From assembly GCA_030167865.1 (NCBI GenBank), contig JALAGF010000798.1, positions 1-64,000 on the forward strand: DNA of 64,000 nt. Direction: 5' to 3'. The stretch comes from Craspedostauros australis (taxonomy: Eukaryota). Positions 1 through 64,000 of the stretch are shown here, piece after piece; position 1 is the first letter of the stretch, and each line of letters opens with the position of its first letter. A model generated the notes under the pieces. That model worked only from the letters and a program-made list of their open reading frames with translations. It was not told the origin of the DNA and searched no databases. The position numbers and the translations under genes are program-made.

Positions 1-363
1 AGCGGTCGCCCTCCCAGGTCTCGATGTTCCACCTGCGGGTTGCTCTGCACTTTTTGCTCTCGTTGTATCGTCGTTCATCTTTTTTGCTTTGGAAAATCAG
101 GTGTTGGTGGTATCGAACCCATGAAGTTGGTCCGGTCTGATTCTTCCTCAGTCAACTATTTCGCTCTCCCGGGCGTAAGCCACAGGTTTACGTTACCATG
201 TCGAAATTCCCCGTAGTCCCAAAAGTAACGTGCTCCTGTAACGCTCAGGAGTGATCGATCATGCGCTTGCCACGTTTACGGTAGGGGGGTATTTGTTGTT
301 TCTGTACTCTATTTTGGTTCAGTCCCGTACAATCGGGAATTACTGATGTCACACATTTCGACA
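1..363 (-). mobile_element. 5' end of a probable LTR retrotransposon: 165-bp LTR (363..199), PBS (198..~184), leader, and start of a putative gag ORF (78..1) running off the window
   Basis: On the minus strand, 363..199 begins TGTCGAAAT and ends ATTTCGACA (TG...CA with a 9-bp perfect terminal inverted repeat). TGGTAACGTAAACC follows immediately (TGG-initiated, PBS-like). An ATG at 78 opens MNDDTTRAKSAEQPAGGTSRPGRATA with no stop before the edge. The second LTR and pol are not visible. Confidence 0.6.
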
Positions 364-881
364 TGAGCGCATGACAACTTCCAATCGGACCAGTCGTTCA
401 ATTTCGTCAAGACGATTCTGATCCGTTGGGGCGCAGTCTCACACAGAAATACGTGGACACAAGTTCGTCTGTCCAACATCCAATCGCCACACTCCGCGAC
501 TGATTTCAAACCCGTTTGAAACACGATCGCTGTGATGCTGGCGACAGCAACATCAGTCGTCGCTGGCTGTCGAACAGATGGACGATTCCTCCGGCACGTA
601 CCATCCACAGCAACAACAAAACAAACAGAGGCAAAAACAGAAACAGAAGGACTTGTCGACAACGGAGGCCTCAAGCCACACGCGTCGCGAACGCAGACAC
701 AACCCACCTCAACACAAAACTCCAGAGACAACGCAACGAGGCACAGCAATACCGCACCACCGTTCAACGAAACGCACACACGCACACACGCAGACTACAT
801 CCGCGCACACAAACGCATCCTGAGGGGGCAAGCGCAAGACAGAGACAGAGAAGAGAGACGAGCTGGGACCGGCAACTCACG

Positions 882-3800
882 ATGGTCGATGCGTATGAAG
901 ACTTCGAAAATGGCGACGATCAAGAGGTACGAAGAATCTGGGTGTCGGTGACGGGGAGGAATCTGCTCGATCCCTGCGTCGTCGCAGGAAGCAGCATGGC
1001 GGCATCAAGAACAGGACGGCAAACCGGATCCAAGATGGGCCACCGCCGACCGCACGATCGTCTCCGTGCCCTGCGACAACCGCAAGACGAAGCTTCCGGA
1101 GGCGGGCCCGTGAAGCGGTCCCCTGGCCCATCGTCCATGAGGGGCTGGGATGCTTCTGTTGCTTCAGGGCTGCGGGTGCTGTTCTTGTTGGAGTTTCTTT
1201 GCTCCTGCTCCTGCTGCTCCGATTCTTTTGCTACTGTTCTTGTACTTCCTGTGCGGGAGTTCGTGTCGCTGCAGCTGATTGGCGTCGCATAAGACGTTTC
1301 GCTCATATGATTCTGATGTCACCTTGCATGTCGCGAGACATGGTGCATTTATGGGAACTTCAACCACACATCAACCACACTCACGCGTTGCTGGTTTCCT
1401 TTGTGCGAATTTTGTGTCCCGCCACATTCTGCCGTACTTTCATCATTCGTTATCTGTTCACCCATTGCCTCCAATTTGACGTCCGTATCCGTATCCCTCA
1501 CAATCAACGCGCCACATATGTACTCTGCCCCATCGTTGCTGCTGACACTGCATCATCTTCCACTGTTCTACTCTATACACAATCGTACCCTATGATATCT
1601 CCGTCGCCTTTTGTCACACCTATTTCCCCAATGTTCGAACCATTCCTTTCGTCGTCCCTGATCCTCTCGCTCATCGTGGCTTCCCCGAACGAAGGGAAAC
1701 GATGACGATGAGATGGACGCCTTCGAATCGATAATGTCGTGGGACGAGAATGAGGACGATGGGGCAGACACCAACGGTGAAAGCAATGCCGCGTTGTCAG
1801 ATCAGATAGCCGGGAACAACCTCCCTGATCTGGTCTCTTTCAACTCACTGAAAGATGATGGTTTGAACGCAAACATGCTACAGCTGTTCAATCATGCGAA
1901 CGCCGCGACAGTGCAGAACCTCAACATGAACAATGGCGCCGCAGTTGGTCTCGATTCCTCTGTTCTTTCAATCCCAATGCCAAATCCTGTCCAAGGCGGG
2001 AACAACGAATCATCGACACTTGCAGAATCACAGTCGATGCCCCTCGTTGGTGCCGGAGCATCTTCAGCGACACCCGCGACGATGGGAGCGCCACCAGCTT
2101 CTGCCCTCCAACACTCCTTGCCGGCGTCACAGCAGCCCCAATCGACGTCTTTCCCACAGCACCAGAACACGCAGAACCTGCAGCATGAATTCCCAAACAG
2201 TACCAACCAACCAAGGAAGAAGCAAAGGGTCCACAACAAGAGCCATCCCTCCAGCTTCACATCATCAAAGACAAAGCAAAAGACTGAAGCTCTTAGTTGT
2301 GGCCAGCAGCAGCGGAGACGGCAAAACTCAAAACAACACAAATCAATGGCTCGATCACAGACAAAGCCACATGCTCAGACACAGATTCAGCCTACTCCAC
2401 AACAGCAGCAACAACAACACCAACAACAACACCAACAACAACAGTTCGTCCAGCCCGCGAACATGATCGCCGCGTCGCAGCCGGCACCACAGCCGCAGAC
2501 ACAGCAAGATGGGAACCAAGCAGCAGCGCAGGGCGCCTCGCAGAACGCTCTGAACCAACGAGGTGCGCTATCGCTGTCGATGTACCAGCAAGGGGCTCTG
2601 CTTGCGCAATCTCGGATTGTCAAGCAGCAACATCACCATGCACCGACCGCACCACCGCAGCAGCAACAACAGCAGCAGCAGCTCCAGATGCCACAACCAA
2701 CTCAGGTGCAGGGGCATACACAAGGACAAGTCCAGGTGCAACCGCAGCAACAACAACTGTCGCTTGCCTCTGTTGTCCCACAGAGCATGCTGCAAAGCGT
2801 CGCTGCGACTATACAAAGCCAACAAGCGCATCAACCTTTTGGTCTTGCGAACAGTCAAAATGCTGTGCGTCAAATTCAGCTCGCGCAGCTGCACCAGCGA
2901 TACAACGCTGCACAAGCGGGAGCGGCACCGATGCAGCAGCCCTTCATGTCTCGCGTAGCAGGAGTCGCTTCGCTCCCCGCGCAGCAGGCCCCAGCCCCTG
3001 CGTCATCCACACAAGCGCAAGCGGATTCCAAGAAGATGATTCCGCAGACGACGCTCAGCGCGCAGCATCAGGCGAGCAGCGTGGCAGCGGTGGCGAGTCT
3101 GCAACAGCCCAGGCAGGCCGTTGTATCTGCCAGCGATACAGACGGAGAATTGACCTCGTCGCTTACACTGGCGAGAGGAGATCGCAAGGGAGCATCGCTC
3201 TTGTCATCCACATCTGCGTCGCTGGCGGCGTCTTTGTCAACACGAAAGCGAGCCGACCCAATCGACACTTCGAACATGACACCTGAAGACAGAGCGAGGA
3301 TCAACAGGGACAGGAACAGAGAGCATGCTCGGAATACAAGAATGCGCAAGAAAGCATACCTGGAGAAGCTGAAGAGCATGGTAGAAGATCTTTGCAGAGA
3401 GCGCGACACACTCATGTCTGAACGAGCTGGTGCCGCCAACATCCTAGTGGAGATGCACAACACGAGGACAGAGGTGCTCATGTCTTTCTTCGCGCTCCGC
3501 TCGGCCAACGAAAAACGACGAGAGCTTTGGGCGAGCATCCTCGACGAGAGCTGTTTTGCTTGCGTCATCCCCGTCACGCCGTACAGATCCTTTCCTGCCA
3601 GTGAGGTCCAAGTATCGAAATGTCAACGCACGATCTTGGGAATCGACGGGATGATGGCAGACACGGCATCGTTGCACGTCCTGCTCAACTCCCTCGTAGA
3701 TCGCTCGCGCTATCCGAACGCGACGATCAAATTCCGGTATACTCTCGTGACAGAGGAGGCTGTGGTGGCTGGCAATCAGATGATGGCGCGTTGGGTCATG

Positions 3801-4361
3801 ACAACGGAAAACGCAGCGCAGTGCGGCGCTCGCATGGAGGTGACCAAGCAGGGCATGCTATGCTGCAAGTTCAACAGCGCACACAAGATCATCGGTCTAG
3901 AGCTCATGTTCGACGTGATGGCATTAATGCTGCAGTTGAAGCAGGCGGCAGGGTCGGACACATTCTCGGTCGTCCCGAACACTGTCCAGACATGCCAACG
4001 AAACTTCGATATGCCCATGCTGATGATGCTTGCCGATGAGCCTTACACCATCGTGCAAGTCAACAAGCTGTGGGAAAACATGAGCAACTACCAGGCTGAG
4101 CAAGTTGTGGGGAAGTCATCGTGCAGGATTCTGGAGGGAGAAGCCACGGATCCCACAGCGGTCGAAGCATTGATCAACGAAATCCGGTACAAGCGCCCAG
4201 CTTCGGCGATGGTCGTGCACTACAAGAAGACTGGGGAGAGGTTCCGCAACTTTTTCCTTGCATTTCCCTTGAGCACCGATTCCAGAATCACTCATTACCT
4301 CATGCTGTCCACGCATGTGGAGCCCATCGCGACGGTTCTGCCTACTCCGAAAGACATTTGA
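882..4361 (+). CDS. bZIP transcription factor with Gln-rich N-terminus, central NTF2/SnoaL-like region and C-terminal PAS (LOV-like) domain. Main ORF 1713..4361; probable extra 5' exon 882..926 spliced to 1695
   Basis: Basic region and zipper RINRDRNREHARNTRMRKKAYLEKLKSMVEDL. C-terminal PAS PYTIVQVNKLWENMSNYQAEQVVGKSSCRILEG...HYKKTGERFRN. The putative exon MVDAYEDFENGDDQE|gtacga joins in phase 0 to aag|GNDDDEMDAFE, giving a continuous acidic N-terminus (5' exon inferred). Confidence 0.88.
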
Positions 4362-5232
4362 GGAAGCAACCACGGTGGTTGGCACCAAGGCCTGCTTCTT
4401 GAGCCCGAGTCTCCGATGCTCTGAGCAGCAGCCCGGCATCCAGTTAGCATTCCGGGCACATGCAGCAGTGGCAAACAGGAGGTCGGCTCTGACCGGACCA
4501 GATCCAGCCGAGCGACTACCGCAAGAACACAGCACCGCCGGCGCCACCACCACCATCCAGGAAGGCTTCTGCTCTCGCTCTCCCTCATTTGGAGACAATG
4601 GTACGATGAGCTTCGCCTCAGATCGAGGCATGAGTCACCAGCCAGTCAGACAAGTAGCAAAGCAGATTTCATGAAAGACATATAATACGTTGTAGATAGG
4701 ATTTTTACCCACGCTGCTCCAGCTTCTGCTCGTCCTCTTGTTTTGGGTCGGATCTTCAACCTTTTCGCATTCATGAGTGCATGGGTGCATGTCAGGTTGG
4801 CCTGCACAATAGAGTAGATACTTGTCCGACGCCGAGCCCACATCTTTCTCAAAAACAAGCATCCATTCGCAAAACTCTACGGAGGCAATGTTTCAGGCCA
4901 AAACAGCAGTGTGGAAGATGTCCGAGGCCATCGCGTTGACTACACGCACACGTGTTCGTATCTCCCATAATAGATCCGGTAGAGTACAGTGCAGTCGCAT
5001 GGTCTTGGCCACGGCGGCGACTGCAATATCTTTATCAACAATGTGGACGACTCCACGATTAGCATGCCTTCGGAAAACGAGACTGCGCCAGCGGAGCATC
5101 TGAAAAGCAATACATACATAGATAGATGCCAGCACAAGTGCCATACATGAATGCACATGTGTGCGGTGCAACGAAACAACCGCCTCCGCGAAGATCCAAT
5201 ACTTCTACAACAGCCGATCAATCTCTCTCCCC

Positions 5233-5256
5233 AGAGAGAGAGAGAGAGAGAGAGAG
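5233..5256. repeat. (AG)12 microsatellite
   Basis: Directly visible. Confidence 0.95.
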
Positions 5257-5422
5257 AAGGCACCGGTGAAAACCAAATGCACTTGGCGGCATTCGTTTCT
5301 TTTAACCATTAGCCCCGGTTTTCATACTTCTCAATCTAGCTCTCAATTCCATCCCTACTTTCCGTCTTTCCAGCACGATGAATGGGTTCGCATATTTCGA
5401 GTTGCCGCTGTGTGCTCTTCGT

Positions 5423-6368
5423 TCAAATACCGTCGGACGACTTGACCCATGCCTCTTCTTCAATCACATTGCGGTCTTCCTTTCGGCCCGCGAGCATCTC
5501 AGTATTCTTGATGTCATTCTTGATCGCATCAATCAGCTTATCCAGACCTTCGAAGGGAAGTTCTGGGCGCAAGTACCCAACAAGGGATAGCCTGATCGTT
5601 TGGTCGTAGAAGTCCTTCAGGATCGTCTCCTGGCAGCTGGAAACATGCCGACGGCTATCGCTCTCTGGTGCGATCAGATGAGGTTCAATTGTTTTCGTCT
5701 TGTTCTTGTATGTTGGGTTGTAGCCAATCGAGCATGCGGTTTTGTAAACGTTGCCTTCGTCGCCAATTCTGGCAAAACCCCAATAGATACCTGGACGTTG
5801 CGGCAGGAGTGGAGCGACGCCACGTTTCATCGAGGTGTCAACGAGTTTGAATGAATCCCAAGGTCGGCGCAAAAAGAAAGGCATCATCAGCAAGGGTACA
5901 AAGTGAGGGCAGGGTTGGGAAGCTTCAGCCACAGCGCCTTTCCTTCAGCAAGCCTGCGATCTCATGCGATCATGCATCATTATCTTTGGCAGATCATCAC
6001 GCACCGCACGATTGCGCAGAAATCTTCAGACTGAACGATGCAAGACTCCACCACATAACCGCACCGGCATACTTGTACTGCCATGCCATACTATCATGGT
6101 CCGCATGAAAGGCACAGGCTCACATATCCACCACAAGCGTTGTCCACACACCTGTGGGTAGGTCGTCAAAGTTGGTATCGCCAAACTGCCCGCCCTCTGC
6201 AGAGAGATTAGCCGTCGGGATGCCGAGCTCTGAGCTGCCGCGGCCGAACCCGCGCACGACCTGGCTGATCATGCGCAGCGGGAACTTCATCCGCTCATGC
6301 ACCTGGCTGCCCACTTTCACGCTCTCCTCCGCGTCTGTTGCTGGCTCTGATGACATCCCGTCCGCCAT
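5423..6368 (-). CDS. RFK: Riboflavin kinase (FMN1/RFK family); exons 6368..6152 and 5790..5423
   Basis: VVRGFGRGSSELGIPTANL, then LPTG|IYWGFA across a GT-AG intron (6151..5791), SIGYNPTYKN...TIEPHL, DFYDQTIRLSLVGYLRPE and LIDAIKNDI. Spliced length 585 nt keeps frame. Confidence 0.95.
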
Positions 6369-6973
6369 GATGGTCCGGTCAATGCACTTGCGGTTATCCT
6401 ACGCGATCTTCTGTCCCGTCCACGCAGGAGAGGGGGTTCGATGTTGGTCTTGGCGCTGCTGTTGCCAGTGTGGGTGCGTCTGTTGTTGGCCCTCTCCGGA
6501 GGGGCGCCGGAAGTCATCTCCGCAGTCGCGTTCTCATGTTTTGTTTCGTTTCGTTTCGTTTCTTTCCGCAGCCTGGCGTTCTCGTCCCTGACGCGCTCCG
6601 GCCACCGAAAAGACAGATGGCGTTCTGCGTCATAGATTTCGACTGACCGCCGACGGTGTGGCAAAACCTCTGAGGATACCATCGGCACCAACAGTAGAAC
6701 AAACCCATCACAGTCCCGTCATGGTATCTCGTTGTGGGCGTGCACCTTGGCTCTACTCAACTGATGGGCCGTACGCCACCATGCATACCATAGCTCGTAT
6801 AATACATGCTATTACAGTATTATTCTATTCCATAAGATTATTCTATGATACGAGCACACCTTGTGTTTGCTACATGTGACCTCTCGCACATACCATCACG
6901 CGTACATGCTTCCGGAGTGTACTACTATTCGTCCGCATACTTGTACACACTCGTACGAACTTGGCGATCAACC

Positions 6974-8731
6974 ATGATGATCCTTCTCCCGCCGCCGACA
7001 ACCTGCCCAGTCCTACATGCTGTCGTTTGTTTCGTGGCAGCAGCCATCATCTGCGTCGCAAGGGGGAATGCATACACCGTCTGTGCCTTCTCCCCACCGA
7101 TTGGAGGTGCGCCAACGTCGACACTTACGATTGCACGCCGCGTATCAGTCAGAAGCACTGCCACTCTCTTCGCTGCTGATCGTGCTCGCCACAGTAGCAG
7201 GACCCACTCCAAAGACAGCGCAAGAAAGCATCATCCAGCTTCTGTTGGACAGGCCATCCAGGATGCCGAAACGATCCCCCAGCTTTTGGATGTCGCATCT
7301 GACATGTGGTTGCCTGACGATGCGCATTTGGCATCGCATCTTGCCACCCAGCGCGTCCACCATGAGAAACGACAGAGATGGGCGAGCCAGCTGCTCACAA
7401 AGCTATCTCTGCTTCTGACATCGCAAGACCTCGGGGATGGTCACGCCGCCAAGTGGATCCGCCCGAACCAGCTAGAGCGTGCCATTTTGGCGGCTGCAAT
7501 GCCATTCGACGATGAGCCGGCCCTTCCCGAAAAGGAAGGAAACTGCATTTCGGACGCTCTCAAGGCTATCCATTCGATCCTGGGTCGATGTGAGGAATGC
7601 ACCGGAGGATTGGAAGTGCTTTCATTGACACCGAGAACCACCCAGGCAATTGTCATGCTCGTGCACAGAATCCATGCCATTCTTGATGGGTTGTCCTTGC
7701 GAAGCGTTTGCGAATTGCGCTGGGCCATCCAAGGGATCAAGTGTCGGCTGCTGCACCACCAAGTCATGGTTGCCAACGCGGGAGAAGATGTGGAATTGAC
7801 TGCCTCATCCATGGATCTGTCTGCATTCCATTCGAGAACGGCTGAATTGCCATTTGACATCATTCCAAAAGCACTCGACTGGCGTCGCATCTGCGCATCT
7901 GCACATCGCAGCGATGCCGCAATTCTGCTGCTACGCGAAGCAATTCCATTTTCGAAGGACACCATCGTGACACGCACGGGAAAGTCCGTCAAGGAACGAC
8001 GTGGCACCGCCTGGCTGGCCGATAATGGCATTGGCGCATTGGCATACAGTGGGAAATTGATGCAGCCACAACCCATCCCTGACATCCTCAACGATGTCAT
8101 GAAGGCCACAGAAAGTCAGCTGGGCCTGCAGCATGGCTTCTTTGATTGCGTTTTGTGCAATCATTATCCAGATGGCGATTCCGCTTGCAAATTCCACACA
8201 GATCCTGAACATGGAACACACTGGGACCGGATGACAGTCGTCGTGGCCGCAGGGGAGGATCGCAAATTTGCATTCCGACCCATCCCTCAGCTGTCACAGT
8301 GGGAGGAATGGGATCCAAACTCAACGCGATCGGACCGCTCACCGACGTCCAATTTTGGCGTGGAGAACTTGGCGGCGGCCACCCATTTGTTCTCAGGAGA
8401 CTTGGTGATAATGAAAGGCGCATGCAACGACCTCTTTCATCATGCCGTGCACGCATCCGATAGCGATCAACCAGGCGAACGAGTCAGCCTCGTGCTCAAG
8501 CGCGCGATTGATCGCGGTGGTGGGAAACGAGGCCACAGTCTTCGCGGGGAAGGGCGAAGGTCAAGGAAGCCAGGTGCGCCACGTGTTCTGCGCAAGACTT
8601 CAGTAGAGGACCACAGAAGACCACAGTCGCCATCCAGGAATGCAGAACGGCGCAGGAGAAGGACTGCGGCGGCCATGGCGGCGACAGCAACGACGACAAC
8701 GACGACAAACAGAAATAGTAAGAAGAAATGA
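6974..8731 (+). CDS. AlkB-family 2OG-Fe(II) dioxygenase (ALKBH2/3-like) with long helical N-terminal extension; probably plastid-targeted
   Basis: RRGTAWLAD...YSGK; LCNHYPDGDSACKFHTD (HxD), HHAV (distal His), RVSLVLKR (2OG-binding Arg). N-terminal hydrophobic stretch, then VCA-FSP and a Ser/Thr/Arg-rich transit-like segment. Confidence 0.8.
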   Translation: MMILLPPPTTCPVLHAVVCFVAAAIICVARGNAYTVCAFSPPIGGAPTSTLTIARRVSVRSTATLFAADRARHSSRTHSKDSARKHHPASVGQAIQDAETIPQLLDVASDMWLPDDAHLASHLATQRVHHEKRQRWASQLLTKLSLLLTSQDLGDGHAAKWIRPNQLERAILAAAMPFDDEPALPEKEGNCISDALKAIHSILGRCEECTGGLEVLSLTPRTTQAIVMLVHRIHAILDGLSLRSVCELRWAIQGIKCRLLHHQVMVANAGEDVELTASSMDLSAFHSRTAELPFDIIPKALDWRRICASAHRSDAAILLLREAIPFSKDTIVTRTGKSVKERRGTAWLADNGIGALAYSGKLMQPQPIPDILNDVMKATESQLGLQHGFFDCVLCNHYPDGDSACKFHTDPEHGTHWDRMTVVVAAGEDRKFAFRPIPQLSQWEEWDPNSTRSDRSPTSNFGVENLAAATHLFSGDLVIMKGACNDLFHHAVHASDSDQPGERVSLVLKRAIDRGGGKRGHSLRGEGRRSRKPGAPRVLRKTSVEDHRRPQSPSRNAERRRRRTAAAMAATATTTTTTNRNSKKK

Positions 8732-9006
8732 GTTCGTTTCCATCAAATTGTAACGGCGCTATGATGTGACGGCATTGACAAATGCCGTACGACGTATACG
8801 AGCTGCGAGCGGAGTACGGTACGAGTTACAGGAGAGCAAGCCATGTGCGCTGCGCCGCGTCACCCGCGAAGTGATGGTACCATGACGATCGACGATCAGG
8901 CATATTAGCACCAATACTACTACGAGCCGAGTGGAGCAGAACAGAGCAGAGGAGAGGAGAGAGGCACTCTTGACCACAATTTTTGACGGCCTCGGCACAA
9001 GAGCTG

Positions 9007-9083
9007 CCCCTCGAGAAAGATACCAATTCCGTCTGACACCACCCCTCGAGAAAGATACCAATTCCATCTGACGCCACCCCTCG
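9007..9083. repeat. 35-bp tandem repeat, about 2.2 copies
   Basis: cccctcgagaaagataccaattccgtctgacacca (9007-9041), cccctcgagaaagataccaattccatctgacgcca (9042-9076), then cccctcg. Confidence 0.9.
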
Positions 9084-9448
9084 CCCAAAAAAATCACGAG
9101 GGGACATCAGGAGCACCTCGTACATCCACCACCAACGCAAGGCCGCGAACATCATACTGGAGTAGCTCGCATTCGGAGGAGCAATAGTAACTCACCTTTG
9201 GGGAGAGGACATCACGCAGTGGCTGATGCGAGTTCAGAGGGTCACAGCCGGCGCCCACGATTGTCAAACCTAAGAGAGCGAAGTCGTACTGTACTTGTAC
9301 CTTCTTGCCGTGACTTGCGCACGCCATCCATTGATTTGGTGTACCCGCCATCATTACGAACGCTGAACTCGTCGGGCCAAAGGCTGGAGAAGAGGCATAG
9401 ACGTCTTCCAAAGAACACCGTCTGCCAACAGTGTGCCCAGATTGCAAC

Positions 9449-11485
9449 ATGGGTCGCAACGGACCCAACGCCGACAACGATGATACCTCACAACGCACGT
9501 CGCCCGGGTATCATTTGCGATACATCGATGAATTTGTTCGGTTGCGATCAGCACCGTTGCTGTTGGAACTGGGTGTATACCCAGACGCCAAGGAAATCAC
9601 GGAAGCCATGGGAGCATTTGAAGCGATGAGAGCGTTCGTACAGCCCAATATAATCCCCACATCGAGCGGAGGCGGCGACATCGACAGGAGCGACAGTCTC
9701 GGGAATGGAGCGCAGCATCTCGCGCAGCCAGCCGAGGTAGAACAGGTGAGATCGGCGCAGAACCAACAGGCTCGCAGGCGATGCATCATCTGTGTTGGGG
9801 ATGGATCGACGCCCCGTTCAGCTGCATTGTTTGCCGTACGTTGCAAGGAATGGGAGGCGGTTGCTATCGACCCGATGCTACGGCCGCTGGGCGAGAATCC
9901 GAAAAAACTCGAGCCAAAGGCTGCCGATCGATCGTTGGATGGCAGGAGAATCCCGAGGGTGATCGATCACACACCGTCATGGTCGCACAGGGTCCAACGA
10001 CTGACGGTTTACCAAGCCAAGATCCAGGATGTTCAGATCTCCTGCGACGAGGCCATCATTGTGCTGCTTCATGCCCACGTATCGTTGCATGATGTACTGA
10101 ACGCGGTCGATTGCCCTTCCATACATGGGCTCATCACCCTTCCATGCTGCCAATACATTCACCAGCATCGTCGGCTGTGGAACCGCGGTCCTGACATTGC
10201 CTATCACGATGCATCGATCGCGAGTCCTCATAATGAAATCAGGATCTGGACTCAACGTACGAGTGGAACTGGGCAGTGCCAACTGACCACGAAAATGGGA
10301 CAGGTGCGCGAGTATTGTGAAAGTGTCACCAACATCAGTGGCGCGAGGAACGCACAGTGCGATGGACCAAACTCGACCACGCCTACTTCTGCCGCTTCAA
10401 ACGGTGAATTGCACCACATTGATGATGGTACTCCCAATAGGCGCAGCCAGACTGGAAACGCCTCATCAGTTGGAGACGGTGCAGAGGCCAGCAGCTTAAT
10501 TCAGAGCGATGCGGGCAGCAGTGCCCTTGAAGACGAAGAGAAGAAGACGACCCGGTCTTGCCTCACGCAGGACATCCCGAAAAGGTACCAACGGCCCAGC
10601 GATGATCAAACGAGTCAGCTGAAGGCAGCTTTTAGTCGGCAGACATACTATTCCAACAACGAAATCGATGCCCTTGCTGCTTCCATCGGGCTATCATCGG
10701 AGCAATGCAAACAGTGGTTCAAGAAGAGACGGAAGCAGCAGAACAAGAACAACAACAAGAGCAGGGCAAAGTCAGGCAGGTGTGCCGATGGTACCAATGG
10801 TGGCTCTGTGCCACCGGATACGGCTCAGCTCACTCAGCCGTCCGAATGGCGAAGATATGCCATCGCCACGACGCCAGCGCCGTGGAAGGAGGCAGCGAAT
10901 GCTCGGGATCTTGCTGCGGTTGCAGCCGAGGCAACTACTTCACTGAGTGCTGGTGAAGTCTGCCCGAAGGCGCACACTGTGTCTTCGAGCAGCGAGGGGG
11001 TGACAATGAACGCCGTAGCACATTATTTTCGACCCAGTTCAGATGTGTATGGAGATAACGAACGCTTCGCGCTATCGCATGGTATCGTGGTCGCGGTGAG
11101 AAAATGCAGCAACATGTGCTTCTTCAGCATTGCGGACAAGAACGATCCCAGGACACGCAACATCTTGCAGATCTGTGTATCTGCAACGCTGATGAAAGAT
11201 CTTTCGGTGTCCGCGGTGGCAGCTTCGGCTGGCGAAAAGTCCCATGCGAGCCAGAGTGGGAGGGTGCCACTTGGTGAAGGGGGGTCATCTCGCATACTGA
11301 CAGCAGAACAGACGGTGCGCTGTTGGAAGAAAGCCATCAAGGTTGGCGATTGGATTCAATTCTGCGGGATGCTGGGCATTCCGCGCGCCAGCAGCACGGC
11401 AGCGCATCGAGGCAAGCCCACCATGTTCTGTTGGCAAATGTGGTTGGTCGGTGACGTAGAAAGTATGGGTAGAGCCATCATATAG
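9449..11485 (+). CDS. Multidomain protein: Rossmann methyltransferase-like domain + atypical homeodomain + OB-fold (anticodon-binding-like)
   Basis: Single uninterrupted ORF. N-term: ICVGDGSTPRSAALFA, AIDP, LHAHV, LPCC. Middle: KRYQRPSDDQTSQLKAAFSRQTYYSNNEIDALAASIGLSSEQCKQWFKKRRKQQ. C-term: GIVVAVRKCSNMCFFSIAD...LQICV...IKVGDWIQFCG. Confidence 0.7.
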   Translation: MGRNGPNADNDDTSQRTSPGYHLRYIDEFVRLRSAPLLLELGVYPDAKEITEAMGAFEAMRAFVQPNIIPTSSGGGDIDRSDSLGNGAQHLAQPAEVEQVRSAQNQQARRRCIICVGDGSTPRSAALFAVRCKEWEAVAIDPMLRPLGENPKKLEPKAADRSLDGRRIPRVIDHTPSWSHRVQRLTVYQAKIQDVQISCDEAIIVLLHAHVSLHDVLNAVDCPSIHGLITLPCCQYIHQHRRLWNRGPDIAYHDASIASPHNEIRIWTQRTSGTGQCQLTTKMGQVREYCESVTNISGARNAQCDGPNSTTPTSAASNGELHHIDDGTPNRRSQTGNASSVGDGAEASSLIQSDAGSSALEDEEKKTTRSCLTQDIPKRYQRPSDDQTSQLKAAFSRQTYYSNNEIDALAASIGLSSEQCKQWFKKRRKQQNKNNNKSRAKSGRCADGTNGGSVPPDTAQLTQPSEWRRYAIATTPAPWKEAANARDLAAVAAEATTSLSAGEVCPKAHTVSSSSEGVTMNAVAHYFRPSSDVYGDNERFALSHGIVVAVRKCSNMCFFSIADKNDPRTRNILQICVSATLMKDLSVSAVAASAGEKSHASQSGRVPLGEGGSSRILTAEQTVRCWKKAIKVGDWIQFCGMLGIPRASSTAAHRGKPTMFCWQMWLVGDVESMGRAII

Positions 11486-11774
11486 TTCTACTCTCCGAGT
11501 TTCCGCAGACTACTCGTCGCGCACTGCTGTCTGTTTGAGGCACGTCATCGTACTCTTTGTGAACCTTATGCAAGTACATTCATGCTACTCACTCCCCGTA
11601 TCCGCACGATGAAAATCCGGGGTACTACTACGGATGGATGTGTGAGAGCAGCAATCTAACTGAGCCCCTTCCCCTGCGACCCGATTTGACAAGAAGGGTG
11701 TGCCACTTCCATGTTCTTCATTGTTCCATACCACTATTAGCATACTCGTACAAGTACATATGATACCCGCGCGG

Positions 11775-13589
11775 TCATATGATCCCGTCCAAGCATAGCA
11801 CAACATTATCTTGTGGGCCACATGAGGCGGTCGGTGGTCTGTCGGGCACAATGCCAACGCCGTGGATGTCACGGCCATTCGGCGTGATGTACTTCGCCTT
11901 GGTAACCGCAATACCGCTTCCATCCTCCAATGGTTGCACATTCTGAATCCTCCCTTTCCCAAACGTCTTGTATCCGACCACAGTGGCGCGTTGGTTATCC
12001 TGGAGTGCGGCGGTGAGAATTTCTGACGCGCTCGCTGTGCGCTTGTCGACGACGACGTAAAGAGGGATGTCTGCATCGCTTCCGACGCCATCATTGATAT
12101 AGATTGCTGACCGGCCTGTCTTGTCAACCTCGGAAATGATCCTTGCCCGTGGTGGGAGGAAGAGCTTGGCCACGTCGACGCCAGCAGGCATGTATCCACC
12201 GGCATTTCCGCGCAGATCGAGGACCACGGCAGTGCTTCCCTTGCGCACTTCAGCCACGGCAGCCATAACTTGATTGGCCGTGTTCTGATTGAAGCTGGTG
12301 ATCCGAATCACCCCGATGGCATTCCCCATCCTCGTGGAGACTATCTGGCCCGCTATCTGGTTGCTCCTGATGGTTGCCCTCGTGACGGAAACCCGGATCG
12401 TTTCGGCTTGATGATCTTGCGTACGAGTACTGCCATCGCTGTTCTTGCTGCCGCTGCTGCTGCTCAATCTATGGGCATCTGCATCGCGCCGCCCAATTGC
12501 CAAGGTTAAATCAGTCCCGATTTCGCCCCGACACTTGGCGGCGACCACATCAGAGGTTGCACCCGTCATGTCCTCGCCGTTGATCTCTTCCACTATATCG
12601 CCAGGTACGACGCCAGCCTTTGCAGCTGGTCCATCCAGAATCGTGTTGAGGATCAGGACCTTTCCAGTGAGGGGATCTGACATGAGCTGAACACCGATGC
12701 CACCGGTCGATGTCCCTTTCGCGTATGCTGTCAACGAATCAAACTGCGACGGCGTAAGGAACCTGGTGTACGGATCTCCCAGCGGTTCCAACATGCTCCG
12801 GATGACCGAGTACACTTCCTCCTTGTCGTCAGGTCCGATATTGGCAACTTTCTTCATCGCTTCCGTCCTTTTGCTTTTCCATCGTTCTTCACCAAGGCCG
12901 TTGAAGGTTGGATCCACGAACTGCCGATTCACCTCTTTCCATACGTCGTCCACGAGCCATTGCTGCTCGGTCAACGCCAGCGCCACTGAATTCGTCACCA
13001 ACCTTGGTGATCTGGCCAGGATACTCATCCGGTCGTTCTCTGGCGGAGCGGCTTGCGTTCCAAGGGTAATTTTCATCGCAGGAGCGCAGAGAATGGATAC
13101 CATCAGGAGCATGCTCGTTGCCATCTTGCGAAAAGCTACCGTCTTCGGCATCTGCAAATTGAAGGCGTGCTTCGTAGATTCGCGATGAGCGCGACTGGAG
13201 GCCTTTGGCGGGAGGCCTGCCGCGAGGTGCTGTTCTGGCTGTGAGTCCGCATCGAGCTGCGCCGGGCGTGCGAGATGCGTCGCATGCGAACCTACGCCTG
13301 ATCCAACCTGTTGGTTTTGCTGCCGCAAGTTGAACCACTGGCGTGGCTGTGCTTGTGGTTGCGGCTGTTCGGCTCGTAGTGCTGTTCGTTTCGCCTGCGG
13401 GCATGGCGAAACGGGCGTGGCCAAGGCCCTATTTCTGTCATTTCCACCGGCGCTGGTGCATTTGTTCCCTCTACGAACGTTGGCGTTCCACGAGGCGATC
13501 TGCAAGCAGGACACAGCGCCGCCACGGGGGTAGCAGCTGGTGATAGCAACGGCAACCAAAAGAAAACGCCAGCATGTTTGTATCCTCAT
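11775..13589 (-). CDS. ctpA: Carboxyl-terminal processing peptidase (S41A, PDZ), D1-processing CtpA-like, thylakoid lumen
   Basis: LGDPYTRFL, PDZ GGIGVQL, VLDLRGNAGG, catalytic TASASEI and FGKGRIQ, KYITPNGRDIHGVGIVPD. Signal peptide, long transit region and ALA-LTEQQ lumenal cleavage-like site. Confidence 0.93.
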   Translation of the reverse strand: MRIQTCWRFLLVAVAITSCYPRGGAVSCLQIASWNANVRRGNKCTSAGGNDRNRALATPVSPCPQAKRTALRAEQPQPQAQPRQWFNLRQQNQQVGSGVGSHATHLARPAQLDADSQPEQHLAAGLPPKASSRAHRESTKHAFNLQMPKTVAFRKMATSMLLMVSILCAPAMKITLGTQAAPPENDRMSILARSPRLVTNSVALALTEQQWLVDDVWKEVNRQFVDPTFNGLGEERWKSKRTEAMKKVANIGPDDKEEVYSVIRSMLEPLGDPYTRFLTPSQFDSLTAYAKGTSTGGIGVQLMSDPLTGKVLILNTILDGPAAKAGVVPGDIVEEINGEDMTGATSDVVAAKCRGEIGTDLTLAIGRRDADAHRLSSSSGSKNSDGSTRTQDHQAETIRVSVTRATIRSNQIAGQIVSTRMGNAIGVIRITSFNQNTANQVMAAVAEVRKGSTAVVLDLRGNAGGYMPAGVDVAKLFLPPRARIISEVDKTGRSAIYINDGVGSDADIPLYVVVDKRTASASEILTAALQDNQRATVVGYKTFGKGRIQNVQPLEDGSGIAVTKAKYITPNGRDIHGVGIVPDRPPTASCGPQDNVVLCLDGII

Positions 13590-14181
13590 GATCTTGGGGC
13601 TGCGCAGCTGTGTGGCTGCGTGGTTGCGTTCTTACGCGTCTGGTTAGGAGTGTGGATAGGAATGTGGTTAGGAGTATGGTAAGAGTTTGCACGAGCGCAG
13701 CGACCACTCGCACAGCGTGAAATGAACAAGGACCGATGGTTTGTGGAATGCGAAAAATGACGACCACGAAAGAATGCGAGAGACCACGCAAAGACCACAC
13801 AAAGACCAGAAGACATGAGGAGACAGCACGCAGACCACACACGACAGAGCGACCCAAGACCAAGGCCCAAACCGCCACCTCAGAGCTCCAGACCAATTCT
13901 ACTCTTCGCAAACCACAATTGCATCAGGAACTCGTACCTGCACGGCAGAGCAGCCAGATAGTAACTGTCAACCGAAATCCATCTGGAAATGATAATACTA
14001 CGGTGCTTCTCTGCTCTGTGCCAGAGCCTTGCTTGCGAAATAGCACGAGAATAGCACTAATAGAGTCGTAGAGTTTTGGATGGCAGAGTGTACATCCTGT
14101 ACTCTAGCTACCATACCATTTTGGCACCATACCTGTGAATTGAAGAGGTTGGGATGATGTTGTTCTCGTGCGAATAGATTT

Positions 14182-15499
14182 CTACTCCTCTTCGTCTTGC
14201 TTGGACGCCTCTCGTTCCTTCTCGTCCTGCTCCAGTGCCTGCTGGCTGGCCTCGATGCCTCCGATGATCGACTTGAGATCGGGTTGCTTGCTGCTGACAA
14301 CCACGGTTGCGACAGACTTGGCTTCCTTGGGTACGTTAACAGCTTCCATCGCCGCGGCTCCGTCTGCAGGGGGTGCGACGGCCACCTCGATCTCCTCGAT
14401 ACTGAAACCGGCGAAAGGCTCGTCGCTTCCCTCGTACACAAAACATGTGATGGGCATCGAAAGCGGCGACGTCTTTGGGCACCGGTCCAAGTAAGCAACC
14501 AGATCGCTGGCGATGGAAGCTCCCGAGTTGGTGATCACTCGGACGCCCGTGTGGGTACCAGGAACGTGGCCCTCGGGACAGTAAAGAGCGTCCGCCAGGC
14601 TCAGGTTGTCTCGCACCACTTGGCAGGCTTCGTCGAACTTCTCGAAGGAGAGCGATTCAGACCCTGCCTCCGGGATGGCGGTTCCGTCCACCTTCAACGG
14701 GTTGGTTTTGGGAGCGTTCAACCCTGCCACTTTCAAGTCCAAGGACTTGTTGATGCGAAACGCGTTCCTCTTGAGCGGCGTCACCCCGTCTCCGTTCAGC
14801 GCCCAGTTGAACTCGTACACCATACCAGGTCCCTCATTTGGAAACGCGGAGACCTCGCCGACCCTCTTGATGGAGTCAGGGAGGCCTTCGTCCCATTCAA
14901 CACTTGCGGCCGCTGAATGTCGCAGATCGTAAGAGCATTGTCGTCCGATGGTTGAAGGTGACATATGTACGCGCCATACCACATGAAAGCAGTTTGTTCG
15001 TTGTTGTTGTCGATGACATTCGTCGTAGCGAATGTATTGGGTTGGACGGTGATGGTGGCATAACACAGATAAGGTGAGTTTAGTCTGGTTTTGCGTTCTG
15101 CATAGCATGCATGGTAGAATCCGAGTATGGAGAGCTTGGCAAGCGCTGGGCATGATACGGCTGTACCCAATCAATCCATCGCAGCTGCCAGCATCACCTT
15201 TCAAAAGCAGCGCAGGTGAGCCAGAACAGAGCAAGGAATCTTTCCGCATGTCCATTCCTTCGAGATAGGGCGACGCCATCCAGCAACAGCAACGGTAACA
15301 GTAACAGTAACGGCCCTGCCTCCACCAACTCCACCCAGACTCCACACGACGTCATCGGGCACCTCTGACCACAGACCAAAGGGAACCGACACTAATCTCA
15401 CACCCACAACATCGACGTACACGACAAGGAACGGGCCGCGCCTCTGCGCAGCACTGATCGCGGCAAGGATAGCTTGGCAGCTCTCGTAAGGAAGGTCAT
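14182..15499 (-). CDS. Mitochondrial protein resembling the N-terminal domain of PEP carboxykinase (ATP); exons 15499..15421 and 14912..14182 (269 aa)
   Basis: Exon 1 MTFLTRAAKLSLPRSVLRRGAARSLS is an Arg/Ser-rich presequence with no acidic residues. Donor gtacgt, acceptor ttcag, frame kept (810 nt). Body has YEFNWALNGDGV and FDEACQVVRDNLS...LYCPEG...GVRVITN. No Walker A. Confidence 0.7.
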
Positions 15500-16594
15500 C
15501 TTCGCACGTTGTTTCGGTGCTATGTCGTACTGTTACGGGCACGGGCACGGATACGGATACGGATAGGAATGGTGTGATGACGGCTGGTGATGGGTGATCA
15601 TTGCTTGACGACCACAACGATCAGCAGCAACACCACCACCACCACCACCAACAACGCCAACAACAACGCCAACAGCACCAGCCAAAACAACAAGTTCGGT
15701 TGTCGTTGGTGTTGCTTTTGCTGTTGTTCGAGGAACAAGATACAAGACTGATCAGTGACTGATGATTGGGAGACCAGGTTGAAATGGCATATACTTTTAT
15801 TTCCAGACAATTCCAAACAACAGACGGTCGTTGAACGGACCGAACATGTGACTTCTGCATTTCCATCTCTTGTTGGTCAAGGTAGTCGATTCGGTCGTCC
15901 GTTCAACGGACAAGCGACTACGAATCAACGTTCACGCGTGTGGAATCGGATGCAAGGTCACGACTTGTGTGTGTGCGGTTTTTGTTGTCTGCCACGAGGT
16001 ACTGGCGCCACAGAGACCACTCGTGCCAATCGATGTTTCAGCCGTCATCATACTATCCTTCACGAGTCACGACCAAATGTGTCGCGTGTACTGGTTGGGA
16101 GCCAGGATGTGTTCATGTGAGCTGAGAAATCAGCCGATCTGATTGGGCGTGCACTGTTCGCATTGCGCAAGGTCATCGCAACCTCAGCCAACAAAGCTGG
16201 TGAACCCAACGACCAAACGGACCATAGCATCTTCTTCGCCGCTAAGCGGGACATTTTGGCGTTGCGTGCCGCCGAACTTCTCCACATTTTCAGCTGGTCA
16301 CATGACACGAGAGTCACAGAAGGTCGCAACAACGACATGACTGCGCGTGGCGACCAGGTCCGCACAAACTGTGACAGAAACAAGGGTTTGGTGTGGGTGC
16401 AGTATTGTTGAAGCGCTTCGTCTGCCTCTGGTTGCTGCCCCCTCCAGAGTACTATCGATCGGCACGAGTAGTCACAGGGTACTAGTACTTGTGAGCCACC
16501 ATTCTCCCACAAACAAACCAGCCCAGTTGGACCAGACCCAGCCAGCAAGACAACCAAACACATCACAACCGTCTGGAGAACGAAAGAAGACAAG

Positions 16595-19210
16595 ATGATG
16601 AAGCCATCCGCCTCCGAACCAGCACGCCGTGGCCTGAAGATGGGTGCGTACGTCGCCATGTTGGCGGTCATTGGTCTGCTCCTCGCGGCCATGCCAAGAC
16701 AAGCCGAAGGTTTTCGTGAGAGCCTTCAACGCCAAAGACGCCGTCAGCGCCAGCATCAGCTCGGGCTTCAGTATGATTCCAACGACGCGGATCACAACGC
16801 GCGAGCGCTGCAGGATGTCAAGGTCTGCGCCGTGCCAACAGAGATCTTCGAACTGGCGGCCTTCGTCCGCATCGAGGGCATCCCCGAGGACTTCGAGGAC
16901 GGTGATGAGGACCTGCTCGCGCTGTCCTTTCAGACGGCGTACAACAACCTCGCGTCGTGCCCGCAGGAAGGCTCCATTCGCCTCATCACGAGATCTGAAG
17001 TTGTCGATATCTCGCAGGAAGTTCCGGGGTTTGGCGGAACGACGCGCAAGTCTAGCAGGAAAAAGAAGGCACGCAAAACGACCTACGTCGTCGAGGTGGA
17101 CTTGGAATGCAACAGCTGCAAGGGCAACCAAATTGATGAGGATGAAGATGAGGATGAGGAAGACTTCTTTGAGCGATTGTTCCGAGCCAACAACACCGAT
17201 CCGACCAACAATACTGATACAGCCGATGACGCCGACGCCAGCACACGTCGACGACTGTCCTCCATCTTTGCACCGTCGACCGATGATGATGCCAACGGCG
17301 ACGGCAACGACAACGACGACAAAGATACTGGCGATGATCAAGACACTCTCACCATCACCATCAACATCCAAGCACCCGTCGTTGAAGAAACAGCGAAGGA
17401 GGATGCCAATGCCAATGCTGAGGCCGAGGCCGATGAGGACCTGATTCCCATGCTTCCGTCAATCACCGCGGCCACCATGAAGCGAAAACTCAAGGAAGGG
17501 GGAGGGGAACAAAGCAGGAGAATGATCAAGGCCAACAAGATGGGGAAAAACGTCTTCCAACCTTCGGCAGAAACAGTCAAATGCACCCGTTGCCTCGAGC
17601 CGACACGTTCTGCCTTCGTCGAAGAGTACAACAGCGTCTTCTCCGCGGCGTTGGAGCTCCGACGCTCTCGTCGTCGTCGCCAGCTTGAACGCGGACTCGG
17701 CCAATCTGACCGCAACAACAGCCCCGACAGCAACATGCTCCGAGGCCAGAAGCCAACGACGGACCAAGACCTGCCCGTCGCGTCTGCGAACGGTCGTGGC
17801 CTCATGGACGACCCAGACGAGCCACAGCCGGTGTACACCATCGAGAACGTTGTTCAGGTAATCGAGGAAGGGGATTGCAACAAAACCACCGAGCAATTCG
17901 AAACCTTCTTCACCGTGGTGGAGATCGCGATCAACACGGACGAGGTCAACATCACTGATCCAGACGAGCTGTCGGACCTGGAGCAGGACATTCTGGCGGC
18001 GTACAACGAGCTCAATTTCTACTCGACGGACACGTGTGACACCTCCCACCGCCAATTCAACTCCATCGAGTCCTACGGAAGCACCGTTGCAGTCAACAGA
18101 CGCCGGCTCAACGAAGATGAAGACCGAATCCAAAGCGCACGGCTACCAGCGAACAATGCGACCTCGGCGCATCGCGACTTGCAAACAACCTTCGACTCAT
18201 CATCCTTCGTCTACCTTCAAAACCTCTACGCCATGGCCGGGCAGTGCATCTCCTGCTCCAACAGCTTCTCGTTCTCCAACGACATCACCTTTGCTCGACG
18301 TCTGCCCGAAGACCCAAGATACAAGGTCGATTGGACACGCGCCTTGACAGTCACGCGACCGACCCCGCCGGGCTCCATCCCCGATGCAGGCCAATCGGTT
18401 GGAAATGTTACCAACCGCCTGTGCTACTGCCCCATCGACGGCTCCCGCCAGAACAGGGCACCCAGCGCTTCTGAAACCTTGGCATTCCTCGAGTCCGACG
18501 GAATCAACGTAATCCAAAGCCTGAACGAGCTGCAGCTGCAGCAGTGCTCGAACAACATCTCGTCACTTTCCACTGAGCTCTTCTTGGATGAAATCTTCGC
18601 GTCGTACCTCGGCGAAACAAGCTTGGAGATGTTGACGGACGGTGAGCTAGAGGCATTTGAGGAATGCGCAATCATCAGCTACGAGCTCGCCTCTCTTGAG
18701 GTTTGCGACTCCAACTTCATTTCCATCGAAGAAGCGGAACTCCTCGCCATTTCCGGCGAGTCTCCCACCCTCCACTTCAACTTGAAAGCAAGGTGCCGCG
18801 GCTGTGACCCAGCGACGACTACCATCATCGATACGTCAGCGCGACGCCAGCTGAATACTCCTGACATCTTCGGGAACACCCACGCGCAGGAATCGTGCGC
18901 CTTCACCAAGGATGGGAGAGGTATGAGAAACGCACGTCGCCGCCAGATCTTGCAAGAACGTTTGCACCGACACCGCAGATCATCCACGTCTTCCTCCGAT
19001 TCCTGGAACGACGGCAGGTCGGTCCACCGCTGGATGGAGGGAGAGGTTGTGGATGAAGTTGACGAAGATGACGGGTTTGATGAATGCTTCTGCGAAGCTG
19101 GCAACGAAGACGACACTCCAACGCTGTTGTCAGATTTCTTGTTCGAGTTTGTGGACTGCGTGAACGAGGAGCTCGATCTATCTGAACCGTATCCCAGCTC
19201 AATCCTGTAG
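16595..19210 (+). CDS. Secreted acidic Cys-rich protein with three internal repeats and many RxL motifs (cell-wall/extracellular candidate); start may be Met at 16640
   Basis: Signal peptide MGAYVAMLAVIGLLLAAMPRQAEG; Asp/Glu tracts; repeated (A/S)Y(N/E)xL...C...CxxC...CxC module; RAL, RRL, RKL, RQL, RGL and RDL motifs; no TM anchor seen. Confidence 0.8.
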   Translation: MMKPSASEPARRGLKMGAYVAMLAVIGLLLAAMPRQAEGFRESLQRQRRRQRQHQLGLQYDSNDADHNARALQDVKVCAVPTEIFELAAFVRIEGIPEDFEDGDEDLLALSFQTAYNNLASCPQEGSIRLITRSEVVDISQEVPGFGGTTRKSSRKKKARKTTYVVEVDLECNSCKGNQIDEDEDEDEEDFFERLFRANNTDPTNNTDTADDADASTRRRLSSIFAPSTDDDANGDGNDNDDKDTGDDQDTLTITINIQAPVVEETAKEDANANAEAEADEDLIPMLPSITAATMKRKLKEGGGEQSRRMIKANKMGKNVFQPSAETVKCTRCLEPTRSAFVEEYNSVFSAALELRRSRRRRQLERGLGQSDRNNSPDSNMLRGQKPTTDQDLPVASANGRGLMDDPDEPQPVYTIENVVQVIEEGDCNKTTEQFETFFTVVEIAINTDEVNITDPDELSDLEQDILAAYNELNFYSTDTCDTSHRQFNSIESYGSTVAVNRRRLNEDEDRIQSARLPANNATSAHRDLQTTFDSSSFVYLQNLYAMAGQCISCSNSFSFSNDITFARRLPEDPRYKVDWTRALTVTRPTPPGSIPDAGQSVGNVTNRLCYCPIDGSRQNRAPSASETLAFLESDGINVIQSLNELQLQQCSNNISSLSTELFLDEIFASYLGETSLEMLTDGELEAFEECAIISYELASLEVCDSNFISIEEAELLAISGESPTLHFNLKARCRGCDPATTTIIDTSARRQLNTPDIFGNTHAQESCAFTKDGRGMRNARRRQILQERLHRHRRSSTSSSDSWNDGRSVHRWMEGEVVDEVDEDDGFDECFCEAGNEDDTPTLLSDFLFEFVDCVNEELDLSEPYPSSIL

Positions 19211-19717
19211 CTTCCAAGCCACTCGAACGCAGAAGTGCTTGTGCTAATACAAGCCGCGTACTCCATGCACACTGCCATAAGAAATACTCGTCCATATATA
19301 TATAATACTACAATTAAATGAGAGATTATAGTATAATATAAGTAGAATACATTGTATTCCAGTACATTATGCGATGATATTCCATCACATTGTCCAACAC
19401 AACAACATATGCTCATCCGTGATTGAACAATGCACTAAAAACAAACTCGTAAGTGTCATTAAAACAACCACAAACACCATCACCACAACGCCTCGATAGA
19501 GAGAGATCCTCCATGATGTATAGAGGAGCCTTCCGAACGTATAATGTGCCCATGCAGAACGCAATGTGTGTGTGTTCGCATCCATGAAAGAACTTTCCGT
19601 CCAACATATATTGTACTTCGTTCGTGGCGAGAGCGCTGTCATACAAACCAAGCAGAGGCAGCAGCAACGGCTTCACACAGAACGGAGCAGCAAAAGTGAA
19701 GCAAGTCGACCGCCAAA

Positions 19718-21765
19718 ATGCGAGTGAAATCGTCAGCCCAAGTTAACAAGACTGACATATTGCATGAACCAAGAAAAATGTGCCAAATACAATCGAAATC
19801 TAAACTGCAAAACACAATACGTCCGGAAGACACCGTCACCATGATGCACGTGAAGCAATAGAAAGGTGAAATCAGAGATTGCGCAACCAGCGGCAGCACG
19901 ACAAGAAGCAATGCACCAGTGAAACAGACAACAATCGCGAAGAAACAAATCATACCATACGCAGCTCACAGCATCGGATTGTCAAGGATGATTCACAAAC
20001 CACCATGATCTGCCAAGAATGAAAGCGGTGGTGGGAGAGAAGGGAATAGATTAACATCGGAACCACAGAATCGATCGAAAAAGCAAACGCTGTGATAAGA
20101 GAAGCGTTTCACTGTATGTCCGCAAAGAGCAAAACAATTGTACAAATACGTTGGTGGATTGATTTGAATAACAAGGCGTGTGCAATAGTACAATTATCAG
20201 ATCATCCACAAGCACATGCGTAGACGCAGAAAACAGTTCAGGTGGAAATCCCTTTCAACCAGTCATTGGAGCGGATCATGCATGGAAAAGACAAGGATAA
20301 GATAGAGGTGGCCTTGCCACTGTATTTCTTGTCTCTGAAGCGAATCTCTTGACCAGGCCGAGGTAGGTCACTCTGTTGCAACGCAGTGAGTGAAATTATT
20401 ATTCTACTTAGGAATACTACCGATGGGGACGAACATACAGTCTGCACAACAAAATAGTTCACGGAATGTTCGTCGCACGTAGAGAAACAGATTGTCGTCC
20501 GAAGGAAGCCTCACGGAACGACGTCAGTGATTCCATGGCCCGTTGTGTTCCATCGGAAGCATATACCCTTTCAGTGGTGACGTCGCGATCAGTGGAATCG
20601 ATCAAATGCAAAGAACCAAACAAATCACGACGAACGAATATAGTTCAAGCGACAATTTGACGCAGTTGTCCCTGGTTCGCACCAGAATAGCGATGTCAAG
20701 TTCAGGTACTCTTCTTTCGTTTGACCTGATCTCGCGAATGCCTGGTCAAACCAAAGCTAAGCTGATGGCGTCGCCGTCCTCGCAGCAATCAATGGAACGC
20801 GAGGCACAACGGGTTTTACCAGGCGCATACTACCTTTTCCGATACAGTCAGTTCGAAGCGCCTTACCAATAATGACTTCCGCCATCTCGATCACTTATTG
20901 CGACCCAGTTCCTTAATGTCAACGCAGATCACTAACTTCGCACGGCGGCGTGAATTCTGCCATTGTCGCACGCAATACAAGATGCAATGAGCTTACCATA
21001 TCTCTCTAGCAAGAGAAAAATTGATCCAATGCGGCAGGGGAGAACTCAACGCCAATGTCGCAATCGTAGCTGTCGGTTTCGGCTTTGTCAAATTGTTCAC
21101 TTTTCGGTCAAGAGAGGTTGAATCTTGTTGAGAAACAACAAAGCGTCGTGGAACCAAGCCGATGGAAGAAAGACAGGTGAAACAATCCCACATTGCGTCT
21201 CTCCTGATTTTTGTGCACGTGTGGGAGAAGACGCCATTCAGAGAGTGTAAACCTGGGCATACCAAACCTCTCACGTGCGAATTAGTCAAACCTCTGTTAT
21301 TCTTCCTGTCTTGAGTGATTGTTTCAATCAACAAAAACCGGACTATTCACGTTCGAAGGGAGTCCAATGCCCTGAAGACGTGCTCTGCAACACTTGTCTT
21401 GACTACTTGAAGCACTTGCACAAGCCAGCAAAGCATCGAGGATGCAAGAGCAAATCGCAACATTGGCGAAGTCAGGCTTCGTCAAGTCGAACAATCTGTG
21501 GGTGAAGTTTTCCGTTCAGACACACAACTTGCGTGCTTGCAGTCATCCTTTCAGACTGATGGGAGTCCAGTTGCATGAGCTTGAGGAACGCTGTGTGAGA
21601 GACGAAGAGCCATGTCGAGGCACAGAACAATCTGTGCTACCCACATTGCCGAGACGTCCCCGCGACAACAAAGTGCACAGCTGTGATTGTTGCGAAGAGT
21701 GTGGACAGGAAAAGCGTCAACAAGAATATTCAAGATGTTGCAGAACACACGAGCTAACAACATGA
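19718..21765 (+). pseudogene. Possible decayed coding relic (unidentified)
   Basis: Purine-rich + strand gives protein-like stretches broken by isolated stops and apparent frameshifts (e.g. SIEKANAVIREAFHCM...*...LERIMHGKDKDKIEVALPLYFLSLK...*...AVSEIIILLRN). No recognisable family. Confidence 0.25.
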
Positions 21766-24613
21766 GCCCCAACGAAAATGTTTCTCAACATGGTACATAT
21801 TGTGGTGTTTGATGTCTCCATTTGCAGTTTGATATGGATTGCTTGGAGCATTTTGCTCATAATGCATGGGGCAAGTGAATTCTTGGAAGAGTGCGCACTT
21901 CCAGTATTGCAATGGGTGCATCAATATTGGGTCTGTGCTGGTTCATGAACACCACACTTACCACTATCTCACGGAAACACAAAGAATCGGTTGTTGAGCA
22001 AACGCGAGACGTCGGTGAATTGTAGAAAACCAATTTCACGTGGGGAATGTCTAGCCGTCACAGTTCCATGATTCCACAACCAACTCTCCTTCTCGTATTG
22101 ACTGTAGAATTAGACTATCTATTCCAATGCAAACTGGATGGAGAAAAACGCTCATGAGACATGTTGGTTTCCATCGCGAGACGAAAATAAATGGGTGCAA
22201 CCCACCAATGACTCCTGCATGGACTGAAGAACGTGGATTCGTGTGACACCAGTAATGAAAGCACTCCCAAGCGCTTCGGCTGCATTGGAGAGATGACAAT
22301 ATCACGGTTCATCGCAAAGCATCAAAGATACAAAGTGACAGGTAAATCAAGGCAACAGATTATCTTTCTGCTGAGTTGATTCGGTGCATCCGTTTTCGTC
22401 ATGTCCGCTGTTGATCGGACAAAATGGTGTTGGAGAAGTTCGCGAAATTGGTTGTTTGAAGCATGTCCTACTACATCTTTGTGTTTTTGTGCCCGTCATT
22501 CCTTTTCGTCGACATTCAATGCAACGTGGGTGTTGATTCTGCTCGGCCTGATTTTTTTTGACAACACACACTCGCATCCCATATTCTTTGAAAAATGCAC
22601 TGTTGTTTCCATGGCCCCAAGGCGTATCGTCTCAATCGATCGACGAAGGCAGATTTCGTCACACCTGTTTTGCATCGATTGGATGAGTTCTTTTTGTGTC
22701 AGGGCGAAGTGATCAGATCGTGAGAAGTCAGTTTGCAAGCGAATGGATATTCCTCGCGCAGGTAGCAGCAAAACCACGAAAGAAAGAACCAATGGAAATA
22801 CCTTTCTGATTCTGTTACTAAGGTCATTTGCTGTCCTCTCCCACTTCGCCGCCTTCTTGAACTTGAGAAACCAACCATTTGCCAGACGTTGGTCTGACAA
22901 AGATGCCTGAATTGCAAGAACACAACACAATATGTTTCTCAAGTATATTTCAGTCGGCTAGAAAGTCGCGTAACAAGCTATGTGATTGCAATGTTCCGTC
23001 AAGGGACTGAATCAAACCCAGAAAGCAAAACCTGAATGCCATCAATCAAATCTGCCTAGCGCCTTTTTCTGACCCAATGGCTATCAAGCACTTGTCCATT
23101 TTGAATACCAAATACACTTGGTCTCTTTTCATGATTAAGCTGTGGTACCGAAACACGGTTTTAAAATACAATTGACAGTTGCTTAGAAGACTTGGTTGCT
23201 CTGAGCAACGGAGAGGCATACGAAGATATTTTTTACTTGGGTTGTCGGCAGACTACTTTTGGCTTGGATTGTTTCTCATCTCGTCGTTGTTCCTGCTTGA
23301 CTTGCTCCCGCGGCTTCGTGTGTGGACGGGAAAGTTTGCTCCTTGTCTGCCCTGTCCTATCCTACTTTGTCATTGCTTCTTCCATTGTCGTTGCCTCAAC
23401 AACCGCAACAAATGTCGACGATGAATTTCACAATAGTGTGATTTAGATGTCTCGGCTGATGCTGTTTGAAATATCCGAGGTGTGGCTTCAATCTCTTAGT
23501 TTAAGTCGCATGTCCACCATCACGGTGTGTGTGGATTTCTCAGCGATGCCAGACTCATTTCAATCAATACTCGGTGCTGGACGTGGGATATGGCAATAAC
23601 ATTGCATCCAGATCAAAATTGCAAGTTTGCATCTGGTTTTGGTGTTCATAATGAAAGTCTGTTTTGTGTTGCGTTATCGTTGGAATTGATAGTCAATTGA
23701 ATGTGTGTATGCCGTTTTTGTTGATGTCTACCACTAGTGTTTTCAAATCCTGTCTTCTCGTGAGTGAAGCCCTTCATTGTCTTCAAATTTAGGTGTGGTG
23801 TTCATTCTGGCACGCGAGATGCATCTTGTGCGCTGTGTCACCAATCAATATTTGGTTCTGACAAAACCAAACAGAACCCTGAGTATGAATGATGTTTTCA
23901 CGAGTGGTCGTTGCATGTGGTGTCTCATGTTATGTTGTGTTTTGTAGTGTTCCTACTCTGAATGGACAACTAGTACTTTCTTCGCACTTCTCGGTGGCAT
24001 GAGATGAATAGATCAATAATGTGATGGCGTCCCATTCGTCTATTCTGTCGGTCGCGCCGAATCCTCCATTGTTCTCTCTCTTGCTCTTTCTCCACCAACA
24101 TTCCAGGGATAAAAGGCGCATTCAGGAAGGAGAGTGGTGGAGCCTTTGCAGAGCTATGGTACGAGCACCAGCACCAGCACCAGCACCTGTAGCATTCTTT
24201 GAAGCGCTTCATAGCCAGGCAGAAGGCAGCAGTAATCCTCGAGAAAGCACACTTTGAGGTCGCGCTGATACTCGATGTCGAGCGGATCCGGTCAGAAAGA
24301 GATATATGAATTGCGGCTTCCACAAGTGTTTGCGGAGACATCGATGTTGCTGGAATCTTCTTTTGTTGAGCAAGTCCACGCGCATGTTGCTTTCAGAGTC
24401 TACAGTTATGCCAGCCCATCTCGCTGCGCATTGCGTCGCCAAATCTGAACGAGTGCTTGCTTGGCCGTGTGACTAATTCACCATCTGTTCGTCCATTTGT
24501 CTTGTATCGTTTGTTTGTTGGACTATCGTGACGTCATACCACCCATACGTACTCGACTCGCATTCTACTAGAGAGCCACTTGCACTATGAAGAGAGTCGT
24601 GCGACTGCCTCCA

Positions 24614-25969
24614 TCACATGTAGTCTCTCCACTCTTCGTCGTCGTAGGTCTTGTACCTCGGCACCTTGCTCGTCAAGAACCGCCATGCGGAATCATCGAA
24701 GACCTCGCCCGGCCGCGGAATCATGTGAGCTGGAACATTGCTGGGAAGCTGGGACAAGTCATCGGGGATGTCCAGCTTCTTCGTATCTGGATTGCACAGC
24801 CGGTGCGCGCCCACAGCTTCGCCGCGATGGCACATCTTTTTCTCGAACTCCTTCAGGGTCATGAAGCGATAATGGTGCAGCAAGACGACATCTGATGGAG
24901 CCCCGCGGTTGTGTGCCACCCCTTTGCTCGACTGTCGCATCTGCGTCTCCCAGCTGGCCTCTTCCGCCACCCGTACGAGTTCCGTCGGGAACCCGCCCTT
25001 CGTTGATGTATCATGGATGAACTTGTCTTGCCGAACCTGGACGGCATGCGGGTTCAAGCAGTGCTCATAATCCATCGATTTCACGATGCTCTTAATAGTG
25101 CCACCCGGTGCCGAATCGCGGTACTGGAATCTCTTGGTGATTGGAACTGGTGCATAGAGCGTTCTATTTGAGGTGCCGAAGTACATCCAGTTGATGACTA
25201 GCGCCCCGCCGTACGGGACGAGGTAGTCTTGCAACAAGGCATGGATGCTGTCGTAATCCTTTGGTGCCGACCTCGGCTCTTCGTCTGCGATTGGCTCCAA
25301 TTGGTTCGTTTGGCTTACATTGTTTTGGAAGACGATGAATTCATCGCTGTCGATCAAGGCGATGAAGTCATGCTTTGCCCCAAGCTTTCCATTCCGTTTG
25401 ACGCATTCATCAAACACGAAGTACTGGACAGGCTGACCCTGCCTCTTGCCAGGTAACTTGACCTTTCGGCCTGGTTGGTGCACAACATGGACTCTCGAGT
25501 AGATGGGATGAGACCGCGTGCGATCGTGCCACACTTGCAAATCAAAGTCGTCCGAATTATCGTAGAGATATATGGCGTCAAATTCCAATGCCAGGAGGTT
25601 GTAGTCGATCCATTCCATGAGGTATGCTTCGTGGTCTTTGACAAGCGTGCAAATAGCAGCCGTGAAGTTGTATTTCATGCCCGGGCGCCCCTCGCCATGC
25701 GCAGATTCTATGAGGCCGTGTGTTGCCTCTTCCGTTGTTGTTGCTGACGGCGTGGCTGCACTTCCGTGGTTGCCAGCGCCGTCGTGGTTCTGGTTGCGAA
25801 GAGAGGAAGTCTGCGCCCCTGCGCCTGTTTGGTTCGTCTTGGAATGCGTTGTTTCGGTCGTCACGGGGACCATGCAAGTGAGCACGAAGTTGTTGATCAC
25901 AAGGATGAATCCACCAACAAGCGCACCCACTAGGGTGGCAAGAACAAAGGCAGACCTTGCCTTCCCCAT
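24614..25969 (-). CDS. Glycosyltransferase family 92 (DUF23), type II membrane protein
   Basis: N-terminal TM MGKARSAFVLATLVGALVGGFILVI; AAICTLVKDHEAYLMEWIDYNLLALEFDAIYLYDN; DxD in IDSDEF; LVINWMYFG; TIKSIV; LHHYRF. Confidence 0.88.
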   Translation of the reverse strand: MGKARSAFVLATLVGALVGGFILVINNFVLTCMVPVTTETTHSKTNQTGAGAQTSSLRNQNHDGAGNHGSAATPSATTTEEATHGLIESAHGEGRPGMKYNFTAAICTLVKDHEAYLMEWIDYNLLALEFDAIYLYDNSDDFDLQVWHDRTRSHPIYSRVHVVHQPGRKVKLPGKRQGQPVQYFVFDECVKRNGKLGAKHDFIALIDSDEFIVFQNNVSQTNQLEPIADEEPRSAPKDYDSIHALLQDYLVPYGGALVINWMYFGTSNRTLYAPVPITKRFQYRDSAPGGTIKSIVKSMDYEHCLNPHAVQVRQDKFIHDTSTKGGFPTELVRVAEEASWETQMRQSSKGVAHNRGAPSDVVLLHHYRFMTLKEFEKKMCHRGEAVGAHRLCNPDTKKLDIPDDLSQLPSNVPAHMIPRPGEVFDDSAWRFLTSKVPRYKTYDDEEWRDYM

Positions 25970-28469
25970 GATGCGGTTTGTGGATGTCAGCAGAGAATCG
26001 TCAGGAATTCGCACAGGGCGGCAATGATGGAGGATCGCTTGCGGGCGTTGCTTGTATGGATGTGTCTGGTTGCTTTGACGATCTCGTCGTGATGTCGCGA
26101 TGTTTGATGTTGCGGCGTCGTTCTTGTCGTCTTGTTGTCGTTTGTTGGCGAAGGTTCGCAAGGAGCATGACTCGTGGAAGTCGTGTTGTCACGCTATCCA
26201 CGACTTGGGATTCTCTCCCGGAGGAAGCAGAGAGGCGTTCACGGTCACAATGAACACTCTGCATCTCTGCTCCGCATACCGTTGCCTCGTGCTTCAATCC
26301 TGTGGAGACATTGGTGGAGAATGTACGGCGCAACTACTGTGGAGAGTAGAGTACATACTCGGAGAGGAGAGCCCCACCTGCTTTCGTCTCTTCGCGTTCC
26401 ATTCTCAGCAACCTGTGCTCGGAAGCACAGCCAGCACGACCGCATTGTCGTTTCCCTGTCTCCCTTACCTTCGCCTTTGCCTTGCTTGGTTGTTCTCCAC
26501 TCGTTCTCCTTCCGCTCTCTCCCTTTTGCTCCAGCCGTCCAGGTGCTGTCATCGAAGGCAGAGATGAAGGTTGTTTCCCCATGGAGCACCAGTGCGAGTA
26601 CTGTCAAGATGACACGAGCCTCGCAGCATTGGCCGCAATGCATGGTCGTCGGACAAAGAAGGCGTTGAGCATTCAAGATTGGCTTGGGATCGTACTGTCC
26701 CGACGCTGCAGCTGCGGCAACAGCGGAGCAAAACACAGATGGGAACAATCCTTTTGGCAGCAGCCATCGCCACGTCCAATGTATGATAATTCTAGTGAAT
26801 AGAATGGAATAAGCTCTATTCGTACGTGTGAGCGTGTCAGCAGCGTCAAATTCACTTGTCGCGCTGTCGGGATCGCCCAAAGGTCGGGCATTCTGCTTCG
26901 TTTCGTTTCGTTTCATTCCATTCCATTGACTTTCTTAGTCGTAGTCTGCATGATCGTCACAACTGATGATTCGGTGTGGCCAGTGGTGGCCGTTGCATAG
27001 CGAACGAGACACGAGAGCCGCTCTTCGTGATCCGCTGGTGAAGCATCATCGTCGAAGTTCTCCGCTCTCAGAAGTCGCTCTGACTTGGATAGCACGCGCA
27101 GGGACGAATATTGTGCGAGTATCACCACCATCTGCATCAGCATCGGATGTATTGCATTCAACTATATATTCTATATAATAATATATAAGCAATATATGGT
27201 AGAAGACTGTCATGCACACATCATACTATACTCTTTGAATCCGCGCTCACGCTCACGCTCACGCCCACGCCCACAACGGCAACGGCAACTGATGAAATGC
27301 GACGCTGTCCTCGATTCCCAACAGTTCGAAGCGGTCCGGTTGCAAGAGTCCGTGTGAGGAGATCCGATCTGATCCGATGAGGTGAAATGGAATGAGGAAA
27401 TGAGGCAACCAACCAGCAGCGAAAATCAAGTTTGAGACGTTCCGGATTTGCTGTATGGAGCACTTTGGATGACGTTGGAGTGCTGCTCCTTGATGCTGCA
27501 TCGCCCGATGACGATCGCGACCGCCGATTGGCTTCGCTCGTACACAAGCACGCACTCAGCAAGAATTGGCGATCCAGGTGCTCGGGGATCTCCATTGTAT
27601 GGTCCCATTATTGGTCGTATATTATGCATTATAGAATACGAGTGAGTAGCATCTGGACGAACCATTCCGCTACTGCTCCACAACAGACTCAAGAGCGAGA
27701 GAGAGCACCTGTGCTGGTACTCTGCGGGCATTGTCGCGTTTGCTCAGCAAAGAGGCAGGCGATGCCCTTTTCCGGATGACCGACAAGGTGCCTTTCAGCT
27801 TCCGGTTTTCGACTGTCATGGCGGATGAAGCGATCCGTGATCGCACCATCATCATGGCTTATTCCCACCTCGTACAACTTGAGGCACAATAGCCCCAGGC
27901 AAACAAAAATGAGATTGGTGGATGGACAAGTGCGTCAAATGCCTCCAATCCTAGAGGGTCATTCGGTCACTTGTGGGATCGCAAAGAACGCCCGAAGCGC
28001 AAACAGGTCGGAGGTTGGTCTTAGTGCGTCAGAAGAGGTCATGTGCGAACACCCACACGTTTCCACGCGAAAGGTTTCTCCGACGCGGTCATTGAGATAA
28101 TTCTCTTGCCCGTGTGGTGAGTTTCGGATGGTCATTCCTGAAACTGGTGACAACGCACCAACCCATGCAACGACGCCAACACCAACACCAACACCAACAT
28201 CAGCGATGCTGGTGCCAACACCACCACAAACCGACCGGTACTGATGACGCGGAACTCGTGGTGCCACCGCCAGATGACGAGGCAACCCACACGAGACAGA
28301 CACGACATCCTCTCACAAAAACAAAAATCAAAAAGTAACAATCCGCATCAAGCAATCGCCACCTCACCATTGCTCAACATTGCTCACCAATCAATCACCA
28401 CACCAACGCCATTCTTCACAAACCATAACCATCACGGCACTTTAGAAAATCCAAAGACCGAAGGCAGCC

Positions 28470-29507
28470 ATGGCACGCAATACTTCTCCAGTGCTCCTCA
28501 AGGCACAGTCACCATCGTCAATGTCACAGCCAGCCACCCGTCCCAAGCGCAAGTACAAGAAACGTGCCCCACCCAAGAATGCATTCCCAAAGCGCCTGTT
28601 CCAAATGCTGATGGATGCCGAAAGGGATGGAAATCAGCACATCGTCTCCTGGGTGGATGATGGCACCGCCTTCCATGTTCACGACCAGGAGATGTTCGTG
28701 TCCACCGTCCTCCCACGGTATTTCCGTCTCAGCAAGTACAGGAGCTTTCAGCGGCAGCTGAATAACTACAAGATCGAGCGATACACCAGCGGACCGTTCC
28801 GAGGCGCGTACCACCATTTCCTGCTTCAAAGAGGGCAGCATGAATTGAGCTCGAAATTGATCCGGGAGGCGATCCCAGAAATCGAAGCTTCTCGAGGAGT
28901 CGCCGAACCAACGTCGCCATCACCATCCCGACCGATCGCGAGAGCGGCAACTCCATCCATGCGACGATCATCCAGAAAGCTTTCGTTGTCGGTGCCATCC
29001 CTCGTACCATCGATGACAATGAGTTCTGGAACAGTCGAGACGTCGCCTCCCAACGCCCACATGCCAACACACGCGAGAAGCGAGATCCAGACACCCGCAC
29101 ACGACCAAACCAGTCTCGGTCGGCAGCGGCAGAATGTCCCAACGGTGTCTGACGAAGAGAATTCGATCGACGATTGCAGCAGCAGCAGCAGCAGCACCAA
29201 CAGCGGCAGCGACGGCTCCGCCCATTGCCTCTCAGACGACGACGAGATGTACAGCGGCGTCTCTTCGCCTGGTGCTCATGTCAAAGCTGACAGCGGTCTC
29301 ATGCAGCACGAGCATTTCCTGGGCAAAAGGTTCTACCCCATCGAAACAGAAGAAAGGACCTTTGAGCAAACACTCGTCTCGTCCGATAGCATGCTGCAGC
29401 TGGACCACCAAGGGGTTGATCTCGACATGGATCTCGATGTGGATCTCGATGTGGCTGACGCGTCACTCGACATGAAACAACCAGGGATTTTAATTGTTGC
29501 TTTGTAG
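28470..29507 (+). CDS. Heat shock transcription factor (HSF DNA-binding domain), intronless
   Basis: FPKRLFQML...IVSWVDDGTAFHVHDQEMFVSTVLPRYFRLSKYRSFQRQLNNY...GAYHHFLLQRG. Confidence 0.93.
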   Translation: MARNTSPVLLKAQSPSSMSQPATRPKRKYKKRAPPKNAFPKRLFQMLMDAERDGNQHIVSWVDDGTAFHVHDQEMFVSTVLPRYFRLSKYRSFQRQLNNYKIERYTSGPFRGAYHHFLLQRGQHELSSKLIREAIPEIEASRGVAEPTSPSPSRPIARAATPSMRRSSRKLSLSVPSLVPSMTMSSGTVETSPPNAHMPTHARSEIQTPAHDQTSLGRQRQNVPTVSDEENSIDDCSSSSSSTNSGSDGSAHCLSDDDEMYSGVSSPGAHVKADSGLMQHEHFLGKRFYPIETEERTFEQTLVSSDSMLQLDHQGVDLDMDLDVDLDVADASLDMKQPGILIVAL

Positions 29508-30729
29508 AATGCCACACCAATACAAGGCTCAGCCATTTTGATACGAGCACGATAGAATAGACCACGTTGAATAGTTTCGACAAAGCAATGCTGTGCCACA
29601 GAATGATGATACCACCATATTCAACCATTATGCAATATTCTAGCTCGTACCAGAGAGGGTCACTCCATCGAAGCAAATGCGAACGAGTGTCCTCCCGTGA
29701 GAGATAGAGACGGAGACAGAGAGGGGGGAAGCAAAAGGATTGATGGTCTTATGTTTGATGCAGAGAAGCATCCCTCCAGATGGAACGATCCTGCTGGATC
29801 ATCTTCTAAATTACTCGTATGTGCACACGACGTTGATGGTCCAAGAGCGTAACTGGAAGATATGGTACCATACATGGACATCCCATTCGTGCTAAATCGA
29901 GGAATAGGAGGATTCCTCATGCAATACTTACTTCACTCATGAGATCATCAGTCAAAGTTGCACCGAGTTCTCCAGGCGATGCGACTATAATACTTCACAC
30001 ATGCATCTATCCTTCAATTGGTCGACACGTCGCCATGCTCCGTTGGACGTCACTCGTATGTACATTGATCCACACAAAGTTGCCCGGTTCCACTGTGTGC
30101 GTGATTGGGTTCAGGGTTGCTTGTGACCTGTTCCTTGTCAACCGCCAGTCGATGCGCCACAGTTCGTGCGACGCAAGAGATGTGATACGGAAAGTGATAT
30201 CGTGCCAGCCAACCGGTCCACAAATACGACCAGGATTAGTGTAATAATACATACGAGTGTTATATCCCTCGTGGAGTAGCGCCCAACAGCACCCCAGATG
30301 AGTGATTGTTTGGCTGTTGTGCTGTTCAACGTGGAGCAATCCCCACGTCCACCATCAACACATCGACTGATGGTACGGCCGACCCGCAACATCGGCAAAA
30401 GCAGAAAGCGGGGAAACGAAGCGGCCGCCAAAGAAATAGAAATGTGTTTGCACCAACAACGAGGCCTGTTCGGATTTACGCACGAGTTCTCGTACGACTA
30501 CGGCGCGCATGACAGCACAGAATGGATCAATGTGCGACAAAGAGATGAGCCCAACGGTAATGTCACCAGAACATGGCCCACAGCCTTTTCAGTTCCTGAT
30601 GCGAAGAATGTTGAAGACTCCCTTGGCGAAGAACGAAGAACAAGGAAAGTGGGGAACAGAGAACAGAGAACAGAAGGCGATGCACGCGATAGGCAATGCC
30701 AATCACGCTTTCCCGCCTACACACAATCA

Positions 30730-30852
30730 ACACCAGCGCCAACGCCAACACCAACGCCAACGCCAACGCCAACACCAACGCCAACACCAACGCCAACACC
30801 AACGCCAACACCAACACCAACACCAACAACAACACCAACACCAGCGCCAACA
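30730..30852. repeat. (ACRCCA)n hexamer microsatellite, about 20 units
   Basis: Run of acacca/acgcca units directly visible. Confidence 0.95.
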
Positions 30853-31432
30853 CGGACGGAAACGACAAACCATCGCACCATCGCGGAGATTGTGGCCGCT
30901 GGCATGTATCTTGGTACGAGCCATGCACACACACGGATGAGTGAAGTGATGGTCGAGTGATAGTAATTGAATGGTATTTTGTCGAGTATGATCATCTGCG
31001 CGGTCGCAGATTGGTGCACAGGTGGTGCTCGTGCACTTGGCGATTGCATGGCGCGTAGCCATTCCAGGAAGCGGTAGGGGCGCAACGTTTTCGTCACAAC
31101 ATCTCGACATCACAACATAACTGCACGGCATGGTATGGTAGAATATGTGCCACAAGCTCGCCTTCATCACATCCCCTCATTCCTTCGCAACCAAAGCATC
31201 AGAGTACGACCTACGACATCTTTGCTAGCAACACCAACAGCATCCTGAAGCACCACCAAGACCAACGACATCAACGAACAGGAGGCAAAACCTCAAAAGA
31301 ACAACCAACCTCGCCCAACTCTTTCACATTCGTTTCAGCCCCGGGCATCTCGGCCTTCACCCTTCGAGCAATCTGCTTAGTTCCTCCTCATCTTCTAAGG
31401 TAATATACATCACAAGAAAGGCACTGCTGATC

Positions 31433-32548
31433 ATGACGCTGACGTACGTTAACATTCTTCTCCCGAACCTGGACGTAGGCCACCTGGAACAGCAGCAAAT
31501 CGCGGCCAAAGCCAGGAGGAAGATGCAGCGAAGACGGCACTGTTCGCCAAATGCCTTCCCATGCAAGCTGCACCGGATGCTGCAGGATGCCGACGCAGAA
31601 GGAAGCAACCTCATCGTATCATGGGTAGCGAACGGCAGGGCGTTCAAGGTGCACGACGTGCAGGCATTCGTGGCGTGCATTATGCCGCGATACTTCCGCC
31701 AAACCAAGTTCCGCAGCTTCACACGACAGGTATGTAATGACAGACTTCAGCGCAGAAATACGATACCATACTCATAGAATACCAGCATCATGAATTCATC
31801 TTCATGAATTGCAGGGAGATACTGTTACTCGTATATTAGTACGCGCGTTGGAGACACGGATGTTGCCACTCTGTTGCGGTGCAGGACTATGCTTCTTGGA
31901 ATGTCACCTTATGGTGCAATGGAAAGCATTTGCCATCAACCTGTGAACTGCCAATGCTCACTGTACTCTTACCCACGTATCACATTATGAAACGAAACGA
32001 CATGAAACGACATGAAACATTGCGCCCACTTGGTGCTGCAGCTGCAGTTGTATGGATTCGGCAGGCAGGCGATGGGCCCGTACCGAGGGTCCTATCAACA
32101 TCCTTCCTTCATGCAGGATTCATCAGCCTTTCAACTCCTCTCCAGGCAAAAGCACGACACACAGAGGAATGAGAACCTCAGACCGCCCATCTTCCAATCC
32201 TGGCCGATAGGAAACTCAGACGAGTTGGCTACCACTAGCCAACGTCAACAATCTATGGAGCGGGGGATTGAGATCAGCGAGAATCATACAGTGAACGAGA
32301 ACATGTCATATAGCTCGCCTTCCTTGCCGAATTCTGCTCCTCTGCAACAATCTGGGAGTATTAGCGCGTACCTACCAAGTCCATCCGAGTGGAACAATCA
32401 TGATGGCGGCAACGACGGCGACAACAAAACCCAAATTCGCCAGCTGTCCTTTGTGGGCATGAAATTCTTCCCGATGCAGGAATCTGATGGGCTGCAGAGA
32501 TGCATGGAGAGCAGAACATCCTTCGTGCTCGGATGTGACGCTTGGTAG
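31433..32548 (+). CDS. Heat shock transcription factor, second paralog; exons 31433..31729 and 32042..32548
   Basis: FPCKLHRML...IVSWVANGRAFKVHD...IMPRYFRQTKFRSFTRQ|gtatgt...tgcag|LQLYGFGR...GSYQHPSF. Spliced 804 nt in frame. Confidence 0.9.
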
Positions 32549-33404
32549 AGGTGGCGAGACTTCCAACCCAGCGATTTCACAGAAATCGAAAGTCTTTCAC
32601 TCATGTATTATGGTATCTGTCTGGAGTTGTAGGTCATCGTGAACCTGCTCGGCTGACTTGCTTCGCTGCCCAGACATTCGGCGGAACCGGACGTTCCTCA
32701 GATCTCTCCAACAATGCAGTGAACAACGCAGCCCGTCCATGCAGATCTACTCGCCATAGCTTTAGCAACACGTGGACCGAGAGAGAAACAGAGAGAGAGA
32801 GAGAGAGAGCGCCATATCAAGCATGATGCAGTTGTGTATCATGCATACTAATACTAGTACGGGTGGAGATGACTATCACATCTGCATCTGCATCTGCACT
32901 CGATTCTTGTCCATACTCTAGAGGATGGAGCATAGCTCTACCGACCATACTTATTTCGTATTCTCCTCTTCACTTCTGTGTACGTATGCATCTACTACAC
33001 GTTTGTAGTCTAGTCCAAGTGCAAGTCCACGCCCCTGAAATGGTTGGCTCCTCGCACCTGCGCGCTCGCGTGGAGAAGGGTGTGAGATGGTCGCCACGTG
33101 GAAGGAAACCTCTCAAACTAGATTCACGCTTCATGCAGGACTCGTCACAAAACGATGAAAAATTAAGGGAAAAGAAGAACGAAGGCTCCTACATGATCCG
33201 CCAAACAACCATCATGGCGCCGGGGCGGCAGACCCAAGGTCGAGGCCAGCGTTGACTGCATTGAGATTGAAATTGGAGCCACTCGCATCCATTTGTATTG
33301 TATTCTACTATACAGTAGAGCACCGTACCACAGAGTTGCACCGAACTTGTACGAGCAGGGTGGGAAAGCAGTCCGGGCGCTTCGAGTAGAGAGACAAGCT
33401 ACAA

Positions 33405-36400
33405 ATGGCTCGTACTGGGACGAACATGCCAAGTGCGAGTAGAAAAGGAGGCAAAGGTGGCGACAGCCAGCAGCGACGCCATCGCCGGGCTCAAAATCCT
33501 GCGACCTCGTCGGCAGCAGCATCTGCATCAGCGTCATCTGCACGTCACACATCGGTGCCAGCGAAGGGGGCCATCCTAATCTTGCATGGCAATCGTCAGA
33601 CCGGACAGCTCTTCCTCGGGCGGATTGAACGCATCGTGAAGAGATTCCGCAAGGAGTTTGGATTGCGCTGTGTCGTCCCAGAAGCGCCGCATATGCATGA
33701 GGGCGATGGACCGCGTATGAAGGATCCGAACGAAGGGAAGTTGCAAACTTGGTGGCACCTCGATCTGAAATCCAACCAATACGTTGGGTTGGAAGACTCC
33801 TTGGATGCCATTCGTCAGTCGATCACGCAGCACGAGACGAACTCGACATCCGGCGGGAAGCAGAGCAATGAGAATGCACAATCTCGGCCACCGACATCCG
33901 TTCCCATCGTTGGGATTCTCGGATTCTCCCAAGGCGCTCGAATGGCTCATTTGTTGGCCTTGCTCCACTCTCGTTCACAAGCGGTTGTGCCGTTGTCTTC
34001 TGGGCCAGGTGCTGCCGCCCAGGAGCCGTCTGATTCTTACTGCTGGCTACCAGATTTACGGTTCTGCATATTCGTGTCTGGATATGACGCTCCACTTCCA
34101 TCGAACTTCCCAGTGCAGGGATCTGTCGAGAAGCAATCTGATATGATATCCGACAAGCTGTCATCTCTGCACGTGTATGGGACGCAGGATCCGTTGGTGA
34201 CTCCGGATCAATCCAAGGCCCTCCTCAAGCTGTACCCATCGAATGGATCGGCATCGAGCAGCGAACTCGCGGAATCGTCCGAAGGGACGGACCGCAAAAA
34301 GACGGCTGCCCTGCGACGAAGTCTGGAGCACGATGGTAAGCACTTTGTCCCGTCCAAAGCCTCGCACCTTGAGACTTACAGCAAGTTCATTGCAACGGTT
34401 TGCAAGCACGAAAGTACCGACGGTGCAGTCACTAATGTTCCGGAAAAGAAGACTTCACAGAACGATGCATCCACCAAAGCACCGTCGAGAGCGCAGTCAG
34501 CGCAGCCAAGTGCGATAGGAGGCACGAGAAACTCATTGGCGAGCAGCGCCGTTCCGCAAAACAAGACAAATCCTGCTGGGAGTGCCACATCAAGCGTCTC
34601 AGTGAGGGACGAGGATTCCACCAAAACCGCACCCCAACCACCGCCGCCACGTATCCCTCTATCAAAAAAGACCACGGCCAAGATCTCAGCCACAGTCACA
34701 GCCACAAGCAAGCCGGATGAAGAATCGCAGCAGATGCAACAGGACGAAGTCCAAGCATTGGAAGCAATCTACCCCGACGAATTCGAAATGATATCCACAA
34801 GGAAGGAGGTGGATTTTGACTTTGACTTTGACTTTCCAATCGCCTTCACGATCCAGCTCACGCCTGTGGATGATGGTGGAGCAGGCGCTGCCGCCACCGG
34901 TGATGACGACGATGGTGACAACAACTGGCCACCGCATAAGGTGAGTTTGCGTGTGGATTTCCCGCACAACTACCCCAACGAATCCCTCCCCCGCCTCAGT
35001 CTCAAGCACGACAACAACATCTACGAATTCCCATACCTGGTCCAAGAGCAAGTTGTCCTGGCTGCTGAACGTGCAGCTCAAGAAGAGCTGGGCATGCCAT
35101 GTGTCATGTCTTGCATTGAGGGCGCGAAGGAGTTCCTCGATGGACCCAAATGGGAGGCGGCCTCTCAACTACGCCTGGCCGTCAACACAAACGGTGAGGA
35201 ATTGGGACAGGGAGATGAACCCATGGGTGATGAACATGCAGCAGATGGTGAAACGGAAAAGGACGCACTCTCGGCTCAACAAGCTCCGACATCATCACTG
35301 TTGGCAAGGTCGCAACCGAAGGAAATAGCGAATGCCACAATCGAAGGATTGGACATTGCCAAGAGCATCTTGCAGCGGCATGCGAATTCTTCAAAGCACG
35401 ATGCCAAAACCAGCACCGAGAGTGTGAGCGTGGATGCAAGCGGAGCGGTGGGAAACACCGGTAGTGGTGGAGGAGGCGGAGGTGGGTCATTCTGGACATA
35501 TACGATCGGGTTGGTGGGAAAGCCCTCTGCTGGAAAGTCCACCTTTTTCAATGCTGCCACGGCTTTTGCAAGACAAACGGGGCACGATGATTCGAAATCT
35601 GCAGCAAAGCGAAAGGAGACAGCATCCGTCCTGAACATGGATGCGGATATGATGGCGGACATGATGGCAGAGGAGGCCTCGAAGCGATTGGGAGGTGCCA
35701 GCATGGCACCGCACCCATTCACCACGATCAACCCGAACGTGGGGTTCTGCCTCGTCCCTGCTCCGCTTGGTTCCTGTCCGGAGGACGATCTCCCCAACCA
35801 TGTCGAATCCAGAACCTATGGCTCCACGCATGGACGCACAGCGACCGGTCGCCGGTTTCTGCCCGTCCTACTCAAAGATGTCGCCGGTCTCGTGCCTGGA
35901 GCCTACAAGGGCAAGGGAAGGGGGAACCAATTCCTGAATGATCTGTGTGATTCACACGTCCTAATTCACGTGGTCGATGCCAGCGGTACAGCGGATGCGC
36001 AGGGCAACAGGACTGTGACAACGGAAGTTTCAGATCTCATGACTTCGAGCGCCAGCGGCAATAACGACCAGCGTGACGCTGACGAGGGGGACGAAGCGTC
36101 TGCAGATTACACCAACCCGCTCACTGACTTGGCCTGGATCAGAACGGAGCTTCTGCAGTGGGTCACGATGAACCTGATGGCGAAATGGGATACGGTTCAA
36201 CGCAAAGGGAGGATTAAGTTGGTCGGAATGCTCAGTGGGTATGGGCAGCCCCAAGCCACGACGCATGATGTCTGCGATGCTTTGGAACACTTTATGGAGG
36301 CCACATATCAACGCAGCAATGTGTTGGACAGCATTCCAGACTGGAACGAGGCCGATGTCCACCGATTTGTGAGTGCCTTCTTGGGTGTTCGCTTCCCAAT

Positions 36401-37136
36401 GGCCCTCGCCCTCAACAAATGCGACCTACCATCAAGCAAGAAATACATTGAAGATGTTACATCGAAACTGCCGATCCACGGCGCACATGTCGGAACTCCC
36501 ATGGTCGCCAAACAAGAAATGGGCTTCATCCGCAAACACTTGTTGAAACGATTGGAGACCCTAGAACAGGCCCGGGGTGGCACCGATGACCAATCCCACA
36601 AGCAATACATCGAACGCGGTAACAGCTCAGTGATCGACCTGGACGTTTGGCAATGTCTGACATCTGCAATTTCACTGAAGGAACCCATGCTCGTGTTCCC
36701 CGTGTCGAACTTCACCACGTTCGCCCCGATGGTCGGATTGAACCAGGTGGCAACGAATAGCCCGTCGTTGCCGAGCCCCGGAATGATAGCCTGCATCCAG
36801 GCATCGGGAGGTTGCCTGCCATCGCTCTGGGATCCCTCGAAGGAACGGTACGGCCTGGACAAGGATCGCGCGGAGGGAAAGGACAAGCAGCCACGTCGTG
36901 CCACGAAAGACGTCTCTCCGCTGCGGGATGTGCTGCTGATGAAGCCTGGGTCGACGGTCGAGGATGTGTTCCTCACACTGAAGAACTCAGGCGCCCTGAG
37001 CGGGGACTTCGTAAGGGCCGAGGCATGCGGCGGAGTGAGTAGAGAGAAGCCCAAGCCTGTTCCCAAACACACGATTTTAGGCCGTCACAATCGCATCATC
37101 AAAATCCAAACGACGAAGCGATCGCAGTGGCAGTAG
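33405..37136 (+). CDS. Fusion protein: FSH1/OVCA2-type serine hydrolase + RWD domain + OBG-family (Ygr210-like) GTPase with TGS-like C-terminus
   Basis: One 1243-codon ORF. Hydrolase: LILHGNRQTG, GILGFSQGA, HVYGTQD, HDGKHFVP. RWD: QDEVQALEAIYPDEF, FPHNYP, LGMPCV. GTPase: IGLVGKPSAGKSTFFNAAT, PFTTINPNVG, DVAGLVPGA, GRGNQFLNDL, IHVVDASG, ALNKCD. TGS-like: LRDVLLMKPGSTVEDVF. Confidence 0.88.
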   Translation: MARTGTNMPSASRKGGKGGDSQQRRHRRAQNPATSSAAASASASSARHTSVPAKGAILILHGNRQTGQLFLGRIERIVKRFRKEFGLRCVVPEAPHMHEGDGPRMKDPNEGKLQTWWHLDLKSNQYVGLEDSLDAIRQSITQHETNSTSGGKQSNENAQSRPPTSVPIVGILGFSQGARMAHLLALLHSRSQAVVPLSSGPGAAAQEPSDSYCWLPDLRFCIFVSGYDAPLPSNFPVQGSVEKQSDMISDKLSSLHVYGTQDPLVTPDQSKALLKLYPSNGSASSSELAESSEGTDRKKTAALRRSLEHDGKHFVPSKASHLETYSKFIATVCKHESTDGAVTNVPEKKTSQNDASTKAPSRAQSAQPSAIGGTRNSLASSAVPQNKTNPAGSATSSVSVRDEDSTKTAPQPPPPRIPLSKKTTAKISATVTATSKPDEESQQMQQDEVQALEAIYPDEFEMISTRKEVDFDFDFDFPIAFTIQLTPVDDGGAGAAATGDDDDGDNNWPPHKVSLRVDFPHNYPNESLPRLSLKHDNNIYEFPYLVQEQVVLAAERAAQEELGMPCVMSCIEGAKEFLDGPKWEAASQLRLAVNTNGEELGQGDEPMGDEHAADGETEKDALSAQQAPTSSLLARSQPKEIANATIEGLDIAKSILQRHANSSKHDAKTSTESVSVDASGAVGNTGSGGGGGGGSFWTYTIGLVGKPSAGKSTFFNAATAFARQTGHDDSKSAAKRKETASVLNMDADMMADMMAEEASKRLGGASMAPHPFTTINPNVGFCLVPAPLGSCPEDDLPNHVESRTYGSTHGRTATGRRFLPVLLKDVAGLVPGAYKGKGRGNQFLNDLCDSHVLIHVVDASGTADAQGNRTVTTEVSDLMTSSASGNNDQRDADEGDEASADYTNPLTDLAWIRTELLQWVTMNLMAKWDTVQRKGRIKLVGMLSGYGQPQATTHDVCDALEHFMEATYQRSNVLDSIPDWNEADVHRFVSAFLGVRFPMALALNKCDLPSSKKYIEDVTSKLPIHGAHVGTPMVAKQEMGFIRKHLLKRLETLEQARGGTDDQSHKQYIERGNSSVIDLDVWQCLTSAISLKEPMLVFPVSNFTTFAPMVGLNQVATNSPSLPSPGMIACIQASGGCLPSLWDPSKERYGLDKDRAEGKDKQPRRATKDVSPLRDVLLMKPGSTVEDVFLTLKNSGALSGDFVRAEACGGVSREKPKPVPKHTILGRHNRIIKIQTTKRSQWQ

Positions 37137-37844
37137 ACCATCTTGTTGCCATGGAAAGACGGAGAGAGGCCAATGTTGCAATGCAAATTAGAACGATACT
37201 GGTCTCGTCTGATCCCTCATTTATTGTAGTTGATCGACAAACGAAGCATCGACCATACTCGCACATTTTCGTAGATACAAATTGGAGAGCGACACTATTC
37301 TGCGCCACGGATACGACCTGGAGAGGCCGAAACGTAGCTCGCATAACACGTGCTTGTTCCTTTGAAACATGACAATACACCACATTGGAGAGTACGTACA
37401 GCCCTCGACGATGTCCTGTCCATCGTGATGTGAAAAGGCTGAACTATTCCTCGTATTATGGAGGTGGATGAAAGTCCACTCGCGCACAGGTTTCCAAATC
37501 TGACGTCCGACAGAAACACCCAAGTGAGAGAACCCAACATGGACGCAGCCACAGTCCAGCACACATACCTCAGATTCCGTACCCCCTCCATGTGTTCCAC
37601 ATGGAGTTGAAAGGAGGCGGAGAAAAGCGTCGCCGACGCAGTCGCAGCATAAGACCGACTAATCCTTGAGTTATTTATTTATTTATTCCTCGTATTATGG
37701 AATACAATGACTGTGTCAACTCCACCATAAAGGAAACTCTGTGTCCAGGGGATCGCGAAAGACGTCCGTGCTGATGGCTGAGTCAATCCTTGGCTGCCCG
37801 ATAGAAAGCAATACACCATGCTCGTGCTGAACGAAGAACTCCGC

Positions 37845-39758
37845 TCACTCCTCCTTGTCTTCTGATGCATGGTCTGTGTTGTCGTCTGCTGCCGCATTTC
37901 CGCTGCTGCTGTTTGCAGATGAATCGGTCGCCGCTGCTGCAGGTGGCGCAGACGGTGCTCCTGCGGGTGGCATCGGCGAGGAAAGCAGTTGATCCACTGC
38001 GCGGTTCAGGTTGCCAAAACTGGCTTGCAACGCTGCCAAGTTCGCCTGTTCGTCGTCAAAGCCCATGTTTCGCAGCTCCGCCAGCTGCGATCGGTACGTG
38101 TCGGCAGGATGCATGTTGGAGGGCGGCGTGGCTGAAGCGCCACCGCCGAATCCCGTCTGCATATTCTGGAACTGCTGCATCATGGAGCCGAAGTCGAGAG
38201 GGGCCATCCCGCCTGGAGCTGGGGCCGCGCGGTTGGCTTGATGACCGAGCAAAGTGCTGAAGTCAAGCGGTGGTGCGCCCGTTCCACCAACAGCTGGGGT
38301 CGTTGGCGATGCGCCCGTCCCGCCGAAGGATTGCTGGAGCTGCATCATGGTACGAAGGTTGTCGGGATTCATCATCTCACGGATCATGTTGTTGGCCATC
38401 TCCGGATTCTGCGCAAACATCTGTCGGAACATGGGGTTCTGCGCTTCCATCATGCTGCGGATCATGTCTGGATTTTGCTGCACCATGTTATCCATCATCT
38501 GACGCATCATGGGATTTTCGAGCATGTTCATCACCTGCTCCATTTGCTGAGGGGAACCAGGCATGCCATTCATGTCAGGCATCATGTTGGCCATGCCTGT
38601 TCCTGTTCCTGCCCCCGCTCCTGCCGCCCAAGGATTGAATGGTTGATTGGCCGCAGACGACGACGACGACGACGAAGGTGCCACGGCCTGCTGACCTGGA
38701 GCAGCGCCAGCTCCCATGCCGCCGTTGGCAATCGCGGCCCATGGATTTGCCATGGACATGCTGGGCATGTTCTGTGCAGATGGCCGCGATGGTGCTGATG
38801 CAGGGCTCGGGCTGCCCCACGGATTTGGCATGGCGGTGCCGCGTGCACCGTCGCCCTGAGTCTGAGAGGACTGATTGGCAGCGTTGCCGGAAGTTGCCGA
38901 TGCAGAGAAGGGCGACGATGACTGCGCCTCCATCATGGGTTCTTGGATGTCGCGGTACATGCTGGAAAGTGCCCGGAAGCCACCTGGGATATTCTCCAGC
39001 TGGGACATGGCCAGATCCTGCTGCCTCATCGCCTGCTGCATGGCGTTCGGGTTGCGCATCATCTGGATGGCCTGATCCAGCATGGCCGGGTCGTTCCACA
39101 TCTGTCGGATCTGCGGATTGCGATCCATGAGCTCCTGCATCTGCGGGTTGGATTGCATGGAGGACTGCAGCACGTTGCGCATGAGATCTGGATTGTCCAT
39201 GAGCGATTGCATCATGGGGGAGTTCATCATGCTCTGCATTTGCTCCGGAGATGGCATCTGTCCTGGCGTCATCATTGGCATGCCGAAGGGATTGGCCGAA
39301 TTAGCCGCATTGTTTGCATTGGCCCCAGCTCCTGTTCCTGCTCCTGCTCCTGATACTGCTGGCGATGACCATGGATTGGGAGCTGACGTGCCTGTTGCGG
39401 ACGGAGCATTCACAAATGCCGGCGCTTGCACTTGTGGCTGAGACTGCGCCGACGTTGTCGGCTGCGAATTAGACGCAGTGGACCCAGCAGGTGCGGCGGC
39501 CGACTGCGGCTTGCCAAGCACCAGGAAAACGGTAGCCTCATTGACGATGCCGTAGTCCGAAAGCTTGCGCTCGTCGTCGTCCAGAATCCGTCCCTTGTAC
39601 ACCAATCTCTGGCGGTTGGCTGGGCAGTCGAACTGGACGGCTGCGATAGCGTCCTTGAACTGAGGCACGAGACTGTCAGGAGAGATCTCAACCTCGAAGC
39701 ACTTCCCGCTCGAAAGGCGGATCTTCAGCTGCCACTTCTCGCTGCTTTCCGTTGTCAT
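37845..39758 (-). CDS. UBQLN: Ubiquilin/Dsk2 (UBL-STI1-UBA)
   Basis: UBL with RQRLVYKGRILDD; Met/Gln/Asn/Pro-rich STI1 repeats; SQLENIPGGFRAL and MPNPW motifs; UBA YRSQLAELRNMGFDDEQANLAALQASFGNLNRAVDQLL. Confidence 0.95.
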   Translation of the reverse strand: MTTESSEKWQLKIRLSSGKCFEVEISPDSLVPQFKDAIAAVQFDCPANRQRLVYKGRILDDDERKLSDYGIVNEATVFLVLGKPQSAAAPAGSTASNSQPTTSAQSQPQVQAPAFVNAPSATGTSAPNPWSSPAVSGAGAGTGAGANANNAANSANPFGMPMMTPGQMPSPEQMQSMMNSPMMQSLMDNPDLMRNVLQSSMQSNPQMQELMDRNPQIRQMWNDPAMLDQAIQMMRNPNAMQQAMRQQDLAMSQLENIPGGFRALSSMYRDIQEPMMEAQSSSPFSASATSGNAANQSSQTQGDGARGTAMPNPWGSPSPASAPSRPSAQNMPSMSMANPWAAIANGGMGAGAAPGQQAVAPSSSSSSSAANQPFNPWAAGAGAGTGTGMANMMPDMNGMPGSPQQMEQVMNMLENPMMRQMMDNMVQQNPDMIRSMMEAQNPMFRQMFAQNPEMANNMIREMMNPDNLRTMMQLQQSFGGTGASPTTPAVGGTGAPPLDFSTLLGHQANRAAPAPGGMAPLDFGSMMQQFQNMQTGFGGGASATPPSNMHPADTYRSQLAELRNMGFDDEQANLAALQASFGNLNRAVDQLLSSPMPPAGAPSAPPAAAATDSSANSSSGNAAADDNTDHASEDKEE

Positions 39759-40790
39759 TGTTGAGGTGATGGTATTGCGTGCACAAGACTCCTCTTCTCT
39801 GCTGGATGTAGGTACTCTACTCGTGAACCTCTTTGCGTCTCACGACGAACTTGCAGTTGTTGAGATTTACCTCTGTGAGCGTGTGAGCGTTCGAGTTTGT
39901 TGCAGATGCAGGAGTTCGTGTGTGACTCGGAAGACTCTCCAGATAGTATGCGTCTCACTCTGTAATGCGGGTTCTGTTGCTCCGGAGGTACACTATTCTA
40001 TTTTATAGTAATACTAGTCGTATACAATATGTGAAGAGATGGTGGAGTCGATGTGGTTGCCAACGGTGGTCCTCCGTTCCCTCTTCTGCCAAGTACTCGT
40101 ACCTCGTCCAATGAATGCAGACTTGGAGCGCAGAATAGTATGAGGACGCACATGGCGCGAGAGGGTGAATGTGCGCGCTTCTGCTGTCGATGTGGTTCGC
40201 TTGGGTTCGTGCTGTTTCTTTCAAACCTTTACAGTTGCGGTGAAATATACATTACAACGCGCTATTTAGAAACAAACAATGCGAAATAATTGGAGGCTTG
40301 ATATTAATTACCGGTACTCCTGACGACGAGACAACAATCATCGTCCTTCTTCGCTGCATTTCTGTACGGATAGATGCACTTACGTCTCCCTGGAGACAGC
40401 GAGATCGCTAAAGTACACCATGCAATGCCATGCAATCGTTTGTGTCATGAAACGTGTTGTTTATCGCGTTCTGCTGAAGAGCGCGTGTAGTAGCTGGCAA
40501 AGCAAGAGAATCGCATCGATCTACCATCTGCCAGCTATCTGCATGTTCCGGCGATCGCGAAACGATGCTTCTCCGCAGTTGCATCTTCATGGCTCAGGTG
40601 AAGTCCTCGGGGGGTCGACTGATGCGGCTGGGTCAACGCATGCGGCAAAGCGCGCAATCGGGGACCTTCATGCTCAAGCTTGGCGACAGCAAGGATAAAC
40701 CACCTTGAATATCGTCGTCGATAAGTGGTCGTACAGCGAACGCCACTAGGTATCCATCAACGGGGGGCTTGGGCTGTACTCGCATTGTGC

Positions 40791-42587
40791 TTAGGAATCC
40801 TTCTTCGGTGGAAGCTTCGTAATCTTGCCAATCGCGATGGTCTTTCCCTCCGTTCGCAGTGTGAAACGTCCCAAGAATGGCATACTTTGGAATGTGTCCA
40901 CTGGGACGGTTCGACCGAGCTCGATCATGCACACCACGCGCATGCCGATGTTCGCGAAGCGTGCGTTGTTGCCCTTGGCCACCTTGCCCTTCTTGTCGGT
41001 GGTTTCGAAGATCTTCACGATGGTGCACTCCTCCTCCACGCAGTGAGCATGGAAGATGGCCTGGAAGCCAGCTGTCATTATTCTCGTGTTCTCGGGCATT
41101 TCCACGACAGCCATTTGACAGATGATCTTGTCGACGGCTCTGCAGGCAGGCTGGGTGCAGATGACGAAGCCCTTCCTCACATCCTCCACGCCAGCTCCGT
41201 TGAGCTTGATGAGGACGTTTTCACCGGGTCGGGCTCCGGAAACAGGGTCTTCGTTCGCCCAAACTGCGTCGACCTTGTATTCGTTTCTCGTAGGCATCAG
41301 CATCACCTTCATTCCTGGCTTTACGACGCCGCTCTCCACCTTGCCCATGGCGATGGTGCCGCGATCGTTGTAGCGATCGAGCACAGGGATGCGGAGTGGG
41401 GCCTGTGCGTCGCGCCCGCCGATCTGCATCGAGTCCAGGAGTCCCAGCAATGTGGAGACGCTGGTGTTGTTCTCACCCTTCGTGTGTGATGGCTTCCACC
41501 AGGGGCAGACCGAAGCATCGACCTCGTCCTTGACGTTGGCTCCGCTCAAACCGGAAATCGGGATGAACTTGACTTCCTTCTTGATCGTGAATCCGCAGCT
41601 CTTCAGGAATGGCCGCAGCTTGGTGACGCACTCATCGTAACGCTCCTTGGACCAGTTCACGGTCGGGTCGTCCATCTTGTTGACGACCACGATGAGGTAG
41701 GAGACGCCGAGAGTCTTGGCGAGCATGGCGTGCTCTCGGGTCTGGCCACCACGGTCGAAGCCTGTCTCGAATTCTCCCTTACGTGCGGAGATCACGAGCA
41801 CCGCGATGTCGGCCTGGCTGGCACCCATGATCATGTTCGGCACGTAGTTCTTGTGACCTGGTGCATCCAGGATGGTGTAGCGCTTGTCCTTCGTTTCGAG
41901 GTGAGCCTTGCCGACCTCCACGGTCTTTCCCTTCGCGCGTTCCTCTTCATTCGTGTCCATGATGAATGCCAGGAACCAGGACTCGCGATTTCGCTCCTTG
42001 GCTTCGCGCTCGTACCTCTCGATGGTGCGCTTGTCGACGTTGTCGGTGAGGTAGAGGATGTTTCCAGAGAGCGTCGATTTTCCTGCATCGACATGCCCGA
42101 TGAAAACCAAGTTGAAATGCTCTCTCGGATCACCTTCAGTCAATGCGGCTGCGCTTTCTTCGAGCACAGGCCGGGCTGCTGGCTGTGGCGCGCTTTCAGG
42201 TTTGTCGCTCACCTTCAGCTTGTCGGTGGCTTCCTGCGCAAGGGATTCGTCCGCAGATGCCGCCGGCTCCTCTTGTGTCTGTTGTTGCGCCTCCAGCTCT
42301 GCCTCGTCGACGGTACCCAACAAGGCCTGCACCTCTGGATACTTGGAGAGGGAGTCTGGGTCGCTGATCATTTTCAATGCCTTCGTACGATCGCCTTCTG
42401 CAACCTTCAGTACGGCCTTCCAAAGAGGATCATTCTCATCGACCTGGTCGCTGTCATCTTTGGCGGGCACAGGTGCGGGTGCAGGAGCTGGCGCGGGAGC
42501 TGGGGCTGCCGCAGTGGGTGGCGTCCACGACTTGGCCGCCACCGATGGCTTCCATTCGCTTGCCTTGGGATCCATCATGTTGCTCAT
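40791..42587 (-). CDS. eRF3: Eukaryotic release factor 3 (eRF3/Sup35/GSPT)
   Basis: NLVFIGHVDAGKST, RESWFLAFIMDTNEEERAKGKTVEVG, LDAPGHKNYVPNMI, NKMDDPTVNWSKERY and the C-terminal GRFTLR motif. Confidence 0.96.
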   Translation of the reverse strand: MSNMMDPKASEWKPSVAAKSWTPPTAAAPAPAPAPAPAPVPAKDDSDQVDENDPLWKAVLKVAEGDRTKALKMISDPDSLSKYPEVQALLGTVDEAELEAQQQTQEEPAASADESLAQEATDKLKVSDKPESAPQPAARPVLEESAAALTEGDPREHFNLVFIGHVDAGKSTLSGNILYLTDNVDKRTIERYEREAKERNRESWFLAFIMDTNEEERAKGKTVEVGKAHLETKDKRYTILDAPGHKNYVPNMIMGASQADIAVLVISARKGEFETGFDRGGQTREHAMLAKTLGVSYLIVVVNKMDDPTVNWSKERYDECVTKLRPFLKSCGFTIKKEVKFIPISGLSGANVKDEVDASVCPWWKPSHTKGENNTSVSTLLGLLDSMQIGGRDAQAPLRIPVLDRYNDRGTIAMGKVESGVVKPGMKVMLMPTRNEYKVDAVWANEDPVSGARPGENVLIKLNGAGVEDVRKGFVICTQPACRAVDKIICQMAVVEMPENTRIMTAGFQAIFHAHCVEEECTIVKIFETTDKKGKVAKGNNARFANIGMRVVCMIELGRTVPVDTFQSMPFLGRFTLRTEGKTIAIGKITKLPPKKDS

Positions 42588-42989
42588 CTTTTATGGGATG
42601 CTTTTGAGTTCGAGTACGTGGTTATGCGGATTGGCACTTGTGCTGTTGTATCGCAGTCGTCGCGTTTGCAATTTGTGCTAGTGTTGGACCACCCTTGTTC
42701 TATTCCTTGGTCGATCTATAGTAGAATGCTCTAGAATGTATGCTGCTCTCAATGCCTGCTCGTGAAGGATGATACACACACGTAGATGCGTTGCTCAGAG
42801 CACAGGAGTACATAAAATGGTCGACAGCATTGCATGCAAGTGTGAGTAAGGTGAGATAATGCGCGGCGAGGTTGGAGGACAAGGAAGCAGAGTGGAGTAC
42901 TCTCTCTGGAGAAGATGATCATAGCTCGTATTTCCGCCACAGAGCCGAACAAGATCAGGCGAGATGTATCGGCGTGGCAGGGTTGTCAT

Positions 42990-42991
<2 letters not shown>

Positions 42992-43022
<31 letters not shown>
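42992..43022. repeat. (GA)15 microsatellite
   Basis: Directly visible. Confidence 0.95.
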
Positions 43023-43025
<3 letters not shown>

Positions 43026-44145
43026 CGATTCGCTCCAGAGACACTATGTCTTTCATCTGGCCGTTGCTCTTGTTCACGCACGCGAGGGGCGCGTGACGAA
43101 TGTCTCCGTCGGCAACTCGAATGATCCCCAATGCTCCATCCGCTAGTGCACAGCCATGTTGAAGTGGGCATCAGAAGATCAGAAGCTGCCGTGGGCATGC
43201 CATCCGCCATGGCATCAGATCACTGGATCGCGCTGAAAGGGTCTGGATCATCAGCGACACCGTTCATGCCCGGATGATCTGTTTGCATCTGTGCGCCGCT
43301 GCGTCTTCGCGTTTGACATAGCCGGACTCCCTGGAGAGCGCGTCCAATCCATGGGGCAGTCGTGCACCGCAGCATTGCTGACCCGAGCGTCACCGATTCG
43401 CCGACCCTGCAATCCACCCTGCCCCTTTCCTTGCTTTGCTCTCTTCCTCTGCGTTTTCCGTACCTTTCAGATAGAGTGACTGCGTTGATGGGAGTGAGAT
43501 GGTGGAAGTAGGAACCCTGGTACGAATAGCTGGTGGAGTACAGGGATGTACTCGGACGATGGGTCAACGACGGACCTCCTCAAGTGCGATGGGTGGTGCG
43601 AGCTGTCCTTCTTTTCTTGGTGCCTTTCGCGTGCAGCATCCAGAGTCCGATGCCGCGATCTGTCCGGTTGTTTTGCTGGTTTCTGTTCCTGTCGTCGCTC
43701 TCTTTCGCCCAAACGTCGCTGTTGTGTCGTGTCGTGTCGTGTCGTGTATTGACCGCCACACATTTCTTCGCACATGGAGTACCCTGTGATACTATCGATA
43801 CTTCCTTTTCTGGGTTCAAGATATACTAAGCATGATGTATATTCATAGAGTGCTCTTCCCTCGACCTTGTGGGTCACGAAATACCGACAAGATCCTGTCG
43901 ACGACACCACAACATGAAACAGAAGACAACGCGAACCGATCTTTTTTCTGGGGAGCAACACATCTTTGGTCGAGTGCTGGTCGTTCACAATCCGGCGCGT
44001 CGGAATGCCATTGAGTCGCCGTTGACCTATCGCACTTACCTATTGTCCTCGCACCACACATGCCCTACCTCGAGCATCCTCAACAGAGTTGACAGTCGCA
44101 CCACACCAAGGCCCAAACGCGAAAGGTCCACAACAGGCGAACAGG

Positions 44146-45136
44146 ATGGGAAATCAGGCCAGCACAACAGGCGCCGTAGAGGGCAGCGGGCAGCAAGAGA
44201 CCCTCCGGCTGTCTCAGGATATGCAAGGTGCGAATCCACATCACTGAGCAGTGCGGGGTGATGCAGTACATGCCATACCCGTACACCTACACGTACAAGC
44301 ATGTCGGATGATCATCACGGTTATCGTCGCGGTTATTGTCACAACGAGCGATGTCTGTGCCAAAGGGGTAGACATTTCGACCGATAGTCGTACACTGCAA
44401 GCCTGCTGTTCCATGATATGATATGATATGATATTATCTATTTCATGCTATCTGCCACGCAATCCTGTCCTATGCTCCATGATGACTGTCCGCCGTGCCA
44501 ACCTACTCACACCCATACTTGCTCTATTCTCCCCGTTCCACATAACCGGCATGTCCGTCCTGGTACATACAATTGCAAAATATTCCGCCACTTCCACCGC
44601 TCCATGCGGATACTCCACGATGCATGGTACCATCCACACCCGGCTCCGCCTACTGCCTGCATGTGCTCGAATGTACAATATCAGCCACCATCGCCGCGGA
44701 CTTCGAGAAAGAACAGATAGCGAAGTTGTTTGGCAAGCAGCTGGAGAACATCGGCGAGAGAAAATCTCAGCGCGTCACCCAAACGCTCGAAGCCAAAACG
44801 AAGCTTCAGGAGCACGCTAAAGCGTTCCGAGAGCAGAATGAACGAACGCATTCGCAGCTCGATCAGAGCATCGAGGCCATGGAGGATAAGCTATCGGATC
44901 ATTTCAATGCCGTTGCCTACGACGCACAGAGACTAGAGAGTCGGTACATCGGCGACAAGGGGCGTATGAGCACTGCGGCCTTGCGATGTGCAGAACAACG
45001 CAGCAACATGGTTGCCTGCGTAAACAAACAGGGAAGCGGAGGCGGAAGCACAGATATCGCGGCTTGCGATGTGACCCTGAAACTCTTGGATGCATGCGTT
45101 TCACGAATAGTCACCGGTGAAGACGGAACTGCTTAG
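44146..45136 (+). CDS. Myristoylated coiled-coil twin-CX9C (CHCH) protein, Mic19/CHCHD3-like; exons 44146..44227 and 44685..45136 (177 aa)
   Basis: Exon 1 MGNQAS... matches MGxxxS. Donor G|gtgcga, acceptor atcag|CC, frame kept (534 nt). Central coiled coil; C-terminal C-AEQRSNMVA-C and C-DVTLKLLDA-C. Confidence 0.72.
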
Positions 45137-45814
45137 AGTATGGCACACTAGAGTGTGAGTATGCACCCTCGAGAGAGGAGACCAAATCAACATCGCAAGG
45201 TCAGTTCCGGCGTGCTGTACATTGCACATGGAACAGGCCGTATTAGAACGTGCCCTGCTCGTCTGACTGGAAGCCACTATTTGCAGGACCCCATGTATGT
45301 TATCTTCTTTCGGAGCATGCTAGAGTGCAACTACGAACACTCAAGCATTCAAGAAGGCAGCACAACCGTCAGAAGCCGACAAGGACTCTGCTTTGGTTGT
45401 TGGTGTGCTGCTGAGTCGTTTGTGCTCTGTTGGTAGTCCCAGAGTATGTTCGATAGGCATGATTCGACATAGAGGCACGTACTCGTGTGGTGCCATACAT
45501 ATTGCAGGCACTTTCCACCGCGCCACTCCATTGTGTGTAATAATGCTTTACTTTTTTGGCCTGCATGTCTCTGGTATGGCTGAGCAGTGCCAGCTGCTTG
45601 GGCATTGTCGTTGAAATGGTCCAGTGCACGTGTAGCAGAGCGTATCTTTTTATCTGTATTTATCATGCGTAGAGTAATCTCCTTCCCATTCAATCAGGCT
45701 CCGGCTACTCTGAGCATCTCCAACGACCAGCTCAAGTGGATGCATGATAGAGTGCTCCTGGAGCCGCAACGCGCTTTGTGGACATGGGGGGCATGCTATG
45801 CTGCTCTGATCACT

Positions 45815-48800
45815 TCACTTCTCGTGCTTCCTGTCATTGTTGTTCTTGTTGTCGTTGCCATTGTTGTTGCCATTGTTGTTGGATGGAGAGTCATGGCTGC
45901 GTTGGCGATTCCCACCATTGTGCTCTCGGCCTCTCCCGTGGTCTTGGTCCCTGCGACGATCGGCATCTCTACTCCGATCCCGATCCCGGCCTCTGTCTCT
46001 ATCCTTGTCGCGTCGGTCTCTGTTGCTGCGAGATCGATCAGGACGACGTCTCTCGTGGTCGGATTCATCCCTGGGGGCGCCGGCGTTCCTGTCGCTGCCG
46101 CTTTTCCTATCGTGATCGCGATCCTTCTCTCTGGCGTCGATGTGACGTCGACGAGAGCGGTGGCGATCTTTGTCTCGGGATGATCGGCGATGCCTATCGC
46201 GGTCTCTGCCCCTGTCGCGATCTTTGCCGGACTTCCGAGACCGGTCAGAGCGCCTCCTGCGACGATTATCGCTGCGCGATCCTGAAACACTTTCATTACC
46301 ACCTTCGGTGTTGTCACGGCCGGCTCTCGAATCATCACCATCGTGGTCATTCGCCTTGTCGCCCTCCTTGTCGTTCGCGTGTCCGTAAGAATCCTGTCTC
46401 GGACGATTCATGGGAGCTTCATCGTCAGATGGTCGCGATCGGGACCTCTCATCGTTCTCCTTGGGCCTGTCGCCATGGGATGCCCGCTTTGATCGTTCAC
46501 CGCCGTAACGCTCACCGTCGGCGTCGTCGTCGTCGTCGTCTCGGTGGCGCTTGCGGCGTCGCTCCTTCCCGTCTGAGCCTCTCTTCCGGTCGCCTCTGTC
46601 ATCCTTGCTTCGTCGGCGTCGATCGCTGTGGTCATCATCGTAGACATGGTCGTTGTCCTGATCGTAGCGGCGACCGTGCTCATAGTCGCGAACGTGTTCT
46701 TCCGGGTATCCTTGAGCATGCTCAAAGCCACGACGTCGCTCTGGACCTCGATTATGATCCCTGTCACGTTCACGTTCACGGTCGTGGTCACGTTCACGGT
46801 CGTGGTCACGTTCACGATCGTTGTCATGTTCGTGTTCGCGGTCGTTGTCACGTCGATAGCGTTCCTGATCCATGTGCCTCGTATCAGATGGATGATCCGG
46901 TGGTCCACGGCCTACTTCTTCGTGTGGGCGCCAAGAACGCCCATCATCATTGCCGCCGCCACCGTTTCTTCTTCCGCCGCTGCCACTGCCGCTGCCTCCG
47001 ACTGATCGCCTGGAATGCTGAGAAGGCATGTCATCACCCATGGTACCTTGCTTCGGGCCACCAGAGCTCTCGTTTATCTCCTTCTCCATTTGGCGCTTGT
47101 AGACAAAGTCGTACTCCTCCTGAGCCTCCCTCTTGGACTTGCCCATCTCCTGGGCGTACTCCTTGGCCTTCTCCGCTTCGACCTTGGCTGCTCGTCTCTT
47201 CTTCTTGGTTTGGAATTCATGGAAATGCCCGCCATCTGAAAGAATGAACCCGAGCTGCTCCGGGTATTCGGGAGCGCGTGGCTCGCTCATGAAGTACCTG
47301 CTGTTGAGGGCCCGTTCGGCAGAGAGACGCTTCTTGGGATCTAGCTCCAGCATCTTCTCGAGGAGGTTGAGCGCTGGTGGCGACATCTTGGTCTGGTACT
47401 TCTTCCGAAGCCTCGGTTCCTTCTGCTTGTCAATGACGACCTCGCGCGTCCTCACCAGCTTGAGGTCGCTGAACCCCTCCCAAGTATTCTTAGTCGGCGT
47501 CCCCATCATGTCGAATATGAGCCGGAGCTGGTTCATCTCAGCATCCCCCGCAAACAACGGTTTGCCGAGGAAGAGCTCGCCCAGGATGCATCCCGCGCTC
47601 CAAATGTCGACCGCTGTTCCGTACTTGGTGGCCCCAAGCAGAATCTCTGGTGGCCGGTACCACAGTGTGATCACCTTGTTGGTGAACTCCAGCGAACTCC
47701 CACGTCTACAGAGTAGGTGCAGGATTCACGCATGCATGGCCGGCCAGGTAATTGTGTCGGTGGATGGGTGGGTGCGTGGATGGATGGATGGGTTGATGGA
47801 GATAAGGAGGAGGTTTGGTGTCATATTCATGTTGGGTGGGAGGGCGAGAAAGGCGAGGAGAGAAAGAGACAAATGATCGAAGCAATGCAGATGAGCAATT
47901 GCAAGGAGACAGAAGGGAGGATGAGTTTGGTGTGTATGAGAAACGACAGCATGTGTGACGATGTATGCGCGTGGTTGGTTGGTTGGTTCGTTGATTGATT
48001 GATTGATCAGTTGGACGAAGGGATGGATGGAAGGGTGAATGGATGGATGAATGGATGAGTCCATGAGTGTCAACAACATCGAGAAGCACAGAACAACACA
48101 TTCGCGGTTGTTGGATAATAGTACGTACTCATGGATGTTATCTAGTATTGGAGGCTCGATGGAGCGTGCAAGGCCGAAGTCTGCAAGCTTGACTCTGAAT
48201 CTATTGTCGATAAGAATGTTCGATGACTTTATGTCGCGATGGACGTATTTATTGTCGTGCATGTAGTGCAGGGCCTGCAACAGCTGTTGAAAGACACATT
48301 TGATCTGCACCTCATTGAAGCGGAACGCGACATCCATCAGCCCTGTGAGGTCGTGCGACACGTACTCCAGAACTAAAAACAGGTTCCCTTTGAAGCCTTC
48401 CCTGGCATCAACACTGCGGCTCTTGCCCGATTTGCCGGATTTGTGCTTCGACCGGCGTTCCTCCTCCTCGTCGTCGTCGCCTTCATCCAGATGCTCAACG
48501 CCTTTCGAACTTACCACCTCCACCATCCGCACGAGGTTGGGGTGCCGCAGCCGCTTCAGGATCTTGATCTCGCGAATCACTGTTGGCGGTATCCCCCAGT
48601 ACCCGGCATGGTGGACCTTCACCTTTTTCATCGCCACGATTTGGTTGTTATCCTTACATCTCGCGCGGTATACCTTGCCGTACGTTCCCAGCCCGATTTG
48701 TTCTATCCGCTCGTAGTGCGCAATGGTCCGTGTCATTCTCATCCAGTCATTGTTGTTGTTGTTGTTGTTGTGATTGTTACTGTTGCTGCTGCTCCCGATG

Positions 48801-48943
48801 TTGTTATTGTTGTTGCTGTTGCTGTTGTGGAAGTTCCCATTGCTGCGGGTGGCCGCTGTGACACCAGATGACCCAGGGGGAAGCATGGGCGCATTCGAAG
48901 ATACGATGGACGGAATCCGCGACCCATCAACGCGGTCAGACAT
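45815..48943 (-). CDS. Transcriptional CDK (CDK12/13 / CDKC-like) with long C-terminal RD/RE/RS domain; exons 48943..48129 and 47705..45815
   Basis: IGLGTYGKVY, VAMKK, PPTVIRE, HRDIKSSN, DFGLAR, T-loop EFTNKVITLWYRPPEILLG after splicing (donor gtacgt, acceptor tgtag), HEFQTKKKRR extension. Start Met uncertain. Confidence 0.92.
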
Positions 48944-49733
48944 GTTTGTCTGCATCTGTGCCTGTCCCTTCCTTGCGTGGAGTGGGTATTCGTGGAGTGG
49001 AGGAGAGGAGAGTTTGCAGAGCGCTCTCGATCGATGTCCGGACTGCGCTGGAGCACATGAATCGTGCTGATGGATCGATCGGTCTGCTGTATCGTGTCCT
49101 CGTGTGCTCTGCTCGTACGAGAGCACAAGTTCTGTTCTCGTCCAGTATCGGTGGCTGTGGTTTTGTGGGTGGGGGAGGGCAGGGTGCGTCCTTCTCTCTT
49201 GTGTGTGGAGGAAACGCAGACGGGTTGGTTGGTTGGTTGGTTGCGACCTTTGCATTTGAGCGGCGGTCTTCGTTCTCGTTGTCACTGGTGCTGCGCGTTG
49301 CTGTGGCCTTTGCTTTTCTTGTTGTTCCTGTCATCGCTGTTTGGGAAATTGGCTGTTTTGGTGAGTTTCGATGGAATTTCGTGTTTAAGCTCTGATTAAG
49401 TACCATAGTCAACTAGTGCCAACGGAATTGTACCACACTTTTTGTTCGTGTCCCAGGATTCTTCGTGTTTGTGTGGCACACAACAATGGCGTGGTACGAG
49501 ACTCATCCGTCTGTCCATCGTACGAAATACGCTACGTAAGGAACCGAGACATTGTGGAATCTTGTGGATGGACATATTTGTTGACGAGCCATCATACGTA
49601 TTACATACGAGAGACGACAACCGATCTCCGATGAAGCCTGCCCTGCCGATACTTCCTGGAGTATGCAAGTCTCCAGAGAGAACCATACGTGCACGAGCAT
49701 TAGCACATAATCTGTCAGATTGATGGTGTTGCG

Positions 49734-51629
49734 CTAGGAGGTGGTGTTGCCGTTTAGCTGCTCTGATCTGATCTCGCTGCTGCTGATGTCGACCCTAAAT
49801 TCGTTCTCCTTGATGATGGAGAACATTGCGCGGATCTTCGTGGGTAATCGGTCCACCTCGTCGAAGCCCGACACGAACTTCTCGGAAGCCTGAACATCCT
49901 TCCGCTGCTCCAGACGGCCGCCCACAATGAACCGCACGCCCTGATTCATCATGGAGCCAAGAGCCTCGAGCATCTCGTCGCGGTCGTTGCCGTAGTACTT
50001 TGGATCGATGAGTCGCACCAGTGTGTCGGTGCCGATGACGAATGACATCATGGGGGAGCCTTCGTGGCTGCCGCGGATCTCCTCCTGCGGGATGCAGTTG
50101 CTCAGAACTTCGACTTTTTTCGAGAACAGCGGAGCTCTGGTGAGCAAGATGCCCCAGTTGGTCGGGAGCTCTTCGAAGCTCAGGAAGGACCGTAACCGCT
50201 CTGATACGACCTCCGGGTCTATGCTCGGTTTGTCAGCATTTGCGATGGACAGCTCCATGAACACTGCCAGCTCTCGCCTGTGAGCGGTCGGATCGATCCG
50301 GCGTTGACTGTTCGTGCGGTGCTCCACTGCCGCGCTCGCCAGCGACAGATGCCCTTGGTGTGGTGGATTGAAGCTACCTGGGAACACTATGCTGCCATGG
50401 GGGAGGAATGAGTAGTGCAACGCTCGGAACGACTTCGCCTTTCCATTCTCGTACATCGGGATAAGTATCACAGCATCACAATCTCCCGATATGATCCGCT
50501 TTGCGGCGTGTGTCGGGACGTCTCTGCGGGGCATGCGTCCGATTGCGCTGTCACTAGTTGCTGCATTTCCGTTGGCGTGCGCTTGTGCTTTCTTATGCCC
50601 TGCTAATGTTGCTTCTTCTTCTGCTGCTGTTGCTGTTGCTGCTGTTGCTGATGACTCTATCTGTTCAGATTCTGAGCTTCCGCCATCAGCATTTCTGCGA
50701 CCCTCACTCCCCCATGGCACCCAGCGTTCCGTCACTTTGTCACCGAATTGCGTTGAAAAGTCGTTCTCGTACGGAGCGACGGCGTCCCCCATCTTGAGTA
50801 CCTTGTTGATCGTGCTCAGAATAACGTGGCTCAGCAGCACGTCCTCGTCGAGCCTGGATCGGCCAAAGCCCCTCGTTTTCTCGCTGGCCATGGTGATGTT
50901 CACAAAGAGCTGGGACCCGTCGGCTATCGTCACAGCCAGATTCCCATGGCCTTCGAACTCTTCATCCGAGTCCAACGATCTCAACGTGGAGGCGCAACCT
51001 ACTCCCACGCACCCTGTCATCTGGCGCACGTTGGAACAACGGTATTGCAACGCCTTCTGCAAGGCAGCCTCCGATGCCGTCTTGGCCGCTTCCATGGATG
51101 CGTACTGGAAATTTGTCATTGCAGGTGGAAGTTGCACGTAATTCTGGTACGACTTCCGATCGTACGTCACGCATCCCTCCAGAAGCACGGAGGACGCGCC
51201 GGGAGTCGCAGCGAGCGCGGAGATGGCATTCCCACCTCCTCCGGCAATGGCCAAGCAAACGCTGATCCTCTGGCTTTTCTCGCGCTTCACGTTGTTGTCG
51301 ACTAGCAGTTTTGCGAGGTTTTCCAAGCTTTCGGCTGAGGCATCATGAACATCGTAGGAGAGGGTGGGAGTCGACATCCCCTCGCCGATCGAGTGCGCTG
51401 CGGACTGCAAGGATGATGGCGCCGACGAATCCCCACGCACGTTGCGGAAGTTATGGATGCCTCGGTGATGGCAATGGCGATGCCGATTGCTGACGCTTCT
51501 CCCCTGCTTGTGGAAGGGACTTTGGTGTTGGTTCCACGCCCCGACAAGCAAGAACAGTGACAGGGTCGATAGGATGTGAAGGACTTGGAAGGAACGTGGC
51601 TCTGCAAATGGAACTGTCGACAGGACCAT
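49734..51629 (-). CDS. CinA/PncC-like domain fused to an HxGH nucleotidyltransferase (NadD/NMNAT-like); possible organelle targeting
   Basis: CLAIAGGGGNAISALAATPGASSVLLEGCVTYD; FPGSFNPPHQGH; ELSIANADKP; FVIGTDTLVRLIDPKYY; FRVDISSSEIR. N-terminal hydrophobic segment then a basic/Ser-rich region. Confidence 0.85.
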   Translation of the reverse strand: MVLSTVPFAEPRSFQVLHILSTLSLFLLVGAWNQHQSPFHKQGRSVSNRHRHCHHRGIHNFRNVRGDSSAPSSLQSAAHSIGEGMSTPTLSYDVHDASAESLENLAKLLVDNNVKREKSQRISVCLAIAGGGGNAISALAATPGASSVLLEGCVTYDRKSYQNYVQLPPAMTNFQYASMEAAKTASEAALQKALQYRCSNVRQMTGCVGVGCASTLRSLDSDEEFEGHGNLAVTIADGSQLFVNITMASEKTRGFGRSRLDEDVLLSHVILSTINKVLKMGDAVAPYENDFSTQFGDKVTERWVPWGSEGRRNADGGSSESEQIESSATAATATAAEEEATLAGHKKAQAHANGNAATSDSAIGRMPRRDVPTHAAKRIISGDCDAVILIPMYENGKAKSFRALHYSFLPHGSIVFPGSFNPPHQGHLSLASAAVEHRTNSQRRIDPTAHRRELAVFMELSIANADKPSIDPEVVSERLRSFLSFEELPTNWGILLTRAPLFSKKVEVLSNCIPQEEIRGSHEGSPMMSFVIGTDTLVRLIDPKYYGNDRDEMLEALGSMMNQGVRFIVGGRLEQRKDVQASEKFVSGFDEVDRLPTKIRAMFSIIKENEFRVDISSSEIRSEQLNGNTTS

Positions 51630-52875
51630 CTCCTCGCGAAGTGACGAGAGCGTGCGCCTCTTGTTCTCGAGTTGGCCACCAGCAGATGCGTTTGCGCTCT
51701 GCTTTTCCCTGCTGTCCTGCTACGATGCGCGAGAATACGATGCACGAGCACTTTGGATGTATTGTATGATTTTCTTCCCGAGCAACCGATCGATCGATGG
51801 CGACTCTGAGCCTGAACGGTGGCAGAGCGTGGCGGAACAACACGAGAGGAAATAGGATCTATTCTAGGATGATTATAGAGGATAGAGTCTGCAAGTGTTG
51901 ATGGATGTGGATACCAATAGAGTGCTTTACTATTTGCGCGATGCCGTCTTTGTCGCATTGGGTTGCTTTGTCATGCATTGTTTCGCGTAGGTACTCCAAA
52001 GTTCTGTCGATGGATGTTGTCGGCTTTCGGTGCCCGCATGGAGCCACGAGGGTTCCTGAATGATGTCTCTCCACTTCTCCCTGTTGCGTGCTTTTGGTGT
52101 GGAGAAATGTACGTCAGCAACGAAGGCGCACTTGTGCAGAGTCCCGCCATGACCGGGATCGGTAGGGGACTTGCTCAGAACGCGACAGAGGAAGATTGAA
52201 AAAGAACAGATTCGTTTGGACAAACTACGAGTAGAGTGTAGAAGAGAGCAATACTCGTTGGCACAGCGTAGCGATACGAGTATGATACACTCAGTATGCA
52301 TTCTTATATCATATTATACAATACACTCTAATATAATCTTAAACGTTCCTCTATCAATCTACTAATTGACAGTCCATGAGTGCAGAACTTCCCGTGCTTG
52401 GATGTACGTGCGTAGCAGTGCTTCCAGCAGTCGTCCTCTACTTCTCTTGCGTTGCAGCGAAACAACTATTGTAGAATATTATACGAGCTACTATTGCAGA
52501 TCATGCTCATCTCAACCAGGATGCCAAAGAACTTCACTCCACCATACTCACGAGTACACACCTGCGGATGTGCTCGCCTCTAGAGAATTGGTGAGATCCT
52601 GCAGGACAGCTGCCTCCACATCTATCAGAGCGTGTGGCATCGGCGCTTGCCTTTACAAAAAAGCGCTGTGTGGATTCTCGCTTGGCGTCCTGGCTGTTGC
52701 CGGTGATCCAGTCATAGATCGTACTGCATGCAGTACTACTATTCTGCACTCGACTATTGGTAGAATGGCTCGCTGCCTGGTCCATTTTTCAGTATGGACA
52801 CTGCAATGCGCATGCGACCCGCACAAGCATGGCAGCCTCATCCAACCAAATTAGATGTCACAGGGCTTTCCTCTG

Positions 52876-52909
52876 TCTCTCTCTCTCTCTCTCTCTAGAG
52901 AGAGAGAGA
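52876..52909. repeat. (TC)n(AG)n self-complementary microsatellite
   Basis: A tctc...ctct run abuts agag...aga, forming a palindrome centred at 52896/52897. Confidence 0.9.
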
Positions 52910-53021
52910 CACTGTGTGTGCGCAGACAACGATTTGAGTACCCACCACTTTACATGGACGAGTATGGTATGGTTTGCTATGGTGGATGCTATTTGCGTGG
53001 AACTTGTGGGGCGAATAAGAC

Positions 53022-54785
53022 TTACTCCGCCTTGACTTCGATCTTGGATCCCTTCCGGATCTGGCCCCAGCCGATGAGACGCCAATGCTTGTCGACACGT
53101 CGCGACAGAGCGATCTTCTCACCCTCTTCTGTGCACACTGGTTGCGTGAGCACGACCTTCGCCAGATCGCCCTTGACCGCGATGACGCGGCCGCCTGTAG
53201 CTGTGGAGCCAATGTTGACCATCAGAATCTCATTCTTCGTGAGCTTCTGGACCTTGGCCTGCTTTCCACCATCGCTCGTCTTGACACCGAGCAATCGTCT
53301 CAGGAGGTAGTACGAGATCTCGATCTCGCAGAAGACGTCCGGAAGCTTTCCCTTCAGCCCGAGGACCTGCCCGACGAGGCGGTCGGCACGGGTGAGCGTT
53401 GGATCGATGCGGGTTCCGACACCGATGAGACCTCCTGGAACGGCGAATTGGAGGTCGTTCTGCTCTGCATAGAGCGAGGAGATTCTGGAGTAGATTGGGG
53501 AGCAGAGCATGGTAGTGTTGCCGTTGCCATCCTCATGCTTCGTCACAATTCCTGGTCGCACCTCGACCTCGTCACCGACTCGCAGCACACCCTGCAGGAT
53601 ACTGCCTCCAGCAACACCACCCTGCAAGTTGCTGACGTCCTGTCCTGGACGGTTGACGTCGAAGGAACGGATGACGATGAGACGCGGGACGCTGGTGAAG
53701 TCTCTTGGCGGCAGCGGGATCTTTCGCACGATGTACTCGCAGACGGCGTCGATGTTGTACTTGAGGACGGCGGATATGGGGATGATGGGTGCCGAATCGG
53801 CGACGGTTCCCGCCACGAACTTGCGGATCTGCTCCTGCTGCGCCAGGGCGGCATCGGGCTTCACGAGATCGACCTTGTTCTGCAAAATCAGGATCTCCTT
53901 GAGCCTCATGATCTCGACGGCTGCAAGATGTTCGCTGGTCTGTGGCTGTGGACAGGTTTCGTTGCCGGCGACGAGCAGGAAGGCGGCATCCATGACGGCC
54001 GCGCCGTTCAGCATGGTGGCCATGAGAATGTCATGCCCTGGACAATCCACGAAACTGACGTGACGGCGCAGACGGTATGTGACACCGGTGACATCGTCAA
54101 TGAACTCATCAGCATGCGACGATCCTCTGGATGTGTAGTATCCGCCTTTCTCGTTCTTCGGATCGCCCTTGTAGATCTTGGCGTTGGCATATCCCAGCTT
54201 GATGGTGATGTTACGCTCCAGCTCGTTCTTAAATCGCACGGTTTGCACACCACTGATGGACTTCACCACAGTGGACTTTCCGTGAGCCACGTGACCGATT
54301 GTTCCAATATTGATCGTTGCTTGTCGCGAGATCTGCCGTGGTGATGAGATTGACGTTGGTATTGGCGTTAGCGATATCGGTAGGTGTTGTTGGTGTCGGT
54401 GTGAGGCGTGTTAGCTTGAGTGCATGAAACATGGCATGACCTGACATGGTCTGAGGTGTAGCAGTGCAACAGTACAACAGCGCAACATCGCAACATGCAG
54501 GGTTGTCGCAAGTTCGACGCATTGATCTGAGTCCAAACAGCCACAAATACGATCATCATCATGAGATATGGGTTCAGGATCAAGTCCAGGACCAACTCGG
54601 CCTCGTGGGTGCGCCAGGCTGGTGCTGCATTCCGCTTCGGTTCGAGCTTCGTCGCACTAAAAAACATGCCATCATGTCGCACTCACCACTTCTGGCGAGA
54701 GAGCAGTGAGCTTGGTTGCATCGACTGCAGAAGCATCCTGTGGCTTCAAATGCGGCTGCTTGCGGCCCTCCTCTCCGTCGCCCAT
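53022..54785 (-). CDS. EIF2S3: Translation initiation factor eIF2 gamma subunit; exons 54785..54687 and 54332..53022
   Basis: Exon 1 ...[12 protein letters not shown]|gtgagt; acceptor ggcag|[55 protein letters not shown]. Confidence 0.97.
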
Positions 54786-56357
54786 GGTTCCTCAACTGCT
54801 GTACTTATACGTGCGAGGTTGTCTTTGCGTCTGCGCCTGCGTCTACGTGCGGACTTGGTGGATTTCGCTTGTGCTGCTTGCGCTTCTTTTCGTGTTGTCG
54901 CCTCCAGGGTTTCGATGGCCTTGGTCTGCTGGTATCCTTGTCTCGAGATGGTCGGTGGCGCGATGTCGTTGTCTTGATGTCGACCTTGGTGTCGACCTGT
55001 GTCGCCCTGTGTTGGGTAGGGTTGGGTGCAGTTGTTGATCCTTTCACCACACAAACAACGTGGGGAGCGCACAGCAACAAGCACAACCGGCAGCCCATGG
55101 CGGGTCGGCCAAACCCGACCACGACGAAACGTGACAGAGGAACAGGAGGTTGGAGATGCACCAGGAACGACAGACAGACTGGACAACCGCCACATGGTAC
55201 CACGAACACAAAGATACCTATTGAAAGATACACACTAGCACTGCCCCAGTCTAGAGAGAGAGAGAGAGAATTGGCGTCCATGGCTCGAATGAATGAGAAT
55301 GGGGCATTTGTGTCTGGAGCTGCGGTGGTGCTCGAAACCATCATGCTGTGAAGATGTTGCTGTTGTATTCCAGGTATTCTGGTCGTTGGTATTGGTGTTG
55401 GTGATGGTCGTTGAGTTTGTGTTTGTGTTGGCCTGTTGGGGAATGTTGTGTTCTTCGCATAGTACTGCATTGCACTGATGGGGACGCTGCAGAATGCTCT
55501 TGGAAAGGTTGTCTTCTGGAAATAAAATGGAACAAAAGCAAAGGGACGACGCAACCGACAAGGAAGAGGTATGCTTCGCTTCTCTGGTAGAGCAGCGTTG
55601 GTGTGTGCCTCAATTGCGCAACAGATCTTCTCACCAATTGCGATCGATTGTCGCAGAATGGGTGTTGGGGTCGTCACGTCATTGGTCGTCACCATGACTC
55701 GAACGAGCTATTTGTGGCAGAGCCGCACAAGCCGCTCTCTTGCGCTCGCGCGCGTACGACCAATACGGCAGTGAGTGTTCCGTAGAGACTGCGGCATCGC
55801 GGCAAACGAGCACTGATGATCGGCACCATGCCACAATGACGTACCAAGTTAACACACGCATGCATTGGTATTGAGGGTTGCAAACCCAAAGGATTCAGAT
55901 TATAAGGATTATTGGATTGTAAGGGACCATTGCAGGACTCTCTATTCTCCCCTAGTTGGGCGATGCCCATGTTCGCATGGTAACCCCATTTTAACCGTAT
56001 TGTATGTATCCCTGCTTGGTACCATCGCCGATGGTCAGACGAACTATTTGGTGTTTTTTCTTGATATTGTACGACTCAGAAGATACCAATCCCGCCTGTC
56101 CCAAACACATCAACAACGAACAACAACAAATTCGAACTTGCGGAAAAGACACACACAGGCCATCGCAGGTGACGGACCCACCGCGGCTCATTCCTCACTC
56201 CTGCGCTTGTGTGCAACATGCAACGTGGCTGTGAGTGTGGCACCATACACTGTGACATTCTCCCGCTATCAGAAGCCAATTCGCTGGAGAGAAAAGTACG
56301 CTCCTCCGCACCATACCATATTTCCCACTGCGGCGACCTGAAGTTGAACGAACGACA

Positions 56358-57629
56358 ATGAGCCTGATGCAAGCCAAGCCGGATGTGGACAAAAGCAACA
56401 CCCAGCCCAGCGAACCTGATTACTGCCGCCTCGTGCGAAAGACTTGCCATGAATGGATGGCAGGGAAGGCCGCGTCCACGACTGGGGTTGTTGCAAATTC
56501 TTCCAATCCAGCGCAACTGCGACTGCAACAGCAGCAACCCGATTCCTGGCATGTCAACGTCCGCGTGAATGAGATGGCGATGGATGGTCTATGTGACGAG
56601 ATCGAGTTGAAGCACAAGAACAACCCGATTGAATGGGATGAAGAGGAATGGCATTACACGGGCGGCCAATACCGAAGCGGCACAGAAGCACAACGCAAGG
56701 AGCGCGTCGCCATGTACATCCTGGCGTTGGATGCCATCAATTTCTGCTTCTGGCCCAGCCGGGATGGTTCCACGCAGGTCAACAGCCTCGAGTACGATAC
56801 GCTCGCAGTTGCTCTCAGGAAGATGGCGGAACAAGACGACGATGACGGGCAGCACGATGGAAATGAAGGTGCCAGTTCCGGTATTGGCGCTGCTCGAACT
56901 ATCGAAGAGGACGATGCCTTGTATTCGAATGCAGACCGACAGCCCATCGGTATCTCGGAAGGATATGCACTATCTCCGCGATCTCTCTCCACCATGACAG
57001 TATTGCAGATGCAGCAGAAGTTGGCAGAACCCTATTTGCAAGGCTTCCATCTCCCCAACATACAAAAGCGCTGCGAGCTGTGGAATGAACTGGGCAGCGT
57101 TCTGCTGACCAAATTCAAAGGTTCACCAATGCGCATGATCCGCCAAGCCAACGGCAGCGCTCCGGCCTTGGTGAACATCATCACGAGCAACTTGCCTGGT
57201 TTCCAGGACTTTGCCCAAATCGATGACCTGCAAATCTGGTTCCTGAAACGTGCCCAGATCGTGGTTGGCGATCTCAACGCTGCACTGCAGCTCAATCTCA
57301 GCGAGATGCAGGCATTATCATGCTTCGCCGACTACCGCGTGCCTCAGATTTTGCGGATGCAAGGTGTGCTGCACTACTCCGAGCAACTAGCGGACGCTGT
57401 GGATCAGGAACGGGAGATTGCGGGAGGCTCTCGGGACGAGGTATCCATACGGGCCGCCACGGTTGTCGCTGTGGATAAGATCGTGGAGAAGGTGAATGGT
57501 CGGCGGGCAACGCACGAAGCTCCGATAACGGCCGTCGAGGTCGATTGGTACCTGTGGCAGGTAGGCGAGCGGTTGAATCAGGCTGGACGGCTGGCACCCT
57601 TCCACAGAGTCAGAACACACTTTTATTAG
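56358..57629 (+). CDS. QNG1: Queuosine 5'-phosphate N-glycosylase/hydrolase (queuosine salvage, DUF2419)
   Basis: YILALDAINFCFW, PGFQD, FLKRAQIVVGDL, FADYRVPQIL, EVSIRAATVVAV, VDWYLW, PFHRVRTHFY. Confidence 0.93.
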   Translation: MSLMQAKPDVDKSNTQPSEPDYCRLVRKTCHEWMAGKAASTTGVVANSSNPAQLRLQQQQPDSWHVNVRVNEMAMDGLCDEIELKHKNNPIEWDEEEWHYTGGQYRSGTEAQRKERVAMYILALDAINFCFWPSRDGSTQVNSLEYDTLAVALRKMAEQDDDDGQHDGNEGASSGIGAARTIEEDDALYSNADRQPIGISEGYALSPRSLSTMTVLQMQQKLAEPYLQGFHLPNIQKRCELWNELGSVLLTKFKGSPMRMIRQANGSAPALVNIITSNLPGFQDFAQIDDLQIWFLKRAQIVVGDLNAALQLNLSEMQALSCFADYRVPQILRMQGVLHYSEQLADAVDQEREIAGGSRDEVSIRAATVVAVDKIVEKVNGRRATHEAPITAVEVDWYLWQVGERLNQAGRLAPFHRVRTHFY

Positions 57630-58121
57630 AGTAAAGTTTGGGTGTGCAATCGGGGGCTGCAGGAGCAAGAGCATGGTGCGAATATGAAGAGGCCATGCAT
57701 GTGGACTTGGACTCTCGCAGCACTAATGCACTCATCGTCGTATTATATGTTTATATGTTCTCCTACCATACTCATACATACGTACTCTATCTGGTTGTGA
57801 AGTGCGATGACGAACAGGAGGGATGCGCCCAAAATCGAAACAACAGCGTGAAACAAGGTGCCACATACAGATAGTACGATTCGATCACTCTACTTCTGTG
57901 TGAAGAGTGGGGATGATGAAGGGAATTATGGATGGCGCAAGCTTGTAACATCACACAATGCTGCCAATGGATGCAGGCCAATATCGTTGAGTTGCGTTGC
58001 GCTCCATTGCGCAGTGTTGCAGTATGGGAACCCGTACTGACAGATCACAGCTTCGAGTAGATCGTGCGAGTCTGCTGTCGAAGAGCGCATGAATGCGTGG
58101 TTTGTCGTGATGGGAGTGAAA

Positions 58122-59054
58122 TCAAGACTCAGCCATCACGAGAGCGACGGAAAACTTGCCGCAGGCCACCATCTTGGATGCCGCTCCAAGCAGGCCCATC
58201 GATTTCTCAATCCTCAGCACGCCGCTCGATCCAAAGTCCAGCAGGCCTGGTCGCTTGCCAACGTCAACGCTGATGTCGCCGTACACCCATCCCGGTGGAA
58301 TGGAGTACGACGACGAAGTCTGCGTCGTCTTTTCGTCTTCGTTGGACCAGTAGATCTTTTGGATGCTGCCAGTTGTTTGCACGGTGCGCGTGTACCCCAG
58401 CACATCGATGCTGAAACGCAGCGACTTGCCATCGTCCGACAGCTTCCATTCGCCGACCTTTTTGCCCGAAGTGAATTCCGACGCCGAGGCCTGGCAATCT
58501 CCATTCTCCAGGAACTCCACCCGGAAGGTGGCCGTGGGTTGTTCGGGTACCGCCAATCCGGTCGCTTTGTCGCGTGACGAGATGTTGACCTTGTTGCCGT
58601 ACAGGTCGTTGCTGGGGTCCTTCGATGGCACGCCGGAAAGAAAGACGCTCGCGTCCACCGTGGTGCCAGCGATCATGGCAGGCGAAATCCCGTCGTTGCG
58701 TTGCGTCTGGCGCCATAGCTGCTGCGTCGCAGTCAATGTGGCCGCCTCATTCTCCAGGAACTCCTCGCCCGGTTTGTCGTACTGCGCCTCGCCCAAGTCT
58801 TTGGGGAGGTTGCGGTCGTTGGCGAATGCGCCATCGATCATGTCCTTGAAGAAGTTGTATCGCACAACGCGGCTGCGATGGACGTGGCGCAACGGCCTGG
58901 CGCATGTTGTCGATGGTCGCTGTTGTTGTTGCTGTTGCTGCTGCTGTTGTTGCAGGTGGAAACCGCTGACGGCAGAGAGCAGCCACAGCAATGCCAGTGG
59001 TCGGACAATACCCGACCATCCGCACATCGTTGTGGAGGCCTTCATCTGTGTCAT
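58122..59054 (-). CDS. Hypothetical protein, probably plastid-targeted
   Basis: Signal peptide ending VSG-F, polyQ/Arg-rich transit region, then NFFKDMIDGAFAND and a beta-rich body (GEWKLSDDGKSLRF). No family recognised. Confidence 0.7.
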   Translation of the reverse strand: MTQMKASTTMCGWSGIVRPLALLWLLSAVSGFHLQQQQQQQQQQQRPSTTCARPLRHVHRSRVVRYNFFKDMIDGAFANDRNLPKDLGEAQYDKPGEEFLENEAATLTATQQLWRQTQRNDGISPAMIAGTTVDASVFLSGVPSKDPSNDLYGNKVNISSRDKATGLAVPEQPTATFRVEFLENGDCQASASEFTSGKKVGEWKLSDDGKSLRFSIDVLGYTRTVQTTGSIQKIYWSNEDEKTTQTSSSYSIPPGWVYGDISVDVGKRPGLLDFGSSGVLRIEKSMGLLGAASKMVACGKFSVALVMAES

Positions 59055-60210
59055 TCGTCTTTTGCTTTTTTGTTTTAGCTTTCGTGTTGTGTCACACGAC
59101 CTCCAAGAGAGAGAGAGAGGGTCGCAGGGTGATCGATTGATCGATTGGTTGATCGGTCAGTCGATCCTTTGCTCTGACTGTGGCGTTCGTGCAAGAGCAT
59201 TTCCCACGGAGCAGGTCGGAGGCTGCAGAGTACGACCGACTTGCGCTGGTATCTTCGGTTGGATCGAGCCGCGAGACATCCGCAGGTGTTGGTGTTGGCG
59301 TTGACGTCATGTCCTTCATGGCGCAACCGATTTGGAACAGAACCACGTCGCGACGAATTGACACAGCAGAGCCGAGCGTCCACAAATCACATCTGTCGAG
59401 GTGCAGTCGGATGACGTCACCACGTTGCAGTTTTGTGAAGCCTGATCGGCCAGAAATTTCGAATCATGTGTTGGGATTCGAAACGGGACCGAACGGGGCA
59501 GTCCGCATCTCCACGAGTACTGCGACTGCGCACGTGGCGTCTGTTCTCGTCACAATGACACGAACAAAGAAGCGTGATGTCGTCGCCAAACAGAGAGAGC
59601 GAAAAAGGAGAAATGTGGACGTTGTGAAGCGGAATGACAAAGAGGAAAGAACAGTTTTTTTGCGCGCCTTTCCCAGTTCGTAATTTCCGCCGCGTCGATG
59701 CGATGGGGAGAATCAATCCGAGGCCCATGACACCGGCTGCGCATCCTGTTGGTCGTGCTGCGCTTTGTGCGCCACACAGTATCGTTCTGCATCCGCGTCG
59801 GTTCCACAACTGGAGAAGCCCCCGACACCTCCTCTGTTCCATGATACAACACGAACGAGCGCACTCCATTCCCTATCTTCTCGTCATCACCCCCGGGTCT
59901 CTCGCTGCCGCTCCCTTTCATGCCAATAGATCGAACGCACTCACCTCTTCCATAGTTGCGCCCATCCTTCCACCCTTGTGTCCCTCCATCACCAGATCCA
60001 GAGGATCCAACTGGTGTATCGCAGATCAGCAGCTTGCCTTCCGAGGCACAGACACAGAAGACGAGTGAAACCGAACGCATGTGAGCTATCATTCCTGTTG
60101 GACGTTACAAGTACCACACAACACAACAAAACACCACACCAAACCAAACCATATCGAATCAAAGCAAATCAAAGCAAAGCACCGTGTTGCAAACACATGT
60201 CGCGACCAAC

Positions 60211-62333
60211 ATGATTTCGACAACAGGGAGCACCAGCGATGTCAGCTGCAGCACTAGCTCAATCTCAATCAGCGGAGGCGATGGCGGCGGTAGTATATCA
60301 CCGAGTGCGTCCACCGTCACATCGACTGATCCTCCTACCGAGCGGACGATGCTGCTGGCACCGCACGCATCGCCAAGCGACCGCCCAAGCTACGCGAGCA
60401 CCGACAACGATGGCGATGGCCACAGCTGCAGCGACAGCCAGGGACATATATTCGCATCCATGCGGTCCTTCAAGGACATCGTGTACAGGAATGTGATGCA
60501 ACACACCGGAGAGATCGGCATGCTGGGTTCTGTGGCCATCGCAATCAACTCGCTCACGGGACCCGCGATGCTCCAACTCCCAGCCACCTTCCAAAGATCG
60601 GGCATCATCCCGACATTCCTTGCTCTGACCATCTCCTGCGCCTTGTCCGCCATGTGCTCTCTGCACACCGCGAACGTCATTTCCAAAGTTCCAGGCAACG
60701 CCAACTTCCAAAGAGAGGTGCGTCATTCGTCAACAAAACTGTGCGAAATACGCGAATGTACGCACGAGTCGAGTCAAGCCGAGATGTGAATGCTTGCTGC
60801 TGTTGCGGCTGCGGTTGCGGTTGCGGTTGCGGCCGCAGATGATGGATGATCAGAACACATTGTGTGATTGTATAATACCATCCTCACGTCCATCCCCAAT
60901 CTATTCCTTCTGCTCTACCTTCTTACCCCACGGTCCGCATATGTTCCCTCATGCCATCTCGCATCACATCACCGCTCCGATCCGATCCAATCCAAAGATC
61001 GAATACAGCGACGTCTTTGATGAGTTCCTTGGTAGGAGGTGGTTCTACTTCTCCCAAATCTTGTTCTTCTGCTGCATCACATGCCTCAACATCTCATCGC
61101 TCGTCGCCACCGCGCAAGTCGCGGACACCATGATGGGACATTGGTTCCCGGGAGGTTCTGCCGCCGTCACGCTGAACTTCGACCGTGGCCTCCCCCACGT
61201 GGGATGGATGCGCTGGGATTTCTCGGAGTGCATCAAAGACGGCGAATTAATCGAAGGATGCACCCCATTCGTGGAAGAGGAAGAAGCATTCCTTTTGACG
61301 GTGGGATACGTCTGCAGCGTCGCAGCTTTGCTGCCACTTGCGCTCATGGACCTCAAGGTGCGTGGTTGTGGGGATGTGGCGATGGAAGGCTCTGTCTGCA
61401 ATGCGTCCTGTAGGAGTGCATCGCGCGCTCCATCCTTTCCACACATTCGTCATCATCCTGTCCGTCAACTATTATGCGCTCTAACTCTGTTGCTCTTGCT
61501 ATTCTTGTTCCATGTTCCCATCGCATCACACTCAACGGCCACGACGATTACCACAACTCGTACCACAACAGGATAACTCGACAACACAAATCATAGGATT
61601 CATGATTCTCATTACGTGCTGCTGTCAGTTCGCCTCAACGTTCATCGCGAACGGCTTGGACACCTCCAACGTGTCCTGGTGGGGCACCAACTGGAATTCG
61701 CTCATGGGAGTTACCATCTTCAATTTTGCGCTCGTCCTTGCCATCCCGGCCTGGCTGTACGAGAAGAAGGAGGAAGTCGACGTTTCCAGAGTCATCAACG
61801 GATCGTCCATGATGTCAATGGCACTGTACGTCGTCGTTGGAGGGCTGGGGGCCCTGGCCGTGCCCAACGTCTCCGACAATATGTTGGAATCCATGATGTC
61901 CGGCGATCTCGGCAAGCTCACTCAGGTCACTTCGTGCGCGTTCGCCTTCTTCATCATCGGCCTGGGAGTGCCGCTCTTTAGCGTCCTCACAAGGCTCAGC
62001 CTCACCGGCGGCGCGCATTTCAGCACGCCTTCGGCCAACATCCTGGCGATCTATCTGCCCTTCGCGTCGTCATGGATGCTGTACAACGGCGAGGCCATCA
62101 CCAGACTGCTGTCCTGGGGTGGGGTGATCTGCACGAGCCTGGTCGTTTTCATTCTCCCCCTCATCATCGCGTTGTACGCACTGCTCACGAACGAACGGGC
62201 AGGGTCGATAGACATCTACAGTGGGATATGGGAGAACCGATCCAAGGAGGAAGAGAAGAAATTCTTGGCGTTGCTGCTCGCAACATCCTTCGTTTTGATA
62301 TGCATCGCCATTGTCGGCAACATCTTGAGTTGA
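60211..62333 (+). CDS. Amino acid transporter (Aa_trans/APC superfamily); exons 60211..60717, 60998..61357, 61572..62333
   Basis: SVAIAINSLTGPAMLQLPATFQRSGII, IEYSDVF, IFNFALVLAIPAWLYEK and many TM segments. Both introns have gtgcgt donors and AG acceptors in phase 0 (1629 nt). Confidence 0.9.
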
Positions 62334-62932
62334 CGAGGCCAAATCTTGTATTGTACGAGTATGGTAGCACAGTAGCACGGCAGGATGGCTCCGATACGGG
62401 TACGCGAAGAGGAGGGACAGCGCTCAAGGTGCTCCAATGCACCATATGTACGAGTACGATGACGTGCGAGGTGGTGTGGTGTGGTGTCATGAAGCAGGCG
62501 CACATGCTATTGGTAGATACATTAAATTTGACTCAATAGATAGGCTACGATACATTTTTGGAATCGAAACCATCTGTGATATTATATTATATGATTCCCC
62601 CAGAGTATGCATACGAGTGCTGACACGCAGGAGGGTGTGACCTTCCTGCGATTCTGGCGTGTCCGAACTGCATACGAGTAGGGCATCTCCAGTACGGAAC
62701 ATGATCTCGCGTTGGAGTAAAACGCCGCGATGGTTGATTGATTGCTCCGACGGCCGTCCCTCAATCGTGTCAATCGTTGTGTTGCTTCGCTGTTGCCAGT
62801 TTGGGGACTCATTTCACCAACAAGCGATGGTGGATGATGTACTTGTACAGTGCAAGTAGGAGCGGTCCTTTATTCCTTTAATGGCACGGCATCGTACCAG
62901 TACGTGTATTGGTAGGGGCATTCGCTCCATCT

Positions 62933-64000
62933 TCACCTTCTCTCCTCTGCAACAAATGGGCGGTTGAATTGTTTTTCGATGTTTTCCAATCGACGGCTCA
63001 GGCCGCTGATGTGCTCGGAGGTATGGCTGGCGATCTGCTTCGCGAGCGCAATATCCCCCGCCTTGGCGTTGGCAACCGCCACACGGTACAAAGTGCGATT
63101 GTCCACGAGGCCGTCATTCTCCAACGTCCCCATGACGACCTTGGTCGCCGTTTCTACCTCTCCTAACTCACACAGCAGCGTCACGTACTCCAGAACGATA
63201 CGGCGCGACGGAGCGATACCGTGCGCATCCATGTCCAGCAGTATGGTATCGACTGACTCCAACATCTGCGGAAACCAATCCCCGTGGTCGTGGCGCCCTT
63301 GGTCGGCAAGAATGTGTTTCTGCTGTCTCACATGCTTGCCCAATGCCTCGATCATGAACGAGAACGTATCATCGTTTGGCTTCAGTCCATGGCGAGTGAT
63401 TTCATGAAACGCCCGTTGTGATCGTTGGACATCGCCACGTTCTGCGCACGCCGAGATTACCGCGTTGACGGTATGAATGGTGACGGGGTTGTCCTCTCCA
63501 TCATCGCTGTTCTGGAGTAACCGGAGACCGACATCTACCACTGCAACGTTGGACCGAATTGCGCGCGAGATACTGCGCAAGAGCGCCCGCGGGACCTGGA
63601 ATCCATCGAGCTGCATCGCCGCCAAGGCTGAGAAGGCCATGTCCAGACCTCTCCCTTTGCAGTTGGCGAACGCGATGACCGTATTCTCGTAGATGGTTTC
63701 GTTTGGACGGCATTCAAATTCATCCATGACCTGCCAGATGAGCTCAATGAGGTCGGCGTCGCCCTTGGTGGCGGCGCTTGCGGACATCGTTTCCAGCATC
63801 CCCACATCGATCTTGAGCGGGTGTTCGCTGGATCTTTGAGAAAGCTGCATGGACTGCGGAACTCCTGCCGTTTCTAACCTCTTCAGATCGATGAGTGCCT
63901 GCAGCGCGATGGAAAGCTTGTCAGTGTGGTGGAATGGGAACATGTCGCCGATGGCCTTGACAACGATCGGTGGATACGGCAAGTAGCCCGAGTCCGCCAA
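62933..64000 (-). CDS. Pentatricopeptide repeat protein, C-terminal part (5' end outside window)
   Basis: PPR-like units PNETIYENTVIAFA, IHTVNAVISACAERGDVQRSQRAFHEITRHGLKPNDDTFSFMIEALGK, DMDAHGIAPS. Confidence 0.82.
   Translation of the reverse strand: MADSGYLPYPPIVVKAIGDMFPFHHTDKLSIALQALIDLKRLETAGVPQSMQLSQRSSEHPLKIDVGMLETMSASAATKGDADLIELIWQVMDEFECRPNETIYENTVIAFANCKGRGLDMAFSALAAMQLDGFQVPRALLRSISRAIRSNVAVVDVGLRLLQNSDDGEDNPVTIHTVNAVISACAERGDVQRSQRAFHEITRHGLKPNDDTFSFMIEALGKHVRQQKHILADQGRHDHGDWFPQMLESVDTILLDMDAHGIAPSRRIVLEYVTLLCELGEVETATKVVMGTLENDGLVDNRTLYRVAVANAKAGDIALAKQIASHTSEHISGLSRRLENIEKQFNRPFVAEERR

Follow-up and report, generated by a model that had tools for sequence, protein, structure and literature searches.

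The yeast protein Ygr210 is a bare GTPase of about 400 amino acids, and YchF/OLA1, a sister subfamily within the OBG family, carries NxxE at G4 and prefers ATP. To our knowledge, Ygr210c itself is uncharacterised, and neither the Ygr210-type GTPases nor the FSH1/OVCA2 hydrolases have a known biological role. Fsh1 and OVCA2 are stand-alone enzymes with a GxSxG nucleophile and a Ser-Asp-His triad, which is formed in OVCA2 by Ser117, Asp179 and His206, and both are reported to prefer long straight-chain alkyl esters of more than 10 carbons in vitro (PMC7077851), which is the only biochemistry that we found for this hydrolase family. Other members of the OBG family act as two-chain complexes, namely Gir2–Rbg2 in yeast and DFRP2/RWDD1–DRG2 in humans, in which an RWD protein is paired with a GTPase ending in a TGS domain. 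The Gir2 RWD domain is described to bind Gcn1, and Rbg2 occupies the A site of the stalled leading ribosome, where its TGS domain lies on 18S h5/h15 (PMC8040806). In GCN1, the RWD-binding region is reported to adjoin the GTPase centre and to recruit RNF14 (10.1101/2022.03.21.485216), and the RWD domains of RWDD1/DFRP2 and GCN2 are described as GCN1 binders (PMC8040806; 10.1101/2022.03.21.485216). RelA's TGS domain is reported to contact the CCA end of tRNA, with its conserved His near C74 (PMC5291266).

Here, we analyzed a stretch of 64,000 nucleotides from the diatom Craspedostauros australis (hereafter, the window; contig JALAGF010000798.1), in which a single gene encodes an FSH1-type hydrolase, an RWD domain and a Ygr210-type GTPase. 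Judged from sequence comparisons, the gene belongs, as its diatom orthologue, to an old pan-eukaryotic family that already carries domain labels and has no known function. The window protein has the same domain order, invariant triad and G motifs as other eukaryotic FSH1-RWD-MMR_HSR1-YGR210-like_G4 proteins, while it is only 47–53% identical to its nearest relatives and has longer linkers and G-domain loops. It resembles Gir2–Rbg2 by functional analogy only: its GTPase is of the Ygr210 rather than the DRG subfamily, the partners are joined covalently instead of forming a heterodimer, and an additional esterase is fused upstream of them, unlike the free-standing Fsh1 and OVCA2.

The ORF and its domains

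The ORF (33405..37136, + strand, as are all features below) begins with ATG and runs without an internal stop over 1243 codons to its stop codon, and an in-frame TAG lies five codons upstream of the ATG. It is contained in the longest stop-free run of the window, 1248 codons, compared with a longest run of 332 codons in mononucleotide shuffles (n = 50); the composition-based chance of 1243 stop-free codons is about 1e-23. The original prediction of a single ORF joining the three domains was borne out, with FSH1, RWD and MMR_HSR1 all above their Pfam cut-offs, and it had located Ser175, the RWD domain and the GTPase correctly. At 1243 aa, as opposed to a median of 913 in its relatives, the protein exceeds in length all other diatom-type members seen; its linkers and G-domain loops are expanded, and its extra length consists in part of in-frame microsatellite-like repeats. 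A basic, Ser/Ala-rich extension of 46 residues (33405..33542), for which no family was matched, precedes the hydrolase fold; the FSH1 domain of the relatives starts within about the first 1–100 residues. Linker 1 (residues 335–439, 34407..34721) is of low complexity and rich in Ser, Thr, Ala and Pro, and linker 2 (residues 581–695, 35145..35489) is acidic and Gly-rich. The FSH1–RWD gap measures 106 aa (the median for 221 relatives is 29), and the RWD–GTPase gap is 116 aa versus a median of 85.

The hydrolase domain (residues 47–334, 33543..34406) matches Pfam FSH1 (PF03959) over residues 54–324 with an E-value of 1.1e-31 and a score of 110.6 bits (cut-off 21), covering profile positions 4–210 of 211. 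The triad, which had been described as apparently intact, consists of Ser175 in the GFSQG nucleophile elbow (33927-33929), Asp262 in GTQD (34188-34190) and His313 in DGKH (34341-34343), and it is preserved in 59 of 59 relatives in one set and, counting only sequences that cover all three triad columns, in 264 of 264 in another. The family profile matches yeast Fsh1 (1ycd_A) over its full length at 7e-26, and also carboxylesterases (3cn7, 8.5e-7) and APT1 (about 9e-4). These features identify the domain as a putatively competent serine esterase of the FSH1/OVCA2 type.

The RWD domain (residues 440–580, 34722..35144) matches Pfam RWD (PF05773) over residues 443–578 with an E-value of 5.1e-17 and 62.5 bits against a cut-off of 22.8, spanning all 112 profile positions (1–112). 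Its Tyr523-Pro524 pair (34971-34976) is conserved, Tyr in 301 of 302 relatives and Pro in 298 of 302. The RWD turn motif is YPxxxP, and the YPNESLP aligned here is one residue longer. An in-frame (TTTGAC)x3.5 repeat (34815-34835) encodes FDFDFDF within the domain. Used as a single-sequence query, the window RWD gave a weak signal, with RWDD1 at 0.005. In profile comparisons, RWDD1/DFRP2 (8.7e-18) and GCN2 (2.7e-16 to 1.7e-10), both of which bind GCN1, ranked nearest, followed by RNF25 (3e-10), RWDD3 (1.6e-7) and IMPACT (4e-5). By profile, the window RWD thus appears closest to the RWDD1/GCN2 kind, in line with the tie to GCN1 binders drawn in the original prediction.

The OBG-family G domain with its helical insertion (residues 696–1179, 35490..36941) carries G1 GKPSAGKS (35517-35540), G2 TT (35721-35726), G3 DVAGL (35877-35891) and G4 NKCD (36414-36425). 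The relatives retain the G1 Lys in 316 of 320 cases, the G3 DxxGL in 353 of 353 and the G4 NKxD in 363 of 364; the Leu after the G3 glycine marks what we take to be the 'hydrophobic-substituted' GTPase type. The triad and the GTPase motifs are under strong constraint and, with the RWD Tyr-Pro pair, speak for selection on all three activities. Two variable loops interrupt the domain, at 35568-35699 and 36012-36101; the first, a large insert between G1 and G2, is diatom-wide, although its length varies, and is also found in the transcript-derived P0005.

Pfam MMR_HSR1 is matched from residue 700 at 33.7 bits (cut-off 21.9). The top NCBIfam match, PRK09602 'YchF-related putative GTPase' (E 2.3e-47), leads by 36 orders of magnitude; however, the window protein stays below its curated cut-off (161.8 vs 387 bits) as well as below the Pfam cut-off of YGR210-like_G4 (PF08438; 14.3 vs 24.7 bits). 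The latter signal is weaker in the window protein than in non-diatom orthologues, and because many orthologues pass PF08438 (e.g., P0157, P0165, P0166 and P0199), the shortfall looks like a consequence of diatom divergence and insertions. With the family profile, 1wxq_A (PH0525 of Pyrococcus horikoshii) is matched at 1.4e-78 over chain residues 3–354, whereas the sister subfamilies trail (YchF 1jal 7.6e-25 and 8kie 8.9e-23; Obg about 6e-17). The Ygr210 subfamily, which comprises Ygr210c (Saccharomyces cerevisiae), SPBC428.15 (Schizosaccharomyces pombe) and PH0525, thus holds the best structural relative by far in 1wxq, and labels like 'YGR210C-like' and 'C428.15' have been assigned automatically to orthologues of the window protein. 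The GTPase is, as far as its motifs and profile matches indicate, a guanine-specific (NKxD), archaeal-derived OBG member of the Ygr210/PH0525 type; its Ygr210-like character and guanine-specific NKCD motif had been noted originally.

Two other affiliations were considered and rejected. YchF/OLA1 is likewise built from a G domain, a helical insertion and a TGS domain, but differs at G4, where its NxxE contrasts with NKCD in the window protein and NKxD in nearly all relatives. Membership of the DRG/Rbg group was dismissed because Pfam reported no DFRP, HTH or S5D2L domain in the window protein at E-values up to 1, and the matches to DRGs were confined to the G and TGS domains that both have.

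The C-terminal tail (residues about 1180–1237, 36942..37115) had been called TGS-like. As a query on its own it matched no PDB entry; however, it aligns with 29 archaeal tails, and the tail profile matches the C-terminus of 1wxq (residues 283–395, 8e-48) and the TGS domain of DRG1 (2eki, 2e-7), and more weakly RelA/SpoT TGS domains (2.5e-4 to 9e-4) and Rbg2 (0.012). The predicted beta-grasp TGS domain is thereby confirmed at the family level. Lys1193 of the window tail occupies the site of a near-invariant His of the archaeal homologues; in the eukaryotic family, this site is Lys in 265 of 352 sequences and Arg in 25 of 352. By position, as judged by eye without an alignment, the archaeal His corresponds to the conserved His of RelA TGS.

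Distribution and origin of the fusion

A comparison with related genomes, suggested as a check against assembly chimerism, found all three domains in 109 of the 120 relatives among the matches listed. They also occur together in 47 of 64 long representatives from farther afield and, in a query-biased set of 231 proteins retrieved with a length of 750 aa or more, in 221. Single assembled transcripts with a triple-domain ORF labelled as complete account for at least nine entries (P0005, P0032, P0046, P0052, P0157, P0165, P0252, P0262 and P0272). The fusion is found in diatoms, other stramenopiles, chytrids, a choanoflagellate (Salpingoeca), an ichthyosporean (Sphaeroforma), Plasmodiophora, dinoflagellates, kinetoplastids and green algae. 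Named carriers include Salpingoeca rosetta PTSG_12765, a 'translation-associated GTPase' of Nitzschia inconspicua, and hypothetical proteins of Trypanosoma cruzi, Leishmania and chytrids. The predicted fusion is real, conserved and present on single transcripts of relatives, but its scope is wider than the stramenopiles across which it was to be sought: the family is pan-eukaryotic. In a tree, the window protein falls inside the diatom clade, adjoining Cylindrotheca closterium and N. inconspicua with 99/99 support. Some annotated diatom models are short (466 aa in Psemu1; a 320-aa partial model in F. cylindrus), and one transcript ORF of 269 aa is labelled complete. A chytrid model, P0251, carries an additional N-terminal 2H/CPDase phosphoesterase domain in a single gene prediction.

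Public annotation already carries these Pfam labels for Chlamydomonas Cre12.g538200 and for Atlas clusters in Euglenozoa and Chlorophyta. In the literature searched, we found no functional study of this architecture, in agreement with the original statement that no characterised protein of this kind was known to its author. The sole mention in print that we found is a supplementary legend on Cre12.g538200, according to which the Chlamydomonas strain lf5-2, lacking the orthologue and two other genes, is viable (PMC12711092).

In three Branchiostoma species and the mollusc Nucella, proteins of 570–576 aa contain only the RWD domain, at their start, and the GTPase. The RWD–GTPase pair is the conserved core of the family, and the esterase is dispensable in some lineages, namely amphioxus and a mollusc. 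The best 80 prokaryotic relatives of the GTPase are all archaeal, and the archaeal homologues are bare GTPases, with neither the N-terminal RWD and FSH1 domains nor the lineage-specific loops of the window protein (73 ORFs of 381–437 aa, being those within a 380–440 aa filter from 75 loci with a GTPase ORF). The RWD domain was therefore gained in eukaryotes, where GCN1 exists. At 25 of the 75 archaeal loci, the gene directly upstream of Kae1/TsaD, and on its strand, encodes the GTPase; Bud32-like genes are nearby in 19 of 75 and archaeosine TGT in 18 of 75, this synteny being confined to Nitrososphaeria.

Possible roles of the protein

Because the RWD domain is nearest to the GCN1 binders RWDD1/DFRP2 and GCN2, the most likely reading is that an esterase is carried to stalled ribosomes. 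By analogy, the protein would correspond, in one chain, to the two-chain Gir2–Rbg2 (DFRP2–DRG2) complex, a reading that we put forward tentatively, as its chances are somewhat below even. The GTPase and TGS domains would dock at the ribosomal GTPase centre or A-site region, like their OBG cousins Rbg2/DRG and YchF, and, on ribosomes that have stalled or collided, the RWD domain would engage GCN1 at its RWD-binding region. Flexibly linked to them, the esterase would reach this site and cleave an ester or thioester, candidates being an acyl-tRNA ester and either acylated proteins or lipid-like esters. The length, variability and repeat expansion of the linkers favor a loose tether over tight GTP-gating of the esterase. 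On this reading, the protein might act in ribosome surveillance and, as originally proposed, in the deacylation of peptidyl-tRNA. Several observations speak against a ribosomal role: the long-chain esters preferred by OVCA2 and Fsh1, as reported in PMC7077851, do not resemble an aminoacyl-tRNA ester, the family-specific models fall below cut-off in the window protein, which has no DRG-system modules, the archaeal TGS His is replaced by Lys or Arg in the eukaryotic family, and the esterase is missing in amphioxus and the mollusc while lf5-2 is viable.

Somewhat unlikely, in our estimate, is a GTP-regulated metabolic or acyl esterase acting off the ribosome on lipid-like or acyl-protein esters, in the manner of OVCA2, Fsh1 and the acyl-protein thioesterases related to them, with the RWD domain as a general adaptor and the GTPase as a nucleotide-sensing switch. 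Such an enzyme would account for the preference of OVCA2 and Fsh1 for esters of more than 10 carbons (PMC7077851) and for the reach of the family profile to 3cn7 and APT1, and some RWD proteins, RWDD3 among them, are described as functioning outside translation. However, the window RWD is closest to RWDD1 and GCN2, not RWDD3, the characterised OBG relatives that were matched (YchF, seen on the ribosome in 8kie; Rbg1/2; Obg; MTG2) are all ribosome- or RNA-associated, and TGS domains are reported to contact rRNA in Rbg2 or tRNA in RelA (PMC8040806, PMC5291266).

The latter contact and the TGS tail would also fit a tRNA-centred factor working mainly off the ribosome, in which TGS and GTPase recognise the acceptor end and the esterase acts on the 3' ester, for example in the clearance of aberrant acyl-tRNAs or in tRNA maturation or repair. 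The archaeal Kae1/TsaD, Bud32-like and TGT neighbors and the phosphoesterase domain of P0251 point the same way, but the synteny is limited to one lineage, P0251 is a single prediction, the eukaryotic family has lost the conserved TGS His, and the RWD domain is left unexplained; we therefore consider this role improbable. The least probable explanation by far, an assembly chimera, a readthrough of two or three neighboring genes or unspliced in-frame introns, might be suspected from the unusual length of the protein and its linkers and from the short diatom models, but it is largely ruled out by the same domain order in relatives, including complete single transcripts, and further opposed by a stop-free run far above chance, by the sharing of the G1–G2 insert with other diatoms and by the partly repeat-derived extra length.

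The ribosome-docked esterase has a more far-reaching form, in which eukaryotes would have, in this family, an arm of ribosome quality control that went unrecognised so far and dates from LECA or soon after: a Ygr210-type GTPase recruited by GCN1, whose TGS domain positions a tRNA acceptor end so that, when ribosomes stall or collide, the tethered FSH1 esterase can hydrolyse the ester of peptidyl- or aminoacyl-tRNA. We regard this form as quite doubtful, slightly more so than a tRNA-centred factor. The fusion has been kept, with invariant catalytic residues, for about as long as eukaryotes have evolved, which is strong Rosetta-stone evidence that the esterase and the GTPase cooperate. The window gene is an ordinary orthologue, and the value of the finding lies in the family rather than in this copy. 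The family is present in tractable organisms, namely Chlamydomonas, for which a deletion strain exists, trypanosomatids, diatoms and Salpingoeca, and its RWD domain points toward GCN1, on which the responses to stalled ribosomes centre. If the quality-control reading is true, it would provide the first functions for the orphan Ygr210 GTPases and the FSH1/OVCA2 hydrolases.

An uninterrupted reading frame for a triple-domain protein

The gene at 33405..37136 on the + strand is a single ORF of 1243 codons, which starts with ATG (context ACAAATGG) and has an in-frame TAG 5 codons upstream. It is contained in the longest stop-free run of the 64-kb window (1248 codons); the longest run in 50 mononucleotide shuffles was 332 codons, and the probability of 1243 codons without a stop is approximately 1e-23 from composition. 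Pfam searches of the product found FSH1 at residues 54–324 (E 1.1e-31), RWD at residues 443–578 (E 5.1e-17), and MMR_HSR1 starting at residue 700. These are the domains named in the original prediction, whose landmarks, namely the GFSQG serine at 33927, the GTQD and DGKH motifs, the RWD domain at ~34720–35140, the G domain from ~35500, and the NKCD motif, were all placed correctly.

A length-matched protein search (E <= 0.001) returned 173 proteins. According to the precomputed domain labels of the 120 listed, 109 carry FSH1, RWD, and MMR_HSR1, eight carry RWD and MMR_HSR1, and three carry FSH1 and RWD. Named diatom sources among the matches listed are Nitzschia inconspicua, Cylindrotheca closterium, Seminavis robusta, Fragilaria crotonensis, Epithemia, Mayamaea, Thalassiosira, Skeletonema, and Cyclotella, and at least four of these listed relatives (P0005, P0032, P0046, and P0052) are MMETSP transcripts tagged type:complete. 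The triple fusion is therefore real, as had been claimed from the DNA: the same domains occur together in the 109 listed relatives, some of them complete transcripts, and the chance that the fusion is an artefact is negligible. The closest relatives share just 47–53% identity with the C. australis protein, which indicates that the protein sets lack this species or its model of the gene. Maximum-likelihood analysis of the GTPase half groups the protein with those of Cylindrotheca closterium and Nitzschia inconspicua (support 99/99), and this clade is nested in a 100/100 clade of diatoms and Triparma.

The C. australis protein has longer linkers (106 and 116 aa) than its relatives (medians of 29 and 85 aa in 221 triple-domain proteins), and microsatellite-like in-frame repeats account for part of its extra length. 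An in-frame (TTTGAC)x3.5 tandem repeat at 34815–34835 encodes FDFDFDF within RWD, and a 12-mer repeated 2.2 times at 35643–35668, also in frame, encodes ADMMADMM in the G1–G2 loop, which suggests lengthening of the loops by slippage. Between G1 and G2, the 44-residue insert lies in a loop whose length varies among diatoms generally, and an unspliced intron was ruled out as its source because other diatoms, including the transcript-derived P0005, vary at the same place. A search for shorter homologues yielded nothing beyond fragments from diatoms and incomplete gene models. Two public models of this gene in sequenced diatoms are apparently truncated: P0325, a 466-aa JGI model with a Psemu1 label, and P0130, a partial model from Fragilariopsis cylindrus (320 aa). 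Diatom genomes may under-annotate the fusion gene.

The two genes directly downstream encode, on the - strand, a ubiquilin-like protein with ubiquitin-like, UBQLN1, and UBA domains (37845–39758; domain search) and eRF3 (40791–42587; match to 4crn_P, 9e-142), so that three proteostasis or translation genes stand in a row. Gene order in eukaryotes seldom implies function. Pfam also identified a family-2 glycosyltransferase-like ORF (24614–25969, -), an HSF-type DNA-binding protein (28470–29507, +), and a protein kinase (47726–49255, -), and found no match for the ORFs at 26245–26916 (-) and 30298–30960 (+).

Three intact modules conserved together in a fixed order

The three modules are intact and are conserved together in a fixed order. 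In the hydrolase, none of the 59 aligned full-length relatives departs from Ser175, Asp262, and His313, and the triad is whole in all 264 retrieved proteins that span the three columns. The family profile matches yeast Fsh1 (1ycd_A) over its entire length at 7e-26, and the triad is homologous to Ser117-Asp179-His206 described for OVCA2 (PMC7077851).

Residues of the RWD and GTPase modules were counted in a set retrieved with the C. australis protein itself. Tyr523 and Pro524 of RWD are retained in 301 and 298 of 302 relatives, respectively. By family profile, this module lies nearest to human RWDD1/DFRP2 (8.7e-18), followed by GCN2 (2.7e-16 to 1.7e-10), RNF25 (3e-10), RWDD3 (1.6e-7), and IMPACT (4e-5); the single C. 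australis sequence gave a weak signal as a query (RWDD1, 0.005).

The GTPase retains the G1 lysine, Lys711 in the C. australis protein, in 316/320 relatives, DxxG followed by leucine at G3 in 353/353, and, at G4, Asn-Lys in 364/364 and Asp in 363/364. NKxD at G4 argues for guanine specificity, in contrast to the NxxE of the ATPases YchF and OLA1. Among NCBIfam models, PRK09602 ("YchF-related putative GTPase") ranks first with E 2.3e-47, at 161.8 bits, under the curated 387, and the Pfam model YGR210-like_G4 is likewise sub-threshold (14.3 bits versus a cut-off of 24.7); the PF08438 cut-off is passed by many non-diatom orthologues. A whole-family profile of 62 sequences matched the Pyrococcus horikoshii GTP-binding protein 1wxq_A at 1.4e-78 (chain residues 3–354), far ahead of YchF proteins (7.6e-25 to 3.4e-20) and Obg (~6e-17). 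These profile scores assign the GTPase to the Ygr210/PH0525 subfamily, even if the C. australis copy falls under both curated cut-offs.

The last 115 residues, which had been described as TGS-like, can be aligned with 29 archaeal tails. A PDB search with this tail alone gave no match; once the archaeal tails had joined the profile, it matched 1wxq residues 283–395 (8e-48) and the TGS domains of human DRG1 (2eki, 2e-7) and RelA/SpoT (2.5e-4 to 9e-4), as well as Rbg2 from 7nrc, a Gcn1-disome entry (0.012), which upholds the description. Lys1193 (36978–36980) sits at the position of a near-invariant archaeal TGS-helix histidine (IHTD), where, of 352 eukaryotic relatives, 265 have Lys and 25 have Arg. 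In RelA, a conserved histidine, His432, is close to C74 at the CCA end of tRNA (PMC5291266); it lies in the same TGS helix, and by eye its position would correspond to that of the archaeal residue.

Distribution and origin of the architecture

The family proved to be far more widely spread than the original prediction supposed. Searched exhaustively, 1.84 billion cluster representatives contained 1173 matches at E <= 0.001, of which 232 were at E <= 1e-30. Among the remoter representatives that measure 650 aa or more, 64 in all, Pfam found all three domains in 47, RWD and GTPase in 11, FSH1 and GTPase in five, and GTPase alone in one. A profile built from 14 distant representatives retrieved triple-domain proteins from stramenopiles (Tribonema minus, Hondaea fermentalgiana, and Triparma columacea), a choanoflagellate (Salpingoeca rosetta), an ichthyosporean (Sphaeroforma arctica), chytrids (Irineochytrium, Chytriomyces, and Blyttiomyces), Plasmodiophora brassicae, a dinoflagellate (Cladocopium goreaui), kinetoplastids (Trypanosoma cruzi, T. 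conorhini, and T. grayi), and a green alga (Scenedesmus). Relatives from Effrenium voratum, Leptomonas seymouri, and Leishmania tarentolae have FSH1 and GTPase domains and are missing the precomputed RWD label. In the protein Atlas, reached through the homologue P0021, Euglenozoa (71 members) and Chlorophyta (93 members) predominate in two clusters of the same architecture. Proteins of three Branchiostoma species and the mollusc Nucella (570–576 aa) have RWD at the very start and no FSH1, and the Ygr210 subfamily is tabulated as absent from Arabidopsis, rice, Cyanidioschyzon, human, and E. coli (PMC4263083).

Several relatives have unusual compositions. The Chytriomyces hyalinus model P0251 has an additional N-terminal 2H/CPDase cyclic-phosphodiesterase domain (residues 7–149) before FSH1, RWD, and GTPase; if this model is correct, it represents a further fusion, one pointing to the ends of RNA or tRNA. 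P0232, with a DUF167/YggU domain in place of the mid-GTPase, and P0290, a 1637-aa Scenedesmus protein with a weak porin-like tail, may be gene-model fusions.

A prokaryote search confirmed 533 of 598 candidate stretches as relatives, and the best 80 loci are all archaeal, Asgard lineages included. The GTPase ORF was located in 75 of these 80, and the 73 ORFs passing a 380–440 aa length filter are stand-alone (381–437 aa). In Nitrososphaeria, at loci such as L033:6200-7186 and L070:2850-4370, the next gene 3' of the GTPase gene on the same strand is Kae1/TsaD (25/75), with a Bud32-like kinase also 3' on that strand (19/75); on the 5' side are an AAA_18 NTPase (21/75) and the archaeosine tRNA-guanine transglycosylase (TGT; 18/75). 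The Kae1, Bud32, and TGT synteny, which amounts to tRNA-modification company, is confined to this one lineage among the 75 loci. A DUF2095 gene adjoins the GTPase gene at 11 of the 75 loci in several phyla (L005, L038, L041, L046, L048, L052, L062, L067, L077, L079, and L080), including, by record title, an Anstonellales archaeon, Methanomethylicota, Archaeoglobi, Thor- and Helarchaeota, and Desulfurococcaceae; its product is possibly a conserved partner of the archaeal GTPase. Neither neighbourhood explains GTPase function. The picture is of an archaeal-derived GTPase to which RWD and FSH1 modules were added early in eukaryotes, with subsequent loss of FSH1 in some animals and of the entire gene in several lineages; in yeasts, the Ygr210-type protein presumably lost its whole N-terminal part.

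Candidate roles of the fusion protein

A search of the main text of openly accessible papers found no functional study of this architecture. The sole published mention found is a supporting-information legend on Chlamydomonas Cre12.g538200 (PMC12711092). The architecture was thus already visible in public annotation, and the C. australis gene is one more orthologue; the functional hypothesis appears unpublished.

A possible mechanistic parallel is Gir2–Rbg2. The RWD domain of Gir2 is both necessary and sufficient for Gcn1 binding, and in the Gcn1-disome Rbg2–Gir2 occupies the leading stalled ribosome, with the Rbg2 TGS domain placed on 18S h5/h15, and the G domain of Rbg2 at the stalk base and sarcin-ricin loop (PMC8040806). 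RNF14 is recruited by the RWD-binding region of GCN1, which is adjacent to the GTPase centre (10.1101/2022.03.21.485216), and the RelA TGS domain touches the CCA end of A-site tRNA (PMC5291266).

Against a ribosomal esterase stand the preference of OVCA2 and Fsh1 for long alkyl esters (PMC7077851), the loss of the esterase from animals that have RWD and GTPase, the non-conserved TGS histidine, and the long, variable linkers; the viability of the Chlamydomonas deletion strain lf5-2, which is without the orthologue and two further genes, as given in the legend, also counts against it (PMC12711092). The protein could instead be a GTP-regulated acyl esterase acting away from the ribosome, which we regard as doubtful. 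That it works on tRNA ends off the ribosome seems improbable; in favour are the TGS domain, the Kae1/Bud32/ArcTGT neighbours, found in Nitrososphaeria only, and the added 2H/CPDase domain of one chytrid model.

By analogy, we tentatively favour the reading in which the fusion would serve as a one-chain counterpart of Gir2–Rbg2, built on an OBG subfamily different from that of Rbg2, and would deliver a live esterase to GCN1-marked ribosomes. A peptidyl- or aminoacyl-tRNA ester is an improbable substrate for its esterase.
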